A stretch of DNA of 64,000 nucleotides, taken from an uncultured Bacteroidota bacterium (GTDB taxonomy: Bacteria; CLD3; SB21). Numbering within the stretch: the stretch's first letter is position 1; each line of letters starts with the position of its first letter. The stretch spans positions 73,198 to 137,197 of the forward strand of contig CAZRTJ010000005.1 in assembly GCA_964602985.1 (NCBI GenBank), read 5' to 3'. The notes beneath the pieces were generated by a model. It was not told where the DNA came from and did not search any database. It saw only the letters and a list, made by a program, of their open reading frames with translations. A program made the position numbers and the translations under genes. Positions 1 through 64,000 of the stretch are shown here, piece by piece.

Positions 1-301
1 GAGCATACAAATTATACACGCGATAGTCGGGATTTTCCCCTGCTTCCGCTCCCAAATCGACCATCCCGCGGACATAGCCATGGACGGACAGCGACGGCAT
101 GACCACTTCACGTGCATCAAATACAATCGACTGAAATGCCCGCAGGCTCCTGGCGGATTCGTACGTCGAGTCTACGAATTGGTTTTCCCAGGCGTAGAAC
201 GACGTCGACGTGCGAAGCGACAGCGATTGCGCAGAGAGATCATGAACGACCAGCAAGATCAAGGAGCAGCAGATGATCCATGGAAAGGTTCGGTTCTGCA
301 T
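1..301 (-). CDS. N-terminal ~100 aa of a secreted hypothetical protein that continues beyond the window edge
   Basis: Reverse strand reads ATG (plus 299-301) then MQNRTFPWIICCSLILLVVHDLSAQS..., a signal-peptide-like start with no stop before position 1. It is not in the ORF track because it runs off the edge. Confidence 0.35.
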   Translation of the reverse strand, partial: MQNRTFPWIICCSLILLVVHDLSAQSLSLRTSTSFYAWENQFVDSTYESARSLRAFQSIVFDAREVVMPSLSVHGYVRGMVDLGAEAGENPDYRVYNLYA

Positions 302-321
302 AGTGTTACCTGTAGTAAGAA

Positions 322-344
322 GGGCGCCTCAGCATAAGGCGCCC
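322..344 (-). terminator. GC hairpin (GGGCGCC-loop-GGCGCCC) just downstream of the multihaem cytochrome gene
   Basis: 7-bp perfect inverted repeat with a 9-nt loop, 20 nt past the stop at 364. A modest U-rich tail follows on the minus-strand transcript. Confidence 0.45.
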
Positions 345-363
345 CATGACAAAAAGCAAGCCT

Positions 364-1725
364 CTACAAAGGACGGGCACCGGTCGGTGTCACTCCAAAC
401 GCCTCAATCGAATCGAAAATCAACTGAGCCGCATATTTGTAGTTGTGGTATCCGTACCCCTTGGATCGAACGACCAGGAAATAATTATACAGCGCACCAG
501 CCCGGTCTTTGGACAATTGAACCGAGATGCTGGAACTCGTCCACTTACCGGTCGTCGAATTGAAGGTAGCTGTTCGCTGCACACGGACCGCGTCGTGATA
601 GATATTTGCAAAACGGGTGGTCGCGTTCGAACTCAAGACCGGATCTGATGATGAGGCCAGCGAATCCAGCACATATTCCGTCGGTGCGTCCACCTGGCTC
701 AGCAGACCGGCGGTCGCAGGACCCGTGCTGTCGGGATCAAACGTGTTCAGAATATCCTGCAACTGCTTCAACAGCGTCTCGAGATTGGCCACTGAAGCAG
801 ACTGGATGGAACTGATATCTGTGGCGCCTGTATGGCATCCGGACACGGCACACGACGCGACTTTTGGAGAAAAATCATGGTTCCCGTAATTGCCGTTTTC
901 GGTGATTCCCGGCATATGACAGGTCACACACGCCTTGTTCAGAGCCGCCACGTGCGTCGAATTGGAATAGGTTTCGCCTGTGAACTCATATCCGCCTTCA
1001 CCGGAATACAAGTCCGCGCCCGGGCCTTCATGTGGACCCCAGTGACGCGATGTCAGTGACACGTTCGTCGTCTTGATAAAATCCGTGACATCCTTACGGG
1101 ATTTATGGCACATCATGCAGGTATTACCTGTCCCGTAATTGGGCATTTGAGTCCCCGTCGCCGAGGCCGTCGTCGCGCTCTTTTCAATATAAATGCCCTG
1201 CGTGGTAGACGTGCGAAGTGGATAATTGCCCGGCACATAGATCGAAGTCACGTGCTGGTTTGTCGAATCGGTCTTGGGTTCGTGACAGGTCAGACACTGG
1301 ATTTGTGCAAAGTTGGCATTGCCGTCGTACCCCGCTTCATAGATTTTGTTGTCCCCGGTGTTCTTATACAGGATTTGACCCAGAAGAACATTCGCCACTG
1401 TGCCCCCGGAATTTGAAACCGCTCCATCCAGCCGAGAAGCGAGGGCATCCTTGGCATGACACATTCCACAGGACCGGCCGGTGTTGTTCGTAAATGTCTC
1501 CTGCTCTTCGGTCAGCAGGATCTCCGCAAAATGAGACGAATTGCTGTACTGTTCCCATATGCCGCCGCTGTTATGACAGGGAGCCAAACATGCATTGGCA
1601 TTGACGCCGTCGATACCGTCTTCGCCATTCGTTCCGGCCGGACCGCGTGGCCCTTCGCAGGACAATAACGACACGGCAAAGAGGGTGACAAACAGATTAA
1701 TGAATTTCAGAAGAGATCTATTCAT
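364..1725 (-). CDS. Multihaem c-type cytochrome lipoprotein; 4 canonical CXXCH plus one CX3CH and one CX4CH; short collagen-like G-X-Y stretch after the lipobox
   Basis: Signal peptide with lipobox LLSC. GPRGPAGTNGEDGIDG is five G-X-Y triplets. Haem motifs in order: CLAPCH, CGMCH, CLTCH, CMMCH, CVTCH, CAVSGCH. Strong RBS AAAGGAGG before the ATG. Confidence 0.85.
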   Translation of the reverse strand: MNRSLLKFINLFVTLFAVSLLSCEGPRGPAGTNGEDGIDGVNANACLAPCHNSGGIWEQYSNSSHFAEILLTEEQETFTNNTGRSCGMCHAKDALASRLDGAVSNSGGTVANVLLGQILYKNTGDNKIYEAGYDGNANFAQIQCLTCHEPKTDSTNQHVTSIYVPGNYPLRTSTTQGIYIEKSATTASATGTQMPNYGTGNTCMMCHKSRKDVTDFIKTTNVSLTSRHWGPHEGPGADLYSGEGGYEFTGETYSNSTHVAALNKACVTCHMPGITENGNYGNHDFSPKVASCAVSGCHTGATDISSIQSASVANLETLLKQLQDILNTFDPDSTGPATAGLLSQVDAPTEYVLDSLASSSDPVLSSNATTRFANIYHDAVRVQRTATFNSTTGKWTSSSISVQLSKDRAGALYNYFLVVRSKGYGYHNYKYAAQLIFDSIEAFGVTPTGARPL

Positions 1726-1977
1726 GACATCCGCCTCCTTTCGGGTGGGTTGATTACGAATTATCTATGACAAGTGTAACCGATTCGATTTTACAAAGAA
1801 ATGACAATCGTCAAGGCCAAATATGATTGAATACCGGGAGGGGTTTGGGACGCTATTTGGTCATACGGACAGCCCTCCCAGACACACCATACCAGTTTCT
1901 GATAACCGGTCCCTGGAAGGACGGTTCGTAAAGAAACCGTCCTCCATCTGGATTCGACTAATTTACCCTATTTTACC

Positions 1978-2538
1978 CTATTTGGGTCGAGGGTGACTGA
2001 TGAGGGAATGCATTTCTGAGTAGGTAAATGGCTTGTAAGTCGGAGATTCCTCATTATGACACGTCTTACAACGCGCTTCATCGGGCTTGATCAGGCCGAC
2101 CGATTCGCCCGGAGTTTTGCCGTCTGTTATGGCTTGCATGACTTCCTTCGTCCAGTAATCACCTCCAGCGCCATGGCAGGACTCGCAGCTGACGCCGTCT
2201 TCCTTGCGGTATTTCTCCGTGTAAAACTTGGCGTCTAGCCCAGCACCGTCGATGTGACACTTCAGACAGGCCAACTCCGTTTGAGGATTGCCCAGTCCCT
2301 TGGCAGTTGCAATTTCCTTTGCCTTGTCGCTTCCAAGCGTCTCGAAGGCTTGCGCATGCTTGCTTTCTTTCCAGGATTTGTATTGTGCACCCTTCTTGGG
2401 AGACATGTGACACGGCTTGCATTTATCGGCTCCGACATAGGCGTGCTCGTTGGGATCGGTCCATTCAAGTTCAGCATAGTCTTTGACGTTCCACGAAACA
2501 AGAAATCCCACGATCATGGCGAGTATCAGCGTTTTCAT
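1978..2538 (-). CDS. Tetrahaem cytochrome c (cytochrome c554-like family), periplasmic
   Basis: I place the start at the internal Met (MKTLILAMIVGFLVSW, signal peptide) with a GGAG RBS. Four CXXCH: CKPCH, CLKCH, CESCH, CKTCH. The ORF-track start at 2712 adds 58 non-signal residues, so I reject it. Confidence 0.8.
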   Translation of the reverse strand: MKTLILAMIVGFLVSWNVKDYAELEWTDPNEHAYVGADKCKPCHMSPKKGAQYKSWKESKHAQAFETLGSDKAKEIATAKGLGNPQTELACLKCHIDGAGLDAKFYTEKYRKEDGVSCESCHGAGGDYWTKEVMQAITDGKTPGESVGLIKPDEARCKTCHNEESPTYKPFTYSEMHSLISHPRPK

Positions 2539-2574
2539 AATGTGACTCCTTTGTTGCAGTCCCAAGCACCGCGG

Positions 2575-2605
2575 CCTCCAACAAACGTACAGCTCCGTTG
2601 GAGGC
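2575..2605. promoter_or_regulatory. 9-bp inverted repeat (GCCTCCAAC...GTTGGAGGC) in the divergent promoter region between the tetrahaem cytochrome and the clpX-like gene
   Basis: Perfect 9-bp stem with a 13-nt spacer, 37-67 nt upstream of the cytochrome start. It could be an operator palindrome or a 5'-UTR stem-loop. Confidence 0.3.
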
Positions 2606-2835
2606 AAAACAATGATGATTTTCCGCCTTCCAATTCCACAATACGGCCAGCCCCTTCGACAAGAAATGACGATCGTCAGTGATAAGAACATCGTCAGAGG
2701 AAGCTTGCCCACGCGAGACCGGAAGCCGCTTCGCGTCCAGGGCCCCTCTCATCCCGTCACGCCACGGAAGTCCTGGGTTGTCTCAAAGGCGGTTGCTATT
2801 CTGCTCCCTCGCGTGTAAGTTATTATCGAAATTTC

Positions 2836-4392
2836 GTGGTTCATCGGACGTTATATTATCGCATTGAACATGAAAGGAATGCAGTGAATATCTCCTCGCA
2901 TACCAATACGGACCAGTTCAAGAAGGAATTTGAAGAATTCCTCAAGCAGAAATACGCCCAGCCGGATCCGGAACAGGATACCAGCGGAAGCAAGGCCGGT
3001 GTGAAGGGAACACAGGACCAGACTCCGGCCGATTTCGATCTGAAGCCGGAAGAACTCGAAGCATATTTGAATCAGTATGTCGAGTGCCAGCAGGAAGCGA
3101 TTGAAATCATCGCCACGAAAATCGCTACGCACTACAACCGGATGAAACTCGAAGACACGCTCACCGACGAGCAAAAACTGGTCGGCAACATCAAGAGCAA
3201 TGTCCTCCTGATCGGACCGACCGGCGTGGGCAAGACGTATATCGTCAAACTGATTGCCAAGAAGATCGGCGTGCCCTTCGTCAAAGGAGACGCGACAAAA
3301 TTCAGCGAGACCGGCTACGTGGGCGGCGATGTCGAGGACCTGATCCGTGAACTCGTCAAGGAAGCCGACGGCGATATCAAACGCGCGGAATACGGCATCG
3401 TCTATCTGGACGAAATTGACAAGATCGCCTCCTCGACAAACAATCGCGGGCTCGATGTGTCCCGATCCGGCGTCCAGCGAAACCTCCTCAAACTGATGGA
3501 GGAGTCGGAAGTCGATCTGCGTGTCCCTCACGACATGGCCTCGCAGATGGAAGCCGCGATGGAAGCACAACGTACTGGAAAAGTCCAGCGCAAGAAGGTC
3601 AACACGAAAAACATCCTGTTCGTCGTGAGCGGCGCGTTCTCGGGTCTGGAAGATATTATCTCCCGACGCCTCAATCAAAAGCGGATCGGCTTCGGTGCGC
3701 AGCATGTCTCCGCATCGAAAGTTTCCAAGGCCGAGGTATTCAAATCCGTCACGACCGAAGATCTCGTCGAATACGGATTCGAATCCGAGTTCGTCGGTCG
3801 ATTACCGGTCGTCGCCAACCTCAATGAATTGACCATCGACGCCCTGTTCAACATTCTGAAAAACCCGAACAGTTCCGTAACCCTCAGCAAGAAACGCGAC
3901 TTCGAGGCGTACGGAATTCAAATCGAATTTGACGACGACGCTCTGCAACTGCTGGCCGAGCGTGCCTACCAACAGAAAACGGGAGCGCGCGGCCTGGTCA
4001 ACATCCTGGAAAACGTTCTCATCAAGTTTGAAAAGAAATTGCCGTCTACATCGATTCGGACGTTCCGCGTCACGCGGGCCGTGGTCGAGAATCCGGAATC
4101 AGAACTGCGCGTCGTACTGGCCGAAGGAGCCATCCGAGCCTTCCAGCGTACGTTTCTGGAACAGCATGGGATCGTTCTGGAATTTCCGGATACCGCGCTG
4201 ACACGCCTGACGCAGCAGGCTGAGCGCGAACACCGCGCGGTCGATCAACTGCTTCACCAGCTGTTCAAAGACTATGAATATGGCCTCAAACTGGCGGGTG
4301 TTTCGACCTTCCGCGTGTCCGAAGAAGTTGTGGAAGATCCGAGGAAATACCTCGATGCACTCGTCAAGAACTCGTACGCAAACAAATCCTGA
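2836..4392 (+). CDS. ClpX-family AAA+ unfoldase paralogue lacking the N-terminal C4 zinc-binding domain
   Basis: Walker A LLIGPTGVGKT, GYVG pore-1 loop, Walker B IVYLDEIDK, sensor SRSGVQRNLLKLMEES, and an IGF loop (KRIGFGA) that suggests ClpP docking. No Cys-rich zinc finger. The start is GTG. Confidence 0.8.
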   Translation: MVHRTLYYRIEHERNAVNISSHTNTDQFKKEFEEFLKQKYAQPDPEQDTSGSKAGVKGTQDQTPADFDLKPEELEAYLNQYVECQQEAIEIIATKIATHYNRMKLEDTLTDEQKLVGNIKSNVLLIGPTGVGKTYIVKLIAKKIGVPFVKGDATKFSETGYVGGDVEDLIRELVKEADGDIKRAEYGIVYLDEIDKIASSTNNRGLDVSRSGVQRNLLKLMEESEVDLRVPHDMASQMEAAMEAQRTGKVQRKKVNTKNILFVVSGAFSGLEDIISRRLNQKRIGFGAQHVSASKVSKAEVFKSVTTEDLVEYGFESEFVGRLPVVANLNELTIDALFNILKNPNSSVTLSKKRDFEAYGIQIEFDDDALQLLAERAYQQKTGARGLVNILENVLIKFEKKLPSTSIRTFRVTRAVVENPESELRVVLAEGAIRAFQRTFLEQHGIVLEFPDTALTRLTQQAEREHRAVDQLLHQLFKDYEYGLKLAGVSTFRVSEEVVEDPRKYLDALVKNSYANKS

Positions 4393-4394
4393 CC

Positions 4395-5681
4395 ATGAAA
4401 AAAGTAGTTATCGTAGACGGAGTGCGAACACCTTACGTGAAAGCCGGCACGCTGTTTCAAAAACTGACGGCGATCGATCTCGGCAACCTGGCGATGAGAG
4501 AACTCCTCAGCCGCACGGAACAACGGAGTGACGTAGTCGACGAAATCATCGTCGGCAATATCGCCCAGCCGCCCGAAGCGACCAATATCGCGCGGATTGT
4601 GGCGTTGGAGGCGGGCATCCCGAAAGACGTTCCTGCTTTTACCGTGCAACGCAATTGCGCATCCGGTATGCAGGCGATCGTCGATGCGTATCTGCGCATT
4701 CAAGCCGGACTCGCCGATACCATCATTGCGGGCGGCGTGGAATCGATGAGCAACATTCCCCTGCTGTTTCAACAAGCCTTCACCGACAAGTTCGCGGAGG
4801 TGTACAAAGCCCGATCGTTTGGACAGAAATTGGGCGCCTTGAGTAAGATCAAACTGCGCGACCTCAAACCCGTCATTGGTCTCCAGGTCGGGCTGACCGA
4901 CGGATTTTGCGGTCTCAACATGGGTGAAACGGCAGAGGTGCTTGCCAAAGAATTCAGCGTCACGCGCGCAGAGCAGGATGAACTAGCGTTGATGAGCCAC
5001 CAGCGCGCCGCCACGGCCACGGACAACGGCATTCTCAAACAGGAAATCGTCCCCGTTCAGCTCGGTGCGGACTTCAAAACCCTTGTGGACGAGGACAACG
5101 GCATTCGAAAGAATCAGACCATGGAGGCCCTTGGAAAACTTCGTCCGGTCTTTGATCGACGATACGGCACAGTCACAGCCGGCAATTCGTCCCAGATCAC
5201 GGACGGCGCGGCGTTTGTACTGGTGATGTCTGAGGAAAAAGCAAAATCTCTCGGGCTTCAGCCGCTGGGCGTGATCCGCGGATTCGGTTTTGCCGGTCTC
5301 GATCCGGAGCGAATGGGGCTGGGTCCGGTTTTCAGTACGCCGATCGCGCTGAAGCAGGCCGGCCTGACGATGAAGGACATCCAGCGTATCGAGATGAATG
5401 AGGCGTTCGCCGCACAAGTGATCGCCAACGAACGGTGTTTCGCGTCCAAACAATTTGCAAACGAACAACTCGACCTGCCGGACGCCCTGGGCGAAATCGA
5501 TCGGGGCATCCTGAATGTCAATGGCGGCGCGATTGCGCTGGGACATCCGGTCGGATCGTCCGCAACGCGTCTCGTCATTACACTACTGAAGGAATTGAAA
5601 CGTCAGCAACTGCAGTTTGGTCTCGCGACGTTGTGCATCGGCGGTGGTCAGGGCGGCGCGATGGTTCTCGAACAAGCCTGA
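4395..5681 (+). CDS. 3-ketoacyl-CoA thiolase / acetyl-CoA acyltransferase
   Basis: Thiolase signatures NCASGMQAI and NVNGGAIALGHPVGSSATR, and C-terminal CIGGGQG. It begins 3 nt after the clpX-like stop. Confidence 0.9.
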   Translation: MKKVVIVDGVRTPYVKAGTLFQKLTAIDLGNLAMRELLSRTEQRSDVVDEIIVGNIAQPPEATNIARIVALEAGIPKDVPAFTVQRNCASGMQAIVDAYLRIQAGLADTIIAGGVESMSNIPLLFQQAFTDKFAEVYKARSFGQKLGALSKIKLRDLKPVIGLQVGLTDGFCGLNMGETAEVLAKEFSVTRAEQDELALMSHQRAATATDNGILKQEIVPVQLGADFKTLVDEDNGIRKNQTMEALGKLRPVFDRRYGTVTAGNSSQITDGAAFVLVMSEEKAKSLGLQPLGVIRGFGFAGLDPERMGLGPVFSTPIALKQAGLTMKDIQRIEMNEAFAAQVIANERCFASKQFANEQLDLPDALGEIDRGILNVNGGAIALGHPVGSSATRLVITLLKELKRQQLQFGLATLCIGGGQGGAMVLEQA

Positions 5682-5693
5682 TCCCTTGCCACG

Positions 5694-6833
5694 ATGGCCG
5701 CTCTAACAACCGACGAACTCCGTCGGTATTCGCGTCACCTCATTCTCCCGCACTTTGGAAGAGAAGGACAGGAAAAGCTTAAGTCCGCTCGTGTCTTGGT
5801 GATCGGCGCCGGTGGACTGGGCAGTCCGCTGCTTCTGTATCTCGCCAGCGCGGGAGTCGGTCACATCGGCGTCGTCGATGAAGATGTTGTCGATGTGTCC
5901 AATCTGCAACGACAGGTTCTCTACGCCACTCACGATGTCGGCCGCGCCAAGGCCGAGGTTGCCGCGGAGCGCATCCGCGCCCTGAATCCACACGTATCGG
6001 TTGAGACCTATCCAGTGCGATTGAATTCCGACAATGCCATGTCCATTATCGGATCGTACGACGTGGTCGCCGACGGAACCGATAATTTTCCCACGCGATA
6101 CCTAACTAACGATGCCTGCGTGCTATTGGGAAAACCGCTGGCGTATGCTTCGATCTTCCGTTTTGACGGGCAAGCGTCCATTTTCAATGTACCACGTGCG
6201 GATGGAAGCCGCGGGCCGAACTACCGGGACTTATTTCCGTCCCCGCCGCCGCCCTCCTCCGTCCCCAGTTGCGCCGAGGGAGGCGTTTTGGGCGTGCTTC
6301 CCGGAATGATGGGATGCATCCAAGCCAATGAAGTAATCAAGGTGATCACGGGAATCGGCCGTCCGCTCAGCGGTCGACTCCTGCTGTTTGACGCACTCCG
6401 GTTCGAAACCCGTATGATCGAATTTGCTTGCGATCCCAAGAATCCGCTAAGCGGCGACCACCCGACGATCACTGAATTGATCGACTACGAAGGCTTCTGC
6501 GGACTCCGCGGCCAGACGACTCGAGGAATTGCTGTAGAAGAGCTTCAGATCATGATTCAGGAAGGGCGTCCTTTTCAACTCATCGACGTGAGAACAAAAG
6601 AGGAATACGATCTGGCCAATCTCGGCGGCATCCTCATTCCACTCGCCGCGCTACAGGAGCATTTGTCCAAGATCCGACGGGATTGTCCGGTGGTCGTTCA
6701 TTGCAAGACCGGAATACGAAGCGCGCAAGCCGTGTCGCTCCTGCAGCAACAGGGCTTTCACAACGTGAGCAATCTGGAAGGCGGGATTGTCGCATTTGCA
6801 AAATCCTTCCGCCCGGACTTGATCGTCTACTAA
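5694..6833 (+). CDS. moeB: MoeZ/MoeB-type adenylyltransferase (ThiF/E1-like) with a C-terminal rhodanese domain
   Basis: VLVIGAGGLGSP nucleotide loop, two CxxC pairs, and a rhodanese catalytic loop CKTGIRS near the C-terminus. Confidence 0.85.
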   Translation: MAALTTDELRRYSRHLILPHFGREGQEKLKSARVLVIGAGGLGSPLLLYLASAGVGHIGVVDEDVVDVSNLQRQVLYATHDVGRAKAEVAAERIRALNPHVSVETYPVRLNSDNAMSIIGSYDVVADGTDNFPTRYLTNDACVLLGKPLAYASIFRFDGQASIFNVPRADGSRGPNYRDLFPSPPPPSSVPSCAEGGVLGVLPGMMGCIQANEVIKVITGIGRPLSGRLLLFDALRFETRMIEFACDPKNPLSGDHPTITELIDYEGFCGLRGQTTRGIAVEELQIMIQEGRPFQLIDVRTKEEYDLANLGGILIPLAALQEHLSKIRRDCPVVVHCKTGIRSAQAVSLLQQQGFHNVSNLEGGIVAFAKSFRPDLIVY

Positions 6834-6835
6834 AG

Positions 6836-6863
6836 CAAAAAGCCGCCCCGAAGGCGGCTTTTC
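6836..6863. terminator. Bidirectional intrinsic terminator (AAAAAGCCGCC-CCGAA-GGCGGCTTTT) between convergent genes
   Basis: A perfect GC-rich stem flanked by A-run and T-run, sitting exactly between the moeB stop and the convergent lipoprotein stop. Confidence 0.7.
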
Positions 6864-6881
6864 TTGTCGTATCCAAATGTC

Positions 6882-7424
6882 TTAACGAAAACTCTGATAG
6901 AGTCCTTCCAAAGCTGCGAGTAACGTCGCCGGCTGACTGTCCGCAACGGACACGCCGAGGGTAGTGAGAATTTGCACCACACGGGTGTAATTGCCCTGGT
7001 GAAACTGCCCGTACCCTTCATGAACCAGCAAGTCACTCGCAGTGACAGTACGGTCATGCGTAAAAACATATGAAGCGTTGCGTCTCACGACAAACTGTGC
7101 GCGTGCCACGGTTTGTGCGTGTTGCGTTTTCGCGAAGGCAATCGCAGTCCATCCGGCGTACGCATCCGTGAGAGAATCGCCGGCCACGACCGCAAAGTAC
7201 GCATCCGACGCATCCAGCGAATCCACCGACATGCGCATCGTTGTCCAACCCAGACCCACGTATGCCTCTCGCTCGTCCGGAATCAGTTCCGTAAACGCCG
7301 CGTGGGCGTCAGCGTATTCTCCTGCACGAAATTTCTGCCAGGCGACATCCAGTGGATCATCCTCACCGCACGCACTGAATAGCAGTCCGAGCGCAACCAC
7401 ACACACTGCCCATTTCTTCATCAT
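6882..7424 (-). CDS. Hypothetical lipoprotein
   Basis: GAGGAG RBS 6 nt before MMKKWAVCVVALGLLFSAC (lipobox). I recognise no domain. Confidence 0.55.
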   Translation of the reverse strand: MMKKWAVCVVALGLLFSACGEDDPLDVAWQKFRAGEYADAHAAFTELIPDEREAYVGLGWTTMRMSVDSLDASDAYFAVVAGDSLTDAYAGWTAIAFAKTQHAQTVARAQFVVRRNASYVFTHDRTVTASDLLVHEGYGQFHQGNYTRVVQILTTLGVSVADSQPATLLAALEGLYQSFR

Positions 7425-7466
7425 TTGCCGCTCCTCACTTTTCATTTTCAATATATTCTTCTTCCT

Positions 7467-10400
7467 TTACTTCAGCAACAGCATCTTCCGCGAGACCACT
7501 CCCTGGGAGGACTCGAGGCGATACAGATAGACGCCGCTGGCCACCTGCCGGCCCAGATCGTTTCGGCCATTCCACACCACCGTGTGATAACCCGCCCGGC
7601 GGCTGCCGTTGAACAATTCGGCGACTTTCTGACCGAGAATATTGTATACGACCAGACGCACTCGACTCTCATCCGGCAGACCAAACTGAATAGTCGTTGT
7701 CGGGTTGAAAGGATTCGGGTAATTTTGCGACAGCTCGAGTTTCTTCGGCAAGAACGCATGGTCCGGATTGTAGAAAACGGCGAACGTTCCGCCTCGTCCT
7801 GTCTTGAACTGCACTGCACCCGACTGTCCTTCCCCACCCAAATATTCCCACGTGTCCCCGACGCGTTCGTACACTCCGACTTTGCGTTCGTCATAGGACG
7901 CATCCGTTGCGCGGTTCGCAGCAAGCGCCTTGGCATCGTACGGGACGGTCACCGTCAGGCGATCGCCCCTGTTCATATCGGTCGTCAGCAGGAGGTCCAG
8001 ATCACCCAAAGACAACCAATTGGCAGTCGCGGCCTTCTGCATGCCCAAAGTCAGTTCATCCGCACGATACGACCCGAGGAGGAAGCCGTCGGAGGACACG
8101 CCGCCTTTCGGTATGCCGACTCTTACTCCATCAAATTCGCCTGTCAACGCCTTGCTGGTCAGCGAAAGGACAGAGTACGTCTTCGAGGCTGTGGCCGGAT
8201 TGCCGACCGAATCCTGCGCGGAAACATCCAGCACCAGCGAACCCGTCGAGCGGATCGCGTAGGAAGTCGAGAATACCCGTGAATTGGAGCCCGTCATAGT
8301 CAGATTCGTGGTACCACCCAACGTCGCCGTACCGGTGATGCCGGCCAGACCTTCATTGGAGACCACGACTAATTGCACGCTGCTCTTGGCAATCGTACTG
8401 CGCAGGACTCCCAGCGTCAGAACGGGCGGCACGTTTTCCAGGCCCGTACCTCGCAACACCACACGAAGTGGCGTGCCGCCGGTCGAATTGGAAGTCACCT
8501 TCAGCGTATCGATCCGCGATCCGGTTTGCTGAGGTCGGAACCACACGGTCAACTGGAGCGAGTCATTCGACGTACCAATCGTATCAGGCAGAACGACTGC
8601 GTCTGATCGGTAGTCTGTGGTTGCATTCTGGATCTGACTCACGATCACGTTGCCAATCGTTGCCGTCAGTTTAACGACCGCCGAAATACTGTCGCCCACA
8701 CGCGTGGGAATATAATCGATCGCTGTGACTCCGGAACCCAGCAAACCGGCGGCTACGATGCCGTTCCCATGAAGAATGATCACCAGAGGATTCGTGGCCG
8801 ATGAATTGGAGAACTCTATGGTGTCCGCATACGAACCCAGAGCGGTCGGCGCAAAGCGGACGACAGCGCGCATGGTGTCGCCGGGCGCTACAGTGTCGGG
8901 CGTCGAGAAATTCGACGAGACTGCCGAGAATGGAACTTGCGGAGGTGCACCGGCGCTGGGAAAGATGACAATGCCGTTCTGCGGAATAATCATCAGGGTT
9001 TGGAAGGCGCTGTCGCCAAGCACTACGTTGCCGAAATCAAAATCGGTTCCGTTGGGCGTCGACAGGACCCCCAGCAGAGGTATGAACATGGCCAGTTCGG
9101 AAGAATGGCCGGCGCTGTCCTGCATCGCGGTAATGATGTCGCCCGACCCAAACGAGACCGTGGCCGTCCAATCCCCGGACCCATTGGCCGTTGTGGTTGC
9201 CAGGATCGTGCGCCCCTGGTTACCGTGCAGCCGGTCCGCATAAACCTGAACGAATGCATTCGGGGCCGACTTTCCGGTCACAGTCGTCGCAGTCACACTG
9301 GTGATCCGCGGCGGCGCGACACCTTTCTGAACTCCATCGCCGGGCTTGAACAGAATACCGCCCCATTGATTTTCAAGAATCAGGTTCTGCCAAAACACAT
9401 TGCTGTCCGTCAGAGCGCCCGCGACGCCAATTCCCGCCTGGCCATTAAAGGCAATGATGTTGCCCTGGACCGTATCCGCGGTCGATCCGCTGTGGAGATC
9501 GACGCCCATCCCCAGATTGGGGATCGGCAACACGCCCGTCACGTCCGTCCCGATGTAGTTACCCGCGATCCTCGTGCGGTAGGTGCTGTCCATCGAGATT
9601 CCACTTCGGATATTACCCGAAATAACATTGCGCATGCCGGCAGTGCCGTCACCAATCCAGTGATCTTGAGAGGTTGAACCGAAATAATCGCCCAAGATGA
9701 GAATGCCCGATCCATTGCCGATCGGCGCTGTCCCTGCCGCGTTGGTGCCAATGTTGTTCCTGAACATGCGAACATATTCAGCGCTCTGAATCAGTATGCC
9801 AGCGCCCGCTGTGTCGCCGCCGGCATCCACGTAAAAGTGTCCCGAAATGACATTCTCATATACAAGGCTGGAATCGGCGCCTCCGAAGATCGTCACACCG
9901 TCCATGCCGTTCTTGCGATTCTGATTGCCCGTTATGTCAACACCTACATAATTACCGGCGATAATGGAGTGGGGCGCATCAAAACCTTCGATGACGACTC
10001 CGCTGAGTCCATTACTGCTGATCAGGTTACGACCCGTACCAGAAGCGTCACCAATCTCATTGTATCGCGCCGGTCCCCAGATGCCGAATTCTTCCGTGAC
10101 ATAGTACCCGGAAATTCGGACACCGTGACCGCCATTTCCAAGAGAGGTTGAGCCACTCTGGTCGAGACCGACGATATTGGCCTTCACCTTGTTGAAATTC
10201 GAGGAGTCTCCGGGACTGTCTCCACCGCGAATCCAGATGCCATCCAATGCATTGGCAGAAATGACATTTCCAGTGTTGGCAGCATTACTACCAATCCAGT
10301 TCCTGCTTCCACCATGCATGATGATGCCGGCACCGGCATTTCCGAGGGGCGTGACGCCATCGGCTCCGAGACCGACCAGATTGTTGAACACCTTGCAGTC

Positions 10401-13400
10401 ATTTGAGAATTCTATTTCAATCCCCGGCGAATCGTTTTCGTTATTGCCGGACACGACATTTCTGCCTTGTCCGGTGGCGTCTCCGATGTCCGTCTGATTG
10501 GACAAATTGACATGGATACCGCCCCCACCGTTGGACAGAGCCGCCAATCCGTTGGCGGTGGTACCGATGAAATTGCCCAAGATGTCGTTGTAGTCGGCTG
10601 CGTAAATCTCCACGCCTTCCTCAAAGTTGCCGGAGATCAGATTGCCGGTGATTTTATTATTCTCCGCCCCGTTCTTGATTTCAACGCCCTTCTTATTCTC
10701 GGTGGGGAACTGACCTGTGATGTCCGGGCCGATGTAGTTGCCGGAAATATCGTTGTAGTCCGTGCCGATACCCTCCACCAGAACTCCGAACCTCTCATGG
10801 CCTGCAAATACATTTCGCCCGAATGACGTGTTGTCGCCGATCATGTTGTATTGGGCGCCGTCTGCGATTTTGATTCCACCTGTCGCGGACCGGAGTTCGA
10901 CGCCATCCGTTCCAAAGTAACAGGATGTAATTCGGTTATTTTGAGCGTTACTGCCGCTGATCACGACGGATGTGTCGAAGCCCAGAAACCGGAAGCCTGA
11001 TAGATGATTGTCAGACATGGTGATTCGGAAAGCGTTGGTCAGTATGGATCCCAGCAAAGTCACATCCGGAACACCGTCGTTGTTGAGGTCGCCATTGATG
11101 CGGGTGTTGTCGCCATTGACGGCGATCGGCCCGTAGGCGTCGTTCACCTCCAATTTTTCTCCGGCTAACGAGGCGTGGATTTTGATGGAATCGGGGCCCG
11201 CGTGGAAGACCGCCGCATACCAGGTCGCAAATCGAAGCGTTCCAGGTTCAGTTGCGCTGTCGTGCGTTTTTGTCACGACCAGGGAGTCAGAAATCACAAT
11301 ATTCATCGCATTGGAGAATGGACCGGTGCGTCCGTTCAAGTCCTGTAAGGCCGTCACAAACAGCCCTTGGGGCACGGTCACGCTCAATGACCAGCTCCCT
11401 CCACCATCTGACGTGGTTTCGCCGAGATAGAACTTGCCTTCATCGCCAATATCCGCATACACATGGATCTTCGCATTTGCATTGGCTGTCCCCAGCACTG
11501 TATTGGGCAGAAGGCTGGTTACTGCCGGGGCAATCGGATCCCCCTGCTGTCCCGCGTAGACCTTGATGCCGGATGCAGGATGATCGAAGATGGCATTGCG
11601 GTACATGATCACGCTGTCCACGTGGCCCGAGCCGCTGGACTGAATCACAATACCCGTATCATTGTCCGCGATCCGGTTGAACGCGATGGAATCGCCGATA
11701 ATGTTGTCATTGAAGGCGCTCAGATGAATTCCATGTCCGGTATTGCCGACACCGACCGCGAATCCGTCTTTGTTCGTGCCGATGTAATTGCCCAGAATTT
11801 TGTTGCCGATAACACGAAAGCTCTGAGTCGAAATACGAATCCCCGCGCCATTATTGCCGCTGATCAGATTCCGGCCGTCAGGGAATCCGGTACCGATCCA
11901 GTTACTGTCCGAGTCCTCGATCTCGACGCCCTCGTCATTCCCTATGCTGGAAGTGCCGCCGATATTTAGACCAATCGTGTTTTGATACAGACGGTGGTGG
12001 GCGCCTCCGAGGATAGCCACACCGGTCGCATTGCCGCTGATGACGTTGCCGCTCCCCGGAGTCGTTCCGCCGACAAAGATATCAAACGAATACTCCAGCC
12101 GAATTCCCGCGCCGTCATTTCCCGCATCGTTATTTCCGGACTGGTCCGTTCCGATCCGGTTCGACTCGATCCAGCTGTCATACGAATCCTGGAAGTAGAC
12201 GCCCTCCGAACTGTTGAAGGAAATCGTGTTCCCTTCGGCCACGGTCGGTCCGCCGATTCGATTGAATTTAGAATTATTGACAAAAACACCGTGACGCGAA
12301 TTTCCAATGGTTCCGCCTGCCGGGTCGACGCCGATGAGGTTCCCGACAATCACGTTCGAGTCGGAGCCGTCTATCGTTATCCCATCTACATAATTCCGGC
12401 CGATGTAATTTCTTTCCTGGACATCGGATGAACCGATCTGATTGGCGTTGGAACTGTCGAGCAGAATTCCGCTCCCTGCGTTCGAATGCGCTAGCATGTA
12501 AATATCGACGCCGATGTAGTTGCCGCGAATGCCGGTGCCGCGTGCGCCGTTCTCAAGAAGAATTCCTTCGGCTCCGTTTGCGCCGATCACATTGCCGAGA
12601 TTGGAAGGACCTCCGATGAGCGTTCCGATAGCCTGATCGACACGAATCCCAACACTAAAATTACCCATGTCGCTATTCCCGCCCGGATCCAGGCCGATCT
12701 TATTGCCTCTCACGCTGTTGGAATCCGTCCCCACGCCGGAGATGACTATACCTTCTTGAAGATTGTTGGAAATCGTATTGCTCTGAGTGGAATAGTCGTC
12801 GCCAATCACATTGTGATGAGCGCCTCCATCCACAAGAATTCCGATATAGTTCGGCTGAGGCGTGCCGGTAAAGTCCAGGCCAAACCAGCAACGTCGGATG
12901 ATGTTGTTATGAGCGCCCGTACCTGAGATCCTCAGACCTGCATTGCCGGCTGCGGAATTCCCGCCGATTCGAAGTTCTTCGAGGACATTGGAGTGAGACA
13001 AAATCGTCAGCCCGTGTTCTCCGGCCGACAGAGAGGACGCATTGATGCTTGTCGAGCTATTAGAGATAATCGTGGTGAAGGGGTCCGTCAGCGCCGGTAG
13101 CTCGCTGACCAGATCGATTTCACCGACGTTATCGAACTCAATACGATCCGCGCCGGGCCGAGTGTTGGCGGTGTCCAGAGCCGCGCGGAAACTCCCGGCT
13201 CCGGCGTCATTAAGATTCATCACCCGGATCGGTTCATTCAGGTTGCCTGATGAGACGGATGCAACCGTGATGTATGCGCCATTCGGCACAGAGACATCAT
13301 TCTTGTCAACCTTGGTCGGGTCCCAGTAGTTGTCATTGGTCAGGACGCTCGCATTGCTGAAGTCGCCGTCCGTGTCGATCAGAATCCGCATCGAGGAAGG

Positions 13401-14426
13401 ATCCGAGACCACCAGTGGGGTGACGTCAAACGACAGATTCACCTGATGAGGCGGTCCCTCCGTCTCCACTCGCCACACCCGCGAGAGTCGACGGGCGACC
13501 CCAAACGGCAATCCCGTAGTCACCGGGGCATACGGTCCATCGTCATGCCCGAAGAGAACATGTTCGCCGGGATTTAAGGACTGCGCATTCCACTCGGTGA
13601 GGGCCAGGAGATCGGACTTCGCCGATTCCGTCTCGCCGTACGGCCATGCGTCCTCTCTGACCCCTGCCCATATGGCGCGAAGATCAGACAGAGTGAGTGA
13701 TGGCATCGGAATCGTGGATGACGGACGAAGAAAATTGCCTTTCAGCACGCCCGTCCTGGCCGCAGGGGAGCCGTCCGTCAAAGTACCGCCACCGACTTCA
13801 TCCATCTTGTAATACAGAAGTAGATTCGCATAATTCGGATGTCCTGCATTCAGCGGACGATGCACCCATTCACGGATGTCGTCCGGACCAACCACGCTAC
13901 CGAAGACTCTCAACTCATCGATCGTACCGATGAGTGAATCGGAGGGGGCCGCCAAGCGCCGTCCCACAAGTGCGGAATCCGTGCTGAGGGGGAATGTCAC
14001 GATCGCGATGTTGCCTCCGTCGTCAAGACCGTTCACGTAGATTTCCGACTGCCCGGATGACGCATCATACGTAGCGGCAACATGGTACCATGTGTTGCTG
14101 GCCATGACTATGTTCGTCCCTGCAGCAGTATGGGTTCCTGATCCACCGTCCACCTGCAGGTAAACATAGCCGCCTTGCGCCAGCGTCTGAATTCCAAAGG
14201 AGATTCCATTCAGGTCCCCGCTCCGAGGCTGACTAAAGATGATATGGTTGTTTGGCGTCGTCGCATCCGGAAGCAGGACCCAGGATTCGATGGTGAAGTT
14301 GGAACCGTTCAGCGGCAACGCAGAGACCCTTGCGTGTCCTCCATCCAAGTCGAGAGCCCGGACGGCGGTTTGGGACCACAGATTGGAAACGGACAGGAAA
14401 CTCGAAAGCAGTAACAGTATCCTCAT
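7467..14426 (-). CDS. Giant (2319 aa) secreted protein with N-terminal LamG/concanavalin-like domain, a long right-handed parallel beta-helix (PbH1/NosD-like) repeat array, Ig-like region and C-terminal T9SS sorting domain
   Basis: Signal peptide; LamG_3-like block (FTIESWVLLPD...ASNTWYHVAATYD); dozens of G-N-x-I-G beta-helix rungs. The last ~80 aa (LSQNYPNPFNPTTTIQF...GVYLYRLES...KMLLLK) match the Por/T9SS C-terminal domain. Confidence 0.9.
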   Translation of the reverse strand: MRILLLLSSFLSVSNLWSQTAVRALDLDGGHARVSALPLNGSNFTIESWVLLPDATTPNNHIIFSQPRSGDLNGISFGIQTLAQGGYVYLQVDGGSGTHTAAGTNIVMASNTWYHVAATYDASSGQSEIYVNGLDDGGNIAIVTFPLSTDSALVGRRLAAPSDSLIGTIDELRVFGSVVGPDDIREWVHRPLNAGHPNYANLLLYYKMDEVGGGTLTDGSPAARTGVLKGNFLRPSSTIPMPSLTLSDLRAIWAGVREDAWPYGETESAKSDLLALTEWNAQSLNPGEHVLFGHDDGPYAPVTTGLPFGVARRLSRVWRVETEGPPHQVNLSFDVTPLVVSDPSSMRILIDTDGDFSNASVLTNDNYWDPTKVDKNDVSVPNGAYITVASVSSGNLNEPIRVMNLNDAGAGSFRAALDTANTRPGADRIEFDNVGEIDLVSELPALTDPFTTIISNSSTSINASSLSAGEHGLTILSHSNVLEELRIGGNSAAGNAGLRISGTGAHNNIIRRCWFGLDFTGTPQPNYIGILVDGGAHHNVIGDDYSTQSNTISNNLQEGIVISGVGTDSNSVRGNKIGLDPGGNSDMGNFSVGIRVDQAIGTLIGGPSNLGNVIGANGAEGILLENGARGTGIRGNYIGVDIYMLAHSNAGSGILLDSSNANQIGSSDVQERNYIGRNYVDGITIDGSDSNVIVGNLIGVDPAGGTIGNSRHGVFVNNSKFNRIGGPTVAEGNTISFNSSEGVYFQDSYDSWIESNRIGTDQSGNNDAGNDGAGIRLEYSFDIFVGGTTPGSGNVISGNATGVAILGGAHHRLYQNTIGLNIGGTSSIGNDEGVEIEDSDSNWIGTGFPDGRNLISGNNGAGIRISTQSFRVIGNKILGNYIGTNKDGFAVGVGNTGHGIHLSAFNDNIIGDSIAFNRIADNDTGIVIQSSGSGHVDSVIMYRNAIFDHPASGIKVYAGQQGDPIAPAVTSLLPNTVLGTANANAKIHVYADIGDEGKFYLGETTSDGGGSWSLSVTVPQGLFVTALQDLNGRTGPFSNAMNIVISDSLVVTKTHDSATEPGTLRFATWYAAVFHAGPDSIKIHASLAGEKLEVNDAYGPIAVNGDNTRINGDLNNDGVPDVTLLGSILTNAFRITMSDNHLSGFRFLGFDTSVVISGSNAQNNRITSCYFGTDGVELRSATGGIKIADGAQYNMIGDNTSFGRNVFAGHERFGVLVEGIGTDYNDISGNYIGPDITGQFPTENKKGVEIKNGAENNKITGNLISGNFEEGVEIYAADYNDILGNFIGTTANGLAALSNGGGGIHVNLSNQTDIGDATGQGRNVVSGNNENDSPGIEIEFSNDCKVFNNLVGLGADGVTPLGNAGAGIIMHGGSRNWIGSNAANTGNVISANALDGIWIRGGDSPGDSSNFNKVKANIVGLDQSGSTSLGNGGHGVRISGYYVTEEFGIWGPARYNEIGDASGTGRNLISSNGLSGVVIEGFDAPHSIIAGNYVGVDITGNQNRKNGMDGVTIFGGADSSLVYENVISGHFYVDAGGDTAGAGILIQSAEYVRMFRNNIGTNAAGTAPIGNGSGILILGDYFGSTSQDHWIGDGTAGMRNVISGNIRSGISMDSTYRTRIAGNYIGTDVTGVLPIPNLGMGVDLHSGSTADTVQGNIIAFNGQAGIGVAGALTDSNVFWQNLILENQWGGILFKPGDGVQKGVAPPRITSVTATTVTGKSAPNAFVQVYADRLHGNQGRTILATTTANGSGDWTATVSFGSGDIITAMQDSAGHSSELAMFIPLLGVLSTPNGTDFDFGNVVLGDSAFQTLMIIPQNGIVIFPSAGAPPQVPFSAVSSNFSTPDTVAPGDTMRAVVRFAPTALGSYADTIEFSNSSATNPLVIILHGNGIVAAGLLGSGVTAIDYIPTRVGDSISAVVKLTATIGNVIVSQIQNATTDYRSDAVVLPDTIGTSNDSLQLTVWFRPQQTGSRIDTLKVTSNSTGGTPLRVVLRGTGLENVPPVLTLGVLRSTIAKSSVQLVVVSNEGLAGITGTATLGGTTNLTMTGSNSRVFSTSYAIRSTGSLVLDVSAQDSVGNPATASKTYSVLSLTSKALTGEFDGVRVGIPKGGVSSDGFLLGSYRADELTLGMQKAATANWLSLGDLDLLLTTDMNRGDRLTVTVPYDAKALAANRATDASYDERKVGVYERVGDTWEYLGGEGQSGAVQFKTGRGGTFAVFYNPDHAFLPKKLELSQNYPNPFNPTTTIQFGLPDESRVRLVVYNILGQKVAELFNGSRRAGYHTVVWNGRNDLGRQVASGVYLYRLESSQGVVSRKMLLLK
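9750..13230 (-). repeat. Highly repetitive coding DNA for the parallel beta-helix rungs of the giant protein
   Basis: The recurring peptide motifs (GNxIGxD, NxIxGN) produce many imperfect ~66-75-nt DNA repeats. Boundaries are approximate. Confidence 0.55.
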
Positions 14427-14640
14427 GACTTCTCCTCGCGATTAGTCAATTACGATTGAAATTTCTTTTTGCGGTGCAGACTCTTAACATCCACTAGTCG
14501 GATGACCCATTCGATCATTTTTTCGGTGAAAATGCATGAAAACCATAGCCAGAATATGCTAAAGCACGCGGGCTAGCGGTGACCGGAATCACTTTCTGTC
14601 ACGGTATTGTACAGAAATGTATACGGCTCGACCCCGAGCA

Positions 14641-15072
14641 TCATCGACTTTGCTCAACTGAGTCTAACCTCTGACGAATGTCATCTGGAAGTGGGGTTTT
14701 TAAGTTGGTCCTGTAGTCATAGATCACGATCACTCCCTCACCTTCCGCGACGATCCCACCCAGATTCTCACTGGCGATTGCATAATTCATGATAAATCGG
14801 TCGTTTAGGATATTGCTCGTTCTCGCACCGACCTTCACACGGTCAGGATATCGAAGAGGCTTGCGGAATTTACAGCTGGTGAAACCCAGAATCGGTCCGA
14901 TCCCCGTTTCCTGCATGTATTCCCAAAATCCCATTTTCTGGAAGTACAACATCCGGGCGCTTTCGAAATAACGAAAGTAGACGATGTTGTTCACGTGACC
15001 AAGGGCGTCCATTTCGCCCCACGCGACGGGCGTCTCCAGTACGACTGGAAATTCCGACAGCATATTTCCCAT
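14641..15072 (-). CDS. Acyl-CoA thioesterase, hotdog fold (4HBT/YbgC-like)
   Basis: GHVNNIVYFRYFESARMLYF motif. The start ATG overlaps the upstream gene's TGA (ATGA coupling). The ORF-track N-terminal extension is basic junk. Confidence 0.7.
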   Translation of the reverse strand: MGNMLSEFPVVLETPVAWGEMDALGHVNNIVYFRYFESARMLYFQKMGFWEYMQETGIGPILGFTSCKFRKPLRYPDRVKVGARTSNILNDRFIMNYAIASENLGGIVAEGEGVIVIYDYRTNLKTPLPDDIRQRLDSVEQSR

Positions 15073-16844
15073 CAGGCTCCGCCGAGTTTCGATTTCTTGC
15101 GGCCTTTGTTTTGTTCCACAAGCCAATCCATCAGCGGCTGATAGTACTCCAGCATCGCCTTCGCGGACATGTCTTCTCCGGTTTTTTCTTTCAGGACGAT
15201 CCTCCAATCGCGGCTGGCTCCCGGGGTCATGATGCCCTTGAGGAAGTCCCCGACTTCCTTATTGCCGTAGTAATTACAATTTCGCGGATCTTGTTTCAGT
15301 ATCTTCGTTGCGATGTGCCGATGCAACTGAAATTTCAATATGCAAGACATCGCATAATCGTAATACTGCGCGGGGTCGTCGATGATATGCGTCTTCGTGG
15401 CCGCATCGGCAAACTCCTCGCCTCGATCGGCAGGCGGAACGACGCCCTGGTACATTCGGACGTGTTCCCACCAGCGGCGGTTCAGTTCGTCGACGGGGAG
15501 ATTCTTTTCGTACAGATCATACTCGTACTGCGTCATCGTTCCCGCGGACCAGGGAATGAAGACCACAGAGGAATTGGACAAGGCATCATTCAATAAAACC
15601 TGGATGTCATCGGTTTTGTCCTGATCCGAGGCGAGGCCCATCTGAATGAGATAGGGTCGTTGCGCGGCAGCCATAGCCATCAGGTCGCCGATTCCCTCAT
15701 GGTATCCCCGGTTGGCGCCCGCCCGTAGCATCAGGGGAACTTCGGGATTGGTGTAACAGATATAGTAGTAGATGTGACCCAATTCATGATGGGTGGTTTT
15801 GAACCACTGCATGTTGGGTTCCACGCTCATTAGGGAGCGATAGTCCTGGTCGAGGTCCAGGTGCCAGGCGGACGCGTGGGTGTTTTTCTTTCGCCCTGTG
15901 GCAGGATCTGCGGGGTACAGATCGGATTCTTTCCAGAAACGGTCATTCAGCTCTTCAAAGCCCAAACTCACGTAAAAATTCTCCGCCTGTTCGACCACCC
16001 ACTCCCGCGTCCGATTGGGAAATTCGCCTTCTGATGCAACGTTGACGACGCCGGGCCAGTTCTGCGCCCACTTGTTCGTCAGCCAATGAGCGGGGATCTC
16101 GTCCGGAACCGGCTGCTTGTACTTTTTCGCCAACTCGTATCGGATGTACGTGTGCAGTTCCTCATACAGCGGCCGCAATTCATCGACGAATCGCGCCATA
16201 ATGTCGCGCATGTCATCCGACGTCATGCCGTAATCGGCAGTCTCCAGTCCAAAGAACGACGAATAACCCATCTCGCGGGCGATCTCGTTACGCAGGTCGC
16301 GCAGTTTGATCAAATCTCCGCGAAGTCCCGTCCCGACTGCTTTGGCGGACTCCCACACCTGCAGGCGTTCCCGCAGGTCGCCAGACTTCATCAGGACGCG
16401 GTCGATGTCGTTCGGCGTCAGCGTTTTGTCGCCGACTTTAAATTCGTGGCTGTACATCGTGTTCACGGCGGCGGCCTGCACGCGAAACAACTCCTCGACG
16501 GCGTCGGAGATGTGTCCGGGCTGGTGCGAGGCATCCAGCCAGATCTTGTCCAACTGGCGCGCCTGCAGATCGTCGAGCCGGTCTCGCTTTTTCAGAAACT
16601 CCCGCACGCGTTCGATGTTTTCCTTACTGCCGACAAACCGGGCGTAGTCCTTCTGACGCTCCACCGCGAGGCTGTCGTGTTCCTTCCGAATATCCGTGGA
16701 CGCGAGCCACTGGGCTTTGGCCGCTTCGTAATAGACATCCTTTAATTTCTGACCGTAGGAATCCAGGAATTCCTGGGCGTCTTTCTTGGGATTCGAGCAT
16801 CCGAGGATGACAAGGACGCCGAAAATTGCACTTCGTCGTTTCAT
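15072..16844 (-). CDS. Peptidyl-dipeptidase of the M2 (angiotensin-converting-enzyme-like) family, lipoprotein
   Basis: HHELGHIYYY (ACE HHEMGH zinc motif) and downstream HEGIGDLMAMA (ACE HEAIGD glutamate ligand). Lipoprotein signal MKRRSAIFGVLVILGCS; GGAGAC RBS. Confidence 0.85.
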   Translation of the reverse strand: MKRRSAIFGVLVILGCSNPKKDAQEFLDSYGQKLKDVYYEAAKAQWLASTDIRKEHDSLAVERQKDYARFVGSKENIERVREFLKKRDRLDDLQARQLDKIWLDASHQPGHISDAVEELFRVQAAAVNTMYSHEFKVGDKTLTPNDIDRVLMKSGDLRERLQVWESAKAVGTGLRGDLIKLRDLRNEIAREMGYSSFFGLETADYGMTSDDMRDIMARFVDELRPLYEELHTYIRYELAKKYKQPVPDEIPAHWLTNKWAQNWPGVVNVASEGEFPNRTREWVVEQAENFYVSLGFEELNDRFWKESDLYPADPATGRKKNTHASAWHLDLDQDYRSLMSVEPNMQWFKTTHHELGHIYYYICYTNPEVPLMLRAGANRGYHEGIGDLMAMAAAQRPYLIQMGLASDQDKTDDIQVLLNDALSNSSVVFIPWSAGTMTQYEYDLYEKNLPVDELNRRWWEHVRMYQGVVPPADRGEEFADAATKTHIIDDPAQYYDYAMSCILKFQLHRHIATKILKQDPRNCNYYGNKEVGDFLKGIMTPGASRDWRIVLKEKTGEDMSAKAMLEYYQPLMDWLVEQNKGRKKSKLGGA

Positions 16845-16977
16845 GAGGTCTCCGGGGTTGGAAAATTCGGTGCTAATGTACATCCTGCGTACGGAAATAC
16901 AACAAAAAATCCCTTTGCCCCGTGGAAGGGAATTTGTTACCGTCCCTTAGCGCGGAAATCATGGAACGAAAAACCTT

Positions 16978-17469
16978 ATGAAAAAGAAAATCCTCCTCAT
17001 TCTGGTCGTGATTCTCGCTGGAATCCAGCTCATCCAACCCGAGCGATCCAATCCGCCCATCGATCCTCAACGAACAATTCAATCGAGGATGACCGTCCCG
17101 GCGGACATCGACGATGTATTGAAACGCGCCTGCAATGATTGCCACTCACACGAAACGGTCTGGCCCTGGTACAGCTACGTGGCGCCCGTGTCGTGGCTCG
17201 TCGCCCATGACGTGAACGAAGGTCGTCGGGAGCTGAATTTTTCAGATTGGGCGAAATACAAACCGGATCGTCTCGTTGATAAGCTGGAAGAAGTATCGGA
17301 ATTGGTTTCCGAAAGAGACATGCCGATGAAGATCTATCTCCCCCTTCATCCGGAGGCAAGACTGACCGACGATGAAATCCGGCGATTGTCAGAATGGGCG
17401 AAAGACGCGGCCGCCCAGATTCCCAGACCAGGCTCCCAGGATCATCAGAAAAGCCAGAAAAAAGATTGA
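16978..17469 (+). CDS. Small haem-binding-domain protein (single CXXCH; PF14376-like)
   Basis: N-terminal TM/signal, then CNDCHSHETVWPWYSYVAPVSWLVAHDVNEGR, typical of the 'haem-binding domain' family. Confidence 0.7.
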   Translation: MKKKILLILVVILAGIQLIQPERSNPPIDPQRTIQSRMTVPADIDDVLKRACNDCHSHETVWPWYSYVAPVSWLVAHDVNEGRRELNFSDWAKYKPDRLVDKLEEVSELVSERDMPMKIYLPLHPEARLTDDEIRRLSEWAKDAAAQIPRPGSQDHQKSQKKD

Positions 17470-17573
17470 TTTTGCGATGTCCGGACGATACATTGCACGC
17501 CCATGAATGTCTGTAAGACTTATGTTTTTAATGTACTTAAGTTCATACAATAAGTTAATGTGAAGGACAAACA

Positions 17574-18893
17574 ATGACGGTCGCAGAAAAGACGACGTAT
17601 CTCCCCTACAAGGTCAAAGACTTGTCCCTTGCCGAATGGGGTCGCAAGGAGATCAAGTTGGCGGAGGCCGAAATGCCCGGCTTGATGGCATTGCGCGCAG
17701 AGTATGGCAAGCAGAAGCCGCTCAAGGGCGCGCGGATCGCAGGATGTCTGCACATGACGATCCAAACTGCAGTATTGATTGAAACATTGGTTGAACTGGG
17801 CGCCGAGGTGACGTGGTCGTCATGCAACATCTTCTCGACGCAGGACCATGCGGCCGCGGCTATTGCTGCGGCGGGTATCCCCGTCTATGCCTGGAAGGGA
17901 CAGAATGAAGAGGAATTTAACTGGTGCATTGAGCAGACTCTTTTCTTCGGAAAGGATCGCAGACCGCTGAATATGATCCTCGACGATGGCGGCGACCTGA
18001 CCAACATGGTCCTAGACAAATATCCTGAACTCGTCAAGGACATCCGGGGCATCAGCGAAGAAACGACGACGGGCGTGCATCGTCTGTATGATCGGATGCG
18101 CAACGGCACTCTTCCCGTACCGGCGATCAATGTGAACGACTCCGTGACCAAATCGAAATTTGACAACAAGTACGGATGCCGGGAGTCGCTCGTCGACGCC
18201 ATCCGGCGCGCGACGGACCTGATGCTGGCCGGCAAGGTGGCGGTCGTCGCGGGATACGGAGACGTTGGCAAGGGATCGGCCGACTCGCTGAAGCACGCGG
18301 GCGTGCGGGTGATCGTCACCGAGATCGACCCCATTTGTGCCCTGCAGGCGGCGATGGAGGGGTACGAAGTGAAGAAAATGGAGGATGCGGTCAAGGAAGC
18401 CGACATTGTCGTCACCGCGACCGGCAATTGCGATATCGTCACCGAAAAGCATTTCCGCGCGATGAAGCACAACGCCGTCGTATGCAACATCGGTCACTTT
18501 GATATCGAGATTGACATGGCCTGGCTGAATGGGAAGTACGGGCACACCAAAGACGTCATCAAGCCGCAGGTGGACAAGTACACCATCGATGGCAAAGACA
18601 TCATTGTCCTGGCGGAAGGCCGTCTGGTCAATCTCGGCTGTGCGATGGGTCATCCTTCGTTTGTCATGTCCAATAGCTTCACCAACCAGGTTTTGGCGCA
18701 GATCGAGCTCTGGACACGTTCGGAAAATTACGAAGCCAAGGTGTACACACTCCCCAAACATTTGGACGAGATGGTCGCGAGACTGCATCTGGCGAAACTC
18801 GGCGTGGAACTGGAAGCGCTTTCCAAAAAGCAGGCCGACTATATCGGGGTCGACGTCAAAGGACCGTACAAACCGGAGTGGTATCGTTACTGA
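17574..18893 (+). CDS. ahcY: Adenosylhomocysteinase (S-adenosyl-L-homocysteine hydrolase)
   Basis: Full-length match to AhcY hallmarks (NAD-binding GYGDVGKG; C-terminal [11 protein letters not shown]). Confidence 0.95.
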
Positions 18894-18918
18894 AGACGTC
18901 ATGAGCATCCAACAGTTT

Positions 18919-18960
18919 CGGGCTGGTTTCCGCTTCCGTGGACAATCAGCCCTTTTTTTT
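18919..18960 (+). terminator. Intrinsic terminator/attenuator after ahcY, abutting the metH RBS
   Basis: CGGGCTG...CAGCCC hairpin followed by T9. The metH ATG is only 12 nt downstream. Confidence 0.6.
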
Positions 18961-18971
18961 GCAGAGGCGGC

Positions 18972-20789
18972 ATGAAATCGTTTCTCGATGTGCTCAATGA
19001 AAAAATCGTGGTGTTCGACGGCGCCACCGGAACGAATCTCCAGACGCAGAATCTGACGGCAGATGATTTCGGAGGTGAGGAATACAACGGCTGCAACGAA
19101 TACCTCCTGATCTCCAAACCGGCCGCGATGGAAAAAGTCCATGTCGATTTTCTCCAAGCCGGAGCCGATGTGATCGAGACGAATACGTTTGGCAGTACTT
19201 CGATTGTTCTGGCGGAATACGACTTGCAGACCCGCGCGTACGAGATGAACCGGCTGGGCGCCGCGCTGGCCAGGAATTGCGCGCAGATGTTTTCCACCCC
19301 GGACAAGCCTCGCTTTGTCGCGGGCTCGATTGGTCCTACAACCAAATTGCCGTCGCTGGGACACATCGACTTCGAGACCTTACGGGCGTCCTTTTATGAG
19401 CAGATGGCGGGCCTGCTCGATGGAGGCGCGGACTTGTTCAGTATCGAAACGTGTCAGGACATTCTTCAAACCAAAATCGCGTTGTGTGCGGCCCAGGACC
19501 TCTTTCGCGACCGCAGGACGCGCATTCCGATCATCACCTCCGTGACGGTCGAAACGACCGGCACCATGCTCATGGGAACGGAGATCGCCTCCGCGCTCAC
19601 CACCCTCGAACCGTACGACATTGTCGACGTGGTCGGCATGAACTGCGCCACGGGCCCGCAGGAGATGTCGGAAAACATCCGGTATTTGTGCCACAATTCC
19701 CCGAAACCCGTTTTCTGCATGCCGAACGCCGGCATTCCGGAAAACAGAGGCGGCAAAGCTCATTATCATCTTTCACCGGACGACTTGGTCAAATGGATGT
19801 CTCATTTTGTGCAGGATCTCGGCGTGCGAGTCGTCGGCGGCTGTTGTGGCACAACGCCTTCCCACATCGCCCGCCTCGCAGATGCCGCCACGAGGCTGAC
19901 GCCTGCCCAACGCACATGGGATTTTGTCCCGTCGGCATCCTCGATGTATTCGTCCGTTCCGTTGCACCTGGATCCGCCTCCGATCATCATCGGCGAACGC
20001 ACGAACGCCAACGGCTCCAGGAAGTTCCGCGATCTCCTGCTTCAGGAAAACTGGGAGGAAATGGTTTCCCTCGCCAAAGAGCAGGTGCGGGAAGGCGCGC
20101 ATGTGTTGGATGTCTGCGTCGCGTATGTCGGACGAAATGAAGTTCGGGATATGGAAGAGACCATTCGCCGTTTCAACACGCAGGTTTCGATCCCGATCAT
20201 GGTCGACTCGACGGAGACTCCCGTCATGGAGCGTGCCTTGCAACTCCTGGGCGGACGCGCAATTGTCAACTCGATCAATCTCGAGGATGGTGAGGAACGC
20301 ATGAGGCACATTCTGCCTTTGTGCAAGCGCTATGGGGCCGCGGTCGTCGCGTTGACCATTGACGAAGATGGTATGGCCAAAACCGCTCAGAAAAAGTTCG
20401 AGATTGCCACGCGCATCCGGAACCTGGCAACAGGCAAATACGGGATGCGGGAACAGGACTTGATCTTTGACACGCTGACGTTCACACTGGGATCCGGTGA
20501 GGAAGAATTCCGAAAAGCCGGCATGGAGACCCTTGAGGCCATCCGACTCATCAAGTCCCACTATCCGAATGTCAAGACACTCCTCGGGGTGAGCAATATT
20601 TCATTTGGACTCAACCCCGACGCCCGGCACGTGATCAATTCCGTCTTTCTTCATTACGCCATCGAAGCGGGATTGGATATGGCCATTGTCAACGCGCAGA
20701 AGATCCGGCCGCTGTATAAAATTGACGACCAGGAGCGGGAGCTGGCGCGGCAGTTGATTTTCGACGAACGCCGTTGGGAAGCGGCCTAA
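18972..20789 (+). CDS. metH: Methionine synthase core (homocysteine S-methyltransferase domain plus pterin-binding domain); cobalamin-binding and reactivation domains absent from this ORF
   Basis: 605 aa with homocysteine-binding and pterin-binding motifs and a GCCGTTP-type Zn motif. The ORF stops cleanly where the B12-binding domain would begin. Confidence 0.8.
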   Translation: MKSFLDVLNEKIVVFDGATGTNLQTQNLTADDFGGEEYNGCNEYLLISKPAAMEKVHVDFLQAGADVIETNTFGSTSIVLAEYDLQTRAYEMNRLGAALARNCAQMFSTPDKPRFVAGSIGPTTKLPSLGHIDFETLRASFYEQMAGLLDGGADLFSIETCQDILQTKIALCAAQDLFRDRRTRIPIITSVTVETTGTMLMGTEIASALTTLEPYDIVDVVGMNCATGPQEMSENIRYLCHNSPKPVFCMPNAGIPENRGGKAHYHLSPDDLVKWMSHFVQDLGVRVVGGCCGTTPSHIARLADAATRLTPAQRTWDFVPSASSMYSSVPLHLDPPPIIIGERTNANGSRKFRDLLLQENWEEMVSLAKEQVREGAHVLDVCVAYVGRNEVRDMEETIRRFNTQVSIPIMVDSTETPVMERALQLLGGRAIVNSINLEDGEERMRHILPLCKRYGAAVVALTIDEDGMAKTAQKKFEIATRIRNLATGKYGMREQDLIFDTLTFTLGSGEEEFRKAGMETLEAIRLIKSHYPNVKTLLGVSNISFGLNPDARHVINSVFLHYAIEAGLDMAIVNAQKIRPLYKIDDQERELARQLIFDERRWEAA

Positions 20790-22375
20790 CGCCATAGCCA
20801 GAATTTGTCTATTTCCCCCAGAGGTGAGGTTTGGGTATTCCCGACGCGACCGCGGAACGCAATGATTTCATGCCTCCAATACAGAAAGGTAGCCGGTTGA
20901 TCTTCGTGCAGAATTTCCTGGAAACGTCTCCAAATCGGCGCCGCATCCTGTGCGTTTCGGACTCTTTTTCCTTCCGCCAGTAACCGATCCACCTCTGCAT
21001 TCTGATACGACACGTCGTTATATGGATAGCGTGCAAGGTCCGAGTGCCACTCGCTTGTGGGGTCGATTTGAAGCGGGACACCAATCCCGGAAATGAAGGC
21101 GTCGTACTTCTTGTTCATTTCATCGTCATAGAAAACATTCGTCTCCACGGTCCGGACCGCGACACGGATGCCGACGGCTCGCAATCCTTTTTCAATGACC
21201 GACGCCGCAAACGCGCGCCGTTCATTTCCCGCATCATACACCAGGTCAAATGCAAACGGGACGCCATCCCGGTCGAGTACGCCGTCGCCGTCATGATCCT
21301 GCCAGCCTTCCTGTGCCAGCCACTCCCTCGCTCGCGTCGGATCATAAGGCCACGGCTGCAACGAGTCGTGCAACGCCCAGCGAAACATCGGCGAGATCGG
21401 AGACACAGCCACTTCCGCGAACGTGCCGTCAAAATATCCGTCGATGATCTCCTGCCTGGGAATCGCCATCGTAAGGGCCTGGCGAACTCGCCTGGAACCA
21501 AAGAGCCGGTGTGGACGGATATGCTTTGACGTTCGATAGAGTTCGGCGTCGATATTCTGCCATCCGACATAGTCGTAATACCGGTACCGCATCAATTCGA
21601 TCCGGCAATCCGGCACCGCCGCACGCAAACGATCCACATCCTGTGGTGACACCGGGTACATGACGTCGATTTCACCTGTCTGAAAGCTCGACAACCGAGT
21701 GGTATACTCAGGAATCACGCGAAAGATCACAGTCTGGAATCCCTCACCGGAATTTCTTTCCAACACGATCTGTTCCTGACGTTTCCACTCCACCAGGCGG
21801 AAGGGACCTCCAGACAGCGGTTTCGAATTGATCCAATGCCGTCGCACATCGCTTACCGAATCGACAATATGGGAAGGCAAGAAGCCGGGCTGAAGATTGG
21901 TGTCAAACACAGCGAGCGGATAGGCTTCGCGAAAGTGAAAGGCGATCGTAGAATCGTCGACGATCTCGACGGCTTGTGAAATGTCCGCGCCCTCCGGCAG
22001 GTCCAACATCAGCAGATGTTCTTTCTTCGTGCTGGCGACGGAAGAATCACGGATCTTTCGAAACGTGGATTGGACGTCGTGAGCGGACAGAGGATGCCCG
22101 TCGCTCCATCTCCAGTCGCCGCGAAGGTGGTACGTCAGTGTCTTGCCATCGTCCGAAAACTCCCAGCGCGTGGCCCACGACGGCGAATAATGAATGACCC
22201 CTGCACTATCCCACTCCGACTCCAGCAGTCTCGGCAGAATTCCGCTGCATAAGATCCGTTCGAACGCCGTTACATGCGTGACCGGATTGATCTGCTGGGC
22301 ATCGGCCTTCACGCCAATCACGACGATCTGCGGCCTCTCGTGACGACAGGCGCCACACAGAAACAGCAAGACCAT
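20786..22375 (-). CDS. ABC transporter substrate-binding protein, family 5 (peptide/nickel type)
   Basis: SBP_bac_5-like sequence. Start chosen at internal Met (MVLLFLCGAC lipoprotein-like signal). The longer ORF-track start would add 64 non-signal residues. Confidence 0.75.
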   Translation of the reverse strand: MVLLFLCGACRHERPQIVVIGVKADAQQINPVTHVTAFERILCSGILPRLLESEWDSAGVIHYSPSWATRWEFSDDGKTLTYHLRGDWRWSDGHPLSAHDVQSTFRKIRDSSVASTKKEHLLMLDLPEGADISQAVEIVDDSTIAFHFREAYPLAVFDTNLQPGFLPSHIVDSVSDVRRHWINSKPLSGGPFRLVEWKRQEQIVLERNSGEGFQTVIFRVIPEYTTRLSSFQTGEIDVMYPVSPQDVDRLRAAVPDCRIELMRYRYYDYVGWQNIDAELYRTSKHIRPHRLFGSRRVRQALTMAIPRQEIIDGYFDGTFAEVAVSPISPMFRWALHDSLQPWPYDPTRAREWLAQEGWQDHDGDGVLDRDGVPFAFDLVYDAGNERRAFAASVIEKGLRAVGIRVAVRTVETNVFYDDEMNKKYDAFISGIGVPLQIDPTSEWHSDLARYPYNDVSYQNAEVDRLLAEGKRVRNAQDAAPIWRRFQEILHEDQPATFLYWRHEIIAFRGRVGNTQTSPLGEIDKFWLWR

Positions 22376-22445
22376 GAATCGCACCGATCCTGCTCGAATG
22401 GATGTACGGAATTCGGTCACAGAAAAGAAAGACGGTTGGGTCGGT

Positions 22446-23786
22446 TCAATGAAGGACGTTCCACATTTCGCTGACGGTTGTAAATTTGACGCGAGGTCGA
22501 TTCTGTGACGCACCGCGGCTCTGCTCGATCTGGTCGATCTTCTGCCAGTCGGAATAGCTGAAGACACGGGTGCCCCTTGTCTTCAGCAAAACAGTGATGT
22601 CCGTGTCGGTCGGCGCAGGGAGCGTCGGTGCATCCTCCAACACCGCATTTGCCGTTTCAATGCCATCGGGCTTGTTCGTGCCGATCACTCCGGAAGGTCC
22701 GCGTTTGATCCACCCTGCGACGTAGGCGCCTTTCATCGTCACGCCGCCGCTCATCACGCGACCCCGGACGTTCGGAATAATCCCCGCCTTTTCGTCGAAT
22801 GGCAAGTCCGGTACCGGCACACCTTTGTATCCGATGGATCGAAAAACCAGTCCGACGGGAATGGTCACCGTACGGTCCGTGGCTTTTGGACGTAGACTTC
22901 CGTCTTCTGTTTTTATCAGAATGTTCTGTCGCAATACCATGGACTCGACACGCTCTGTGCCCGCAAGGGCGTCGGGGGAAACGAGAAACTTCGCAATGAT
23001 TCTCTTGGGTCTGCCGGATGGAGCGCGCCAGGCAAACTCCTTCATGATCTCCAGATTGCGCGCCACGCTTGTGTCCGGGTGGACTGCGAGAAACTCCTGC
23101 GTCAACGGATCCAACTCCAGTTCGTCGGGAGCGATCAGAATATCGGCCTCAGCCATCTCTCCCAGTTCCTTGATTTCCGTATTCGTGAAGGCCGCTTGTG
23201 CCGGTCCCCGTCGCCCGAGCAGGTAAATTTCGCGAACCTGAGAATGACGCAAGGCCTCCAAAGCGTAGTCCGCGATATCAGTCCGCGCCAGTTCCTCGTG
23301 CGAGCTTGCGAGGATACGTACGACATCCATCGCCACGTTCCCATTGCCGACGACAGCCACCTGTTTCTGACTCAGGTCGAAGCGGCACTGAACAAAGTCC
23401 GGGTGTCCGTTGTACCAGGCGACGAACTCCGTGGCGGCATGACTGCCCGCCAGATCTTCTCCGGGAATGCCCATCTGGCGGTCACTTTGGGCGCCGACCG
23501 CATAGACGATCGCGTGATACACGCGCTGCAATTCCGCATGCCGGATGTCTTTCCCGATTTCGACATTTCCAAAGAAACGAAATCCTTTTTGGAGCGCGAT
23601 TTTGTCATACACCTTTGTGACCGACTTGATCTTCTGGTGATCCGGCGCCACGCCGCCGCGAACCAAACCGAACGGCGTCGGCAGTTTTTCAAACATGTCC
23701 ACCGCACAGGACTGCTTCAACAAATGATCCGCGGCATAGAAGGCCGCGGGACCGGAACCGACAACGGCTACACGGATTGCCGACAT
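22446..23786 (-). CDS. FprA/adrenodoxin-reductase-like NADPH:ferredoxin oxidoreductase
   Basis: N-terminal VAVVGSGPAAFYAA FAD fold plus a second NAD(P) fold (VAVVGNGNVAMDV). Length and architecture fit FprA. Confidence 0.75.
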   Translation of the reverse strand: MSAIRVAVVGSGPAAFYAADHLLKQSCAVDMFEKLPTPFGLVRGGVAPDHQKIKSVTKVYDKIALQKGFRFFGNVEIGKDIRHAELQRVYHAIVYAVGAQSDRQMGIPGEDLAGSHAATEFVAWYNGHPDFVQCRFDLSQKQVAVVGNGNVAMDVVRILASSHEELARTDIADYALEALRHSQVREIYLLGRRGPAQAAFTNTEIKELGEMAEADILIAPDELELDPLTQEFLAVHPDTSVARNLEIMKEFAWRAPSGRPKRIIAKFLVSPDALAGTERVESMVLRQNILIKTEDGSLRPKATDRTVTIPVGLVFRSIGYKGVPVPDLPFDEKAGIIPNVRGRVMSGGVTMKGAYVAGWIKRGPSGVIGTNKPDGIETANAVLEDAPTLPAPTDTDITVLLKTRGTRVFSYSDWQKIDQIEQSRGASQNRPRVKFTTVSEMWNVLH

Positions 23787-23875
23787 ACTCTTCCTTAAAC
23801 TTCGGTATGAAATACTCTGCGAGAGTGTACAGAAATCGCCCCCGCCAGGAAAGAACTTTTGTCATCTGCGGAGAT

Positions 23876-23903
23876 CAGAAAAAACGCCGGGGTTTCCGGC
23901 GTT
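23876..23903 (-). terminator. Intrinsic terminator for the thiolase II gene
   Basis: On the minus strand: AACGCCGG-AAAC-CCGGCGUU followed by UUUUUUC, 25 nt after the stop. Confidence 0.65.
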
Positions 23904-23928
23904 ACGTGGACTGCGCCAATTTGTTTGA

Positions 23929-25104
23929 TCAGATGCTTTCGACGATGACCGCGCTGGCCTCTCCGCCGCCGATGCAGATCGCCGCCATGCCCGTCTTCTT
24001 CTGATGACGCCTCATCGCATGGATGAGCGTGGTCAGAATCCGGGCTCCGGAGGCTCCGATCGGATGACCCAGCGCGATCGCGCCGCCGTGCACGTTCAGT
24101 TTTTCCGCCGGGATCTTCAGCTCATGGGCCGCCGCGAGGCTGACGACCGCAAACGCTTCGTTGATTTCGAACAGATCGATACTGTCGATCGATCGACCGG
24201 CTTTCCTCAGGACTTTGTGAATGGCATCGATCGGCGCGGTCGTGAACCATTCCGGTTTTCGCGCGGAGGACGCCTGTGCGACGATTCGGGCGAGAGGCCT
24301 GATGCCCAGCGAGGATGCGCGATCCGCGCTCATGACGACGAGGGCGGCCGCCCCATCGTTGATGCTGGATGCATTGGCCGCGGTGATGGTTCCGTCCTTC
24401 TGAAAGGCAGGTTTCAAGGTCGGCATTTTTTCAAAGTTGGCTTTCTTGGGGCCCTCGTCTTCCGCGACGGAAATTTCCCCCTTCTTGTCGTGGATCTTCA
24501 CCGCGACGATTTCGTTGCCAAATGCGCCGTCTTTTTGTGCTTTTAACGCCCGTTCAAAACTCTGCCTGGCGAAAGCATCCTGGGCTTCCCGCGGCACGTT
24601 GCACTCCTTGGCGCATAATTCCGCTGCACTGCCCATATGAAAATTGTTGTACACATCCCAGAGACCATCCTTGATCATGCCATCGATCAATTGTCCGTGT
24701 CCCATCCGGTATCCCGTGCGTGCCTTCTCCAATAGATACGGCACATTGGACATGCTTTCCATTCCCCCGGCAACCACGATATCGGCATCGTCGCACTGAA
24801 CGGCTTGGGCCGCGAGCATCACGGCTTTCAGACCGGAACCGCACACTTTGTTCACCGTCAGGCAGGTCACACCTTCCGGAAGACCCGCGAATAGAGCGGC
24901 CTGGCGTGCAGGGGCTTGTCCGAGGCCGGCCGTGAGTACATTCCCCATAATGACTTCGTCGACCAGATCGTTCGCGATGCCGGCCCGCTGGATGGCCTCT
25001 CGCACGGCAATCGCTCCCAGTTGGGTCGCCGTCAAGCTGCTGAGCGAGCCCTGAAGGACACCAATGGGTGTTCGCACGGCGCTGACAATGACAACTTCTT
25101 TCAT
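23929..25104 (-). CDS. Acetyl-CoA C-acetyltransferase (thiolase II)
   Basis: Classic thiolase II N-terminus MKEVVIVSAVRTPIG, catalytic Cys region VNKVCGSGLKAV, C-terminal CIGGGEA. Confidence 0.9.
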   Translation of the reverse strand: MKEVVIVSAVRTPIGVLQGSLSSLTATQLGAIAVREAIQRAGIANDLVDEVIMGNVLTAGLGQAPARQAALFAGLPEGVTCLTVNKVCGSGLKAVMLAAQAVQCDDADIVVAGGMESMSNVPYLLEKARTGYRMGHGQLIDGMIKDGLWDVYNNFHMGSAAELCAKECNVPREAQDAFARQSFERALKAQKDGAFGNEIVAVKIHDKKGEISVAEDEGPKKANFEKMPTLKPAFQKDGTITAANASSINDGAAALVVMSADRASSLGIRPLARIVAQASSARKPEWFTTAPIDAIHKVLRKAGRSIDSIDLFEINEAFAVVSLAAAHELKIPAEKLNVHGGAIALGHPIGASGARILTTLIHAMRRHQKKTGMAAICIGGGEASAVIVESI

Positions 25105-25127
25105 ATCGGTTTCCTTTCTTTCATCGA

Positions 25128-26138
25128 TTATTCGCCGCCGCGTTTCAGCGAAAGCGAAGACGGCGGTTGACCGTGCTGATCGTACGCGTCGATAATGTCG
25201 CGCACCAGGCGATGACGCACGACGTCCTTTTTATCAAAAGTTACAAAGGCAATCCCGTCGATGCCCTTCAGAATCATCTGGACCTCACGCAAACCCGACG
25301 TCATGCCGCGTGGCAGATCGCTCTGGGTCGTATCGCCTGTGACGATCGCCCGGGAGTTTGCCCCCAGGCGGGTCAGAAACATCTTCATCTGTGTCGGCGT
25401 CGTGTTTTGCGCTTCGTCCAGGATCACAAATGCGTTATTGAGCGTGCGTCCGCGCATGTAGGCGAGGGGGACGATCTCGATCGCGCCTTGTTGCAGGTAT
25501 TTTTCCAAACGACTCGGCGGCAACATGTCGTGCAGTGCATCGTAGAGCGGGCGCAGGTAAGGATCGATCTTATCCCGAAGATCTCCCGGCAGGTACCCCA
25601 GACTCTCGCCGGTCTCGACGGCCGGCCGACTCAGGACGATTCGATCGATCTCCTTGTTCTTCAGCGCCGACACGGCCAGGGCGACCGCCAGATAAGTCTT
25701 GCCGGTCCCGGCCGGTCCGGTCGCAAAGACAATGTCGTTTTGCCGTGCCTGACGAACGTATTCCCGTTGTCCGTCGGTCTTGACTTCAATGACCTCACGA
25801 TCGGTGAACAGGACAACCGAATCCAGATCTTTGTGATGGACCGGTTCTGTTTCTTCCTCCGGCTCCGCCTGACCCATTTTCACCAAACGGATCATCGTCT
25901 CCACATCCACCCGATCCAAATAGCGCTTCTTGTGGCACAGGAAGATGAGTTCCGTGAACAATTCGTTGATCTTGTCGGCGTCCTCCTGGCGACCGCGAAT
26001 GTGGATGGTATCGCCGCGCACAATGATCCGCGCATCAAATTGATTCTCGATCAGTCGCAGATACGAATCATTGGGACCAAGCAGAACAACCGGACTCACC
26101 CCTTTGATTTTGAGGGTTCGATCTGACTTTTCTTCCAA
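25128..26138 (-). CDS. phoH: PhoH-family ATPase
   Basis: GPAGTGKTYLAVALA Walker A and the conserved PhoH core. Confidence 0.9.
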   Translation of the reverse strand: MEEKSDRTLKIKGVSPVVLLGPNDSYLRLIENQFDARIIVRGDTIHIRGRQEDADKINELFTELIFLCHKKRYLDRVDVETMIRLVKMGQAEPEEETEPVHHKDLDSVVLFTDREVIEVKTDGQREYVRQARQNDIVFATGPAGTGKTYLAVALAVSALKNKEIDRIVLSRPAVETGESLGYLPGDLRDKIDPYLRPLYDALHDMLPPSRLEKYLQQGAIEIVPLAYMRGRTLNNAFVILDEAQNTTPTQMKMFLTRLGANSRAIVTGDTTQSDLPRGMTSGLREVQMILKGIDGIAFVTFDKKDVVRHRLVRDIIDAYDQHGQPPSSLSLKRGGE

Positions 26139-26154
26139 TCCGACCTCCTTACAA

Positions 26155-26194
26155 ACAAAAAGCTCTCAAATGCACGGCATTTGAGAGCTTTTTA
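26155..26194 (-). terminator. Strong intrinsic terminator (13-bp perfect stem AAGCTCTCAAATG/CATTTGAGAGCTT) after the LysM gene
   Basis: Perfect 13-bp stem with a 5-nt loop and U-runs on both strands. It lies between the LysM gene stop and the phoH start. Confidence 0.75.
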
Positions 26195-26233
26195 TAGTTT
26201 CGAAATCGCAAACGCGAATCACACGACAATAGG

Positions 26234-27091
26234 CTAATCCCTCGGGATAATCAGGATCGTATGCGGGAAGATACGAGAAGCATCTTCACCGATAATGCTC
26301 TTGTTCGCGTTATAGATCTTGACCCAGTTGGAGGGCGAGCCGAAGACCGACGTCGAGATGGACTTCAAATTGTCCCCTCGCTGTACCCAGTATTCGTTGG
26401 ACTCCTGCGCCCGTGGGATCACGAATGTCTGATTCGGGAAGATCAAGTCCGGATTCCGAATCTGATCGCGGTTGGCGCTGTAGATCTTCATCCACTGGAA
26501 CGGATCCGCATAAATATCTTTTTTACCCGAAATTCTCCACAAGTAATCTCCGAGCGCCACGGAGTACGAGTCGTGACGAGGCTTGGGCGGAACATAGTTC
26601 TTCCCGCGCTGAATCAACTGCTCGCATCGATTGGAGAGATCGTTGACCTTGTTGAAAATCTCCGTCAACGCATACCGGCGATCCTTCTTGTTGGCATCGA
26701 CTTCACCTTTCAGGGCCTCCAATTCGCTCACAATCTTGCTCAGCGATTCGTCGCTCTGACGCGCATAGTCCCCAATGCGCTGTTCCAAAGCGGACAGTTT
26801 GGATTTCATCTCATCCACGCCGGCCTTGTCAGTTCCGACGGCTGCGTAGATTTCATTCCACAAATCCTCTGCTTCTTTGTCGAGTTTCGTTCCCTCGTCT
26901 TTCAGACCGGTGATATCCTTGTTCAAGCTATCGACGGTCTTCTGGAGACCGCCCAGTTGCTGGTCGAGACCGTTCATCTCATTTTGCCAGTCCTCTTTCT
27001 TCATCTTGACCTCTTCCTGAGCGAAGGAAGCGCCCGTAAAGATCACCAGCATCAATCCCGCGATAATCCAATTGAGTTTCATATCATTCAT
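26234..27091 (-). CDS. Secreted coiled-coil protein with two C-terminal LysM peptidoglycan-binding domains
   Basis: Signal peptide, ~150 aa heptad-rich region, then two LysM-like blocks (YSVALGDYLWRISGKK...; YWVQRGDNLKSIS...). Confidence 0.75.
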   Translation of the reverse strand: MNDMKLNWIIAGLMLVIFTGASFAQEEVKMKKEDWQNEMNGLDQQLGGLQKTVDSLNKDITGLKDEGTKLDKEAEDLWNEIYAAVGTDKAGVDEMKSKLSALEQRIGDYARQSDESLSKIVSELEALKGEVDANKKDRRYALTEIFNKVNDLSNRCEQLIQRGKNYVPPKPRHDSYSVALGDYLWRISGKKDIYADPFQWMKIYSANRDQIRNPDLIFPNQTFVIPRAQESNEYWVQRGDNLKSISTSVFGSPSNWVKIYNANKSIIGEDASRIFPHTILIIPRD

Positions 27092-27103
27092 TCTCCGTAT
27101 GCG

Positions 27104-27388
27104 TTACTGACCTTGGTTGGACTTTTCGATTTCTTGCAAGCGCTGCAGGACCAATTCCTTTTCCTTCTTGGCCTGATCGAGTTTTTGGCGCTTCTGCTGG
27201 ACATCTTGTTCAGCCTTCTTGCGGTCGTTGGTCAGCGTTGTGATCTGGTTTTCCATCGACTTCACCTTCGCACGCCGCTCATCCAGCTGGGTCAACTCCT
27301 CTTTCGAGGCGTACGAGGTGCAACTCGCGACCAGCGCCATGCTCATGAATCCACATGTCATCAGCATGCGTCGGAATGTTAAGTTCAT
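27104..27388 (-). CDS. Small coiled-coil lipoprotein (Lpp-like)
   Basis: Lipobox LVASC, then ~70 aa of charged heptad repeats. Confidence 0.55.
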   Translation of the reverse strand: MNLTFRRMLMTCGFMSMALVASCTSYASKEELTQLDERRAKVKSMENQITTLTNDRKKAEQDVQQKRQKLDQAKKEKELVLQRLQEIEKSNQGQ

Positions 27389-27736
27389 AGTTCCTCCTTA
27401 TGTGGTATTATATCTGTATGACGCAAGGATAGATTAATACTAACTTTAGCCTAAGTTAATGGCGAATGCCGTATTTGTCAATCAAAATTTTGAAAAATAA
27501 CAGGTTACCTGTCCAGTACCGGATGTGCGAACCGCGGACCTATCTGTACTTGAAGTCCAGGACATTCTTGCTTCCACATCCAACACAGTAGAATTGCGGA
27601 TACTCAGAAAGATAATCGACGCTCACATCGTTGACCCGCTGACACTTGATGCACCAATACCGCAGGGCCAGACGTTTCCCCCACACAGTCACGACGGATC
27701 TCCAGAATCTCACACGAAAAGGAGTCCTGGCCAACA

Positions 27737-30682
27737 TCAGCGGTTTCCTTCCAAACCCACGACCCATCGCAATTTCCAATGCGATTCGCCCGGGCCATTC
27801 CGATCCGGATGGGACACCCAGAAGGGAAATTCTGCGCGTACTCGATATGTACCGACCCACGCCGGCACGAGGGGAATTCGATAGGTCAATCCCACTCCCG
27901 CATCCTGCAGAAAGGAACGACGAAAAATGGCGGCATCGGCAAACAGAAAGGGTTGCGACTCCGTGAGCAGTAGAACGGAAGTCTTGAGGATGGACTTGAA
28001 TGGGTTGGACGTTGCGATCTCTCCGTTCACCGCGCCAAGCCACGTCGTTTGGAGGTTCGCTGTGTGATATCCGCTCAGACTTCCCTGCCCGTCCATGTAC
28101 CAATGACGCTGGCCTCGGTTCAACCACAACCGATCCGGTACTGTGCCGCGTGACCGGTAGAACGGACTTGCGAATTGTTCGCGCGGAGAGGCGCCGCTGA
28201 CGTAGAAGCGATCTTGGATGGGAATTTCTCCAAACGCAGCTCCCCCAAAAGCCCGAAGGGACGATTTGATGTGCCGGCCGCCCCCCGGGAGCGGGATCCT
28301 TGCCTCCCCTGTCATTTTCCAAAAAACCGACCGCGTGGATGGCAAGGGCAATTCCGCAGAGACCGACCATCTCGACCGGGCCGATCGTTTCCACGTCACT
28401 ACCAGACGTGAGGTGCGCTCCGAATTCCAGTTTGAGCCGATTGGCAAATACCCGGGCTCATCGAGGTCGTCAAACTGGATCTCCGCGGACAAATCATGAA
28501 TGGGAGAACTACGGAAGGTCGAGCCGTAGATTGTCTTCGAAACTCCGGTCCCGACATGTCGGCGGCCCTCCAGGCGGTATGCGTTTCCATATACCATCGT
28601 CTGCCTACCCCACGAATACACCGGTGTCGAATAGTGAAGTTCAAAGTCTGGTTTTTGAGAAGAAACTCCGTAGTACACACCAGCCCGCAAAGCATGATCC
28701 TTTTCGTCATAGCGGCCGCGCGACTTCCAACCGATGCGAAGCCGATCGAGTCGATTGTACCAAATGGACGGACGATGTTCGATGATATAACTCTCGATCG
28801 TCGCGGGGTATCGCACGGGCATCTGCCAATGGACGTCGAAGGGAACGTATGATGAATTGTTCAGCCGGTTCGTCTCGGGCAGTCGCTGGGTCGTGTCGAT
28901 GCGAACCTCCGAGACCGGTTCGTCCACAGGGATGAGAAACGCTCTGGAAGATTCATTTTGATCCCACTCATCGAGGACACGCAATCCGGAAGGGACCGGA
29001 TGCGTGCGGTGCAGAGGGACACGGAATCCGTACGTCAGGCCGGAACGACCACGAACATACACATCGACGGGCATTCGCAAATCCCCTCGCCGCGCGACCT
29101 GTACACGCACGTTCGGACCGGACGTGGATACGGAGGACAACTCGTAATCGCACGTCTGGGTCGTACGAAGCCACGACTCGAACATCCATTCCAGATTCGA
29201 ATTCAACCGACGTTCAAAAAAACTCCGCATCGTTTTGAGCGACACGTGACGACATCTGTACTCTGCAAAAAACTCTCTCATGCACTGATCCAGCGTGTCC
29301 CGTCCGAGCAAGTACTCCATCGCATTCATGAAGATCTGGCCTTTGTAATACGCACCGTACGAATACGACTCATCCGTCGCAAAGCTGTCGGCATGCGTCG
29401 TCGCGGGCTCTTCAAATCCTCCTTTGGCCCACTGCCGGTATCCGGTTATGGTTTTCACAAAAGCATCCTCTTTCGGAAAATGCTTCTTCTGGAAATCGCC
29501 CTCGTATTCCGACATGGCATAATTCCCAAACACGTGCTCCATGATCCGGGTCGTGTAGTACGAGGTAATGCCTTCATCAAACCAGGCGTCTTTCAGTTCG
29601 TTATTCGCCAGCATGCCTTGAAACCAGTTATGCACGATCTCGTGAGCCATGACACTGGCAAGCGAGAATTCGCCACGATTACCCGTGATGAACGTGAGCG
29701 TTGGATATTCCATGCCCCCGTCGCCGCCCTGGGCCACCGTCAGAATCGGATACGGGTAAGCTCCGACGTGATCTCTCATGTAGTGGAGAATCTTCGTTGC
29801 AAATTCACCGGCGCGTGACCACTTCCCGGCCACCTCGGCGGTATGCAGGAGCCGGACCGTCGTGCCGTCCACGTCGATCTCACGGACGAGGTACTGAGGG
29901 TCGGATCCCCACGCGAAGTCATGAACCGGGCTGGCCGTGTAAGTGTACGTCCGCGTCTGCACGGAATCCTGAATCTTCAACTGATCGGACCAGAAGCCCA
30001 AAATCCGATTCAGTCTGTCCAGCGCATCCGATCCACCGGACGGCCAGCCGGTCGCGCCGACCACGTACGGGGCAGGAACGGTGATCGACACGTCAAACGA
30101 TCCAAATTCTCCGTAAAATTCCCTCGCCAGATACGGTTCGCGGTGCCAACCCTCCTCGTCGTACGCGCAAATCCTGGGATACCATTGCGCCATGGTGTAT
30201 TCAATCCCCTCCCGGCTAACCCATCCCATCCTGCGAATCAGCGCCGGAACCTGAACCGCAAAATCCAGTTCGACGGTGACCGAATCGTCCGGTAACAGAT
30301 TGTGAGTCAATGGCACTGTGAGAATCGTTCCGGAAGTCCGGAAGGGAAGGGATTGTCCATCTGCGAGGCGCGCGGAAGTGACAATGTTCTTTCCATGAAG
30401 CGCCTCGGGGAGGGCATCGATCACGCTCCGGCCGTATCGACGGATTTGGTAGCGGTGCATGTCGCTGTTCCGTTGGAAGGCGTTGACGTAGAGGTGGAAA
30501 TGCAGTTCGCGCAATGTGTCCGGTGAATGATTGATGTAGGTCAGTCGCTCAATTCCCAGGACGAGGCGATGCGCCGGAAAAAGCCGACAGGCAATGGTCG
30601 TTCGAACTTCCTGCTGCCAGTCCGACTGTGCCACAAGATAATTTCCCGTAAACACGAGAAGCGACAACACCCCGCGCGTCAT
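27737..30682 (-). CDS. M1-family zinc metallopeptidase with a ~450-aa C-terminal beta-rich extension (possible outer-membrane barrel)
   Basis: Signal peptide; GGMEY (GAMEN variant); HEIVHNWFQGM...(18)...E gluzincin motif. The C-terminal half has alternating aromatic/hydrophilic beta-strand-like segments. Confidence 0.8.
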   Translation of the reverse strand: MTRGVLSLLVFTGNYLVAQSDWQQEVRTTIACRLFPAHRLVLGIERLTYINHSPDTLRELHFHLYVNAFQRNSDMHRYQIRRYGRSVIDALPEALHGKNIVTSARLADGQSLPFRTSGTILTVPLTHNLLPDDSVTVELDFAVQVPALIRRMGWVSREGIEYTMAQWYPRICAYDEEGWHREPYLAREFYGEFGSFDVSITVPAPYVVGATGWPSGGSDALDRLNRILGFWSDQLKIQDSVQTRTYTYTASPVHDFAWGSDPQYLVREIDVDGTTVRLLHTAEVAGKWSRAGEFATKILHYMRDHVGAYPYPILTVAQGGDGGMEYPTLTFITGNRGEFSLASVMAHEIVHNWFQGMLANNELKDAWFDEGITSYYTTRIMEHVFGNYAMSEYEGDFQKKHFPKEDAFVKTITGYRQWAKGGFEEPATTHADSFATDESYSYGAYYKGQIFMNAMEYLLGRDTLDQCMREFFAEYRCRHVSLKTMRSFFERRLNSNLEWMFESWLRTTQTCDYELSSVSTSGPNVRVQVARRGDLRMPVDVYVRGRSGLTYGFRVPLHRTHPVPSGLRVLDEWDQNESSRAFLIPVDEPVSEVRIDTTQRLPETNRLNNSSYVPFDVHWQMPVRYPATIESYIIEHRPSIWYNRLDRLRIGWKSRGRYDEKDHALRAGVYYGVSSQKPDFELHYSTPVYSWGRQTMVYGNAYRLEGRRHVGTGVSKTIYGSTFRSSPIHDLSAEIQFDDLDEPGYLPIGSNWNSERTSRLVVTWKRSARSRWSVSAELPLPSTRSVFWKMTGEARIPLPGGGRHIKSSLRAFGGAAFGEIPIQDRFYVSGASPREQFASPFYRSRGTVPDRLWLNRGQRHWYMDGQGSLSGYHTANLQTTWLGAVNGEIATSNPFKSILKTSVLLLTESQPFLFADAAIFRRSFLQDAGVGLTYRIPLVPAWVGTYRVRAEFPFWVSHPDRNGPGESHWKLRWVVGLEGNR

Positions 30683-30728
30683 CAGGCCAAGCGCAGATTG
30701 TCTGTAAAACCGTTCTGAATGCGGCGCT

Positions 30729-32801
30729 TCATCGAAGCTTCAGCGCTCCGGACTCCACGGCCGCATCCAGCAAACGGGTCACGTCATCCAGGGTAACGGA
30801 TCCATAATACCATTCTCCCTCACTGATCGACTCCGCACGGACGGCTTTGTAAATTTCGTAATACGATCGTTTTCCGTCGACAAAATTAAAGACCTCCTGC
30901 CTCATGATCGGATGCAACTTGGTTTCGACCGCGAGACGCTGACGAGCGGCGAAGTAGTCTTTCAAGGAGCTCGAATTCGACGGGATCTTGCGCGCGGCTA
31001 GCTCCTCCTCTTTCGTCGGTTTCCAGGGCTGATTGCTCGCACGACGGATAAAGACCAGCGCATCGTCATGTTGCTTTTGGAGATGCGCACGCACATCCGC
31101 GATTCGCTTATTGAAATCGCGGTCATTGACCGAAAATACCTGCGTGGACTCGATGGCCCGGAGACCGCGTTGCAGTGCCTGTTCCACGAGTAACTCCGCG
31201 TCCCGGATCGAGGCGGGATTTCGCACGATCATCTGAAGCGCGGTCTGCACGTCTCGACTGAAATGACGCGTGGCCTGTCCGTGGGTCACGGCCAGGATCA
31301 TGGGAGCCTGTGTCCCATCCGCGCGTCCGAGGACGTACGCGAGCGAGGCGATGATAAATGCGTTTCGCTCCAACTGCGTCGCGTCGATCTGCCACAGATC
31401 GTCGTCCGACGAATGAATGTACGAGTCATCCCAGTTGATCAAAGCCACAGCCGGCACCCCGATAATACCCTCGACGAAACACATGTTATCGGATGATCCA
31501 AAGTACGGAACGAAGGCGGCCGTGTATCCTTCCCGCGTACCCCGCGTCGCATAGATCGGCCTAGTGAACGGGCGCGGAAAGCCTCCCGAACGACTGGCGG
31601 CCAGAAAGGCCGTGTTCGTTTGGATCACATACATCCCGATGTCTTCGAAAAGCGCATCCAGATAGGAGCGTCGGCTGTGCGGCGCGTAAATCAGATGCTG
31701 CACACGACTCCCGGCGGACAGACGAGCGCCCACCATATCCTGGTGGAGATTGACGAGGAATTTCTTCGGTTCATCCGGATGCTCTTTGAACCACTCGTAT
31801 TCCGAATAGATTTCGTCGGTCCACCAAAATCGGATGTCGCGCAACGGGCGCTGCATTTTGCCCTCCTCGATCAGTTTCTTCATCGTGCGGCCGATCTCGA
31901 GGATATTTCCGCAGCCGCTGCCGTCGTCATTGGCGGAACCTTGTTCCTCCTGGAGGTGCGCGGTCAGGACAATCTGTTGGTCATGGTATTTTGTGCCACG
32001 GATCCACGCTTCGACAAATCCCGTTCGTCCGGGAGTGGCCGAAACTTCTGTTTCGATTCTGGCGCGCACGACCACTCGCCCCCCGCGGACCTTTTTCCCC
32101 ATGGCAAAAAAGTCTTTCGTTTCGTCGCTGTGCAGAAATTCCCGAAGGGTGTTCCCAAGTCGCGGGGAAATAGAAAAGGCAAACGTGGGTCGAGTGGAGT
32201 CGTACGGGATGCGTGTCCACGCTATCTGGTCCGGAAAATCCAACGGGGAGCGACCCTCGCTGGTTTCATACGAGATGACGCCGATGGCCCCTTGTTTCCA
32301 TACCGCCCGCCGAACCGCGCCGAATGCGCTCCGGCTGGTCAGTACGATCTTGCCGCGGAGGTCTGTGTCCATCCGGTTCCCGGCCTCTTCATCTCCGATC
32401 CACACCACTTCCGCCGTGGTATCGGCGCTGGAACTGCCATCTGCGAGGATCGTCGCATGATCGCCCAGGTCGGCGAGCTTCACCTCCATCGGTTCGACCA
32501 TCCACAATTCGGCTCGGCGCGCCGTGTAGTTGGGATGATTGAGTCTTTGTTCGATGAACTGTACGTCTTCGAGTCCGGCGGATTTGGCGGACTCCATGAT
32601 GTAGTCGGCGGCCTTGAAATATCCGTCCATGCCGGAATCTCGATGCCAACGGGACAGCACGCGAATGTGTTCAAACGAACGATCGCCGGAGAGTTCATTC
32701 ACCAGCATGTTGATTTCGTCGTTGTTGAGAAGTGCGGTCGACTGGGCCCACAGTCCCGCCGACAAGGACAGCCACAAACAAAGGCATGAGAGGAAGCGCA
32801 T
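30729..32801 (-). CDS. M28-family zinc peptidase with PA domain
   Basis: Signal peptide; AHLQEEQGSANDDGSGCG zinc-ligand region typical of M28; PA-domain-like insert. Confidence 0.8.
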   Translation of the reverse strand: MRFLSCLCLWLSLSAGLWAQSTALLNNDEINMLVNELSGDRSFEHIRVLSRWHRDSGMDGYFKAADYIMESAKSAGLEDVQFIEQRLNHPNYTARRAELWMVEPMEVKLADLGDHATILADGSSSADTTAEVVWIGDEEAGNRMDTDLRGKIVLTSRSAFGAVRRAVWKQGAIGVISYETSEGRSPLDFPDQIAWTRIPYDSTRPTFAFSISPRLGNTLREFLHSDETKDFFAMGKKVRGGRVVVRARIETEVSATPGRTGFVEAWIRGTKYHDQQIVLTAHLQEEQGSANDDGSGCGNILEIGRTMKKLIEEGKMQRPLRDIRFWWTDEIYSEYEWFKEHPDEPKKFLVNLHQDMVGARLSAGSRVQHLIYAPHSRRSYLDALFEDIGMYVIQTNTAFLAASRSGGFPRPFTRPIYATRGTREGYTAAFVPYFGSSDNMCFVEGIIGVPAVALINWDDSYIHSSDDDLWQIDATQLERNAFIIASLAYVLGRADGTQAPMILAVTHGQATRHFSRDVQTALQMIVRNPASIRDAELLVEQALQRGLRAIESTQVFSVNDRDFNKRIADVRAHLQKQHDDALVFIRRASNQPWKPTKEEELAARKIPSNSSSLKDYFAARQRLAVETKLHPIMRQEVFNFVDGKRSYYEIYKAVRAESISEGEWYYGSVTLDDVTRLLDAAVESGALKLR

Positions 32802-32811
32802 ACGATCTCCT

Positions 32812-33552
32812 TTATTTTTCCGTCAATTTGGAATGCAATTGAACCGGCGATTGAACCCTTTTCATTCGCAGATTGAGCATCTCCACCAGGATCGAAAACG
32901 CCATGGCAAAGTAGATGTATCCTTTGGAGATGTGCTGGTCCAGCCCTTCAGCGATGAGCGTGACGCCGATCAATAGCAGGAAGGCCAGGGCGAGCATCTT
33001 CACCGTCGGATGACCTTCGACAAAACGACTGATGGCGCCCGCAAAGATCATCATGAAGATCACTGCGATGACCACCGCCAGGATCATCACCATGATTTCA
33101 TTGGCCATTCCGACAGCCGTGATCACGGAATCGAGCGAGAAGACAATGTCCAGAAGGAGAATCTGGATGATCGTTCCGGCAAAAGACGCCGCGCCCTTTG
33201 CGGAATCCGATCCGTGAGGACCTTCCAATTTCGCGTGAATCTCGTGGGTGCTCTTTGCAAGGAGGAACAGACCGCCGATCAGTAGAATGAGATCACGACC
33301 GGAAATCTCCTGAGCGAGGACGGTGAATAAAGGATCGATGAGGCGCATGATCCAGGTCAAGGACATGAGCAAACCCACTCGGGTGACCATCGCCAGGGCC
33401 AGACCCAGCATTCGAGCGCGAGCCTGCTGTTCCGACGGCAGTTTGCCGCTGAGAATGGAGATGAAAATGATATTGTCGATGCCCAGTACGATTTCGAGCA
33501 CCGTCAACGTCAGCAGGGCGATCCACGATTCGGGTTGAGCGATCCATTCCAT
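32812..33552 (-). CDS. TerC-family integral membrane protein
   Basis: VLEIVLGIDNIIFISIL and the repeated TerC membrane motifs. Confidence 0.85.
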   Translation of the reverse strand: MEWIAQPESWIALLTLTVLEIVLGIDNIIFISILSGKLPSEQQARARMLGLALAMVTRVGLLMSLTWIMRLIDPLFTVLAQEISGRDLILLIGGLFLLAKSTHEIHAKLEGPHGSDSAKGAASFAGTIIQILLLDIVFSLDSVITAVGMANEIMVMILAVVIAVIFMMIFAGAISRFVEGHPTVKMLALAFLLLIGVTLIAEGLDQHISKGYIYFAMAFSILVEMLNLRMKRVQSPVQLHSKLTEK

Positions 33553-33614
33553 ACTTGACCTCGAGGGTTAGGATTTCGTCGATATGATGAAAATTGGGTT
33601 ATGACATTCTTGTT

Positions 33615-35327
33615 TCATCCGGCCACTTTTTTTACACGATATACGGCGATCGGCTGGTTGTATGTTTTCTCCAAAAAGTCCTCAGAGATCTTTTCGAATC
33701 GCAGGGACAGCCCGTAAAATTCAAGGCAGTATCGCTGCAGCAGGTCATTGTAATCGGGAGAGGACGCCAAGAGAAGTCTGGATTCGCTCCGTGCGGCGGC
33801 ACGCATGACATCCCCCAACGACGCACGACCCGAGAGGCGTTCTAGTCGGTCGCGAACGTAAGAATACCGTGTAGTCCAGCCCGAGCAAACGGTCACAGAG
33901 GTCTCGGGAGAATCCCAAAGAGACTTTCCGAAGACAGGGAACCCTGTCCACAGGTGCATCGCGTGGCCAATGAAAAGCAGATCAGCGCCTGGGTATTCGT
34001 TCTGCAAGAGCTGTAGCGTTTGCATGTTCACCTGGGCGCGTGATTTCAGGAAGGTCCGCTGCTGCGTCTGTCGCCAAGACGCGACCAGCAGAGTCGATCC
34101 CAGGATTGCCATGGCGAGTGCTCGCCCCAGGCGAGGAAAACGGGTGTGAGCCCGCGGACGGATCATGAAGAAGTGTCCCAATGTGTAAAGGACGATGGCG
34201 GGCTCCGCGACCCGATTTCGCATGCGAAGAAACACTTCGACTGTGCAAAGCAATATCCAGAATCCAACGTGATACGATGCATAAACCCCCGAGTGTTTCC
34301 AACGCCCTGTCTCGCCGCGAATACGGATCCAAAACATCCCCAGGAAAAGCACATTCAACCCAAGCACCAACATGTTGTTCTTGACCAACAGGCGAATCTG
34401 GCGAAAGAGAGAGTGCCCAATCGACTGCCACGCAATCGTCGGAACGCTCTCATCGATCCTCTGCTGCCATCCAGATAAGATTTCAGCCGTCAGAACATCG
34501 CGATCCCACATCACACCCTTAACCACCGACTCCTCGATCAGTTTGCTCCTCAGATCCTTTCCGATGGGATCTCTCGGTTGTACCGCATAATCGTTGATCG
34601 CGACAAGTGTCCGGTGATCCGTGGTGGAAATGGCGCGATCCAGCGGGAGCCATTGCAGGCTGAGGGACAGGACGTATAGGACGACTCCTGCCGGAATCAC
34701 CCGCCACGATGTGCGCACCCAATTACCCAAAATGACACTTCTGCAGACGGTCGCAAGAGCGATGATGAGGTATGCAAGCAGGACCGATTCCGGTCGGACC
34801 AGGAGAACGACGAAGACCAACCCCCATTGGGCGTATACACCAGGACCCCGGGCCTTCCACAAGAAGAGAATGGCGAATGCACTACCTGCGGTCAGGATGC
34901 AGACTCGTGTAAAGTTTAACAACACGACCGAGTTACCTGAAGCCAAGGTAGCCAGCACCAGCAGACCGAGCGCTTGCTGCCAGAAGGGAAATCGACTCTT
35001 GGTGGACATCAGAAAGACGTACGCGACATTTGCCAATCCGGAGGCTAGCATGGCATAGCAAAAAAGACCATACCAGGGAATTCCGGGAAGCATCTGATAC
35101 AGCCTGGCCATCACCTCGCCGACACCGTAAAACCAAAAACCGGTGCTTCCGACGGGTCGATCTAGAATGGCCCCACGCATCATGAGCTCAAACAGCGGAT
35201 CGTCCTGTGTTTCGAAATACAATCCGACCAGTGCACGGATCAGAACGATAACGACTACGGCCAGCGCAAACATCTGCACCCATGGCAGGCGAACGCCCAG
35301 AAACACTCCTTGCTCCGAACGCTTCAC
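33615..35327 (-). CDS. Large polytopic membrane protein of unknown function; last gene of the glycosylation-like operon
   Basis: More than 10 predicted TM segments. Its start overlaps the stop of the upstream gene by 4 nt. No recognisable family. Confidence 0.55.
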   Translation of the reverse strand: MKRSEQGVFLGVRLPWVQMFALAVVVIVLIRALVGLYFETQDDPLFELMMRGAILDRPVGSTGFWFYGVGEVMARLYQMLPGIPWYGLFCYAMLASGLANVAYVFLMSTKSRFPFWQQALGLLVLATLASGNSVVLLNFTRVCILTAGSAFAILFLWKARGPGVYAQWGLVFVVLLVRPESVLLAYLIIALATVCRSVILGNWVRTSWRVIPAGVVLYVLSLSLQWLPLDRAISTTDHRTLVAINDYAVQPRDPIGKDLRSKLIEESVVKGVMWDRDVLTAEILSGWQQRIDESVPTIAWQSIGHSLFRQIRLLVKNNMLVLGLNVLFLGMFWIRIRGETGRWKHSGVYASYHVGFWILLCTVEVFLRMRNRVAEPAIVLYTLGHFFMIRPRAHTRFPRLGRALAMAILGSTLLVASWRQTQQRTFLKSRAQVNMQTLQLLQNEYPGADLLFIGHAMHLWTGFPVFGKSLWDSPETSVTVCSGWTTRYSYVRDRLERLSGRASLGDVMRAAARSESRLLLASSPDYNDLLQRYCLEFYGLSLRFEKISEDFLEKTYNQPIAVYRVKKVAG

Positions 35328-37348
35328 TTCCGCCTCAGGATTTGAATGCCGCTGTCCAAAAAGGCGGGCTCCAGCATGGTCTGCCAGTCAAAATGCAGTG
35401 AATCGGTCGATCTCAGGTAGATATACTCGATGTCGTAATTCACGAGGATGGCCTGGGCGCTGTCCAAAGAGCGCGTGTCGTAAAACGTGTGAACATCGCG
35501 GCGCACTCGCGACAGGCGCTCCATGTAGGGTTTGTCCTTTTCAGCGAAAGCAAAAACATAGGCCACGCCTTCGGTGACAACGGGTTTTCTCGAAAAGACT
35601 TGCACAGCCATATACGATTCGTCACCCGGCTCAGAGAGATCGTAGTATTTCGTGAGAATGCGCCCCTGCCCCGGAGCGGTGCGAAGAAATTCAAAGCTCT
35701 TCATCGTCGCGCGGTCCAGGATCAGGCGGGTGCCCGATGCACCGTTGAGTCCGACGACTGCAAACGACCAGACGCCGGATAACATCAAGAGCAGGGAGAC
35801 ACCGGCCCAACAACGAGGCACCCATCCCTTCCGAGAAAAAAACGAAGAGAGTCGCTCGACGGAGTAGATATTCAAGATGAAGATGATTAAAAGAAAAAAC
35901 CACATCGAATCGTGTTTACGCAATTCGTTGGCCGTGAGAACGAATGCTCCCATACCGCCAAGAATGCTGAAAAGAAGAAATGTGTGGCCATCCGGTTGAT
36001 GAGCGATATTGCGCAATCTCATCCGGGAAATGAAATAGGACAGACCCAGCCAGCGGAAGTGAAGCAGGCCGAGGTAGTAAACAAGGAGGGTCAGAACAAA
36101 CCATCCGACGCCCTTCATCGACTGGGGAAATCCATGTTGAACCACTTCGGCACGGAGACTTTCACTGATCAAATGAGAGCGAACGCCAAAGTTTAGTGGA
36201 AAGAACCATTCGGAAAAGCGAACACCGTTGCGAGCCTCTGATGCAGAGTCCCAGAAGATAGGTATGCTGAGAATCACGACCCATCCGGCAAGCAACAGCA
36301 TGTGACGGCGCCGGAATCGAACTACTTGCAGAACCGCGACCACGCATAACGCCGACACACCGACAAGAAAGGCCGTAATCTTTGCCTTGATCATGAAAAC
36401 CCAGCCGATCAAGCACAGGAAGAACCAGAGTTTGGCGGGCTGTCGATCATAGAGAATCGTGGTTCCGCACAGCCCGCAGAATAGTCCCGTAGAAAAAAGA
36501 TAAGAGGGATTGTGAAAGAGCTGAAACTGCGTGATGATCGGGGTCCACACCGACAGAAAAGTCGGATACCCGGATCCGAACCACGCTTCGCCTTCCACCA
36601 CCACTCCACGAACCCACAAAATCAGCGCCGAAGGATCGAAACAGAACAATGTCACAAAAACGGCACCGAGCGCAATGCGGTGGCGGTTCCAAAGTAGTCG
36701 GGTCAAACCGTACACATGAATCGCCAGCATCATCATGCAAAGCGGAACAAAAAAATAAACGTACAGAACAAAATGGTTGGTCACACCAGCGGACGATGAA
36801 AACAAGTGAATAAAGAGATTGGCAAAATAGTGGTAATGACTCCGATCCGCAGGAACGGCATGAATCGTCTGAGGAAGCACGTCATAGTCCAAGTCCGCGA
36901 CGATTGTCAGATGGTGCATCACCTCGGTTGCAAACAGGTCGTAGGCCTCCAGCCGGTCTCCTGTTAAGCCGTTCCGGAATAGATAAGGCGTGATTCCCAC
37001 AAAGAACGCAAGAATCAACACGCCAAAGACTGCGGACCGGAAATGTACCAGCTTCCAGAAGAAGCCTCCAAAAATCGCAAACGTTCTGTTCGTGCGACAT
37101 TGAATGAGAACAATCGTCAGAACGACACCCGGCACACCCACCACGCACAACAGCGCCGCCACCGGCGACGGCAAGAAAAACCGGAGGATCCAATACAGTG
37201 TGGTGGAACCCACGACGGCAATCGTGAGTGACACGGACAAGATCGTGCCGGCCGGAACATCCAGATTTCTGGTCAGGTACACACATGCAGCCAGGCAACA
37301 AGCCGTCAGGAACAGAAAGAAGACATAAGGTAGGATGGACTCAGCCAT
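35324..37348 (-). CDS. Polytopic membrane protein with ~200-aa C-terminal soluble domain; paralogue of 38620-40560; putative GT-C-type glycosyltransferase
   Basis: Shares with its paralogue EVMHHL, Y(H/Y)FFANxFI, YVYFFxP, QFQxxNNPSYL and KAKITxFL. Start chosen at MAESILPYVFF, which couples to the small upstream ORF. Confidence 0.6.
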   Translation of the reverse strand: MAESILPYVFFLFLTACCLAACVYLTRNLDVPAGTILSVSLTIAVVGSTTLYWILRFFLPSPVAALLCVVGVPGVVLTIVLIQCRTNRTFAIFGGFFWKLVHFRSAVFGVLILAFFVGITPYLFRNGLTGDRLEAYDLFATEVMHHLTIVADLDYDVLPQTIHAVPADRSHYHYFANLFIHLFSSSAGVTNHFVLYVYFFVPLCMMMLAIHVYGLTRLLWNRHRIALGAVFVTLFCFDPSALILWVRGVVVEGEAWFGSGYPTFLSVWTPIITQFQLFHNPSYLFSTGLFCGLCGTTILYDRQPAKLWFFLCLIGWVFMIKAKITAFLVGVSALCVVAVLQVVRFRRRHMLLLAGWVVILSIPIFWDSASEARNGVRFSEWFFPLNFGVRSHLISESLRAEVVQHGFPQSMKGVGWFVLTLLVYYLGLLHFRWLGLSYFISRMRLRNIAHQPDGHTFLLFSILGGMGAFVLTANELRKHDSMWFFLLIIFILNIYSVERLSSFFSRKGWVPRCWAGVSLLLMLSGVWSFAVVGLNGASGTRLILDRATMKSFEFLRTAPGQGRILTKYYDLSEPGDESYMAVQVFSRKPVVTEGVAYVFAFAEKDKPYMERLSRVRRDVHTFYDTRSLDSAQAILVNYDIEYIYLRSTDSLHFDWQTMLEPAFLDSGIQILRRK

Positions 37349-37637
37349 GAAGGTTGGATCTTGTGATATGTCCGGCTTGTCGCAATCCCGTAAGACCAAT
37401 CGCGGAGACGATGCCCGCACCGGCAATGCCGGCGAGTAGGCCTGTCAGGGATCCCGCCAGAGACCCGGCCAACGCACCAGCCACCAGCCAGCACAAAGCG
37501 CCGAGCGTTAACATGTGAAGTGTCCGGCGTGAGGGCGAAACAACGAGCAGGACCACTCCCACCATGCAGTACAAAACGACACCCAGGACAACACAAGTCA
37601 CCCATACCCCATCCGCCGTCAGATACTTTCCAATCAC
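37341..37637 (-). CDS. Small two-TM glycine-zipper membrane protein
   Basis: GTG start overlapping the upstream stop. AGALAGSLAGSLTGLLAGIAGAGIVSAIGLTG is a GxxxG zipper. Weak; could be a frame artefact. Confidence 0.4.
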   Translation of the reverse strand: MIGKYLTADGVWVTCVVLGVVLYCMVGVVLLVVSPSRRTLHMLTLGALCWLVAGALAGSLAGSLTGLLAGIAGAGIVSAIGLTGLRQAGHITRSNLHG

Positions 37638-38623
37638 TTCGACACCGACAGTATTTTCCTGATCAGGTCCGCATCGTTGGGCAGCAGGCCCGCCTCAGTC
37701 AGCCGTGATACCAGGATCGCCCAATTTTTGTCTTTGGAAAAAATCTCCTTGAAAATCGGAAGAGATTCATCCAGACGCTTCATGTTCACCAACGAAACGG
37801 CGTACCAAAATTTCATTTCCAGATTGTCCGGAAACATCTTCTGTGCGGCCAGGTATTCTGCGAGCGCCTGTTCTTCGTTGTGATTTTCCACGGCCAGATC
37901 TCCGGCGTTCATGTGCTCGTAGGCTTCGTGTACTCGGAGGAGTCGGCGCAATTCCCGCAGCGGTTCGGCATGATCCTCAACGCGAAGTTCCATCACGCGA
38001 TCGGCCCACGGCCGGCCCGTCGAGCGACTCTTGACAATCAGGATCGCCGCGGATTGTTTTCCGCGGATATCTCCTCCTGCTCCCTCTGCGGCCTCCAAGG
38101 CTCGCATCAGGCGTTCGGCCAGCGGACCGTTTGCGGATTCGTACGCCTGCGACATCGCGCCCCAAATTCTGTCATTGAGCATCAGATTTGCTTGGACCGC
38201 GTACCCGCGTCCAACGATATGCCCGGCCGATGCAATGCAATTCCTCCCCGTGTGTACGGCCACATTCCCCTGTGCATCCACCATCGCGACCTGCCGAACG
38301 TCGCGCCCCGGATCCCCCGCCACCAGCGATTCCAGCGCCTGATTTGCGGTTTTGCCTGCTCGCATCAACTCCAATCCCAGCTTGCCGTACGAAGGATCGA
38401 CAAACGACTGAGTCGCGACGGCGCCCACTCCCGCTTCCGCCCAGGTGACCAGCGATCCCACAGAGAACCAGTGCGACTGGACGGCCACTCCCATTTCCCC
38501 GGTCACGGAGTCCCTGGCAACGATCGAGTATGTGTGAATGGGACGGAGGGAACTTTGAGCGAGCAAGTCGCAGGTGAGAGCGATCGTCAAACAGAACACA
38601 CGCATAGGAAGTCCTTTCGTCAT
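37634..38623 (-). CDS. Secreted DUF1028-family (Ntn-hydrolase-like) protein
   Basis: Signal peptide, then TYSIVARD..., the characteristic start of DUF1028 proteins. ATGA overlap with the upstream gene. Confidence 0.7.
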   Translation of the reverse strand: MTKGLPMRVFCLTIALTCDLLAQSSLRPIHTYSIVARDSVTGEMGVAVQSHWFSVGSLVTWAEAGVGAVATQSFVDPSYGKLGLELMRAGKTANQALESLVAGDPGRDVRQVAMVDAQGNVAVHTGRNCIASAGHIVGRGYAVQANLMLNDRIWGAMSQAYESANGPLAERLMRALEAAEGAGGDIRGKQSAAILIVKSRSTGRPWADRVMELRVEDHAEPLRELRRLLRVHEAYEHMNAGDLAVENHNEEQALAEYLAAQKMFPDNLEMKFWYAVSLVNMKRLDESLPIFKEIFSKDKNWAILVSRLTEAGLLPNDADLIRKILSVSK

Positions 38624-40560
38624 GGTCTAATCTCATACAGTCGAACGGTCGGACCGGCATACCTCATCGACCACGTCGACAGCGGTTGAAAATGCAGCGG
38701 AGCATCCGCCGTTTCCATCACAAGTGAAACGTCGTATTTTTTCAAAATAGCTGCTGCGCCGGCGCTGTCCTGCGTTGCAAAAAAATAATCTGCGTCTTCA
38801 CGGGCCTCCTTCAGCACACGAATTTGGTCGCCAGACAAGAGCGGCTCATAGTACGTGGATTGTTCGGCCACCAGCCGTTTTTCCGAATACACCCCGTTCA
38901 GAATGTTCGGCATGGTAGAGTCTGTGTGAAAAAGGAATCGTCCGGTGGACTCGTATGTGCGCGCCGCACCCAGGGCCTGCATATGGTCTGCGGAATACGT
39001 GTACGAGCCGCGTCTGACGCTCTTGCGCAGAACCGGCACCGCAAAGGTCAGCATCGACGATATCATGAGCAGCGCCCCACCCGCAAGCACCCATCTGCGA
39101 CCGCTGAGTTGCCGCCACCGCCGCACGGCATACGCCGACAGAATGGGCATGAGGCCCAAATAGAACCACATAGAATCGAACACCACAAGCTGATTAACAA
39201 TCAGTACAAACGCGCCCAGACCCGCCAAAATAGAGACCAGGCTGAGTCGATGCGGCGAATCGGAAAATAGCATACGCAGGATGAATCGCCAATCCGTCCG
39301 AAGGAACGCCAATGCGCGAAATCCGAGCAATCCTGCGTGCCACAGCGGAAATAGAATCACAAATTTCGTCATCTGCATGGCGTCGGTGATCACGCCGCGT
39401 TGGCGTAACTCCTGAATGGCCGCCGCAGACAACAACCCGAATTTCTGTGCAAATTCAGCCACGAAGAATCCGTTTGAGAATTGAACCTCATGATGTCCGT
39501 ACGATCCGGTCAGTTGAAGAATTCCAAAAAAAAGTGTGACGAGTCCGGCCAGGGTCATCGTGACTACCTGCCTTCTTCTCCACATGTCCACGCCCGCCAC
39601 CCACAACAATCCGGCAAATGCAGGAAGAAACGTAGTGATCTTTGCCTTCAACAAGACCAACCAGAGAATGAGCGTGACCGCAAAGACAAATGCGGAACGG
39701 TTCCTTTGCATCTGCCAGGTTGACAAGAACACGGCTGGAAGCAACGCGATGGAAGTAAGGTAAGAAGGATTGTTGTACTGCTGAAAAAACGTAATCACAG
39801 GATACCAAATCGACCAAGCCATCATCTTGTAGGAATTCATCCACACGAACAGACTTGAAACATCATACACCAGCCAGACAACCAGTACGGTCCAAAATGC
39901 CACCCTCATGTCTCTCCACAACGCCACACAAAACGCTGCTGAATTGACACCGAGAAGGAGCAGGAAGACAGGAGTGAAAAAGTACACGTACGCATACACC
40001 TTGTCCAGGGCAGGAAGCGAGTAACTGAACGCGCTGATAAAGTAGTTCGCGAAGAAGTGATACTCCGATCGATCATACTGCGTGACATCCATGGTCACAG
40101 GCCACGATTGCACGTTGATCTGGGTCACCAGGGCCAAATGATGCATGACCTCTTTCGCCACAATGTCCACCAGCCGCAGGTTGCCAGAGTCGTCATAACC
40201 ATTTTGTCCGATGTAAAAGCCGGCGATGAGGAAGAATGTCAGGGCAGCCAGGACGAATGGCAAACACTGCCGAAGAAATCTCCCCGCAAACACTTCCAAC
40301 AGTGCGCGTCGTTTGCGGAAAGCGCTCGCCGCAGAAATGACTGTCAGCAAACCCAACATCCCCACTACGATCCAGCGCGGACAATAGGTAATTCGAAGAA
40401 CAAAATAGACCACGACAATTGCGACTGTCGCAAGCGTCAGGCTGAGCGCCAGGTGTTCAGCGCGGCCTCCCTTCCATCGACCTCGCAGAAATGCGACGAT
40501 TCCAAGAAACCAAAGACCCAGCACCAGATAACAAACGCCTACCCAGAACCACACCGACAT
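38620..40560 (-). CDS. Polytopic membrane protein with C-terminal soluble domain; paralogue of 35324-37348; putative GT-C-type glycosyltransferase
   Basis: Start at MSVWFWVGV, overlapping the GT2 stop (TGATG). Conserved blocks are shared with its paralogue. The ORF-track N-terminus (46 aa, Ala/Gly/Asp-rich) is rejected. Confidence 0.6.
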   Translation of the reverse strand: MSVWFWVGVCYLVLGLWFLGIVAFLRGRWKGGRAEHLALSLTLATVAIVVVYFVLRITYCPRWIVVGMLGLLTVISAASAFRKRRALLEVFAGRFLRQCLPFVLAALTFFLIAGFYIGQNGYDDSGNLRLVDIVAKEVMHHLALVTQINVQSWPVTMDVTQYDRSEYHFFANYFISAFSYSLPALDKVYAYVYFFTPVFLLLLGVNSAAFCVALWRDMRVAFWTVLVVWLVYDVSSLFVWMNSYKMMAWSIWYPVITFFQQYNNPSYLTSIALLPAVFLSTWQMQRNRSAFVFAVTLILWLVLLKAKITTFLPAFAGLLWVAGVDMWRRRQVVTMTLAGLVTLFFGILQLTGSYGHHEVQFSNGFFVAEFAQKFGLLSAAAIQELRQRGVITDAMQMTKFVILFPLWHAGLLGFRALAFLRTDWRFILRMLFSDSPHRLSLVSILAGLGAFVLIVNQLVVFDSMWFYLGLMPILSAYAVRRWRQLSGRRWVLAGGALLMISSMLTFAVPVLRKSVRRGSYTYSADHMQALGAARTYESTGRFLFHTDSTMPNILNGVYSEKRLVAEQSTYYEPLLSGDQIRVLKEAREDADYFFATQDSAGAAAILKKYDVSLVMETADAPLHFQPLSTWSMRYAGPTVRLYEIRP

Positions 40561-41495
40561 CACCGGACTTCGTCGATGATGTACGGGGGTCGGCGACGCA
40601 CCTGATCCAGGGCACGCCACAGATACTCTCCAATCACGCCAAGCATCAGCATCTGAAGCCCCGACAAGAGCAGGATCAACACCATCAGCGGCGCCCACCC
40701 TTCAAAAGGCACGTTGCCAAACAACCGGTTGTACACGATCACCAAGGCATAGACAAATCCACACACGGCGGTGATCAATCCCGTCACCGACATAACCCGC
40801 AATGGCACATACGAATACCCCATCACACCGTCCAGCAGGTACTTCACCTTCATGCCAAACCTCCAGCGGGACTTGCCGTACGGTCGATCCAGCCGCTTAT
40901 ACGGAATCATCTTTCTCTTGAATCCGCTCCAAAGAATCTGGCCCTGAAAAAAGGGATTGGACTCGGGATTATCCAGCATCATGCGCACGACACGCTCTCC
41001 CAGAAGCATATAATCAAAACCGCCCGCGGGCATGTCCGGAAAGCTCAGCCTTCGCATCAGCATATAGAATACTCTTGATGTCCACCGCCGAAACACCGTC
41101 TCCTCCCGATCCGCGCGCGAACAAATCACCACGTCGTATCCCTCTTCGAAGTGACACTGCAGCATTTGCACAATCAACTCCGGCGGATCCTGCAAATCCG
41201 CCGAAATAGTCACGACGCATTTGCCCCTCGCATGCGCAAATCCGGCCATCAGCGCCGAGACCTGTCCGAAATTCCTCGTGAAGCGAATCACCGTGACCCA
41301 ATCCGGATGCTCGTTCTTAATCTCCAGAATCCTGGAATACGACTGATCCCCCGACCCGTCATCGATCAGTACAATCTGACAGGACCGCGAGGGCTGGAGG
41401 GAAATCACCTCACGGACGATCTTGTCGAAGGTTAACCGAATCGACTCTTCGTTATAATAGACGGGAATGATGATGGAGTAATCGACTTTTTCCAC
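40560..41495 (-). CDS. Family-2 glycosyltransferase of the polyprenyl-phosphate sugar transferase type (ArnC/GtrB/DPM1-like) with C-terminal TM helices
   Basis: YSIIIPVYNEE, DDGSGD, SADLQDPPE, and two C-terminal TM helices, which is the typical undecaprenyl-phosphate GT2 layout. Confidence 0.85.
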   Translation of the reverse strand: MEKVDYSIIIPVYYNEESIRLTFDKIVREVISLQPSRSCQIVLIDDGSGDQSYSRILEIKNEHPDWVTVIRFTRNFGQVSALMAGFAHARGKCVVTISADLQDPPELIVQMLQCHFEEGYDVVICSRADREETVFRRWTSRVFYMLMRRLSFPDMPAGGFDYMLLGERVVRMMLDNPESNPFFQGQILWSGFKRKMIPYKRLDRPYGKSRWRFGMKVKYLLDGVMGYSYVPLRVMSVTGLITAVCGFVYALVIVYNRLFGNVPFEGWAPLMVLILLLSGLQMLMLGVIGEYLWRALDQVRRRPPYIIDEVR

Positions 41496-41500
41496 GGCTC

Positions 41501-42637
41501 TCAGGCGTTCTTGCGATTCTTCATCGACCCGATCATTTCGCAGATCGCATCGACGTGAGGGAGCGAAAGATTGCCGTACATGGGAAGACAGAGAACTTGC
41601 TTCGCCACGCGCTCCGCCACCGGTAATCGACCGGGCGCGGCAGACGGCAATTCCCGATACGGTGGAAAGTGACTGATCAACGGATAAAAGTAGCGGCGTG
41701 AATACACGTTGTTCGTTTTGAGTCGATCGTACACGGCGTCCCGATCGGCTCCAAAGATCGCGGGATCGATGAGAATCGGAAAGTAGGAATGATTGTGCGA
41801 CACCTTGGGGAGATCGCCGAGGACGCGCACACCATCCAGTCCGGACAGATTCTCCCGGTACCGGGCCGCCACAGCTCGTCGACGATCCACTTCGCCGCGA
41901 AATCTCTCCATCTGCAAGAGACCCATGATCGCCTGAAATTCGTTCATCTTGGCATTAATGCCCACACTGACAACCGACGTCTCACCTGCGAATCCAAAGT
42001 TTTTCAGATAATCGATCCGTTGCTTGAGTTTTTCGTCCCCATGTACAATCGCCCCGCCCTCAAATGTCTGGAACACTTTCGTCGCATGGAAACTCAGAAT
42101 GCTCATATCGCCGTGGCGGAGTATGGACTTCCCGTCCACTGTCACCCCGAACGCGTGCGCGGCATCGTACAGGACTCGCAGTCCATAGATGTCGGCGATC
42201 CTTTGAATCTCTTCCACCCGGCACGGATTTCCGTACACATGCACCGGCAGGATTCCCGTCGTTTGATTGGTGATCAGGGATTCCACCTTCGTGGCGTCCA
42301 GGTTAAACGTCTGCTCTTCAATATCGCAGAATACCGGAGTGATCCCGTTCCAATGAAGGGAATGCGTGGTGGCCACGAAGCTGAACGGCGTGGTAATCAC
42401 CTCCCCCGTCATCCGCAACGCCTTCAGGCCAAGAAGGAGCGCCAACGTCCCATTGCTGAACAGATTCAGATACGGTACGCCGAGAAATTCAAGGAGTTTC
42501 TCCTCCAGTTGAACGTGATACGCGCCGTTGTTGGTGAGGATCTTGGACTTCCACAGTGTCTCCAGATGCGGAAGGACGGACTCCAACGGCGGAAGATCCG
42601 GTTCCGTGACATAAATCGGATGGTCGAACTTTGGCAT
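41501..42637 (-). CDS. DegT/DnrJ/EryC1/StrS-family PLP-dependent sugar aminotransferase
   Basis: Family hallmarks including the SFHATK lysine region. Start at MPKFDHPIYVTEP; the upstream 20 aa in the ORF track are unlikely to be translated. Confidence 0.8.
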   Translation of the reverse strand: MPKFDHPIYVTEPDLPPLESVLPHLETLWKSKILTNNGAYHVQLEEKLLEFLGVPYLNLFSNGTLALLLGLKALRMTGEVITTPFSFVATTHSLHWNGITPVFCDIEEQTFNLDATKVESLITNQTTGILPVHVYGNPCRVEEIQRIADIYGLRVLYDAAHAFGVTVDGKSILRHGDMSILSFHATKVFQTFEGGAIVHGDEKLKQRIDYLKNFGFAGETSVVSVGINAKMNEFQAIMGLLQMERFRGEVDRRRAVAARYRENLSGLDGVRVLGDLPKVSHNHSYFPILIDPAIFGADRDAVYDRLKTNNVYSRRYFYPLISHFPPYRELPSAAPGRLPVAERVAKQVLCLPMYGNLSLPHVDAICEMIGSMKNRKNA

Positions 42638-42814
42638 GCGTGATTGAACAGCGATTGAAACTTGCGTAGAGTAGGAAATTTTTCCGCCGAGTTCCAATGA
42701 AAAGTGCCGACCCGGTCTGCGACGAGATTGCTGGAAGCGGTGTACACGGTCTGACCTGAAGCGGCTGGTCTTCAGCGAACAGGGCCCACACCGCCAGCCT
42801 GAACGATGGAACTG

Positions 42815-45800
42815 CTAAAAATCCGCGCCAAACCAGAATTGAAAGAAGATTCCCTTCGACCAGCGCCGGTATTCACGCAACGTCTCCTCGTCCAGCCGGC
42901 CGCCAAAACCCAGGTCCCCGGTTTCCTTCAACTTCGTCGCGATAAATCGATCCCGATTGCCCGGCAGTCTAATGCCGAACACCTCTGCGTCGCGTGCGTC
43001 AAACATTTTTCCGAAATCAAATCGCAGGACAATAAATCCCAGCATGTTCACTCGAAACCCCGTCCCCACGCTCCCGATCAATCCGTCGAAATTGACATGA
43101 TCGACCACAACCGCTCCATCCGTAATCTGCGACCCCCACGCACTGCCGATATCCATGAACGCCGCGCCACGGATTCCGCGAAAGCCCAGTCCGCCAAACG
43201 GCAATTTCAAACTGATCACATCGACGAGTGGAAATCGAAGTTCCTGATTCACGACAAAGAACCGAGAGCCCGGCAGATTCCATCGTGGATATCCGCGCAG
43301 GTCCCAACTGCCGCCGAGAATGAAATTCTGCGGGTTCTTCCCCTCGTTCCACTGCACCATCGACCGCATCGCATACGTCGAACGGCTCGTGAGCCGAACA
43401 TACTTTCGATAATCCAGGATGACCGTGTAGTAATTCTGCTGCGATCGTTGAACGTCGCTCGTATATCCGCCGGAAACGGTGAAGCGATTCCCATCGATCG
43501 GCCCGGTGATCCCCCACAGCGCGTTGTCGTACGTGTAGCCGCCGAAGTTGCTCAGGATCAAGCCGTCCACGGGCAACACCTGACCGAACACGCTTTCCCG
43601 CCGATACTTGCTGAAATTCAACGACGACTCCAGCCGCTGGAAACGCGAGATCGGATAGACCACCTGGAGAAATCCGCCGAATCGATTTTGATCGACTTGT
43701 GCGATGTCGCCCACGTCGTCGATCTCGATAAAATCACCGCGGAAACGATAAAATCCGTACGCGAAATTGACCCGCTTCCCCAAATCCACTTTTGTCAGGA
43801 CAAGATTCCAATTGGTCAGCAGTTGAGACGTCGTTCGGGAGGTGTTAAAGACTAGGAGATAGTACTGCTGATCACCGAGCACGTCGGTCACTCCGACGAG
43901 ACCGCCGCCGCCATTCCCAAAAACCGGATCGACGTGAAAGGAACCCTGCACAAAGTCGAGGCCGTAGCGCTTGGAGTAGGGCCGTGCGGCTACACCTTCC
44001 GCCGCCACACGGGGCGTGGACCACAAGGTTTTCGCGGCAAGGGTCTCTACGTTCGCCGGTTGCGTGGCTTCGGCCTTGGCGCGGGCATTCGGCAACCGCC
44101 GAATTTGAAATCCGAATTTTTCAAACGTCGTCAGGATGATGTCCCCGTTGCGCGTCCACACCGGATCGAATCCAGCCGCCGTCAGTCGGACCAGTTCGCG
44201 CCCACGAAACGCGCTCAGCGAATCTCCCGCCTCGGCCGCATCGACAAAGTTCTTGTCGCCAGTGACAAACGGCAACACCCACAGGTCCGTCGGCTCCCCC
44301 GGTCGGTTCGACGTATACGCCAGCCATCGCCCGTCGCGCGACCAGGAGGGCGCGTCATCCCGCGTCCGACCCGCCGTCAAAGCAAACATCTTCATCGTGC
44401 CGACATCGCATAGATAGAGATTGTACGCACCCATCAGACCTTCTTCTGTACGATCCGACGAAAAGGCGATCCATCGACCGTCCGGACTCCACGCGGGCTC
44501 CTTGTCGTCGTACATATCGTTGGTTAGGCGGGTGAGACGCCCGTCTTCGGAATCGCCGGTCACTTCGAGAATATACAGGTCCGAATTGCCGCTCATCGCC
44601 AGCCCCGAGAACACAATCCTCTTGCAGTCCGGCGACCAGTTGGGCGAGGACAATCCGACCAGATCCTTATAGGAGTACCGATGCGTGACGGTCTTGCGGT
44701 TCACGTCGTACACATGCAGGACATCCTTCTCGCCGCTCTTGGTCACAAAGGCCAATTCACCCCTGGCATTGATGTCAATCTTGCTCTTGAAGAAATGAAA
44801 CGTTTCAAAATCTTCGGAGCGCTCGCCTTTGATGACGATTTCCTCCTTCTTCGTGTCCAGTCGATTGCGATAGATGTTCGTATATCCGTCGCGATTGGCA
44901 ACATAGAAGACCTCCTCGATGCCGTCGTGTTCCCAGTACGCCGGCTTCACGTGAAAACCTGCCGGACTGATTTTTTCCGTGATCGCCCCGGGTTCTTCGC
45001 GATTGGCCAGCGTCGGGAAGTATTTCTTTTTCAACCACTGCATCCAGCGTTCCGTCAATTCCTCATACGACACGCCGAGCGACAGGGCGACGACTTTTTC
45101 AAACGACTCGGTCTTCCACAGGTTGTCCAGGATCAACATAACTTTTTCGGAACCGAACGATTCGGAGACAAACTGGAGGAGATTCTCGCTCAACTTGTAC
45201 ATGTAGTACGTCCCCTGCACCGTCCAGAAATTCTGCACGGGCACGACGGTCCCATTGATCGTTGCATCGCGCATGACCATTTCCGCCTGGAAGTCCGGTT
45301 GTCCGCTCCAGTGTTCGGCGATTCCCTCGGTAAACCACAGGGGCGCGCCGGGATGGTTCAGCTTTCGATGCTCGGAGAGTATGCGCTCCATTTTGTACGT
45401 GGCAAATACGTGCACCAGTTCGTGCCGAAGCACGCGTCGAAACGCGTGAATCGATCCATCGCTTGGCAGTACGACGCGCCCTTTGAAGAACTCGAAGAAT
45501 CCGCCGACGCCCTCCGGAATCTCAAACGGCGACACATTCGTCTGCTGAAAATGCAGGTGCGAGCTGTAGACGATCATGGGCACCTTGCTCTTGAGCGAGT
45601 AGTTGAACAGATTTTGTAACTCCGCGTACTGCTCCTCGGCGAATCCCGCCGCCCGCTCCGCCAGTTCCTTCATTTCCGGATAATAATAGATCTCGAAATG
45701 CTCCGTCTCGAGCACCTGCCAGTGGAATCGCGTGTAATTGACCTTGTTCGTACCGAAGTAGTTGTCGTAATACTGCCCGTGCAACGCTGTGGTCAGCCAG

Positions 45801-45823
45801 ATCGCCCACATCCACACTCTCAT
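42815..45823 (-). CDS. Outer-membrane protein: N-terminal HExxH zinc-peptidase-like domain, TolB-like (PD40) beta-propeller repeats, C-terminal Omp85/D15-like beta-barrel
   Basis: Signal peptide; HELVHVF...EGIAEHW gluzincin-like motif; PD40 repeats (KEPAWSPDGRWIAFSSDR; DDAPSWSRDGRWLAYTSNR); C-terminal region with VLRFDFG and a terminal F. Confidence 0.75.
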   Translation of the reverse strand: MRVWMWAIWLTTALHGQYYDNYFGTNKVNYTRFHWQVLETEHFEIYYYPEMKELAERAAGFAEEQYAELQNLFNYSLKSKVPMIVYSSHLHFQQTNVSPFEIPEGVGGFFEFFKGRVVLPSDGSIHAFRRVLRHELVHVFATYKMERILSEHRKLNHPGAPLWFTEGIAEHWSGQPDFQAEMVMRDATINGTVVPVQNFWTVQGTYYMYKLSENLLQFVSESFGSEKVMLILDNLWKTESFEKVVALSLGVSYEELTERWMQWLKKKYFPTLANREEPGAITEKISPAGFHVKPAYWEHDGIEEVFYVANRDGYTNIYRNRLDTKKEEIVIKGERSEDFETFHFFKSKIDINARGELAFVTKSGEKDVLHVYDVNRKTVTHRYSYKDLVGLSSPNWSPDCKRIVFSGLAMSGNSDLYILEVTGDSEDGRLTRLTNDMYDDKEPAWSPDGRWIAFSSDRTEEGLMGAYNLYLCDVGTMKMFALTAGRTRDDAPSWSRDGRWLAYTSNRPGEPTDLWVLPFVTGDKNFVDAAEAGDSLSAFRGRELVRLTAAGFDPVWTRNGDIILTTFEKFGFQIRRLPNARAKAEATQPANVETLAAKTLWSTPRVAAEGVAARPYSKRYGLDFVQGSFHVDPVFGNGGGGLVGVTDVLGDQQYYLLVFNTSRTTSQLLTNWNLVLTKVDLGKRVNFAYGFYRFRGDFIEIDDVGDIAQVDQNRFGGFLQVVYPISRFQRLESSLNFSKYRRESVFGQVLPVDGLILSNFGGYTYDNALWGITGPIDGNRFTVSGGYTSDVQRSQQNYYTVILDYRKYVRLTSRSTYAMRSMVQWNEGKNPQNFILGGSWDLRGYPRWNLPGSRFFVVNQELRFPLVDVISLKLPFGGLGFRGIRGAAFMDIGSAWGSQITDGAVVVDHVNFDGLIGSVGTGFRVNMLGFIVLRFDFGKMFDARDAEVFGIRLPGNRDRFIATKLKETGDLGFGGRLDEETLREYRRWSKGIFFQFWFGADF

Positions 45824-46620
45824 GCCAGAATCCTCTTTTGCAGAAACGCGACGTGATTTCGAATGTAGCCGCTTGCGCGCGCCGTGCGTGTGCCGTACCA
45901 GCAGAAGTAGGAACCTTGGACGAATTCGATTTCAGCATCCGCGGCCCATGACTGACTTTGAATTTCGTCCCGATGCCGATCCTGAAACAGAAAAGGTTCA
46001 TCTGGAAGCAAGATCAGTTCCGGGCGAGACTCATGGAGAAACTCCGTGGTCAGGATCGGATAGCGATCCGCGAGATCTGCGCAGACATTTTTCATGCCGT
46101 GCGATTCCAGTACGTCATGAATGTACGTGTCGCGGTTGATCGACATCCACGGCTGCCGCCAGATCAGATACAACGTGCGGATCGACGCGCGAACCGGACG
46201 CAGGGCGCGAATCGCACGGACGAACGGAAACGCCCGTTCTTCCACGCCGAATATCTTTCCCATCGACTCCACGGTGTCCGCCGAATCGCTCAGCGTCCGC
46301 GGAAAGGTAACCCACGTGCGATAGCGGTCGTTGAGAAATTCCACATCTTCATTGCGATTTTCCTCCGTGTTCAGGATGACCAGATCGGGACAGAGTTCGG
46401 CGATCGCCGACAGGTCCGGATTTTTTGGTCCGCCGACTTTGGCTTTGTGAATGACTTGTTCTGCGGGTTCCGTGCAGAATTTCGTCACACCGACCACGCG
46501 ATCTCCGAGACCGAGTTCGAAAAGACTTTCTGTCAAACTGGGGATGAGGCACACCACACGCTGCGGCGGCGAAGTGAATCGGATTTTTCGTTGGAGAGCG
46601 TCTGATAGGACCGTGTCCAT
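45820..46620 (-). CDS. Periplasmic-binding-protein family 2 (BtuF/FhuD-like, cobalamin/iron-siderophore type) substrate-binding protein
   Basis: RVVCLIPSLTESLFELGLGDRVVGVT and PDLVIL motifs. Start ambiguous (46620 or 46674); no clear signal peptide. Confidence 0.65.
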   Translation of the reverse strand: MDTVLSDALQRKIRFTSPPQRVVCLIPSLTESLFELGLGDRVVGVTKFCTEPAEQVIHKAKVGGPKNPDLSAIAELCPDLVILNTEENRNEDVEFLNDRYRTWVTFPRTLSDSADTVESMGKIFGVEERAFPFVRAIRALRPVRASIRTLYLIWRQPWMSINRDTYIHDVLESHGMKNVCADLADRYPILTTEFLHESRPELILLPDEPFLFQDRHRDEIQSQSWAADAEIEFVQGSYFCWYGTRTARASGYIRNHVAFLQKRILA

Positions 46621-46721
46621 GCGGCTAAGATAGCACCGACCTTTCTCCCAAGTCAAGATACGGATGCAAATCAACCCGTTTAGGGTATGCGTGGGTCAGC
46701 CGGTAGCAACCCCTGCATGTG

Positions 46722-46743
46722 GGTGTGCCGCGCGGCTTTTTTT
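46722..46743 (+). terminator. Orphan intrinsic terminator (GCCGCGCGGC plus T7) with no upstream plus-strand gene
   Basis: A self-complementary GC decamer preceded by GTGGGTGT and followed by 7 T, ~75 nt upstream of the M64 peptidase ATG. Confidence 0.45.
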
Positions 46744-46819
46744 ATTGTCTCCTGAGACAGCGACCTTGCAAATCTTCCTGTGTGAAACTAAGTTGCGATA
46801 CCATCTGAAAGGGGTTCCT

Positions 46820-48103
46820 ATGATTCGGTTTGCAATACTCGTATGGGCCGGCACCGCTCTGTGGGCGCAAGATGCGCCGAGATTTGATGACCATTTCATC
46901 AACGGCGTGCTGAGATTTGATTTCTATCACGGATTTGACAAGTCGTCGCACACGATCGTACCGTATCGCTGGCGCGAGGAGCCATTCTACGCAGGAAGCA
47001 AGACGGTTCTTGTCCCGCCGATGGATATGGGAAATTTCCGATACGACGTCATGGATTCCGCCAGCGGCCAGTTGATCTATTCCGAAGGCTATTCGGACCT
47101 GTTTGAGGAGTGGAAGAGTACACGGGAGGCGCTGGAGGGCGGCCGGCAAGTATTTCTGGAATCCGTCCGATTCCCCTATCCGAGGGCAACGGTCGTCCTC
47201 AAACTATTCGCGCGGGATCGGAGCGGCGCGTACTTCGAAATGTATTCCGAAACCCTCAATCCCCGATCCCTTCGCATCGACCGGTCCCGGCCTTCGCGCG
47301 CGTTTGAAACGGGAGATATTTCCCTGAGCGGTCTGCCGGAAGACAAGATCGATGTGCTGTTTCTGGCGGAGGGATACACCTCCGGACAAACCGCGAAATT
47401 CAAAGCGGACGCGAGGAAGCTCGCCGATTATCTGGTGAGCAAGGAGCCGTTTCGGACGTACCGGGACCGATTCAATTTCCGCTATGTCGCTGCCGTATCG
47501 GAAGAAGGAGGAACGGACGAACCCGACCGAGGCATTTTCAAACGAACCATCCTCAGCAGTTCGTTCAACACATTCAACATCGAACGGTACATCACCACGA
47601 TGGATCACCACACCCTGCGCGAACTCGCCTCGGCGGTACCGTACGATCACGTGGTGGTCCTGACAAATCACGAGCGATACGGCGGCGCGGGTTTTTATAA
47701 CTTCTATTCGATCTTCTGTTCCGACATGCCCGAACTCGGCGACGTATTCGTTCACGAGTTCGGTCACCAGTTCGCGGGACTGGCCGACGAGTACGACGGA
47801 GATTTCACGCAGGGCGAACCGTTTTATAATTTGAAAATCGAGCCGTGGGAAGCGAACATCACGACGTCGCGCAAGCGTCAAAACATCAAGTGGAACTCCG
47901 TGATCTCCAAGGACACGCCCATCCCGACACCAAACGACGCGAAGTACGCAAACGTCGTCGGGTGTTTCGAAGGCGGCGGATATTCCACGAAAGGAATTTT
48001 CCGTTCGCAACTGTATTGCCTGATGCGCGGCTGGGAGGTTCGCGAGTTTTGCCATGCCTGCCGCGAACAGTGCGTGAAGATGCTGAAGCTGTATACGAGG
48101 TAG
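46820..48103 (+). CDS. M64-family (IgA-peptidase-like) zinc metallopeptidase, secreted
   Basis: Signal peptide MIRFAILVWAGTALWAQ and HEFGHQFAGLADEY. Start at the internal Met with an AAAGGGG RBS. Confidence 0.8.
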   Translation: MIRFAILVWAGTALWAQDAPRFDDHFINGVLRFDFYHGFDKSSHTIVPYRWREEPFYAGSKTVLVPPMDMGNFRYDVMDSASGQLIYSEGYSDLFEEWKSTREALEGGRQVFLESVRFPYPRATVVLKLFARDRSGAYFEMYSETLNPRSLRIDRSRPSRAFETGDISLSGLPEDKIDVLFLAEGYTSGQTAKFKADARKLADYLVSKEPFRTYRDRFNFRYVAAVSEEGGTDEPDRGIFKRTILSSSFNTFNIERYITTMDHHTLRELASAVPYDHVVVLTNHERYGGAGFYNFYSIFCSDMPELGDVFVHEFGHQFAGLADEYDGDFTQGEPFYNLKIEPWEANITTSRKRQNIKWNSVISKDTPIPTPNDAKYANVVGCFEGGGYSTKGIFRSQLYCLMRGWEVREFCHACREQCVKMLKLYTR

Positions 48104-48217
48104 GGGGTGTGGGGTCCGAGCACATCACGGGTCTCCTGGCGGTTTGTCAAGAAATGAGAAGGAAGCAAGAGGCCCTACCCGACGACACGATTTGGGCTAA
48201 TCTGAAGTACATCGGGT

Positions 48218-48985
48218 ATGGCTCATAAGAAACAACCCAGTCGTGCCGCTGCTTGGACCATCCGTACACTTGTTGATGCCATGTGCAGAACGGACAAGTT
48301 TATCACTGCGCGAGTCGGCATGGCTGTCAACGTTGGTATTACGATTCGAAACTGGATCACTGGATTCTACATTTATGAGTACGAACAACGAGGAACCGAT
48401 CGCGCCAGATACGGAGAGCGCCTCCTTGACGTTCTCTCTGAAAAACTCTCCAGCGCAGGCATTCAGGGAACAGCTTCTCGGACATTGCGGTTGTGCCGAC
48501 AGTTCTACACTGCCTACCAACAAATTCAGCAGACGCTGACTGCCAAATCGGAATGGTTGGCTTCTTCCGATAGAATTTGGCAGACGCTGTCTGCCAAATC
48601 AGACAATACGTCGAACAAAACGATTGGGTGGACGGCATCCACCCAATTCAAAATACCCGAAGCGAAACTCCTTGAGCGACTTTCCTTTTCCCATTTTGCC
48701 GAGCTTATCGAAATTGACGATCCTCTCAAACGCTGCTTCTACGAAATCGAATGTACCCGCGACAACTGGTCGGTGCGTGAACTGAAACGCCAGATCGGAA
48801 CTCTCTACTACGAGCGCCCCGGATTGTCAAAGAACAAGAGGAAACTTGCGGAGCTCGTGCGAAAAGGAGACCGCCGAGCCGAAGCTCCGCTGCAACAACA
48901 AAACCTTTTGATTTCGACCGGGCCTCTGACTATCTTGTCCGGTCGCGCTAACGCGACCTGTCCGTTGAATTCTCACTTTCTTTGA
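48218..48985 (+). pseudogene. Truncated DUF1016 (YhcG-like PDDEXK nuclease) remnant; N-terminal region only, with an internal 21-bp duplication
   Basis: GFYIYEYEQRG, RTLRLCRQFY and WSVRELKRQ match the YhcG N-terminal half. The nuclease domain is missing. Local GC is clearly lower than the flanks. Confidence 0.5.
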
Positions 48986-49027
48986 CTGTCTGCAATCGGT
49001 GTAACTCCGTAACACGAGCGTTTAACC

Positions 49028-49270
49028 ATGCCGGTCAAAAGTTATCTTCTTCAACCCGTCCGTGGAATGGACGATGAACTCAAATCAGCGCTAAGCCCCT
49101 TGGGCGGGTGCGAACTGATCGAGACCACCCGTCCAGACCTTTACGTTTTGCTCACCGACACTTCCTCCCGCGAAGAAGAAAAAAAACTGGAAACTGCGTT
49201 GGAGACGCTCCCGGGAGTCGCGTGTCTGAGCCTGGTGTCCGCCTACGATGACAGGGAGATTGAAATATGA
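49028..49270 (+). CDS. napD: NapD-like chaperone for periplasmic nitrate reductase
   Basis: 80-aa protein directly upstream of, and overlapping by 4 nt, napA. NapD-like pattern (hydrophobic core, acidic tail, conserved V..L.L). Confidence 0.65.
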   Translation: MPVKSYLLQPVRGMDDELKSALSPLGGCELIETTRPDLYVLLTDTSSREEEKKLETALETLPGVACLSLVSAYDDREIEI

Positions 49271-51570
49271 ATCGTCGGGAATTGATCAAAAAGATGGCCA
49301 CGCTGGCCGCCATGACCGCCGCCGCGTCCGTGATTCCGGGCGTCACCTTCGCCCGCAACGTGGACGAATGGACGGAAGATCCCATCGAGTGGAAGAAATC
49401 TCCGTGCCGATTTTGCGGCGTCGGATGCGGCATCCTCATCGGTCTGTCCAATGGCAAAGCCGTCGCCGTCAAAGGCGATCCCAACAGTCCGGTGAATAAA
49501 GGTCTCTGCTGTGTGAAGGGCTATCACTCCGTCATGGCGTTGTACGGCAAGGATCGCCTGACCAAACCCTACATCCGCAAGAACGGACGGCTCGTGCCGG
49601 CCACCATGAAGGAAGCGCTCGACCTGATCGCGGAAAAAATGAAGGAGACGATTTCCAAACACGGCAAGGATTCCGTCGCCGTCTACGGCAGTGGACAGTG
49701 GACGATCCCCGACGGCTATGTCGCGTCAAAGTTCTTCAAAGCCGGCATCGGAACCAACAACGTGGAAGGCAACGCGCGACTGTGCATGGCCAGCGCCGTC
49801 ACGGGCTTCCTCACATCCTTCGGACAGGACGAGCCGATGGGTTGCTATGACGACATCGATCACGCCGACGTATTTGTCCTCTGGGGCAATAACATGGCGG
49901 AAATGCATCCGGTGCTCTTCTCCCGACTGCTGGATCAACGCATGCGGCGCGGCGCCAAAATCATCGACTTTGCCACCCGGACGACCCGCACGAGTATGGC
50001 CGCCGACAAATCGATTCTCTTTCGCCCGCAAACCGATCTTGCCGTCGCGAACGCCATCGCATACGAATGCATCCATAACGGCTGGATCAACGAGCGGTTC
50101 ATCCGTCAGCACACGGTATTCAAGAAAGGCAAGACGAACATCGGATACGGCCTCGAAGATCATTCTAATTTTCAGGACGAACCCAAAGACGCGACGTTCG
50201 ACGAGTACAAGAAATTTCTCGAAGATTACACGCCCGAAAAAGTGGAAAAGATCTCCGGCGTTTCCGCCAACGACATTCGCTACATTGCCCAGATGTACGG
50301 CGACCCGAATAAGAAAATCATGAGCCTGTGGTGCATGGGAATGAACCAGCACACGCGCGGTACGTGGATCAATAACCTCGTGTACAATATTCATCTGCTT
50401 CTCGGAAAAATTTCCACTCCCGGCAACAGTCCCTTCTCTCTGACGGGACAGCCCAGCGCGTGCGGGACCGTGCGCGAAGTCGGCACGCTGACCAATCGCC
50501 TCCCCCACGGTTTTGTGACCAATGAGAAGGATCGCAAACTGGCTTCGGAAATATGGAACGTCCCCGTCGAGAAAATTCCCGACAAGCCGACGTATCACAC
50601 GATGGAGATGTTCCGGGCGCTCGACCGGGGCGACATTCGTTTCATTTGGATCCAGGTGACCAATCCCATGGTCACGTTGCCCAAGCTCACGCGGTATCGC
50701 GAGGGCGCGTTGAAGGAAGATCGGTTCGTGGTCGTCTCCGATGTGTATCCTACGCCGACGACGGATGTGGCCGACGTGATTCTGCCGTCCGCCATGTGGA
50801 TCGAACGCGAAGGCATGTTTGGCAACTCCGAACGGCGCACCCAGCACTTCGAGAAAATGCTCACGCCGCCGGGTGAGGCGATGAGCGACACTTGGCAGTT
50901 GATCGAGGTCGCCCGGCGAATGGGATATGAAAAACTCTTCCCGTGGAAGGAAGAAAACCACATTGAAGAAATTTGGAAAGAATACACACGTTTCCACCAC
51001 GGGCCGGATCATGAAATGGCGACCTATGAAAATCTCAAAGCCAATCCCGGAGTGATGTGGCCTTGTCCGGACGGCAAAGAAACCAAGTGGCGCTACCACG
51101 CCAAAACGGATCCCGCCGCCAAAGGCGACTCGTTCGACTTCTACGGCAAGCCCGATGGCAAAGCGTGGATATGGATCCGCCCGTACGAACCGGTGCCGGA
51201 AGCGCCCGACGACGAATACCCGTTCTGGCTCAATACGGGACGTGTGCTGGAACATTGGCATACGGGCTCTCTGACACGCCGCGTGTCGGTATTGCACAAA
51301 GCAGTCCCGTCATCGTACGTCGAACTGCATCCGGAGGATGCACGCGAACTCGGAATCAAGAACGGCGATCGGGTGCGTCTGATCTCGCGACGCGGAAAGA
51401 TCGTGATGTCCGCCTCCATCAATGAGCGCGGCGTGCCGCCACGCGGACAGGTCTTTGTACCATTCTTTGACGAAGGCTATCTGATCAATGAACTGACGCT
51501 GGACGCATTCTGCCCGATCTCGGGACAGCCGGATTACAAAAAATGCGCGGTGAGAGTCGAACGCGCATGA
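49267..51570 (+). CDS. napA: Periplasmic nitrate reductase catalytic subunit NapA (monomeric short type)
   Basis: Tat signal NRRELIKK; CRFCGVGCG [4Fe-4S] motif; NARLCMASAVTGF Mo-ligand cysteine region; 767 aa. Confidence 0.92.
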   Translation: MNRRELIKKMATLAAMTAAASVIPGVTFARNVDEWTEDPIEWKKSPCRFCGVGCGILIGLSNGKAVAVKGDPNSPVNKGLCCVKGYHSVMALYGKDRLTKPYIRKNGRLVPATMKEALDLIAEKMKETISKHGKDSVAVYGSGQWTIPDGYVASKFFKAGIGTNNVEGNARLCMASAVTGFLTSFGQDEPMGCYDDIDHADVFVLWGNNMAEMHPVLFSRLLDQRMRRGAKIIDFATRTTRTSMAADKSILFRPQTDLAVANAIAYECIHNGWINERFIRQHTVFKKGKTNIGYGLEDHSNFQDEPKDATFDEYKKFLEDYTPEKVEKISGVSANDIRYIAQMYGDPNKKIMSLWCMGMNQHTRGTWINNLVYNIHLLLGKISTPGNSPFSLTGQPSACGTVREVGTLTNRLPHGFVTNEKDRKLASEIWNVPVEKIPDKPTYHTMEMFRALDRGDIRFIWIQVTNPMVTLPKLTRYREGALKEDRFVVVSDVYPTPTTDVADVILPSAMWIEREGMFGNSERRTQHFEKMLTPPGEAMSDTWQLIEVARRMGYEKLFPWKEENHIEEIWKEYTRFHHGPDHEMATYENLKANPGVMWPCPDGKETKWRYHAKTDPAAKGDSFDFYGKPDGKAWIWIRPYEPVPEAPDDEYPFWLNTGRVLEHWHTGSLTRRVSVLHKAVPSSYVELHPEDARELGIKNGDRVRLISRRGKIVMSASINERGVPPRGQVFVPFFDEGYLINELTLDAFCPISGQPDYKKCAVRVERA

Positions 51571-52247
51571 AGGACGTACTCAAACATCGCAAGGTTTTCA
51601 TCTTTCTCGTCATCCTGCTGATGGCTTCGGTGATCTACGTGTTCGGCGAAAGTCTGTCCGGCGAAGACATCACGGCTGTCGGGTCCGAAACGAGATGGGT
51701 GTCGGGTCCCACGTTGCCGCGCGAAGCAGGGGTATTCCGACGCGCCGCCGATGCACTGATTTACCTCGGCCTGATTAACGAAAGCGGCAAGCGAACGATG
51801 CGGACGTACTACGAACGCCGCGCCTACGACGGCGCGCCGCCGATGATCCCGCATGTGGTGGACGACGAACGCGCCTTCGGCGGCAAAGTCTGCCTGACCT
51901 GTCATGAAAACGGCGGCTACGTGCCCAAATACCAGGAGTATGCTCCTGTCGTTCCGCATCCGGAATTGATCAACTGCCGCCAATGTCACGTTCCCGCCAA
52001 AACGAATTCGCTCTTCCGCGCGTCCGACTTCAAACCGGCCGGCGTTCCCGCACTCAAACAGCGCGCGTTGTCGACAAGTCCGCTCCTCATTCCGCATCAA
52101 CTTCACATGCGCGAAAATTGTCTCGCCTGTCATGCCGGACCGGGTGCGCCCCAGGAAATTCGCACCACGCATCCCGAGCGTTCGAATTGTCGGCAATGCC
52201 ACATGGTTCAGCAACCCATGGAAACTTTTTCGAGGCCGGTTCAATAA
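51567..52247 (+). CDS. napB: Membrane-anchored tetrahaem cytochrome made of two tandem NapB-like dihaem modules
   Basis: N-terminal TM helix, then two repeats of the NapB signature: APPMIPH...CLTCH...CRQCHVP and SPLLIPH...CLACH...CRQCHMV. ATGA overlap with the napA stop. Confidence 0.75.
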   Translation: MKDVLKHRKVFIFLVILLMASVIYVFGESLSGEDITAVGSETRWVSGPTLPREAGVFRRAADALIYLGLINESGKRTMRTYYERRAYDGAPPMIPHVVDDERAFGGKVCLTCHENGGYVPKYQEYAPVVPHPELINCRQCHVPAKTNSLFRASDFKPAGVPALKQRALSTSPLLIPHQLHMRENCLACHAGPGAPQEIRTTHPERSNCRQCHMVQQPMETFSRPVQ

Positions 52248-52248
52248 T

Positions 52249-52860
52249 ATGCCACGACCCGACCGTATCCGATGGCTATTCGCCGCGATGTTGTGCGTCT
52301 GGATCAGCGCGTGTTCCAAGCATGAAACGCATGGCCTGGCCGCGATGCTGGACGAGGCGCCGCCGCCCGATTCCGCAACCTCCGCCGCCCAGCCCTCCCT
52401 GGGAGAATGGCCCGCACTGACGGCAGTTCAGGCCGATCTGGAAACGTACGTGGTCTCGCGCACTCCGCGCCTAACGAAATATCCGTGTACGAACTGCCAC
52501 ACGAAGCCGCTGAAGGAGATGAAATCCGTGGAAGTCCGCAAAGCGCATTGGGACATTACTTTACAGCACGCCGCCGAAAACATCATGACCTGTCTCACCT
52601 GTCATACGGAAACGAACCTGGACACCCTGCACAACCTGACGAATCAAACGCTGTCGTTTAACACCAGCCACGAGGTGTGTGGGCAATGTCATTTCACGCA
52701 GCTGCGTGATTGGAAAGGCGGCGCGCATGGCAAACGCGCCGGCGGCTGGGTTCTACCGCGCGTGCTGACGTTGTGCGTGGAGTGCCACAACCCGCATCGT
52801 CCGGCCTTCGACAGCCGGTGGCCCGCCATCCGCAGTAATCTGATGGAGAGGCTCCGATGA
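52249..52860 (+). CDS. Tetrahaem c-type cytochrome lipoprotein (NapM/c3-like)
   Basis: Lipobox WISAC; CTNCH, CLTCH, CGQCH, CVECH. It begins 2 nt after the previous stop. Confidence 0.75.
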   Translation: MPRPDRIRWLFAAMLCVWISACSKHETHGLAAMLDEAPPPDSATSAAQPSLGEWPALTAVQADLETYVVSRTPRLTKYPCTNCHTKPLKEMKSVEVRKAHWDITLQHAAENIMTCLTCHTETNLDTLHNLTNQTLSFNTSHEVCGQCHFTQLRDWKGGAHGKRAGGWVLPRVLTLCVECHNPHRPAFDSRWPAIRSNLMERLR

Positions 52861-53960
52861 AACGCCCTGCGGACAATTCCGGACTGCAATCCATGCTTGC
52901 GGAAAATGCACTCGGCTGGTTTCTCCAGAGAGACGTCGAAGATCGCTATCTGCAGGATTCGTGGCAGCAGGTTCGATTTTGGAATCAGACGCACGATACG
53001 ACCCCCCGTGCTCCCGCCGTCACCGTCGCCGAACTGTCCATGCAGGAAGGCATGTCTCGTCGCGACGCGATGAAAGCGATGACGGGCACTCTGCTCGCGG
53101 GCATGGCGCTGTTTCAGACGGCGTGCAATCCGTTCGCCGATCCGCTCGAACGCGAAAAGGCCAGCCTCGCGTGGGACGAATATTTCCAAAAGAACTTTCG
53201 CAAAATGTCCGAAGGCGAAAGAGAAGAAACCGTCCGACGGCTGGAACGCCAATACGAATTGCAATCCGGTCAACGTGTGCGGATTTCCCGAAGAGAGGCC
53301 ATTCCGGGCGTCCTGTTCGGATATGCGTTTAACATCTCCAAGTGCCGCGGATATCTCGAGTGCATTCGCGGCTGTCTGAAAGAAAACAATCAGGACCGTA
53401 AATCCGGGATGCAGTACATCTCCATTCACGAACACAAAAGAGGTCAAATCAATTTTTCCAACGCACCCGACGACTGGTTCCACGAGGTTCCCTCCGAAGA
53501 TCACTTCTACATAGGCACGCAGTGTTTTCATTGTGAAAATCCGCCTTGTACGGATGTGTGCCCCGTCCAGGCCACGTGGAAAGAACGAGACGGCATTGTC
53601 GTCGTGGACTACAACTGGTGCATTGGATGTCGCTATTGCGAAGCGGCGTGTCCGTACGACGCCCGGCGATTCAACTGGGCCGACCCGGTCGTCCCAGACT
53701 CGGAACTCAACCGCGAGCAGCATTATCTCGGCAATCGCCTGCGCAAGAAAGGCGTGATGGAAAAATGCACATTCTGCATTCAGCGCACGCGCGCGGGCAA
53801 GAATCCGGCCTGCGTCGAAGCCTGTCCGACCGGCGCGAGGATTTTCGGCAATCTGCTCGACCCGGATTCCGAAATTCGATGGGTCCTGAAGAATAAAAAA
53901 GTCTTCCGTCTCAAAGAAGAACTGGGCACCGAGCCCAAGTTTTGGTACTTCATGGATTGA
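52857..53960 (+). CDS. Tat-exported four-cluster [4Fe-4S] ferredoxin subunit (NrfC/PsrB/DmsB family)
   Basis: SRRDAMKAMTGTLLAG Tat motif at residues ~66-80, and four Cys clusters including CxxCxxCxxxCP. ATGA-coupled to the upstream gene. The alternative start at 53040 gives a normal-length Tat peptide. Confidence 0.8.
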   Translation: MKRPADNSGLQSMLAENALGWFLQRDVEDRYLQDSWQQVRFWNQTHDTTPRAPAVTVAELSMQEGMSRRDAMKAMTGTLLAGMALFQTACNPFADPLEREKASLAWDEYFQKNFRKMSEGEREETVRRLERQYELQSGQRVRISRREAIPGVLFGYAFNISKCRGYLECIRGCLKENNQDRKSGMQYISIHEHKRGQINFSNAPDDWFHEVPSEDHFYIGTQCFHCENPPCTDVCPVQATWKERDGIVVVDYNWCIGCRYCEAACPYDARRFNWADPVVPDSELNREQHYLGNRLRKKGVMEKCTFCIQRTRAGKNPACVEACPTGARIFGNLLDPDSEIRWVLKNKKVFRLKEELGTEPKFWYFMD

Positions 53961-54056
53961 CATGTTGCGTTACAAAAACACATACAAGATTTCGTACAGT
54001 GATGAGAACGCAGTCAACCCCCGAAGTTTTCAGGTTTGATCTTAAAAAGCGTGGAA

Positions 54057-54070
54057 TTGATTTGAGTCAA
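54057..54070 (+). promoter_or_regulatory. FNR/CRP-family-like box TTGAT-N4-GTCAA in the intergenic gap inside the nap locus
   Basis: TTGATTTGAGTCAA matches TTGAT-N4-(A/G)TCAA in 9 of 10 positions, ~340 nt upstream of the NrfD-like gene. Confidence 0.25.
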
Positions 54071-54105
54071 TGACAGTTGGTCGAATGAAAGAGATTTCCT
54101 TTCTG

Positions 54106-54132
54106 TTCTTTCTTTTGACGCAAAAGAAAGAA
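54106..54132 (+). other. Perfect 12-bp AT-rich palindrome (TTCTTTCTTTTG-acg-CAAAAGAAAGAA)
   Basis: Seen directly. No U-tract follows, so it is not a canonical terminator. It sits in a 450-nt lower-GC gap. Confidence 0.4.
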
Positions 54133-54412
54133 CCAAAGAAAACAGCGGCTGTGGAAAAAACGCCGGAATCGGAGTTCGCTTATGGAGGCGGAAAACAAGT
54201 TCCTAATGTGGACGTGACGAGTTGCTTTCATACCTGTTCCACGTTTTCCGCATCATGGAGCGCGAACTCCGGTTCTGTTTCGGCGTTTTTTCCAAGGCCG
54301 CCAAGTAGGCTGCGTCCTGCGAGAAAGTTTGATAACAAATGGACGGCGGTTGCCGGGATGAGATCCAAGGCAGACATTCGAAACAGGAACAACGTAGGGA
54401 GAACGGAACTTC

Positions 54413-55699
54413 ATGGCTGATCTCTTTCCCAACGGCGAAGCGGGCAAATTGCGCGAGGAACTGCGGTGGTCCCTCATTCGCTCCTTTCTGCGGGACGGTC
54501 TGGATTCCGTGACGCGCGGTACGCGGCCCTATCATATTTGGATGGGCACGCTGACGTTCTTGATGCTGCTCGGTGCGTACTCGTATTCGATTCAGTTGCA
54601 GGAAGGACTGGTCGTGACCGGGTTGCACGATCGGGTGAGCTGGGGTTTCTATATTTCCAATTTTACTTTTCTCGTCGGCGTCGCGGCCGCCGCGGTCATG
54701 CTGGTGTTACCGACGTACGTGTTGAAGGACATTGATTTCAGCAAAGCCGTGCTGATCGGAGAAGGCGTCGCGGTATCGGCGCTGTTCATGTGTCTGGCGT
54801 TTGTCACCGTCGACATGGGCGGACCGGCTCGCATCTGGCACATGATCCCATTGATCGGCGTGTTTAACTGGCCAAGTTCGATGCTCACATGGGACGTCCT
54901 GGTGCTGAATGGCTACCTGTTTATGAATCTGACGATTCCGTTTTACATTTTACTCTGTCATTATCAGGGGAAGAAACCAAACAAGAAGATCTACGTGCCC
55001 GGCGTTCTCATATCGGTATTCTGGGCATTTGGCATTCACCTGGTCACGGCGTTTTTGTATGCCGGTCTGCCCGCGCGGCCGTTTTGGAATTCGTCCCTGC
55101 TCGGCCCTCGATTCCTTGCTTCCGCCTTTGCCGGCGGTCCGGCATTGATCATTATCGCACTGATGGCGATCCGCCGATTCACGAAATACGCGATCGACAA
55201 CGTCACGCTCGACAAGATCGCCATGGTCGTGACCGTCGCGGCGCAAATCAATCTGATCATGCTGGGATCGGAGTTGTTCAAAGAATTCTACAGGCCGACG
55301 CACCACAGCGAGAGCGCCGTGTATTTGTTCTTCGGCATCGGAGAATTCAACTCGCTGGTCCCATGGATTTGGACGGCCATTTCACTGAATGTCCTGGCCT
55401 CACTCACGCTCACCTATCATCCGTTCCGTCGGAATCACCGCATCCTGAAATACGCATGCGGCGGATTATTTCTCAGCATCTGGATCGAAAAGGGCCTTGG
55501 TTTGATCATTCCGGGATTCATTCCCAATCCCTGGGGCAAGATAACCGAATACACACCGACCCTGGTTGAGATCGGCGTCGCCGTCGGTATCTGGGCGATG
55601 GGATTGTTCATCTTTTCGACGCTCGTCAAGATCGCGCTCCCAATCGAAGAGGGCAGTGTGCGATTTTCCCCTCCCTCCGTACCGCAGAGGAACAGCTAG
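54413..55699 (+). CDS. NrfD/PsrC-family integral membrane quinol-interacting subunit
   Basis: 8-10 TM helices with NrfD-like motifs (WGFYISNFTFLVG); no Cys clusters, so not NapH. Confidence 0.8.
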   Translation: MADLFPNGEAGKLREELRWSLIRSFLRDGLDSVTRGTRPYHIWMGTLTFLMLLGAYSYSIQLQEGLVVTGLHDRVSWGFYISNFTFLVGVAAAAVMLVLPTYVLKDIDFSKAVLIGEGVAVSALFMCLAFVTVDMGGPARIWHMIPLIGVFNWPSSMLTWDVLVLNGYLFMNLTIPFYILLCHYQGKKPNKKIYVPGVLISVFWAFGIHLVTAFLYAGLPARPFWNSSLLGPRFLASAFAGGPALIIIALMAIRRFTKYAIDNVTLDKIAMVVTVAAQINLIMLGSELFKEFYRPTHHSESAVYLFFGIGEFNSLVPWIWTAISLNVLASLTLTYHPFRRNHRILKYACGGLFLSIWIEKGLGLIIPGFIPNPWGKITEYTPTLVEIGVAVGIWAMGLFIFSTLVKIALPIEEGSVRFSPPSVPQRNS

Positions 55700-55797
55700 G
55701 ACGATTTCTTTCACCCGCTGTTGACAGAAAAAACGACAGTCATAGCTAGGAATAGGGGCCCGGAAAGGGCATGGACGTGATGAAAGTCTACCGATTC

Positions 55798-55924
55798 CTC
55801 AAGGCTTTAGCCTTGAGATAGACAAGAGAAACGGACGCCCCACTCGGCGGAATAAATCGATTTGGGCTAAAGCCCGAATTGCATTACCTCCGACAAGGCA
55901 TTCCTCAGGCTGAAGCCTGAGGAA
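55798..55924. other. Three hairpins in a convergent intergenic region sharing a GGCTnnAGCC-like core
   Basis: CTCAAGGCTTTAGCCTTGAG (55798-55817), TTTGGGCTAAAGCCCGAA (55861-55878), TTCCTCAGGCTGAAGCCTGAGGAA (55901-55924). Probably terminators for the NrfD-like gene (+) and the HD-GYP gene (-). Confidence 0.45.
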
Positions 55925-55952
55925 ATGATGCGGAACAAGAATGACGAAAAAA

Positions 55953-57005
55953 TTAGTTCGCGGCTACCAGAGCGGCCTTATCGGAATACCGTTTGTAAAT
56001 TTTCAGAATGTCGGGAATTGCCTCGCGGAAAGCGCCCACAATTGTGGGATCGAAGTCCACACCGGTTCGCTGTTCAATTTCCCTCACCGCCTCCTCCAAA
56101 GTCCATGCATGTTTGTACACCCGCTCCGTCGTGAGCGCGTCGAAAACGTCGCTGACGGAGCAAATCCGCGCAAACAACGGAATTTCCTCCCCGGAGAGTC
56201 CGTTCGGATAACCCGTGCCGTCGTATTTCTCATGATGCGAGAGGGCAATTTCGGCCGCCACCTGGATCAGGCGGGAATTGCTGCCCTGCAGAATCTCGTA
56301 CCCCATGATGGTGTGTTCTTTCATTTCATCATATTCTGATTCCGTAAGGCCGCTTTCCTTCAGCAGGATCTGATCAGGAACGCCGACTTTGCCGATGTCG
56401 TGCATCGGAGCGGCCATCAGAAGCAGTTCCTGTTCCTCTTCGGACAAGGCGAGTTTCGCACCGATGGCCTTGCAGTACAGCGCCATCCGGATGATGTGAG
56501 CGCCGGTTTCCGGACTGCGATATTCCGTCGCTTTGGTCAGACGAAAGATCAATTCCCGCTCGCGCGCGACGAGTTCCCGAGTGGCTTTGCGAACTTCCTC
56601 CGCCAGCCATTCCGCATGATTGGCCAGCGCTTTCTGACTCTTGCGTAATTCCAACAAATTACGAACTCGCGCCATGAGTTCGACATTGTCAATCGGCTTC
56701 GTGAGAAAATCCGTCGCGCCCACCTCCAGCGCTTTGTATCGTACGTCCTTCTCCCCGGCAGCCGTCACCATGACGACGGGGATGTCTTTATAACCGGGCA
56801 GGGTCCGAAAAGCGGTGATGAACTCGATTCCGTCCGGAGTCGGCATCATGTAATCCACCAGCACCAGATCGGGCGGCGTACTCTGGCACCACTCCAGCGC
56901 TTTGGACGAATCGGTATAACAGACGGGCTCGGCCGACACTTTGAGAATCAAGTTACGCAAAATCGTAACGTTGATTTCATTGTCGTCGATGATGAGTACT
57001 TTCAT
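55953..57005 (-). CDS. Response regulator with receiver domain fused to an HD-GYP phosphodiesterase domain
   Basis: MKVLIIDD...DYMMPTPDG receiver, then an HD motif and GYP-type residues (HHEKYDGTGYP). The ORF-track start at 57827 adds 274 aa of GC-rich read-through overlapping the MFS gene, which I reject. Confidence 0.85.
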   Translation of the reverse strand: MKVLIIDDNEINVTILRNLILKVSAEPVCYTDSSKALEWCQSTPPDLVLVDYMMPTPDGIEFITAFRTLPGYKDIPVVMVTAAGEKDVRYKALEVGATDFLTKPIDNVELMARVRNLLELRKSQKALANHAEWLAEEVRKATRELVARERELIFRLTKATEYRSPETGAHIIRMALYCKAIGAKLALSEEEQELLLMAAPMHDIGKVGVPDQILLKESGLTESEYDEMKEHTIMGYEILQGSNSRLIQVAAEIALSHHEKYDGTGYPNGLSGEEIPLFARICSVSDVFDALTTERVYKHAWTLEEAVREIEQRTGVDFDPTIVGAFREAIPDILKIYKRYSDKAALVAAN

Positions 57006-57079
57006 GACATGCGTTCGTGTAGGGACGAGGCAATATACAAATTTTGCCGGGCTTGCAAAACAAAATCTTGGGTGCGGGA

Positions 57080-58303
57080 TTACGCGGCGGTACGTTCCGC
57101 GATGCGATCGGTCGCCGAGAGCGCAGGTTCGGGCACGGCACGCCACACCAGCACGCCCATCAGAAGCACGAAGAAACTGCCCAGTACGGTATTCCCGAAA
57201 AATCCGAGATTGGAATAGACGAGTCCGGCGAATGCACCGCCCAATCCCATTCCAACCTGGCCGAGAGCGATGGTCAGGCTCAGGAAGGCGCCGCGTTGTT
57301 TGGCCGGTACGATTTCTGAAACCAGTGACTGCAATGGACTGATACGCATGGCCACCATCGACATCATCCCGACGAACAGGATGTATGCCTCCCAGAAATG
57401 TGTCAGCACAAACGTGGTGGCAATCATGAGCATTGCCAGACCCAGACAGGAAATCACGATCATCTTGCGTCGCCCGATCCGGTCCGATAACGAACCGGCA
57501 TTCGGCCCGGTGATCACGGAGGCGATTCCGCCGATAAGAAATAGCGATGCGATCTCCGTGCCCCTGAGTTGAAATGTCTCCGTCAGCCACGTCGGCAGGT
57601 AGACGACATACATGGAAAAGCTTAGAAACATCAAACCGTAGACCGCGGCGGTCGCCGCCGTGGTGCGGTTTCGGATCAACTCGACAAAGGACTTGCCGAC
57701 GTGCGCAAGGGTCCATCGGCCGTCGTGGCGTGGGACATTCGGCTGTGGCACGCATCGCCAGATCAGCATGAAGGCCGCCGCCATGGTCACGGCAAAGAAT
57801 GAAAATGGCCCCCTCACTCCGAGCCATCCGGCGAGAATCGTGCCCGTGGGGATTCCCAGAATCTGACCCGCAGAAATTCCCGTTGCGATCCAGCCGTTGG
57901 CCCAGCCTCTTCGTTCGTACGGGAAATAGTCTCCCACGTAGGAGACCGACGCGCCGCTGAGCATCCCGCCGGCCATGCCTGCCGCCGCACGTACGACCAG
58001 CATGGAATAGTAGTCGACGGCCAGATTATGCAGAGCGAGCGACAACGCCATCGAGCCTGTACCCAACAGAAGCACTCTCCTCCGCCCGATGCGATCGCTG
58101 ATCGGCCCCATGATCACCGCAAAAACCGCTAAGGCCACCGCGTATGCGGTCACCAGGGTGCCTTGGAGATTTTCCGGTATGTGTAATTGCCGCCCGATCT
58201 GCGGCAAAATCGGCGCGAGAATCATCAACTGACTGCTGGCGGAGAACATGAGCAGCCAGAGCGAGAGAAGAATCCAGATATCGTGTTTGCGGATGTTTTT
58301 CAA
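57080..58303 (-). CDS. MFS transporter (12 TM)
   Basis: Two 6-TM halves with the GPISDRIGRRRVLL and LSDRIGRRKMIV MFS loop motifs. Confidence 0.85.
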   Translation of the reverse strand: MKNIRKHDIWILLSLWLLMFSASSQLMILAPILPQIGRQLHIPENLQGTLVTAYAVALAVFAVIMGPISDRIGRRRVLLLGTGSMALSLALHNLAVDYYSMLVVRAAAGMAGGMLSGASVSYVGDYFPYERRGWANGWIATGISAGQILGIPTGTILAGWLGVRGPFSFFAVTMAAAFMLIWRCVPQPNVPRHDGRWTLAHVGKSFVELIRNRTTAATAAVYGLMFLSFSMYVVYLPTWLTETFQLRGTEIASLFLIGGIASVITGPNAGSLSDRIGRRKMIVISCLGLAMLMIATTFVLTHFWEAYILFVGMMSMVAMRISPLQSLVSEIVPAKQRGAFLSLTIALGQVGMGLGGAFAGLVYSNLGFFGNTVLGSFFVLLMGVLVWRAVPEPALSATDRIAERTAA

Positions 58304-58431
58304 ATGGGTTTTACTACGGGATTGCGTTCAATCAGTTTCACAAAAAACTCTGGCGAGGACAAATCCAGGACGAAAATGACACTTTCGGGTAAGCGGGACT
58401 CCTGGAACACCGCCCGAAACTCCGAACCCTG

Positions 58432-58498
58432 CCCTTACGCAGTTAGGTTCCTCAAAACAGCAATGGCTCTGTGAGCGTAAGGGAAGGGAAGGGAGGGG
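58432..58498 (+). other. 9-bp inverted repeat (CCCTTACGC...GCGTAAGGG) overlapping a canonical G-quadruplex motif GGGAAGGGAAGGGAGGGG in the purF/MFS divergent region
   Basis: Seen directly. Four G3+ tracts with 1-2-nt loops on the plus strand at 58481-58498, ~130 nt upstream of the purF ATG. Confidence 0.35.
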
Positions 58499-58625
58499 TT
58501 GCAGATGGAATTGCGTCTATCGACAATGGACTTGTGTGCGTGGGGACGGAGTTGCCCAAAACAAACAACTGCATTTGCACTCCCTGACTTTTTTTTATAG
58601 ATTCGGCGCAACTTGAAAGGACCTC

Positions 58626-60017
58626 ATGATCGACGAGATTCGCGAAGAGTGCGGTGTCTTTGGCATTTACGGCCATCCGGACGCCGCGAAATTGACCTAC
58701 CTGGGTTTGTATTCCCTTCAGCACCGCGGTCAAGAATCCACGGGTATCGTCTCCGCGGATGGCGAACATCTGCGACGGCATGTCGGTATGGGACTGGTCG
58801 GTGATGTGTACCGCGACCCGGCCATTTTGGAAAGTCTGACCGGTCCGATCGCGATCGGACACAATCGTTATTCCACGACAGGCGGGAGTTTCTTGCAGAA
58901 CGCTCAACCTCTTCACGCGATCATCAATACGGGAGAAATCGCCGCCGCGCACAACGGCAACCTCATCAATTATCCCGCGCTCCGCGATCGCCTTCAGAAG
59001 GAGGGCGCCATTCTGCAATCCACAAGCGACACGGAGGTGATTCTGCATCTGGCCGCACGCAGCGGCAAGACGGATGTGCGCGAGCAGATCGTGGCCGCCC
59101 TTCAACAAATCCGCGGCGCGTATTCTCTCGTCCTGATCACCAAGGACCGTCTTTTTGCGGCGCGCGATCCTCATGGAATTCGACCGCTTTGCATCGGGAC
59201 GCTGAATGGATCGTTTGTGATCGCCAGTGAGTCGTGTGCGCTCGATATCATCGGGGCGGAGTATGTGCGGGATCTCAAGCCTGGGGAATTGGTGACGGTC
59301 ACCCGGTCGGGCCTGCAGGCGGAGATGCTCTTTGCGGAAATGCCCAAACCGGCGCATTGTATTTTTGAATTTGTCTATTTTTCGCGACCCGACAGCAAAA
59401 TCTTCGGCGACAACGTGGACAAAGCGCGCAGGAAATTGGGCAAGAATCTCGCAGAGGAATTTCCCGTCGATGCCGACATCGTGATCGCGGTTCCCGACTC
59501 CAGCAACACTGCCGCCGTCGGGTATTCAAGGCGGACTGGAATCAAATTCGAACTCGGTCTGATCCGAAATCACTACGTAGGCAGGACCTTTATTAATCCC
59601 GTCCAGTCCTCACGCGATCACAAGGTGAAGTTGAAATTCAACGCCGTGGAAGGCGTCTTGCGGGATCGCAAAGTCGTTGTGATCGACGACTCGATCGTCC
59701 GCGGGACCACCCTGAAACCGCTCATTGCCATGATTCGAAAAGCCGGCGCCAAAGAGGTGCACGTACGAATCAGTTCGCCACCCGTGATCGCACCGTGTTA
59801 CTACGGGATGGACTTCCCGACGCGCGAGGAACTGATTGCCAATCGCATGGACAAGTACGCACTGTGCAAAGAAGTCGGAGCCGACAGTCTCGAATATCTC
59901 TCCATGGAGGGTATGCTGGCATCTGTCCCTCACGAACATCACGGATATTGCACCGCCTGCTTCAGCGGCCAATATCCTGTTGCCGTCGATGAAGAAAAGG
60001 ACAAATTGAAGTGCTGA
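58626..60017 (+). CDS. purF: Amidophosphoribosyltransferase
   Basis: N-terminal catalytic Cys (CGVFGI); PRPP-binding VVVIDDSIVRGTT; C-terminal Cys ligands for the [4Fe-4S] cluster. Confidence 0.95.
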   Translation: MIDEIREECGVFGIYGHPDAAKLTYLGLYSLQHRGQESTGIVSADGEHLRRHVGMGLVGDVYRDPAILESLTGPIAIGHNRYSTTGGSFLQNAQPLHAIINTGEIAAAHNGNLINYPALRDRLQKEGAILQSTSDTEVILHLAARSGKTDVREQIVAALQQIRGAYSLVLITKDRLFAARDPHGIRPLCIGTLNGSFVIASESCALDIIGAEYVRDLKPGELVTVTRSGLQAEMLFAEMPKPAHCIFEFVYFSRPDSKIFGDNVDKARRKLGKNLAEEFPVDADIVIAVPDSSNTAAVGYSRRTGIKFELGLIRNHYVGRTFINPVQSSRDHKVKLKFNAVEGVLRDRKVVVIDDSIVRGTTLKPLIAMIRKAGAKEVHVRISSPPVIAPCYYGMDFPTREELIANRMDKYALCKEVGADSLEYLSMEGMLASVPHEHHGYCTACFSGQYPVAVDEEKDKLKC

Positions 60018-60026
60018 GACACGAAG

Positions 60027-60050
60027 GACCCCGCCGGTAAGGGCGGGGTC
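60027..60050. terminator. GC-rich hairpin (GACCCCGCC-ggtaag-GGCGGGGTC) between convergent purF and lipoprotein genes
   Basis: Perfect 9-bp stem. There is no strong U-tract on either side, so termination efficiency is uncertain. Confidence 0.45.
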
Positions 60051-60071
60051 GTTGCGTGTGTCTGTCGTCCT

Positions 60072-60803
60072 CTAGGGTGTCACCGCGACAAGGTCCTCAA
60101 ATCCCTTTTCCCCTTTGGTTGCAATCGCCCGCACTAGTCCGACTCCCGGCGCGTAGATTTTGTGCTCTTCTATCCCAGGCTCGAGCGGATTGTATTCCAG
60201 CGTCATGAGACAGTTATTGAATGTACCGTATGGCACAGTGATGGTTTCCTGGAGGCTCAATACCTGAGCGACGTCTTCGGCCTCGCCTTCATAGTATTCC
60301 TGACGATACCACATACCGACCAGTGGCTGAGACAGAATGAGAATCCCCGGCAATGCGCCATCGATCCCCGATTCCCATGAGCCGGACGTGTTTGCCACCT
60401 CTCCATTCTTCATCTCGCGTGAATCTTCTCCAAAGTACCAGACGTTGCCGGACCGATCTTGTGCGTACCAGTCGAACGTGTCCTCGACCAGACTGCCCTC
60501 TTCGAATTCGCGGGCCTGGACCACCCGACACTGGACTCCCATGACGACACGAATGCTGTCGGTTACGCGTTCATGCACCTCGACGGCCCTTCCGCGTTCA
60601 TCCTCTCCGACATAGTTCCAACTTCGCCCGATAAGGATCGGAAAATAAGTCGTCCCGGTGATGGAATCCGCCGGCAAGAAATCGGCGGGGTCAATCGATA
60701 CAACGTAAGGCGAATTCCCGGGATTGGTCGGATTGGGATCATCTTCGCAGCCAGATACCACGAAGATCCCCCAAAGCGCCACTACGTGATGGATTCGAAA
60801 CAT
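60072..60803 (-). CDS. Hypothetical lipoprotein
   Basis: Lipobox VVSGC. I recognise no domain. Confidence 0.55.
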   Translation of the reverse strand: MFRIHHVVALWGIFVVSGCEDDPNPTNPGNSPYVVSIDPADFLPADSITGTTYFPILIGRSWNYVGEDERGRAVEVHERVTDSIRVVMGVQCRVVQAREFEEGSLVEDTFDWYAQDRSGNVWYFGEDSREMKNGEVANTSGSWESGIDGALPGILILSQPLVGMWYRQEYYEGEAEDVAQVLSLQETITVPYGTFNNCLMTLEYNPLEPGIEEHKIYAPGVGLVRAIATKGEKGFEDLVAVTP

Positions 60804-60853
60804 GATGTCCTCCTTTCGAAAATTGGGTTATCTGACTTCAACATAGCAGGAGA

Positions 60854-60873
60854 ACCTTAAACCTACCTTAAAC
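60854..60873 (+). promoter_or_regulatory. Tandem direct repeat ACCTTAAAC-nn-ACCTTAAAC with 11-bp periodicity upstream of the OmpR-family regulator
   Basis: Seen directly, ~100 nt upstream of the regulator ATG. OmpR/PhoB-type regulators bind direct repeats with ~11-bp spacing, so this could be an autoregulatory site. Confidence 0.25.
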
Positions 60874-60970
60874 GTCTGTTAATAGTCTTCAGGGTTGGAT
60901 TTACGCGTTGCCATTACCAGGATGGCTGAGGTATATTGAATCGTAATCGACATGACACGAGGAAGAACCA

Positions 60971-61651
60971 ATGAGAATTCTCGTCGTTGAAGACGATCAG
61001 CGCCTTGCCCAATTCCTCAAACATGGACTGACGCGGGATGGGTTTGCCGTCGATGTGTGCGGCGACGGCGAATCGGCAATGATTGAATTTGAGGTCAATT
61101 CGTATGACCTGCTGATTGTAGACTGGATTCTCCCGGGAATGGATGGCATTTCGATTTGCCGGGCGATTCGCTCAAGAGGATCCCATGTCCCGATCCTCTT
61201 TCTCACCGCTCAAGACTCCATTCAGGACAAGGTCGCGGGGCTGGAGTCAGGCGCCGATGATTATCTGACCAAACCTTTTTCGTTCATGGAACTGTCCGCC
61301 CGCCTTCAAGCCCTCTTGCGAAGACGACATGCGCCGATCGAGACATTGCGAATAGACGATCTTGAAATGAACGTACCGGAACGCAAGGTGACGCGCGGAG
61401 GTCGGAGAGTCGAATTGTCCAACAAAGAGTTTTCGATTTTGGAATTTCTCCTTCGCAATCGAAACCGTCTGATCACCCACGCCTCGCTGGCCAGCCACGT
61501 GTGGGAAGTCGACTTTGACTCCGGAACCAATCTGATCTACGTGTACGTTGCGCAACTTCGAAGCAAATTAGATTGCGGCTCACGACGTCCGTTGATTGTT
61601 ACCATCCGTGGGGCTGGATACATGTTGAAGGAGCCGGAGAACCAGCCATGA
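60971..61651 (+). CDS. OmpR-family winged-helix response regulator (CusR/CopR-like)
   Basis: Receiver domain (D-D...D, K) plus a C-terminal wHTH with YVYVAQLRSKLD and TIRGAGYML, typical of heavy-metal CusR/CopR regulators. Confidence 0.9.
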   Translation: MRILVVEDDQRLAQFLKHGLTRDGFAVDVCGDGESAMIEFEVNSYDLLIVDWILPGMDGISICRAIRSRGSHVPILFLTAQDSIQDKVAGLESGADDYLTKPFSFMELSARLQALLRRRHAPIETLRIDDLEMNVPERKVTRGGRRVELSNKEFSILEFLLRNRNRLITHASLASHVWEVDFDSGTNLIYVYVAQLRSKLDCGSRRPLIVTIRGAGYMLKEPENQP

Positions 61652-63795
61652 CCGATCTGCGCCGCGCCGCCTTCGTTGTCGCCTTCCTGGTCGGGACGGT
61701 TTCGCCCCTGTATTCGCAAGAAGGTCTGTTCAAGCTATCCCTCGAAGATCTGCTCAACGTAAATGTGAAGATTTCGACCGCACTCAAAAGCACGTCCACG
61801 CCGGAGGAAGCCCCCGCCGCCGTGTTCGTTCTGACCCGCGACGATCTGGATAACCTCGGAGTGTGGACCCTCGGGGAGGCGCTGAATTACGTTCCGGGAT
61901 TCACCGTCGGAAAATCAATTCAGAGCGGTCAACAAAAAAATATTTATGTGCGCGGTGAATTCGGCTCACTATCCGAGGGGATCCTGCTTCTGTACAATGG
62001 CCAGCGACTCAATGACGGCATCACGGGAGGGCCCATGGCCTTTCGACCCGACATCGCGTTAGACAACATCCGCCAGATCGAAGTCGTCCGCGGTCCGTCC
62101 AGTGGGCTTTACGGCGCCAATGCATTCGTTGCCGTAGTCAATTTGATCCCCTATCGCGGGTCGGACGTTCGATCGTCGGGGGTTTCGGCGCAGGCGGGCA
62201 CGCACGGCTTGGCGAACATTCGCGCCTCCCATCACGTGACCATTGGCCGTCGCGTCTCTGCCGTACTGTTCGGGAGTTTTCATCAACTGGACGAGGAACT
62301 GCGCCAGAACGACGTCGATCAGAACCTCTACGATTCCCTCGCCGCCCGATTCGTTCCCCGCTCGTGGACGGACCGTTTTAATCGTGAGCAGTTTCGCCTC
62401 CACACGTTGGGAACGTCCGTGAGCCTGGGAAGTATGGAAATCGAATCGGCGTACCAGTACTCATCGGCTGCCAATCACTGGGGAATGGGAACGGTGGAAC
62501 GATCCGCTCCGTTAGAAAACCGACACCGCTATTCCTCTTTCCGCGTCGGAGCACGAGGTTCCACGCCTGTATTCTCCCGCCATCGTCTGCATGTAATGGG
62601 TAGTTATGTACAGCATCGGGCAGAAAATGTTTTCAAAGTTGAGAATTTTCGATCCAATTTCGCCGAAGGGTTTGATCCGCCCGGTCGTGCCAGCATTTTT
62701 GAATCGGAACTCGGCACCTCGTCGTTCAACGCAGAAGGATTCGTCGAACTCATTTGGTCGCCCCGTCATGTGACCGTGTCCGGCGTCAACCTGCAGGCCG
62801 ACGTGATCAACAACGTAGACAACTCCACTTCCTTACTCGATGTGAACGGCGATGGGATTTACGACGCCGTGGCTACCGACGACACATTGGATACGCACCT
62901 CGGCCGTGACACCCGGCAGATCTCCGCCGCGTTCTTCCAGCACACGTGGACTCCATGGAAATGGATCACCTTGACGGGCGGAGCCCGGCTCGATCATTAC
63001 AGCGACGTCGGTAATTCGCTCAATCCGAGACTGGGATTCGTTGTCCGGCCGGCCGATCGATGGCGCGTCAAAGGAATGTACGGTCGTGCGTTTCGCGCGC
63101 CCTCGTTCTTTGAGAGAGTACAAAGTGACTTCACTGCGCTCACAGGTCGTCTGATCGAAAACTCCAGTTTGCGTCCCGAAACGATTGAAACGTACGAAAT
63201 TCAGGTTACCTTCTCACCAACCGACGTCCTCTCCTTCAGCGTCAATGGCTTCTACAATGACGTCCAGAACGCCATTCAGCAAGTGAGCATCGAACAGCCC
63301 GGAATTCCGACTCAGACAGGGTGGGAGAATTCCGTCAGTCGGGATTGGAAGGGATTCGAAATCGGGCTGCGATGGTCGCCGGCCCCTCCGCTTTCGATTC
63401 TCGGAAACTATTCGTACACGCAAACCACCGACGAACGCACGGCGGATATAGAATCCCCTGTCGCGGGGATACCCAGTCATGCGCTGAATCTCGCCCTGTG
63501 GGGAAAATGGCGACGCTTTCTTCTGGGAATGAGTATGATTTCCCGCTTTGGATGGAACGACGTTCCACCCCTCACCACGCCGGTTTTGGAGAATCCACGC
63601 ATTGACCTGCCCTCCTATACGCTGCTTCAGGCGCGCCTAGTCGTACGAGAAGTCTGGAACTCGCTCTCCCTCACGCTCGATGGCAGCAATCTGTTGAACC
63701 ACCGCGTCCTTTTCAACGACGGTGGCTCGGTGGTCCCGCAAGGGATCCCCGGGAATGCGCGTCGTTTCACTGTCGGACTGCATTACATGTTCTGA
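61648..63795 (+). CDS. TonB-dependent outer-membrane receptor
   Basis: Signal peptide, plug-domain motifs, 22-strand barrel length, terminal aromatic (YMF). ATGA overlap with the regulator stop. Confidence 0.85.
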   Translation: MTDLRRAAFVVAFLVGTVSPLYSQEGLFKLSLEDLLNVNVKISTALKSTSTPEEAPAAVFVLTRDDLDNLGVWTLGEALNYVPGFTVGKSIQSGQQKNIYVRGEFGSLSEGILLLYNGQRLNDGITGGPMAFRPDIALDNIRQIEVVRGPSSGLYGANAFVAVVNLIPYRGSDVRSSGVSAQAGTHGLANIRASHHVTIGRRVSAVLFGSFHQLDEELRQNDVDQNLYDSLAARFVPRSWTDRFNREQFRLHTLGTSVSLGSMEIESAYQYSSAANHWGMGTVERSAPLENRHRYSSFRVGARGSTPVFSRHRLHVMGSYVQHRAENVFKVENFRSNFAEGFDPPGRASIFESELGTSSFNAEGFVELIWSPRHVTVSGVNLQADVINNVDNSTSLLDVNGDGIYDAVATDDTLDTHLGRDTRQISAAFFQHTWTPWKWITLTGGARLDHYSDVGNSLNPRLGFVVRPADRWRVKGMYGRAFRAPSFFERVQSDFTALTGRLIENSSLRPETIETYEIQVTFSPTDVLSFSVNGFYNDVQNAIQQVSIEQPGIPTQTGWENSVSRDWKGFEIGLRWSPAPPLSILGNYSYTQTTDERTADIESPVAGIPSHALNLALWGKWRRFLLGMSMISRFGWNDVPPLTTPVLENPRIDLPSYTLLQARLVVREVWNSLSLTLDGSNLLNHRVLFNDGGSVVPQGIPGNARRFTVGLHYMF

Positions 63796-63796
63796 T

Positions 63797-64000
63797 ATGC
63801 GAGGCTCCTCGTCACATTCATGGGTTGTTCTGATTTTCTTCGGGTGGATGTTGCCGGATTCCCCGGCCCTCACGCAAAACTCCGATCGCGACTACGAGAT
63901 CTATCACATTCAGGCGGCCTTCATTTATAACTTTATCGACTACGTCACGTGGCCGGAATCGGTTCCGCGCCGACAGCACTTCAGGATCGGCATCCTGGGG
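63797..64000 (+). CDS. YfiR/DUF4154-family protein, N-terminal fragment (continues beyond the window)
   Basis: IQAAFIYNFIDYVTWPE...FRIGILG matches the DUF4154 core (AAFLYNFAKFVEWP...GVLG). It starts 2 nt after the TonB receptor stop. Confidence 0.45.
   Translation, partial: MRGSSSHSWVVLIFFGWMLPDSPALTQNSDRDYEIYHIQAAFIYNFIDYVTWPESVPRRQHFRIGILG

Follow-up and report, generated by a model that had tools for sequence, protein, structure and literature searches.

A putative three-component-type glycosylation operon with a strain-variable membrane-protein cassette in an uncultured Bacteroidota bacterium

In a 64-kb window, by which we mean the whole stretch of DNA analysed, we identified a seven-gene operon that probably specifies a three-component-type system for glycosylation outside the cytoplasm, with a surface polysaccharide or an LPS-type glycan as the presumed acceptor and an exchangeable specificity cassette. 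The genes lie on the minus strand at 33615-42637 in a tightly coupled array, and each of them was recovered by ORF listing and start-codon inspection, in agreement with the arrangement proposed in the initial annotation (Table 1). DegT is separated from GT2 by 5 nt, and the remaining genes overlap through TGATG (GT2/M1), ATGA (M1/DUF1028), GTGA (DUF1028/p98 and M2/M3) or a shared stretch of 8 nt (p98/M2); TerC follows downstream of M3 after a gap of 62 nt. For the DUF1028 gene, gene callers favour a start at 38605, which yields a protein of 323 aa. Since all seven operon proteins were also called as genes on independent public contigs, they represent real genes rather than chance open reading frames. 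A promoter and terminator scan of the locus scored no better than shuffled sequences, and Rfam and tRNA scans were empty.

Table 1 Features of the operon and its downstream neighbour (positions within the window).
Feature	Position	Strand	Length	Basis or content
DegT-family PLP sugar aminotransferase	41501-42637	-	378 aa	PF01041
GT2, GtrB/ArnC-type polyprenyl-phosphate glycosyltransferase	40560-41495	-	311 aa	PF00535
M1, predicted GT-C-fold membrane glycosyltransferase, unnamed family	38620-40560	-	646 aa	
DUF1028 (Ntn-hydrolase-like) protein	37634-38623	-	329 aa	PF06267
p98, small Gly/Ala-rich membrane protein	37341-37637	-	98 aa	ORF
M2, M1 paralog	35324-37348	-	674 aa	BLASTP vs M1
M3, polytopic membrane protein, second unnamed family	33615-35327	-	570 aa	
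TerC-family membrane protein	32812-33552	-		PF03741
Strain-variable allelic cassette	33538-37601	.		rest of p98; M2; M3; M3-TerC spacer

The donor side of the operon comprises DegT and GT2. DegT matched its Pfam family at 4.6e-95 and carries the PLP-binding lysine in the motif 'SFHATKVF'. Its top NCBIfam match was DesI (1.5e-96), yet the score of 324 bits fell short of the 650-bit cut-off, and the ArnB model NF008658 was reached with only 152 bits against a cut-off of 631. Among PDB sequences, DesI (2po3, 3.1e-72) ranked above perosamine synthases (1e-43), which in turn ranked above ArnB (1e-30). DesI and the perosamine synthases are 4-aminotransferases acting on 4-keto-6-deoxy sugars, and DegT is probably a 4-aminotransferase on an NDP-4-keto-6-deoxyhexose. 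No gene for the 4,6-dehydratase that must act before DegT turned up in the 64-kb window. GT2 matched its Pfam family at 4.7e-25, and its best NCBIfam matches, PgfS (2.3e-61) and ArnC (2.8e-52), were both below cut-off, with 178 bits against the 529 of the ArnC model NF007986. In the PDB, GT2 aligned over its full length (residues 4-309, including the TM hairpin) with the GtrB protein sll0501 (5ekp, 2.6e-57) and, also over its full length, with ArnC (1.7e-44). The translation contains the motif 'SADLQDPPE' and a hydrophobic stretch at about 230-292 that accommodates two C-terminal TM helices. By family, GT2 is a GtrB/ArnC-type polyprenyl-phosphate glycosyltransferase with the C-terminal TM hairpin of the GtrB enzymes, and its sugar substrate would be the product of DegT.

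The large membrane proteins M1, M2 and M3 have no match in Pfam or NCBIfam, which bears out the earlier impression that the putative transferases stand outside any named family. M1 and M2 are 31% identical over their full length (E 1e-66) and are paralogs, as had been suspected. M2 shares 39-46% identity with M-family proteins on other contigs and carries the family's C-terminal motif KYYDL...KPVVTEG; it is a typical member, whereas M1 is a divergent, lineage-specific paralog. Structural modelling shows for M1 a predicted GT-C fold with an AglB-like periplasmic C-terminal domain, and M2 can be assigned a GT-C fold by homology to M1. The TM core of M1/M2 resembles solved GT-C enzymes, and their C-terminal periplasmic globular domain has the AglB core fold. 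The closest fold for M1 was that of the oligosaccharyltransferase AglB/STT3, a likeness that extends into the C-terminal domain; ArnT, to which the initial annotation had likened the first transferase in its role, is less close. Furthermore, a profile of the isolated C-terminal domain of the M family reached AglB in the PDB, while the full-length M and M3 profiles matched no PDB sequence.

At the level of sequence motifs, the M family departs from its structural relatives. The STT3 profile (PF02516) matched none of the 35 M-family members in Pfam, one of which gave a faint AglB_core-like match (E 0.0089). The WWDYG motif of STT3, AglB and PglB is where the sequon's Ser/Thr at +2 is bound, and WWD is absent from every aligned member; in the approximately equivalent region M2 reads KYYDL, M1 reads FHTDS and the family shows [KR]YYD or xFD. 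The YfhO profile (PF09586) found no match in M1, M2, M3 or the 35 members, and the ArnT/PMT_2 profiles (PF02366/PF13231) gave no match either. Because the loop at 121-186 of M1/M2 is acidic (8 D/E against 3 K/R) and is flanked by short K/R-rich loops, it is most simply placed in the periplasm, and hydropathy and charge counts locate both this conserved loop (E137, H141, Y167, H168) and the C-terminal domain on that side. Y167 is invariant and H168 at least 90% conserved across the 35 members. E137 is invariant in 12 close members and replaced by D in distant ones, and H141 is invariant among close members only. This conserved acidic loop supplies candidate catalytic residues. The conserved adjacency of M-family genes to GtrB/ArnC-type GT2 genes suggests that M1 and M2 use a polyprenyl-phosphate-linked donor.

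M3 was considered as a third paralog, and this was dropped: it is unrelated to M1 and M2 by BLASTP, and a profile-profile comparison of the two families with hhalign showed no relationship. In M3, an acidic 'ETQDD' motif directly follows TM1, and the C-terminus forms a periplasmic alpha/beta domain. Its predicted structure, built from a 9-sequence alignment, is a poor model (pLDDT 62), and a Foldseek search of this low-confidence model against the PDB returned nothing significant. We tentatively regard M3 as a GT-C enzyme.

The initial annotation also counted extra components as part of the system. DUF1028 and p98 are indeed coupled to the operon here, but neither they nor TerC are conserved with the module elsewhere, and DUF1028 accompanies it in this lineage only. 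The DUF1028 gene is translationally coupled at both ends; its product has a hydrophobic, signal-like N-terminus (4-22), a PF06267 domain at residues 31-225 (1.6e-72), a match to PDB entry 2imh (3.7e-19) and a C-terminal TPR region with weak matches at 234-302 that was absent from the earlier description. The literature on DUF1028 yielded nothing functional. p98 has 2-3 TM helices and no family match in Pfam or NCBIfam. These same two databases revealed no recognisable flippase (GtrA, ArnE/F, Wzx, MATE or SMR) in the operon. TerC (PF03741, 6.2e-48) is possibly co-transcribed with the operon; Rfam detected no yybP-ykoY riboswitch before it, and TerC stands beside M-family genes in no other lineage.

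The M family is very rare, with 46 matches among 1.84 billion representatives in the exhaustive HMMER search from which its relatives were obtained. Word-indexed homolog searches with M1, M3 and a 5-sequence M3 profile returned the query only and missed even the paralog within the window, and scans of GTDB and JGI yielded 3 and 1 loci. All eight loci of the close family whose flanks are long enough carry an ArnC/GtrB-like GT2 gene, most carry DegT, and in 7 of the 10 independent contexts the M-family gene has an M3-family gene as its immediate neighbour. The association of the DegT/GT2 pair with M and M3 thus recurs in unrelated contigs, so the refuting condition named in the initial annotation, that the flanking genes be unrelated in other genomes, did not hold. 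Two minimal loci (L008 and L010) consist of M and GT2 alone. In another (L011), a PglD-like N-acetyltransferase is flanked by orthologs of the window's DegT (66%) and GT2 (60%), as would be expected for a 4-amino sugar, and N-acetylation of the sugar is likely in related loci. L011 contains two donor sets and two GT-Cs, an arrangement pointing to a separate sugar for each transferase. Related loci encode LPG_synthase_TM proteins where a small flippase (GtrA or SMR/MATE) would be expected.

Comparison with a closely related strain revealed that part of the operon is exchanged as a block, a feature not visible from the window sequence alone. The flanks of contig L001 are 97.8% and 99.4% identical to the window, whereas the cassette region gave no blastn match. 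In its place, L001 carries an alternative cassette consisting of p89, an M3-like and an M2-like gene, with the gene order reversed. The 89-aa p89 is 51% identical to p98, and the M3-like and M2-like products share 24% and 34% amino acid identity with M3 and M2, respectively; in contrast, the proteins of the DegT-GT2-M1-DUF1028 half are 97-99% identical between the two strains. The breakpoints, at 37602 and about 33540, are sharp, the left one falling after codon 12 of p98 and the right one at the 5th codon of TerC. Because p98-M2-M3 is swapped at sharp junctions between strains with 98-99% identical flanks, the allelic replacement points to selection for surface diversity. Putative strain-specific GT-C genes beside conserved donor genes are also a hallmark of Gtr systems.

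Together, these results suggest a working model. In the cytoplasm, DegT would convert an NDP-4-keto-6-deoxyhexose, the product of a dehydratase encoded outside the window, into an NDP-4-amino-4,6-dideoxyhexose, a sugar class deduced from the closest relatives of the enzyme. GT2 would load this amino sugar onto undecaprenyl phosphate, the lipid-linked sugar would be flipped across the membrane, with p98 as a weak candidate for this step, and M1, M2 and probably M3 would pass the sugar at the periplasmic face to an acceptor in the cell envelope. The conserved half, DegT-GT2-M1-DUF1028, may provide donor supply plus one fixed modification, and the exchangeable p98-M2-M3 may set strain-specific linkages, by analogy with a serotype-specific GtrC beside conserved GtrA/B. 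The periplasmic DUF1028 protein might, speculatively, process the N-substituent of the sugar or the acceptor. Acceptor-glycan genes are absent from the whole 64-kb window, so that a surface polysaccharide or LPS-type glycan modified at different positions by different transferases is a guess. An ordinary O-antigen cluster was rejected, other glycan genes being absent from the window, and a scan of viral contigs for phage-borne seroconversion found no relatives.

Structurally, M1 is closest to oligosaccharyltransferases that act on proteins; this favours a protein acceptor over a polysaccharide and counts against the explanation we prefer. Accepting this point, M1 and M2 would be degenerate AglB/STT3-type oligosaccharyltransferases that place an Und-P-linked amino sugar on periplasmic or surface proteins, in the manner of PgfS/PgfM1 or Ppm1/Pmt; as they lack WWDYG, the motif that reads the sequon, the glycosylation site would have to be non-canonical, and we consider this reading unlikely. 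A bolder proposal, which we likewise hold to be improbable, is that the M family is a hitherto unrecognised bacterial offshoot of archaeal AglB that lost WWDYG and moves single amino sugars from undecaprenyl-monophosphate donors, forming with M3 an obligate pair within a mobile allelic 'glyco-specificity cassette' that varies a surface glycoconjugate of near-clonal Bacteroidota-like strains, possibly as a new form of protein glycosylation.

The initial annotation had followed an Arn-like logic, in which an amino-sugar nucleotide is made, loaded onto undecaprenyl phosphate and transferred by a GT-C enzyme. The GtrB/ArnC-type GT2 and the recurring synteny uphold this scheme; assignment to an Arn system itself does not stand. 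An Arn/Flm-like modification of lipid A or the LPS core, with a cationic amino sugar lowering surface charge and conferring resistance to cationic peptides, is accordingly distinctly unlikely: DegT and GT2 score far under the equivalog cut-offs for ArnB and ArnC, DegT resembles 6-deoxyhexose 4-aminotransferases more than it does ArnB, related loci probably N-acetylate their sugar, and three transferases, two of them swapped between near-identical strains, are hard to square with a conserved lipid A target. That the three GT-Cs jointly build an amino-sugar oligomer or polymer from one Und-P-sugar, one priming and the others elongating or branching as in AftA/Emb, is very unlikely in view of the minimal M and GT2 loci, the two donor sets for two GT-Cs in L011 and the low confidence of the M3 model. 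Finally, M1, M2 and M3 lack an assigned sequence family and the fold of M3 is uncertain, which would leave room for transporters, Wzy/WaaL-type polymerases or ligases, or acyltransferases lying next to DegT/GT2 by coincidence. For M1 and M2 this is largely refuted, transporters and Wzy/WaaL proteins having been rejected on the AglB/STT3-like fold of M1, and overall we judge it highly implausible.

Lipid-linked sugars and GT-C transfer are a well-known logic; what is new here are the putative transferase families and the strain-variable cassette. Two uncharacterised membrane-protein families are defined, one confidently GT-C (M) and one tentatively (M3), and since Pfam has a model for neither, each is a candidate for a new CAZy family, for which GT136 is a recent precedent (PMC11127046). 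The M family, an AglB/STT3 scaffold minus WWDYG, connects bacterial three-component glycan modification with the oligosaccharyltransferase lineage and bears on the evolution of GT-C acceptor specificity. The sharp-edged swap of p98-M2-M3 offers a clean natural case of surface glycans diversifying between strains of an uncultured lineage, and the cassette could mark strains, or phage or predator pressure, in metagenomes.

Among known systems, the operon most likely belongs to the three-component type, which covers GtrABC, ArnC/ArnT, CsbB/YfhO and PgfS/PgfM. AftA-D and EmbA-C, the mycobacterial arabinan GT-Cs, use decaprenyl-P-arabinose; the operon transferases have no sequence relationship to them and a different donor chemistry. 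In contrast to Arn, the operon proteins lie below all Arn equivalog cut-offs, with DegT nearer to DesI and the perosamine synthases, and the transferases are some 100-130 residues longer and bear the AglB-like C-terminal domain. Pfam found none of ArnA (decarboxylase/formyltransferase), the ArnD deformylase and the ArnE/F flippase in the operon or its flanking genes, in line with the gap already pointed out in the initial annotation. The GT66 enzymes AglB, STT3 and PglB, especially the short A. fulgidus AglB-S1/S2, differ in that the M family lacks the STT3 match and WWDYG, is tied to a synthase of Und-P-monosaccharide, not to an oligosaccharide assembly line, and has about three extra N-terminal TM helices ahead of the putative catalytic loop.

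Further parallels are PgfS/PgfM1/PgfE/PgfM2, which carries out protein O-glycosylation in Streptococcus mutans (PMC12041528), and CsbB/GtcA/YfhO, which glycosylates teichoic acid (PMC7389260). Here too, one operon pairs a GT2 with two GT-C paralogs, and PgfS is the top NCBIfam match of the window's GT2. However, PgfM1, PgfM2 and YfhO are members of the YfhO family, which M1, M2 and M3 do not match, and those systems come from Gram-positive bacteria, take HexNAc or Glc as donor sugars and lack an aminotransferase. GtrA/GtrB/GtrC O-antigen glucosylation in Shigella and Salmonella seroconversion has been reviewed with other three-component periplasmic systems (PMC11127046). Unlike Gtr, the operon is chromosomal without phage context, uses a putative amino-sugar donor and hence contains DegT, has no GtrA-type flippase, and encodes three putative GT-Cs rather than one, from two families without a Pfam model; three transferases for one donor are more than the classical Gtr scheme requires, which counts against the preferred reading. 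What it shares with Gtr is a GtrB-type GT2 for Und-P-monosaccharide synthesis, a GT-C that would finish the transfer outside the cytoplasm, and donor genes kept between strains beside strain-specific GT-C genes.

The operon was mapped through a six-frame ORF list and inspection of start codons, which reproduced the minus-strand gene map of the initial annotation, and the same proteins were also called on several independent public contigs. Pfam and NCBIfam supported the identities of DegT, GT2, DUF1028 (with its C-terminal TPR region) and TerC; the membrane proteins M1, M2 and M3 and the small membrane protein p98 had zero matches in either collection, so that the putative transferases do lie outside named families, as had been proposed. 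The suggested paralogy of M1 and M2 extends over their full length (31% identity, E 1e-66), and M3 showed no relationship to either by BLASTP or profile-profile comparison.

Features of the operon, its surroundings and related loci (window coordinates unless a public locus is named)
Feature	Position	Strand	Length	Remarks
DegT	41501-42637	minus	378 aa	
GT2	40560-41495	minus	311 aa	5-nt gap after DegT
M1	38620-40560	minus	646 aa	TGATG overlap
DUF1028	37634-38623	minus	329 aa	ATGA overlap
p98	37341-37637	minus	98 aa	GTGA overlap
M2	35324-37348	minus	674 aa	8-nt overlap
M3	33615-35327	minus	570 aa	GTGA overlap
TerC	32812-33552	minus		62 nt beyond M3
Omp85 fusion protein	42815-45823	minus	1002 aa	directly upstream of operon
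Laminin_G_3 protein	7467-14426	minus	2319 aa	beta-helix/NosD repeats; C-terminal FlgD_ig-like domain
Peptidase_M2	15072-16883	minus		2.1e-107
M1 peptidase	27737-30682			
M28 peptidase	30729-32801			
M64 peptidase	46664-48103			
MtrC/MtrF-like and c554-type multihaem cytochromes, molybdopterin oxidoreductase, NrfD-type membrane subunit	364-2712, 52132-52860, 49267-51570, 54413-55699	minus, plus, plus, plus		
LPG_synthase_TM (PF03706)	L009 4088-5005; L011 17696-18461			membrane proteins accompanying GT2
Distant M-family members	L020 5156-7285 and neighbours; L019 3299-5416			profile E 1e-8 to 1e-17

The nearest relative of DegT was the dTDP-4-keto-6-deoxyglucose 4-aminotransferase DesI (NCBIfam 1.5e-96; PDB 2po3, 3.1e-72), followed by the perosamine synthases (1e-43), whereas the match to ArnB was far weaker (1e-30; 152 bits against an equivalog cut-off of 631 bits). 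The PLP lysine is retained within 'SFHATKVF'. Going by the known specificities of these related enzymes, DegT most likely yields an NDP-4-amino-4,6-dideoxyhexose, an assignment that extends to the sugar class only. GT2 matched the polyprenyl-phosphate glucosyltransferase GtrB end to end (5ekp, 2.6e-57), as well as ArnC (1.7e-44), and bears two C-terminal TM helices and an 'ADLQDPPE' motif, both typical of the GtrB/ArnC-type subfamily; since its scores stay under the thresholds set for PgfS and ArnC equivalogs, it is the same type of enzyme and an ortholog of neither.

M1 belongs to the GT-C enzymes, as does M2 by homology, and oligosaccharyltransferases are their closest relatives; PIG-M, Pmt4, AftD and PglB ranked below the nearest fold matches to M1. 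Hydropathy and charge counts placed both the C-terminal domain of M1 and its long conserved loop (residues 121-186, holding E137, H141, Y167 and H168) in the periplasm. An exhaustive HMMER search of 1.84 billion cluster representatives with an M1+M2 profile retrieved only 46 proteins at E<=1e-3, of which 18 reached E<=1e-30. Pattern scans recovered three loci from 185,579 GTDB species genomes, each in a Bacteroidota MAG, and a single one from the JGI metagenomes; viral contigs yielded none. The M family is thus very rare. No Pfam domain was found in any of 35 members.

Related loci were scanned with HMMs for the M and M3 families and with BLASTP for the remaining operon proteins. An ArnC/GtrB-like GT2 (307-317 aa) was present in all eight close-family contexts with enough flank and a DegT gene in most contexts, and an M3-family gene directly adjoined an M-family gene in seven of ten independent contexts. 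The arrangements comprise minimal M-GT2 pairs (L008, L010), GT2-GNAT-(MTase)-DegT-M3-M-DegT-PglD-like acetyltransferase-GT2 (L011, with the last DegT and last GT2 at 66% and 60% identity to those of the window), GT2-GNAT-(MTase)-DegT-M3-M-GT2-SDR-oxidoreductase-acetyltransferase (L014/L021), LPG_synthase_TM-GT2-acetyltransferase-M3-DegT-M (L009) and GT2-M3-M3-M-PMT_2-GT1-Wzy_C-GT4 (L015). Of the gene order in question, the linkage of GT2, DegT, M3 and M therefore recurs elsewhere, whereas only the lineage of the window combines the module with DUF1028, p98 and TerC. The LPG_synthase_TM proteins may be the missing flippase in those related loci (L009, L011); the window operon has no equivalent. 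Further glycan loci contain distant M-family members. In one of them the member is flanked by a short GT2, a YdjC deacetylase and a Wzx-type flippase, with an AsnC regulator nearby, an arrangement resembling an archaeal agl cluster; in the other it adjoins DegT and NeuB/CMP-sugar genes.

A near-identical strain from another metagenome (L001) matches the window at 97.8% over 37602-50566 and 99.4% over 28734-33537, with no nucleotide match to 33538-37601. In place of this segment, which spans M2, M3 and most of p98, L001 carries a cassette (12960-17137) encoding p89 (51% to p98) together with one member each of the M3 family (24% to M3) and the M family (34% to M2), the latter two genes in reverse order. 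Identity falls from ~100% to ~45% within a few bases past p98 codon 12 and is restored at codon 5 of TerC. Over most of its length, the part of the operon that both strains share is 98.6-99.8% identical, and the GC content of the cassette is unremarkable. The window allele occurs on three more contigs (99.99-100% identity), and one contig of the other type (L002, SRR34141491) stops exactly at the left breakpoint, window 37602, which looks like the assembly break expected where the graph forks or two alleles coexist in one sample. From this contig evidence, two transferase-pair alleles circulate in one near-clonal population. Further identity dips to L001 against a background of 98-100% (47500-47999, 90.6%; 44500-45499, 94-96%; 42500-42999, 95%; 38000-38499, 95.4%) fall, among other places, in the intergenic stretch preceding DegT and within DUF1028, and suggest that recombination has made the surroundings of the locus a mosaic.

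Outside the operon, the window holds no further glycan-synthesis genes; among the products of the flanks are cytochromes, peptidases and an Omp85 fusion protein. This makes the operon a module in its own right, and the possibility that the DegT/GT2 pair belongs to an ordinary O-antigen cluster was rejected. The fusion protein, in which Peptidase_MA_2 is joined to PD40/Tricorn-like beta-propeller repeats and, at the C-terminus, an Omp85 barrel, resembles an outer-membrane protease of unusual build. The window is rich in secreted metallopeptidases and also encodes a bacterial counterpart of angiotensin-converting enzyme, homologous over the full length. The Laminin_G_3 protein may be the T9SS-type cargo alluded to earlier, and the cytochrome and oxidoreductase genes suggest anaerobic or extracellular respiration in the host organism.

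In the proposed pathway, GT2 would load the amino sugar made by DegT onto undecaprenyl phosphate, a flippase would bring the lipid-linked sugar across the membrane, and M1, M2 and probably M3 would pass it on to acceptors in the envelope. Exchange between strains is confined to the transferase pair, and for this reason we consider a surface polysaccharide or LPS-type molecule, with linkages that vary by strain, the likeliest acceptor, in parallel with the serotype-specific GtrC beside conserved GtrA/B (PMC11127046). Protein glycosylation, a main rival, draws on the AglB/STT3 relationship of M1/M2 and the PgfS-like GT2 (PMC12041528); arabinan-like extracytoplasmic polymerisation is another. As for the signal-bearing, Ntn-hydrolase-like DUF1028 protein, whose Thr31 falls at the first position of the family model, an amidase role on sugar or acceptor is speculation.

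Functionally, the operon is of a known kind, a three-component-type extracytoplasmic glycosylation system. Although initially framed as Arn/Flm-like, it is not an Arn system, since its proteins score below the equivalog cut-offs and ArnA, ArnD and ArnE/F are absent; an Arn-like lipid A modification is the remaining main rival. YfhO and PMT_2 systems were likewise rejected as its identity. Nor are M1 and M2 canonical oligosaccharyltransferases, to which they are related by fold: two defining features, an STT3 profile match and the sequon-reading WWDYG motif, are lacking, and in that region the M family reads [KR]YYD...DExN...GKPVVxEG, with M1 more degenerate still. What is new relative to known systems is two Pfam-less membrane families, one a WWDYG-less AglB relative, their conserved pairing, the probable use of an amino-sugar donor in this kind of system, and the sharply bounded allelic cassette.

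Follow-up and report, generated by a model that had tools for sequence, protein, structure and literature searches.

A rare family of predicted GT-C-fold membrane proteins in a seven-gene row resembling a periplasmic glycosylation system

In a 64,000-nt stretch of DNA from an uncultured Bacteroidota bacterium (GCA_964602985.1, CAZRTJ010000005.1:73198-137197; hereafter the window), seven genes on the minus strand form a row that looks, from sequence, like a lipid-linked-sugar, periplasmic glycosylation system. Two of their products, A and B, are diverged paralogues from a rare and unannotated family of membrane proteins with a predicted GT-C fold. In the reading that we favor, with a probability of roughly 0.7, A and B are glycosyltransferases that resemble oligosaccharyltransferases (OSTs) and are fed by sugar linked to undecaprenyl phosphate (Und-P); two genes between them, for a DUF1028 protein and a small peptide (Z), would have been present beforehand, and B, Z and a further membrane protein (C) can be exchanged as a block. 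The paralogy, fold, rarity, linkage and cassette replacement are shown below; the donor, its flipping, the catalytic residues and the acceptor we infer.

Gene layout

The row begins with a sugar aminotransferase of the DegT/DnrJ/EryC1 family (DegT; 41501..42697, Pfam PF01041, E 5.6e-95), followed by a GT2 polyprenyl-phosphate glycosyltransferase of the GtrB/ArnC/PgfS type (40560..41495), which was assigned by PDB and NCBIfam matches and has two C-terminal transmembrane (TM) helices. The GT2 stop codon overlaps the start of A (38620..40560), a 646-aa GT-C-fold membrane protein with an AglB-like C-terminal domain predicted to be periplasmic. Next come a DUF1028 and TPR protein with an Ntn-hydrolase fold and a signal-peptide-like N-terminus (37634..38623; Pfam PF06267, E 1.6e-72) and Z, a glycine-rich peptide of 98 aa with three TM segments (37341..37637). 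Directly downstream of these are B (35324..37348; 674 aa), which belongs to the GT-C family of A, and C (33615..35327; 570 aa), a membrane protein of a second unannotated family; DegT, GT2 and A lie directly upstream of the same pair. Every junction from DegT to C is abutting or overlapping (ATGA, GTGA or TGATG, the last being that of GT2 and A). ATGA and GTGA overlaps link A, DUF1028, Z and B, and Z is translationally coupled to DUF1028 by a GTGA overlap.

The initial annotation had placed A and B, with the DUF1028 gene and a small glycine-rich peptide between them, exactly where we find them. It made no mention of DegT, the GtrB/ArnC-type GT2, C or the strain variability of B and C. Scans for sigma-70 promoters and terminators gave results at or below shuffle expectation. 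Composition lends no support to the idea that A, B and C are recent foreign DNA, their GC (0.52-0.55) and GC3 (0.62-0.64) being near the flank values.

Paralogy of A and B

Alignment of the two proteins identifies them as true, diverged paralogues: BLASTP with composition-based statistics aligns them over 623 aa at 32% identity and 47% positives (E 2e-67). Smith-Waterman alignment scores 618, against 58.7 +/- 14.4 when B is shuffled in 20-residue windows, a control that preserves local hydrophobicity (z = 39). Thus, the similarity is positional rather than compositional, and hydrophobic composition is ruled out as its source. This disposes of a doubt attached to the paralogy when it was proposed, namely that the shared blocks might merely reflect composition.

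Each of the five blocks has a single copy in A and in B, and their order is the same in both: EVMHHL (A137/B142), YH(F/Y)FAN(Y/L)FI (A167/B172), YVYFF.P (A191/B196), FQ(Q/L)(Y/F)(N/H)NPSYL (A259/B275) and KAKIT(T/A)FL (A305/B321). The second had been misread as Y(H/Y)FF; the variable position is the third, giving YH(F/Y)F. The KAKIT block can also be detected in the DNA, as a 40-nt direct repeat that is 75% identical. B is 29-44% identical to the other members of the family alignment (A4) and keeps every invariant residue; A likewise retains them all, and B is the nearer of the two to the family consensus.

Rarity and predicted fold

The A/B family is extremely rare. An exhaustive HMMER search found 18 representatives at E<1e-30 among 1.84 billion, and the family size is put at about 18-46 representatives. 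A/B-type genes occur at 2 loci in 185,579 species genomes; the scans of GTDB genomes and JGI metagenomes contributed just 3 loci. Neither A nor B has a Pfam match at E<=0.1, and A, B and 24 relatives match no Pfam or NCBIfam family. In particular, the 24 family members show no match to the Pfam families STT3 or YfhO at E<=1, and membership of PMT_2 or PMT, which would be expected of an ArnT-type protein, was not found for A and B. Sequence-only searches of the PDB returned no GT-C match except a marginal one to the C-terminal domain of AglB-S2 (E 0.012 with a family profile).

The family is placed by its predicted structure. The model of A is polytopic and contains the GT-C helical core, and its nearest structural relatives are the OST catalytic subunits AglB, STT3 and PglB, at global TM-scores of 0.40-0.45 for this predicted model and at 8-12% sequence identity. 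The match to PIG-U scores far lower than those to the enzymes.

Topology and conserved residues

The model of A has 14 membrane helices, with a long loop after helix 4 that is preceded by three short-looped helices; the distribution of K and R predicts that the N-terminus is outside. OSTs, by comparison, have 13 TM helices, an inside N-terminus and a long EL1 that comes straight after TM1. The long loop of A (residues 118-186), which contains the EVMHHL and YH blocks, has 6.4 D/E versus 2.2 K/R; on the other face of the membrane, the short loops are rich in K and R and predicted to be cytoplasmic. The loop with the two blocks is accordingly modelled as extracytoplasmic (periplasmic), which agrees with the side of the membrane proposed in the initial annotation; following helix 4, however, it is not the first such loop, as had been supposed. 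The acidic pair noted there before EVMHHL does exist (YDDSGN in A, GD-RLE in B), but a conserved or catalytic role is not borne out: of 16 close family members, 9 have D at A123 and 6 have D or E at A124. The glutamate of EVMHHL itself (A-E137, B-E142) is E in 16 of 16 close members and D or E in all 38 of a wider set, in which Y167 of A is kept in 37 and H168 in 36. This fits the GT-C superfamily, whose members have a conserved acid in a long loop outside the cytoplasm, close to where the conserved module begins.

Most of the invariant residues of the family, placed by hand on the predicted topology, fall on its periplasmic side. The putative active site would comprise E137, H141, Y167, H168, D233, Q260, N264, K305, K307, D462, E566 and R587 (A numbering), with K305 and K307 of the KAKIT block as the likely phosphate binder and E566 and R587 contributed by the C-terminal domain. 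These catalytic assignments are predictions from conservation and modelled topology only.

Both proteins do end in a soluble domain, although at about 135 aa (A 512-646) it is smaller than the 150-200 aa first estimated. It is predicted to be an extracytoplasmic alpha/beta globular domain, as in OSTs, and is homologous to the globular domain of AglB. Its layout is OST-like: the first strand closes with aromatic-x-D and is followed by 'GKPVVxEG' and, further on, by 'RxD...FF..T....A..IL.KY.V.YIYL'. The WWDYG motif is absent: at the end of the first strand, the presumed equivalent position reads KYYDL in B, FHTD in A and [YF]-x-D in relatives. In an HMM alignment, the family's 'R-x-D-x-x-x-F-F' falls over 'G-A-D-D-A-A-K-F-F' of 3vu0. 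The aspartate of R-x-D is D in 27 and E in 4 of 38 sequences, and of the OST motif, which is DK or MI, the lysine is not kept.

Donor genes and genomic neighbors

The best NCBIfam match of DegT is the DesI-type 4-aminotransferase TIGR04427 (E 7.5e-97; 325 bits against a 650-bit cutoff), with ArnB at 2e-44. GT2 matches the GtrB structure sll0501 (PDB 5ekp) over its full length at E 2.6e-57 and ArnC structures at E 1.7e-44; in NCBIfam, PgfS is best (2.3e-61; 208 versus 500 bits), followed by ArnC (2.8e-52), both below the equivalog cutoffs.

Co-occurrence was assessed in the eight lineages that carry an A/B-type gene, a sample limited to that number because the genome and metagenome scans gave just three loci. 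Seven of the eight have a GtrB/ArnC-type GT2 next to or close to that gene, and it is this association that suggests a lipid-linked-sugar, periplasmic glycosylation system. A C-type protein is nearby in five of the eight and DegT in four, with DegT orthologues adjoining A/B-type genes in L003 and L005. L008 has an isolated family member, with GT2, DegT and C all absent within 10 kb of it, and the L011 member shares its locus with Wzy_C and GT4 genes. Among the seven proteins of the row, no Pfam or NCBIfam match to a flippase of GtrA, SMR or MATE type was found, and the operon contains neither a 4-keto-sugar dehydratase, nor an N-acyltransferase, nor glycan-assembly glycosyltransferases.

C has no match in Pfam or NCBIfam, nor in the PDB when searched with a profile, and comparison with a PMT_2 protein by hhalign gave no placement. 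Its candidacy as a third A/B paralogue was rejected (BLASTP E>0.3; hhalign probability against the A/B profile 0.8%). The A/B-type genes of L003, L005, L009/L021 and L011 have homologues of C directly upstream, which match the C-family profile at E 1e-57 to 1e-249; L011 has two copies. A conserved [ED]-[TS]-[NQ]-D-[DE] motif, in which D42 is invariant, directly follows TM1, and C may be another lipid-sugar-dependent transferase.

DUF1028 and peptide Z

The DUF1028 assignment is secure (243.9 bits versus a cutoff of 26.2, residues 31-225 covering profile positions 1-193; PDB 2imh at E 3.7e-19), and weak, sub-threshold TPR_16 and TPR_19 matches are also present. The protein has at least 8000 relatives; the best 120 are 66-97% identical, 119 of them at 66-77%, and the named relatives among the matches listed are Bacteroidota or Ignavibacteria. 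Z has no Pfam family match, bar a sub-threshold one to SirB, and aligns with 89-93-aa homologues encoded 3' of DUF1028 in L001, L014 and L017.

The initial annotation had treated DUF1028 and Z as an unexplained part of the unit and called for a co-occurrence check, which does not support that view. Only in the window's own lineage, one of the eight, is DUF1028 near an A/B-type gene. Relatives occur without A, B or C: L014, L015 and L017 have DUF1028, the peptide and TerC in a row, extended by M28 in L014 and L017. In more distant relatives DUF1028 adjoins a PTR2 peptide transporter. From these gene neighborhoods, the two appear to be common resident backbone genes, with DUF1028 co-transcribed in this row, rather than demonstrated or conserved partners of the transferases. 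Lineage-specific recruitment into function may nevertheless have taken place, because in this row they are translationally coupled to A and B. In practice, this removes a false lead: the evidence does not establish DUF1028 as a component of a glycosylation machine.

A strain-variable cassette

Comparison with sister strain L001 defines a strain-variable cassette at 33564..37601 (no strand assigned), which takes in most of Z together with B and C. In place of this segment, L001 has 4152 bp of unrelated DNA encoding counterparts Z', C' and B' in a different gene order. B and B' are 34% identical, and Z, which is inside the cassette from about codon 12 onward, is 51% identical between the strains; elsewhere, the strains are 98-99% identical in DNA. 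A is the copy conserved between strains and B the strain-variable one. The surroundings contain no flanking repeats and no mobile-element signatures. B, C and Z behave like alternative alleles of one exchangeable unit, which is what surface-glycan variation would lead one to expect.

Proposed pathway and known systems

In the pathway we propose, the DegT aminotransferase would produce a nucleotide-linked amino sugar, which the GtrB/ArnC-type GT2 would load onto undecaprenyl phosphate at the cytoplasmic face. A separate protein would flip the lipid-linked sugar, and A, B and perhaps C would transfer it in the periplasm, each to a different envelope site or acceptor. Candidate acceptors are protein, LPS or another surface glycan; that two or three diverged transferases serve different acceptor sites is a reasonable reading.

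Several known systems share parts of this arrangement. In the Arn pathway, the aminotransferase ArnB and the Und-P glycosyltransferase ArnC supply the GT-C enzyme ArnT, which acts on lipid A. The row in the window lacks equivalents of ArnA, ArnD and ArnE/F and has two or three transferases rather than one; its DegT is closer to the DesI type than to ArnB, and A and B have an OST-like C-terminal domain in place of the PMT_2/ArnT sequence signature. Periplasmic 'three-component' glycosylation is recognized by its pairing of a GtrB-type synthase with a GT-C enzyme (PMC11127046). In such systems (GtrA/GtrB/Gtr*; Citrobacter ORF12, GT136; PMC11127046) the two are neighbors, as here, and in serotype conversion the GT-C component is likewise strain-variable; the row differs in having no recognizable GtrA, SMR or MATE flippase and a GT-C sequence family that is undescribed. 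The Streptococcus mutans pgf operon combines PgfS with two GT-C paralogues, PgfM1 and PgfM2 (10.1101/2024.05.05.592596), which act on the extracellular side (10.1101/2024.05.05.592596, PMC5856776). That system (PgfS, PgfM1, PgfE and PgfM2; PMC5856776) resembles the row in placing two GT-C paralogues in one operon and in PgfS being the best NCBIfam match of GT2, short of its cutoff as noted above. However, PgfM1 and PgfM2 are YfhO-family proteins, unlike A and B, and the organism in the present case is diderm, Bacteroidota or Ignavibacteria-like.

Alternative readings

The structural likeness to OSTs (AglB, STT3 and PglB; GT66) raises the question of whether A and B are themselves OSTs, transferring a preassembled glycan en bloc from undecaprenyl pyrophosphate, either to protein through N- or O-linkage or to a different acceptor. 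The top structural matches, the AglB-homologous C-terminal domain with its OST-like motif order, and the L011 member beside Wzy_C and GT4 genes all speak for this, yet we consider it unlikely. A and B lack both the WWDYG motif of OSTs and an STT3 signature. The operon has none of the glycosyltransferases needed for glycan assembly, and the most constant neighbor is a GtrB/ArnC-type monophosphate-sugar synthase rather than an initiating phosphoglycosyltransferase or Wzx. Having an Und-P-monosaccharide synthase as genomic partner suggests single-sugar transfer for A and B, unlike in OSTs. In a further reading, which we also consider unlikely, A and B would be an unrecognized bacterial offshoot of the OSTs that retained the AglB-type acceptor-binding C-terminal domain (YYD and RxD replacing WWDYG and DK) while using an Und-P-linked amino sugar, and exchange of B and C would switch specificity between strains. 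If true, Bacteroidota or Ignavibacteria-like bacteria would have a periplasmic protein glycosyltransferase of a new type.

Other readings concern which proteins take part. All seven genes might form one functional unit, in which DUF1028, as a periplasmic Ntn amidohydrolase, deacylates the lipid-linked amino sugar in the manner of ArnD and Z is a flippase or subunit comparable to ArnE/F or GtrA. The overlaps joining A, DUF1028, Z and B, the signal-like N-terminus of DUF1028, its Thr31 falling on profile position 1 where the Ntn nucleophile is normally found, the lack of another flippase in the operon and the divergence of Z along with the B/C cassette all fit such a unit. We nevertheless regard it as quite unlikely: DUF1028 is missing beside the A/B-type genes of the other seven lineages, its thousands of relatives far outnumber the A/B representatives, it occurs with Z, TerC and M28 where A, B and C are lacking and, in more distant relatives, beside PTR2, and Z matches no flippase family. 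It is very improbable that A, B or both have the GT-C fold without being catalytic, serving instead as a scaffold, a substrate-binding subunit (like PIG-U in GPI transamidase) or a handler of the lipid carrier, given that A and B keep all invariant residues, including the periplasm-facing acidic, His and Lys residues, that enzymes outscore PIG-U as structural matches, and that a lipid-sugar synthase accompanies the family in all but one of the eight lineages.

Implications

GT-C enzymes decorate bacterial envelopes and proteins, affect serotype and susceptibility to phages and antimicrobial peptides, and serve as glycoengineering tools. The A/B family, unseen by Pfam and NCBIfam, joins a generic GT-C core to a C-terminal domain otherwise typical of OSTs. 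The two natural B and C alleles in near-identical strains offer a ready comparison for acceptor identification. If active, A and B would likely give rise to a CAZy GT family of their own, in the way that ORF12 led to GT136, and could show how acceptor domains of the OST type are put to new use with monophosphate-linked donors.

Gene order

The two paralogous membrane proteins, A (38620-40560, 646 aa) and B (35324-37348, 674 aa), lie in a row of seven minus-strand genes, each of which abuts or overlaps the next. The row begins with a DegT-family sugar aminotransferase (41501-42697) and a GtrB/ArnC-type glycosyltransferase, GT2 (40560-41495). A follows, then a DUF1028+TPR protein (37634-38623), a glycine-rich peptide of 98 aa with three TM segments (Z, 37341-37637), B, and finally C (33615-35327), a polytopic protein of 570 aa that was absent from the initial annotation. 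GT2 and A overlap at their stop and start codons (TGATG) and the subsequent junctions are ATGA, GTGA, an 8-nt overlap and GTGA; with such overlaps, the row looks like a single translationally coupled operon. Downstream are TerC and then an M28 peptidase. Directly upstream is a fusion protein of unusual architecture (42815-45823, minus strand; 1002 aa), in which Peptidase_MA_2 is combined with PD40 beta-propeller repeats and an Omp85-type barrel.

Paralogy and fold of A and B

A and B are real paralogues: they are 32% identical across 623 aa (E 2e-67), and their Smith-Waterman score is 618, as compared with 58.7 +/- 14.4 for versions of B shuffled in 20-residue windows. The five sequence blocks from which their kinship was originally proposed each occur once per protein and in identical order. 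Both proteins end in a soluble domain of ~135 aa. Neither BLASTP nor profile-profile comparison relates C to A or B.

An AlphaFold2 model of A, built from a 40-sequence alignment, is confident (pLDDT 91.3, pTM 0.92), and a Foldseek search with it gives nine matches at E<=1e-3, every one an oligosaccharyltransferase (OST): STT3, AglB or PglB (E 1.5e-6 to 7.5e-5). Together, the model and these matches make a GT-C fold for A and B well supported and a specific, distant kinship to the OST lineage likely. The core idea of the initial annotation, a pair of diverged GT-C paralogues, is supported. Membership in the OST family fails at the level of sequence, however. The A/B family gives no match to the STT3 profile and does not retain the Lys of the OST DK motif, and WWDYG is absent: the first strand of the C-terminal domain ends in KYYDL in B, FHTD in A and [YF]-x-D in relatives. 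The helix layout differs as well: the model has 14 helices, three of which, with short loops, precede the long loop.

Topology was assigned from the helices of the A model and a 16-sequence alignment, using K/R counts per short loop. Short loops alternate between K/R-rich (0.7-3.6 per loop) and K/R-poor (0.12), and on this basis the N-terminus, long loop 118-186, loop 352-393 and the C-terminal domain are predicted to be periplasmic; the long loop averages 6.4 D/E versus 2.2 K/R. When the invariant residues are placed by hand on this topology, most fall on the periplasmic side (A numbering: N120, E137, H141, Y167, H168, D233, W240, Q260, N264, P265, K305, K307, D462, W465, E566 and R587). The acidic pair (DD or DxxE) previously proposed as catalytic is predicted to be periplasmic, as had been supposed, but it is not the conserved motif: position 123 is D in 9/16 sequences and position 124 is D/E in 6/16. 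A better candidate for the catalytic acid is E137, the glutamate of EVMHHL, which is E in all 16 close members; across a wider alignment it is D or E in 38/38 sequences, with Y167 retained in 37 and H168 in 36. K305 and K307 are candidate phosphate binders.

Distribution of the family

The A/B family is very rare and unannotated. Neither A, B nor any of 24 family members matches a Pfam or NCBIfam model, and an exhaustive HMMER search of 1.84 billion cluster representatives with an A+B profile yields 46 proteins at E<=1e-3, 18 of them at E<1e-30. A pattern scan of one genome per species (185,579 species) finds two loci, one in a Cyclobacteriaceae MAG and the other in an unclassified bacterium, and a JGI metagenome scan finds one. 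Distant members (E 1e-16 to 1e-8), labelled merely hypothetical, come from Streptosporangium, Kitasatospora and Nonomuraea, so the superfamily extends outside Bacteroidota-like carriers. Three such actinomycete proteins (P0048, P0052 and P0054; E 1e-16 to 7e-9) are 730-800 aa long and have no Pfam match.

A strain-variable cassette

A 127-kb contig from a different sample (L001) aligns collinearly with the window, with DNA identities of 97.8 and 99.3% on the two sides of a cassette at 33564-37601. This segment, covering most of Z plus B and C, is swapped in L001 (12960-17111) for 4152 bp of unrelated DNA whose genes specify these three protein types in another order: Z' (51% identical to Z), C' (24% to C) and B' (34% to B, 28% to A). 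Outside the cassette, A is 99.5% and DUF1028 96.7% identical. Both alleles are present in several independent samples. The cassette is an allelic replacement between near-identical strains; base composition gives no signal of recent foreign origin, and a search for flanking repeats found none. Allelic replacement of the GT-C component, here B, is likewise seen at the serotype-converting glycan-modification loci of Gtr systems (PMC11127046).

DUF1028 and the small peptide

At least 8000 proteins are related to the DUF1028+TPR protein. Of the best 120, 119 are 66-77% identical to it and the remaining one, from the sister strain, is 97% identical; those that are named come from Bacteroidota or Ignavibacteria MAGs. 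The domain has an Ntn-hydrolase fold (2imh, E 3.7e-19), and Thr31 aligns with profile position 1 after a signal-like segment, from which we infer a periplasmic, N-terminally processed hydrolase.

The initial annotation counted DUF1028 and Z as part of the unit, which is not supported. They might have been recruited in this lineage, possibly as a deacylase or flippase subunit, but the loci compared lend this no support: DUF1028 occurs in one of eight independent lineages with an A/B-type gene, the window's own. In the nearest relatives (77% identity; L014, L015 and L017), DUF1028 is followed by a 93-aa Z homologue (4-nt overlap), TerC and an M28 peptidase, which is the window's backbone lacking A ahead of DUF1028 and B and C after Z. 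Upstream, L017 instead carries a divergent NeuB/CMP-sugar cluster, and in more distant relatives DUF1028 lies between HlyIII and a PTR2 peptide transporter. DUF1028 and Z are thus resident genes, flanked by DegT-GT2-A and B-C as accessory modules. Two independent assemblies of a relative, L014 and L015 (position 1-138), both stop 138 bp short of DUF1028 on its upstream side, where the window has DegT-GT2-A; a strain-variable region may have broken the assembly there.

A peptide-scavenging role for the resident hydrolase fits the peptidase-rich surroundings. On the minus strand are an angiotensin-converting-enzyme-like M2 peptidase (15072-16883, E 2e-107), an M1 peptidase of 981 aa with a long C-terminal extension (27737-30682) and an M28 peptidase (30729-32801); an M64 peptidase is found near the corresponding region in L001. 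The neighbourhood also carries TonB/Omp85 genes. Judging by this gene content and by the names of the closest DUF1028 homologues, the window comes from an uncultured bacterium that is Bacteroidota or Ignavibacteria-like. A probable large secreted or surface protein of 2319 aa (7467-14426, minus strand) has Laminin_G_3 at its N-terminus, then a right-handed beta-helix/NosD region, and a FlgD_ig-like domain at its C-terminus.

Putative donor genes, protein C and possible acceptors

Along its whole length, GT2 matches the polyisoprenyl-phosphate glycosyltransferase GtrB (sll0501, 5ekp; E 2.6e-57), and it matches ArnC structures with E near 1e-44; its best NCBIfam matches, PgfS and ArnC, are under equivalog cutoffs. 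The aminotransferase is nearest to DesI-type 4-aminotransferases, also under cutoff. All loci compared were scanned with the A/B and C profiles and the window's GT2, DegT, DUF1028, Z and TerC proteins. Of the eight lineages, seven have a GtrB/ArnC-type GT2 next to or near the A/B-type gene, five have an adjacent C-type protein and four have DegT. The linkage is not universal: in one MAG (L008, 9647-11638) a solitary family member is flanked by Rho and a glucose/sorbosone dehydrogenase gene, and none of GT2, DegT or C-type genes occurs within 10 kb of it.

C is the founding member of a second family of membrane proteins without annotation. Its invariant Asp, within [ED]-[TS]-[NQ]-D-[DE] directly after TM1, may be GT-C-like; further blocks are PWYG, LLNFTRV and RPEG. 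In four other lineages homologues immediately precede A/B-type genes, and L011 carries two of them.

At L005, a PglD-like acetyltransferase sits between the orthologous DegT and GT2, which hints that this organism uses an N-acetylated 4-amino sugar; the window lacks the acetyltransferase gene. L005 (8469-11181) and the equivalents in L009/L021 have two separate DegT/GT2 sets per carrier, the first with GNAT and methyltransferase genes and the second with the PglD-like acetyltransferase or with an epimerase and WbpB/WbpD-like genes. This suggests that, in these carriers, C-type and A/B-type proteins draw on different lipid-linked N-acylated amino-sugar donors.

Periplasmic 'three-component' glycosylation is characterised by the pairing of a lipid-sugar synthase with a GT-C enzyme (PMC11127046). 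This logic is shared by the Arn pathway and by the S. mutans pgf operon, which has two GT-C paralogues (10.1101/2024.05.05.592596). The window's operon contains no recognisable flippase. The comparisons support A and B as members of a rare GT-C family that lacks annotation, has an OST-like C-terminal domain and is linked to a GtrB/ArnC-type lipid-sugar synthase and a sugar aminotransferase. Their acceptor may be a surface glycan or LPS, to which we give a probability of about 0.4; a protein is about as probable or slightly less so, and the remainder falls to other acceptors.

Follow-up and report, generated by a model that had tools for sequence, protein, structure and literature searches.

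A gluzincin-headed member of the WD40-Omp85 subfamily from an uncultured Bacteroidota bacterium as a possible outer-membrane-anchored metallopeptidase

Introduction

Outer-membrane biogenesis depends centrally on the Omp85 superfamily, and the mechanisms known within it are, to our knowledge, only those of the BamA, TamA, TpsB and PlpD types. A gene in the 64,000-nucleotide stretch of an uncultured Bacteroidota genome analyzed here (the window) encodes a barrel of this superfamily fused to two further modules, which raises the question of whether the protein is a new architecture, and what such a combination might do in the cell envelope. The preliminary description recognized a zinc-peptidase-like head, a TolB/PD40 propeller and an Omp85-like barrel, and could not assign this architecture to any named family.

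Gene, domain architecture and family placement

The gene occupied exactly the coordinates assigned to it in the preliminary description, and the same call was produced by an independent gene caller on a 99%-identical, 127-kb contig from another data set. From N- to C-terminus, the protein consisted of a signal peptide, a peptidase-MA head, a PD40 propeller, a linker and an Omp85 barrel:

42815..45823, minus strand: complete ORF with ATG start, 1002 aa plus stop (ORF list, Pfam, full-length homologs)
45776..45823, minus strand: predicted signal peptide, residues 1-16 (MRVWMWAIWLTTALHG), a short hydrophobic N-terminus followed by Gln17
44969..45775, minus strand: gluzincin (clan MA) catalytic head, residues 17-285
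44093..44968, minus strand: TolB-like PD40 beta-propeller of about six blades, residues 286-577
43988..44092, minus strand: variable linker without POTRA, residues 578-612 (alignments, model, Pfam)
42818..43987, minus strand: Omp85/BamA-type beta-barrel of ~16 strands with terminal Phe, residues 613-1002

All three modules were found by Pfam above the gathering cut-offs: PD40 with 74.4 bits, Omp85 with 43.1 (cut-off 24) and Peptidase_MA_2 with 33.2 (cut-off 32.4). These matches go well beyond what chance would give. The signal peptide was poorly conserved (14% identity), yet one was present in all homologs; cleavage would fall after residue 16, and the following Q17 was invariant in the 34 sequences of alignment A1. 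The full-length AF2 model had a pLDDT of 75 and a pTM of 0.66, the barrel part being moderate (pLDDT ~45-80).

The architecture turned out to have a name already: it is the "WD40-Omp85" ("WD40-like") subfamily of the Omp85/TpsB superfamily described by Heinz & Lithgow 2014 (PMC4104836). The domain profiles of this subfamily (Table S2 therein) place the PF01103 barrel after PF07676 (PD40) repeats; TolB was the best structural match of its propeller (Phyre2), no POTRA matches were obtained, and the N-terminal region matched aminopeptidase M1, tricorn-F3 and collagenase-type peptidases (Table S3; Phyre2). Members were reported from FCB-group lineages, including Chloroherpeton, Rhodothermus, Salinibacter and Caldithrix, with B3QRX6, D0MEQ5 and H1XQ58 among the listed UniProt entries. 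The text of that survey covers the propeller alone, and neither catalytic residues nor gene neighborhood were analyzed there. A 2024 paper repeats the description as 'divergent WD40 and peptidase domains'; the searchable literature yielded no functional study of the WD40-Omp85 type, only the 2014 survey and papers citing it.

The protein from the window combined PF01103 with N-terminal PF07676, a TolB-like propeller, no POTRA and an N-terminal gluzincin-like region. It can therefore be assigned with high confidence to the WD40(PD40)/peptidase-Omp85 subfamily and is an ordinary ortholog of this known group, not a new architecture. The placement was made by domain architecture, in which no difference was found; the lineage of the protein, uncultured and Bacteroidota/Ignavibacteria-like, and a ~48-residue insertion in the last loop of its clade are what set it apart. 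The same domain order, which the preliminary description had proposed to look for in other genomes, occurred in thousands of full-length homologs. The head profile recovered 936 representatives of 50% identity clusters (E<=1e-30), and among the best 150 of them the head was N-terminal in all, mostly in proteins of 900-1125 aa. Forty divergent members examined with Pfam contained PD40 in 39, Peptidase_MA_2 in 38 and Omp85 in 31 cases.

The zinc-peptidase head

Three conserved elements delimited the putative active site:

45410..45424, minus strand: HELVH zinc-binding/catalytic motif with H134, E135 and H138, residues 134-138 (translation, alignments)
45314..45331, minus strand: TEGIAE, residues 165-170, with E166 as probable third zinc ligand (alignments, model helix 162-172)
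45476..45514, minus strand: EGVGGFFEFFKGR block, residues 104-116, just before the HExxH helix (alignment of 40 divergent homologs)

The gluzincin arrangement of HELVH and a downstream EGIAEHW, recognized already in the preliminary description, was upheld by its invariant residues, the spacing being corrected from about 25 to 27 residues between H138 and E166 in the translation. By analogy with the HExxH...E arrangement of gluzincins, E166 is probably the third zinc ligand. Conservation of the HExxH glutamate had been suggested as a check: E135 and both histidines, together with E166 and E170, did not vary in any of 72 homologs, the most distant at 25% identity (34- and 40-sequence alignments). 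Among the divergent homologs, G167, G108 and R116 were conserved in 40/40 and E111 in 39/40, and the head was the best-conserved module of the whole protein. In the AF2 model, helices 125-152 and 162-172 carried the HExxH and the downstream Glu, while strands 106-112 and 115-120 lay directly before the active-site helix (head model, with low local pLDDT). The block 104-116 is probably a substrate-binding edge strand and bears a resemblance to the GxMEN motif of M1 peptidases.

A search of the head profile against PDB by sequence only returned a single chance match (E 2.6), so fold comparison was needed for this module. It gave a thermolysin-like catalytic fold and not a non-catalytic one, with M30 and M9, both secreted endopeptidases, as the nearest folds. 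The identity of the head to clan MA(E) gluzincins (M30 lugdulysin/hyicolysin, the M9 collagenase peptidase domain and the M1 catalytic domain) was merely 9-14%, and Pfam placed it in the generic Peptidase_MA_2 family (PF13485) and not in M1, M9 or M30. This family barely passed in the present protein; in the divergent relatives containing it, the best E-value was 1.2e-19. The head was a bare catalytic domain of ~270 residues and, in contrast to the M1 aminopeptidases, had neither the N-terminal beta domain nor the C-terminal ERAP1-like domain. The M1 aminopeptidase label was rejected on these grounds, together with the absence of any PF01433 match in the protein and a resemblance to GxMEN that was approximate and limited to the GGF(F/T)E block.

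Propeller, linker and barrel

Where at least two PD40 repeats had been seen previously, three P-x-W-S-x-D-G (PD40-type) signatures were located, with first residues 394, 443 and 492, and a fourth, degenerate one at 554. The best match of the propeller was the periplasmic TolB. TolB itself (~430 aa) is soluble in the periplasm and has Pal and TolA as partners, whereas the propeller of the present protein is covalently joined to both a protease and a barrel; with 105.2 bits in the NCBIfam TolB equivalog TIGR02800, far under the cut-off of 343.15, the TolB label was rejected. The neighbor genes examined included neither tol nor pal genes. A similar propeller is also present in S9 prolyl oligopeptidase/DPP-IV and in the tricorn protease (Foldseek and profile matches; precomputed Tricorn_N and Tricorn_2nd Pfam matches), with which the protein shares the concept of peptidase access being governed by a propeller. 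However, those enzymes are soluble serine peptidases with the catalytic domain C-terminal to the propeller, in contrast to the N-terminal, membrane-anchored metallopeptidase considered here. The linker of 35 residues had an identity to the query of 18% (A1) and 10% (A3) and formed a single short helix in the AF2 model; no POTRA family of Pfam was detected at E<=1 anywhere in the 1002-aa protein.

The Omp85 match (PF01103) spanned residues 677-945, and the C-terminal module had a 16-stranded barrel fold of the BamA/TamA/Sam50 type. The three domain assignments of the preliminary description stood up to both refuting conditions set there, a non-catalytic head fold and a C-terminus that does not form a barrel. 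Its landmarks were as follows:

43289..43315, minus strand: GGSWDLRGY loop-6 motif with the Omp85 (V/I)RG(Y/F) signature, residues 837-845 (alignment)
43145..43159, minus strand: FMDIG, residues 889-893, the FxDxG motif of Omp85 in the second strand to follow loop 6 (alignment)
42854..42997, minus strand: insertion specific to the clade, ~48 residues (943-990), in predicted extracellular loop 8, which joins the last two strands

The definitions of the loop-6 (V/I)RG(Y/F) and FxDxG motifs come from the FhaC/BamA literature. LRGY (842-845) was situated inside a long inter-strand loop (826-853 in the AF2 model), G837 and R843 being conserved in 40/40 and G838 and G844 in 39/40 of the divergent homologs; for FMDIG, on strand 879-894 of the model, the figures were 37/40 (F889), 38/40 (D891) and 34/40 (G893). 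These two motifs were diagnostic instead of VLRFDFG (932-938), which had been taken as an Omp85 feature previously and was conserved, on the penultimate strand. The other feature claimed, a terminal aromatic residue, was indeed present: the protein ended in ...FWFGADF, and the final residue, which resembles a beta-signal, was F or Y in 36/40 homologs. The loop 8 insertion was whole only in the eight closest aligned homologs (54-76% identity; P0019 shorter) and missing in other members of A1, with a gap fraction of 0.60 in A1 and 0.83 in A3.

Phmmer of residues 560-1002 against PDB gave no match, while the family profile did reach BamA proteins, with the barrel closest to true BamA. Compared to the BamA, TamA and Sam50 insertases, POTRA was missing and the periplasmic part would be a propeller and a peptidase. 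The scores with TIGR03303 (BamA; 30.5 bits, cut-off 297.15) and Omp85_fam (40.8, cut-off 200) were low, and the BamA label was rejected because of these scores and the missing POTRA.

Gene neighborhood

A BamB-like lipoprotein gene was located directly downstream on the same strand in 47 of the 60 loci with enough downstream sequence, followed in ~20 loci by a PEGA-domain gene. The best families of this lipoprotein were PQQ_2 'BamB' (165 bits) and TIGR03300 BamB (174 bits, under the NCBIfam cut-off of 285). The link was not found in the papers searched. In one large clade the BamB-like gene and the target formed an apparent operon, flanked by a SIS/PGI-like isomerase (Pfam, locus L077) and, as judged by eye, by look-alikes of PtsI, polyprenyl synthetase, lumazine synthase and FabG/FabD. 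Such housekeeping synteny together with a BamB-like partner would be expected of a core envelope function more than of an accessory one. The BamB-like/PEGA link was missing in the window and its two closest relatives (L001 and L002), whose lineage has lost the BamB-like gene linkage, and also in three divergent members, with DsbD, NAD_binding_1 and CcsA with MlaD/MlaE as neighbors there. As a clade-specific feature, the link is unable to define the function of the family.

In the window, a different gene was present directly upstream:

45820..46674, minus strand: Peripla_BP_2 gene (PF01497, 61 bits), its stop overlapping the target ATG by 4 bp (ATGA)

The overlap suggests that this gene is probably co-transcribed with the target in this clade only, since it was directly upstream in just five close loci (L001, L004, L038, L060 and L062). 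Scanning 41300..47000 for promoters and terminators was uninformative, the counts not exceeding those of shuffled sequence, with the qualification that the sigma-70 consensus may not suit this lineage. The downstream genes of the window (DegT aminotransferase, GT2, a 692-aa membrane protein and DUF1028) adjoined none of 73 homologous loci and were rejected as partners, and no linked candidate substrate gene was consistent across clades in the neighborhoods examined. The database representative P0133 (1321 aa), a candidate Rosetta-stone fusion with the BamB-like neighbor, was rejected as fusion evidence because it is a frameshift artifact: its barrel degenerates after '...RRWFMGG' and then reads into the lipoprotein signal peptide of the neighbor.

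Proposed function and alternatives

Taken together, these properties suggest an outer-membrane-anchored, periplasm-facing, active metallopeptidase participating in envelope protein turnover or quality control, a reading to which, as a whole, we give an about even chance. Its parts differ in strength: a periplasmic active protease is somewhat probable, while the envelope quality-control role is a tentative assignment. The C-terminal 16-stranded BamA-type barrel would anchor the propeller and the N-terminal zinc metallopeptidase in the outer membrane. In every Omp85 protein of known structure that we are aware of the barrel N-terminus is periplasmic, so the head and the propeller should, by Omp85 topology alone, hang beneath the outer membrane on its periplasmic side. 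The head would work there as a peptidase, and the propeller would offer a platform for substrate binding or a filter, in the manner of the S9 peptidases and the tricorn protease; the task at the outer membrane would be to trim, turn over or check the quality of envelope proteins. In most relatives, the products of the adjoining downstream genes, a BamB-like lipoprotein and a PEGA-domain protein, would probably take part. A functional analogy can be drawn with BepA (M48 plus TPR) on the BAM complex, likewise a periplasmic HExxH zinc protease at an Omp85 barrel with a non-catalytic interaction domain. BepA, however, belongs to another peptidase family and fold, has TPR instead of a propeller and is a separate soluble protein docking on BamA, and no homology is claimed.

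An opposite orientation would make the protein a self-exported surface protease of a type Vd-like kind, with the barrel (or BAM) translocating head and propeller for degradation of external proteins or peptides in nutrition. Heinz & Lithgow raised this alternative for the metallo-Omp85 group (PMC4104836), and PlpD has the same order of an N-terminal enzyme and a C-terminal Omp85-type barrel; the closest head folds belong to secreted enzymes, and the window contained abundant genes for exported or unassigned peptidases (M2, M1, M28, M64, DUF1028), an M64 peptidase being the divergent neighbor in three close loci. We nevertheless regard such export as unlikely: in PlpD-type proteins a POTRA is present between passenger and barrel and the exported passenger is a patatin lipase, while neither was detected here by Pfam (the PlpD label was rejected for this reason), and a large, folded propeller occupies the protein instead. 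This closed 290-residue domain, with its best match in a periplasmic protein, would need to cross unfolded, no evident cleavage or release motif was present in the variable linker, and the housekeeping synteny and BamB-like partner of most relatives better suit an envelope-internal role. Similarly improbable appears an Omp85 protein specialized as insertase or translocase and equipped with a processing protease of its own, an idea also proposed in the 2014 survey (PMC4104836). The barrel would then act on particular substrates in the manner of BamA, TamA or TpsB, the head would clip or mature them, and docking would fall to the propeller in place of POTRA and BamB. The retained Omp85 signatures (loop-6 RGY with R843 in 40/40, FxDxG, terminal aromatic), the resemblance of the barrel to true BamA and the adjoining BamB-like gene in 47/60 loci speak for it, but the loop-6 and FxDxG conservation may reflect mere barrel stability, and the missing POTRA, the low BamA and Omp85 family scores (30.5 vs 297 and 40.8 vs 200 bits) and the lack of a substrate gene consistently linked across clades speak against it.

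That the head has no enzymatic role at all, being a binding module in a TolB/Pal-like tether between outer membrane and periplasm, could be argued from the TolB-like propeller, from the JGI label 'Tol biopolymer transport system component' on homologs and from the marginal Peptidase_MA_2 score in this protein. Such a scaffold is very unlikely: pseudo-enzymes normally lose catalytic and zinc-binding residues, whereas H134, E135, H138, E166, E170, G108, E111 and R116 showed little or no variation at identities as low as 25% in the most conserved module of the protein, and the TolB family model reached 105 instead of 343 bits. Finally, P0133, truly a frameshift fusion, shows that chimeras occur in this family's database entries. 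For the ORF in the window, a chimera from mis-assembly or a gene-fusing frameshift is practically ruled out, since full-length homologs from many independent assemblies (43-99% identity) aligned end to end and the ORF was called independently on the 127-kb contig of another data set; all modules were also in a single frame, with conserved junctions.

Implications

The PD40/peptidase-Omp85 type is large and strongly conserved, and has been catalogued since 2014. A more far-reaching version of the periplasmic-protease reading, speculative and rather doubtful, is that in Ignavibacteria/Bacteroidota-like and related lineages the protein forms the core of a machine devoted to outer-membrane quality control: a BamA-derived barrel bearing a zinc protease gated by the propeller, which would cooperate with a BamB-like lipoprotein and a membrane protein of the PEGA-domain type. 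If true, such a machine would fill the roles of the separate BepA, DegP and BamB in Proteobacteria, and the barrel would be more than an anchor, handing stalled beta-barrel substrates to the protease. With the strictly conserved zinc site, the head as the most constrained module and the apparent operon with a BamB-like gene in one clade, what was a catalogue entry becomes a hypothesis that can be tested: that an Omp85 barrel has a protease built in which serves the turnover of envelope proteins.

Domain architecture and predicted structure

The open reading frame, which starts with ATG and encodes 1002 aa on the minus strand, had exactly the coordinates given in the preliminary description (42815..45823), and the same protein was called independently on a 99%-identical 127-kb contig. 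Translation of sub-intervals located the HELVH motif at residues 134-138 with TEGIAE downstream (165-170), and the PD40 repeats as P-x-W-S-x-D-G signatures starting at 394, 443 and 492, plus a degenerate copy at 554; VLRFDFG occupied residues 932-938 and the translated C-terminus (...FWFGADF) ended in an aromatic residue. In Pfam, PD40 scored above its curated cut-off (74.4 bits), Omp85 reached 43.1 bits against a cut-off of 24 and Peptidase_MA_2 passed marginally (33.2 vs 32.4 bits). The NCBIfam matches to TolB, Omp85 and BamA were all sub-threshold, and a PDB search with the target sequence alone retrieved TolB and other propellers only.

An AlphaFold2 model (mean pLDDT 75.2, pTM 0.66), for which 34 homologs served as input, had the following organization.

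Modules of the modelled protein (residues)
N-terminus: short signal peptide
about 33-285: mixed alpha/beta head
290-577: propeller, pLDDT mostly 85-95
between propeller and barrel: linker of 35 residues with one helix
613 to 1000: barrel of about 16 long strands
826-853: long loop with GGSWDLRGY
next-but-one strand after this loop: FMDIG
943-990 (window 42854-42997): insertion of about 48 residues between the final two strands of the barrel (predicted extracellular loop 8)

No POTRA-like beta-alpha-alpha-beta-beta unit was present in the modelled linker. The loop-8 insertion was complete only in the eight closest aligned homologs (54-76% identity), the rest of the family being without it. Foldseek was consistent with the module assignments, and the family profile matched by sequence Fusobacterium BamA (9ccg, E 1.3e-19), further BamA proteins (E 1.9e-15) and tricorn protease propellers (E 1.4e-14). 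The model and Foldseek place the HExxH region within a predicted bona fide gluzincin catalytic fold, and the C-terminus is predicted to form a BamA-like barrel of ~16 strands; neither of the outcomes that the preliminary description had regarded as fatal, a non-catalytic head or a missing barrel, was encountered. Its observation and three-domain interpretation are correct, and the identity and architecture of the protein can be assigned with high confidence.

Distribution and conservation of the family

A word-indexed search recovered 4318 proteins at E<=1e-5, and the domain order recurred in other genomes: nearly all of the best 120 were about 935-1030 aa long with an identical Pfam set, under the source labels 'BamA/TamA family outer membrane protein', 'PD40 domain-containing protein', 'peptidase MA family metallohydrolase' and 'Tol biopolymer transport system component'. 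A head-only profile, searched against 1.84 billion cluster representatives, matched 6541 proteins at E<=1e-3, of which 936 reached E<=1e-30. The head was N-terminal in every one of the best 150 matches, most of which were 900-1125 aa; shorter matches appear to be contig fragments. Among 40 divergent members (25-40% identity), PD40 was found at E<=1e-3 in 39, Peptidase_MA_2 in 38 and Omp85 in 31. The species-representative genome set yielded 73 homologous loci, the closest with 76% identity to the target, almost all in MAGs labelled Bacteroidota, Ignavibacteria/Ignavibacteriota or Chlorobi-like.

The glutamate of HExxH (E135) was invariant in the 34 close homologs (45-76% identity) and in 40/40 distant ones. 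Also invariant in the close set were H134, H138, E166 and E170 of the head and its P-E-G-V-G-G-F-F-E-F-x-K-G-R-V-V-x-P block, G837, G838, S839, D841 and R843 of L6, and V932, L933, R934 and G938; H134, H138, E166, G167, E170, G108, R116, G837 and R843 were retained in all 40 distant members, E111 in 39 and D891 in 38. The head was the best-conserved module, its identity to the query being 57% in the close set vs 47-48% for propeller and barrel, and 36% vs 27% in the distant set. Such conservation of the catalytic residues and of the head argues strongly for a working, not a vestigial, enzyme.

The G-G-F-(F/T)-E block lies on the modelled strand just ahead of the active-site helix, where local confidence is low. 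The corresponding strand binds the substrate backbone in thermolysin-like enzymes and carries GxMEN in M1 enzymes; by analogy, the block may bind substrate or anchor its N-terminus. Directly after the predicted signal peptide, the Gln of the target (Q17, window 45773-45775) was retained in all 34 close homologs. It would fit the 'Q-rule' reported for signal-peptidase-I substrates of Bacteroidetes, whose cyclisation yields pyroglutamate.

Gene neighbourhood

A gene for a BtuF/FhuD-type binding protein precedes the target:

45820..46674 (-): Peripla_BP_2 (Pfam)

Its stop codon and the target ATG share 4 bp, an arrangement kept only in five close loci among all those compared. The product has 284 aa from a TTG start, or 225 aa according to another gene caller, and no obvious signal peptide was seen in it as called. 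The genes downstream of the target (DegT, GT2, a 692-aa membrane protein and DUF1028) adjoined no homolog in the homologous loci.

Neighbours were also compared de novo across all loci, and this gave a signal that differed from the arrangement in the window and was stronger. Linkage was counted wherever at least 1.3 kb of sequence extended downstream, which applied to 60 loci. A gene for a lipoprotein of ~386 aa was next downstream on the same strand in 47 of them, usually after a gap of <300 bp. Its best families were PQQ_2 'BamB' (165 bits) and TIGR03300 BamB (174 bits, below the cut-off of 285), and in about 20 loci it was followed by a gene for a PEGA-domain protein of about 265 aa. The linked loci fall within L003-L072 (e.g., L015:6640-7800 and L012:12789-13913). 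The BamB-like gene was missing next to the target in the window and in two homologous loci, L001 and L002, all three of which have lost this linkage, and three distant members had other neighbours (DsbD; NAD_binding_1; CcsA with MlaD/MlaE), so the linkage is real but clade-specific. No mention of it was found in the searched literature. The remaining synteny of this clade looks housekeeping: an upstream SIS/PGI-like isomerase was Pfam-confirmed in one locus (L077), and the other recurrent neighbours resembled, by eye, PtsI, a polyprenyl synthetase, lumazine synthase and FabG/FabD.

A database protein of the same locus, P0133 (1321 aa, L077:4001-7966, MAG GCA_964449305.1), was rejected as a true fusion: the target's ortholog runs into its BamB-like neighbour there through a frameshift in the barrel region. 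Either the product is an artefact of assembly or annotation, or it represents a pseudogene, and it could mislead surveys of domain architecture.

Other genes of the window

The window was unusually rich in further peptidase genes, which suggests a proteolytic lifestyle; the M64 (IgA-peptidase family) gene is divergent and lies beside the target's operon.

15072-16883 (-): M2, angiotensin-converting-enzyme-like (360 bits)
27737-30682 (-): M1-domain protein (981 aa)
30729-32801 (-): M28
37634-38623 (-): DUF1028 (Ntn-type) with TPR
46664-48103 (+): M64
38620-42697 (-): DegT-type aminotransferase, GT2 glycosyltransferase and 692-aa polytopic membrane protein, directly downstream of the target
7467-14426 (-): 2319-aa giant ORF with Laminin_G_3, right-handed beta-helix/NosD and a C-terminal FlgD_ig-like domain
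49267-55699 (+): periplasmic nitrate reductase NapA-type molybdopterin enzyme locus
52857-53960 (+): 4Fe-4S subunit after the NapA-type gene
54413-55699 (+): NrfD-like subunit after the NapA-type gene

The 692-aa protein had no Pfam match, and we take the gene order of its cassette to resemble Arn-like lipid-linked aminosugar transfer (ArnB/ArnC/ArnT). The giant ORF product is probably secreted or a surface protein. The NapA-type locus serves anaerobic respiration and has no relation to the target; on the 99%-identical contig its neighbours are NapB-like genes and genes for multihaem cytochromes.

Possible function

The N-terminus of the target resembles a signal peptide; it is followed by an intact gluzincin site, a TolB-like propeller and a BamA-type barrel that lacks POTRA and carries the Omp85 signature motifs. 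The first barrel strand starts on the periplasmic side in BamA, TamA, FhaC and Sam50, and by this topology the head and propeller would hang from the barrel into the periplasm. On the analogy of S9 peptidases, tricorn and BepA on BAM, and in view of the BamB-like/PEGA neighbourhood, the enzyme may act on the inner face of the outer membrane and degrade or trim proteins or peptides of the envelope there, with the propeller as a putative substrate platform. The target is probably an active periplasmic protease; a role in quality control is suggested tentatively, and a self-contained Omp85-protease machine for this purpose seems unlikely.

Export of the head and propeller to the cell surface by the target's own barrel, as in PlpD, is improbable, as POTRA is missing and the propeller is large and folded, and a similarly low probability is given to an active insertase or translocase equipped with a processing protease. 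The invariant active site makes a non-catalytic scaffold very unlikely, and an origin of the ORF as an assembly artefact is refuted.

Relation to the WD40-Omp85 subfamily

The architecture, which the preliminary description could not place in a named family, had already been catalogued: Heinz and Lithgow (2014, PMC4104836) recognised ten bacterial subfamilies within the Omp85/TpsB superfamily, among them 'WD40-Omp85' (WD40-like), with PF01103 plus PF07676 as its profiles (their Table S2). In their Table S3, the column 'best aminopeptidase hit' is given for this subfamily alone (1z5h, tricorn factor F3; 4kxd, 4fgm, 3qnf and 4ar1; confidence 98.7-99.4), and no POTRA hit is listed for it. The target is thus a new member, of metagenomic origin, of an Omp85 subfamily that is known and named but experimentally uncharacterised. 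Two findings are added to the catalogue entry: the catalytic residues are strictly conserved throughout the family, and one large clade shows the linkage to BamB-like and PEGA genes.
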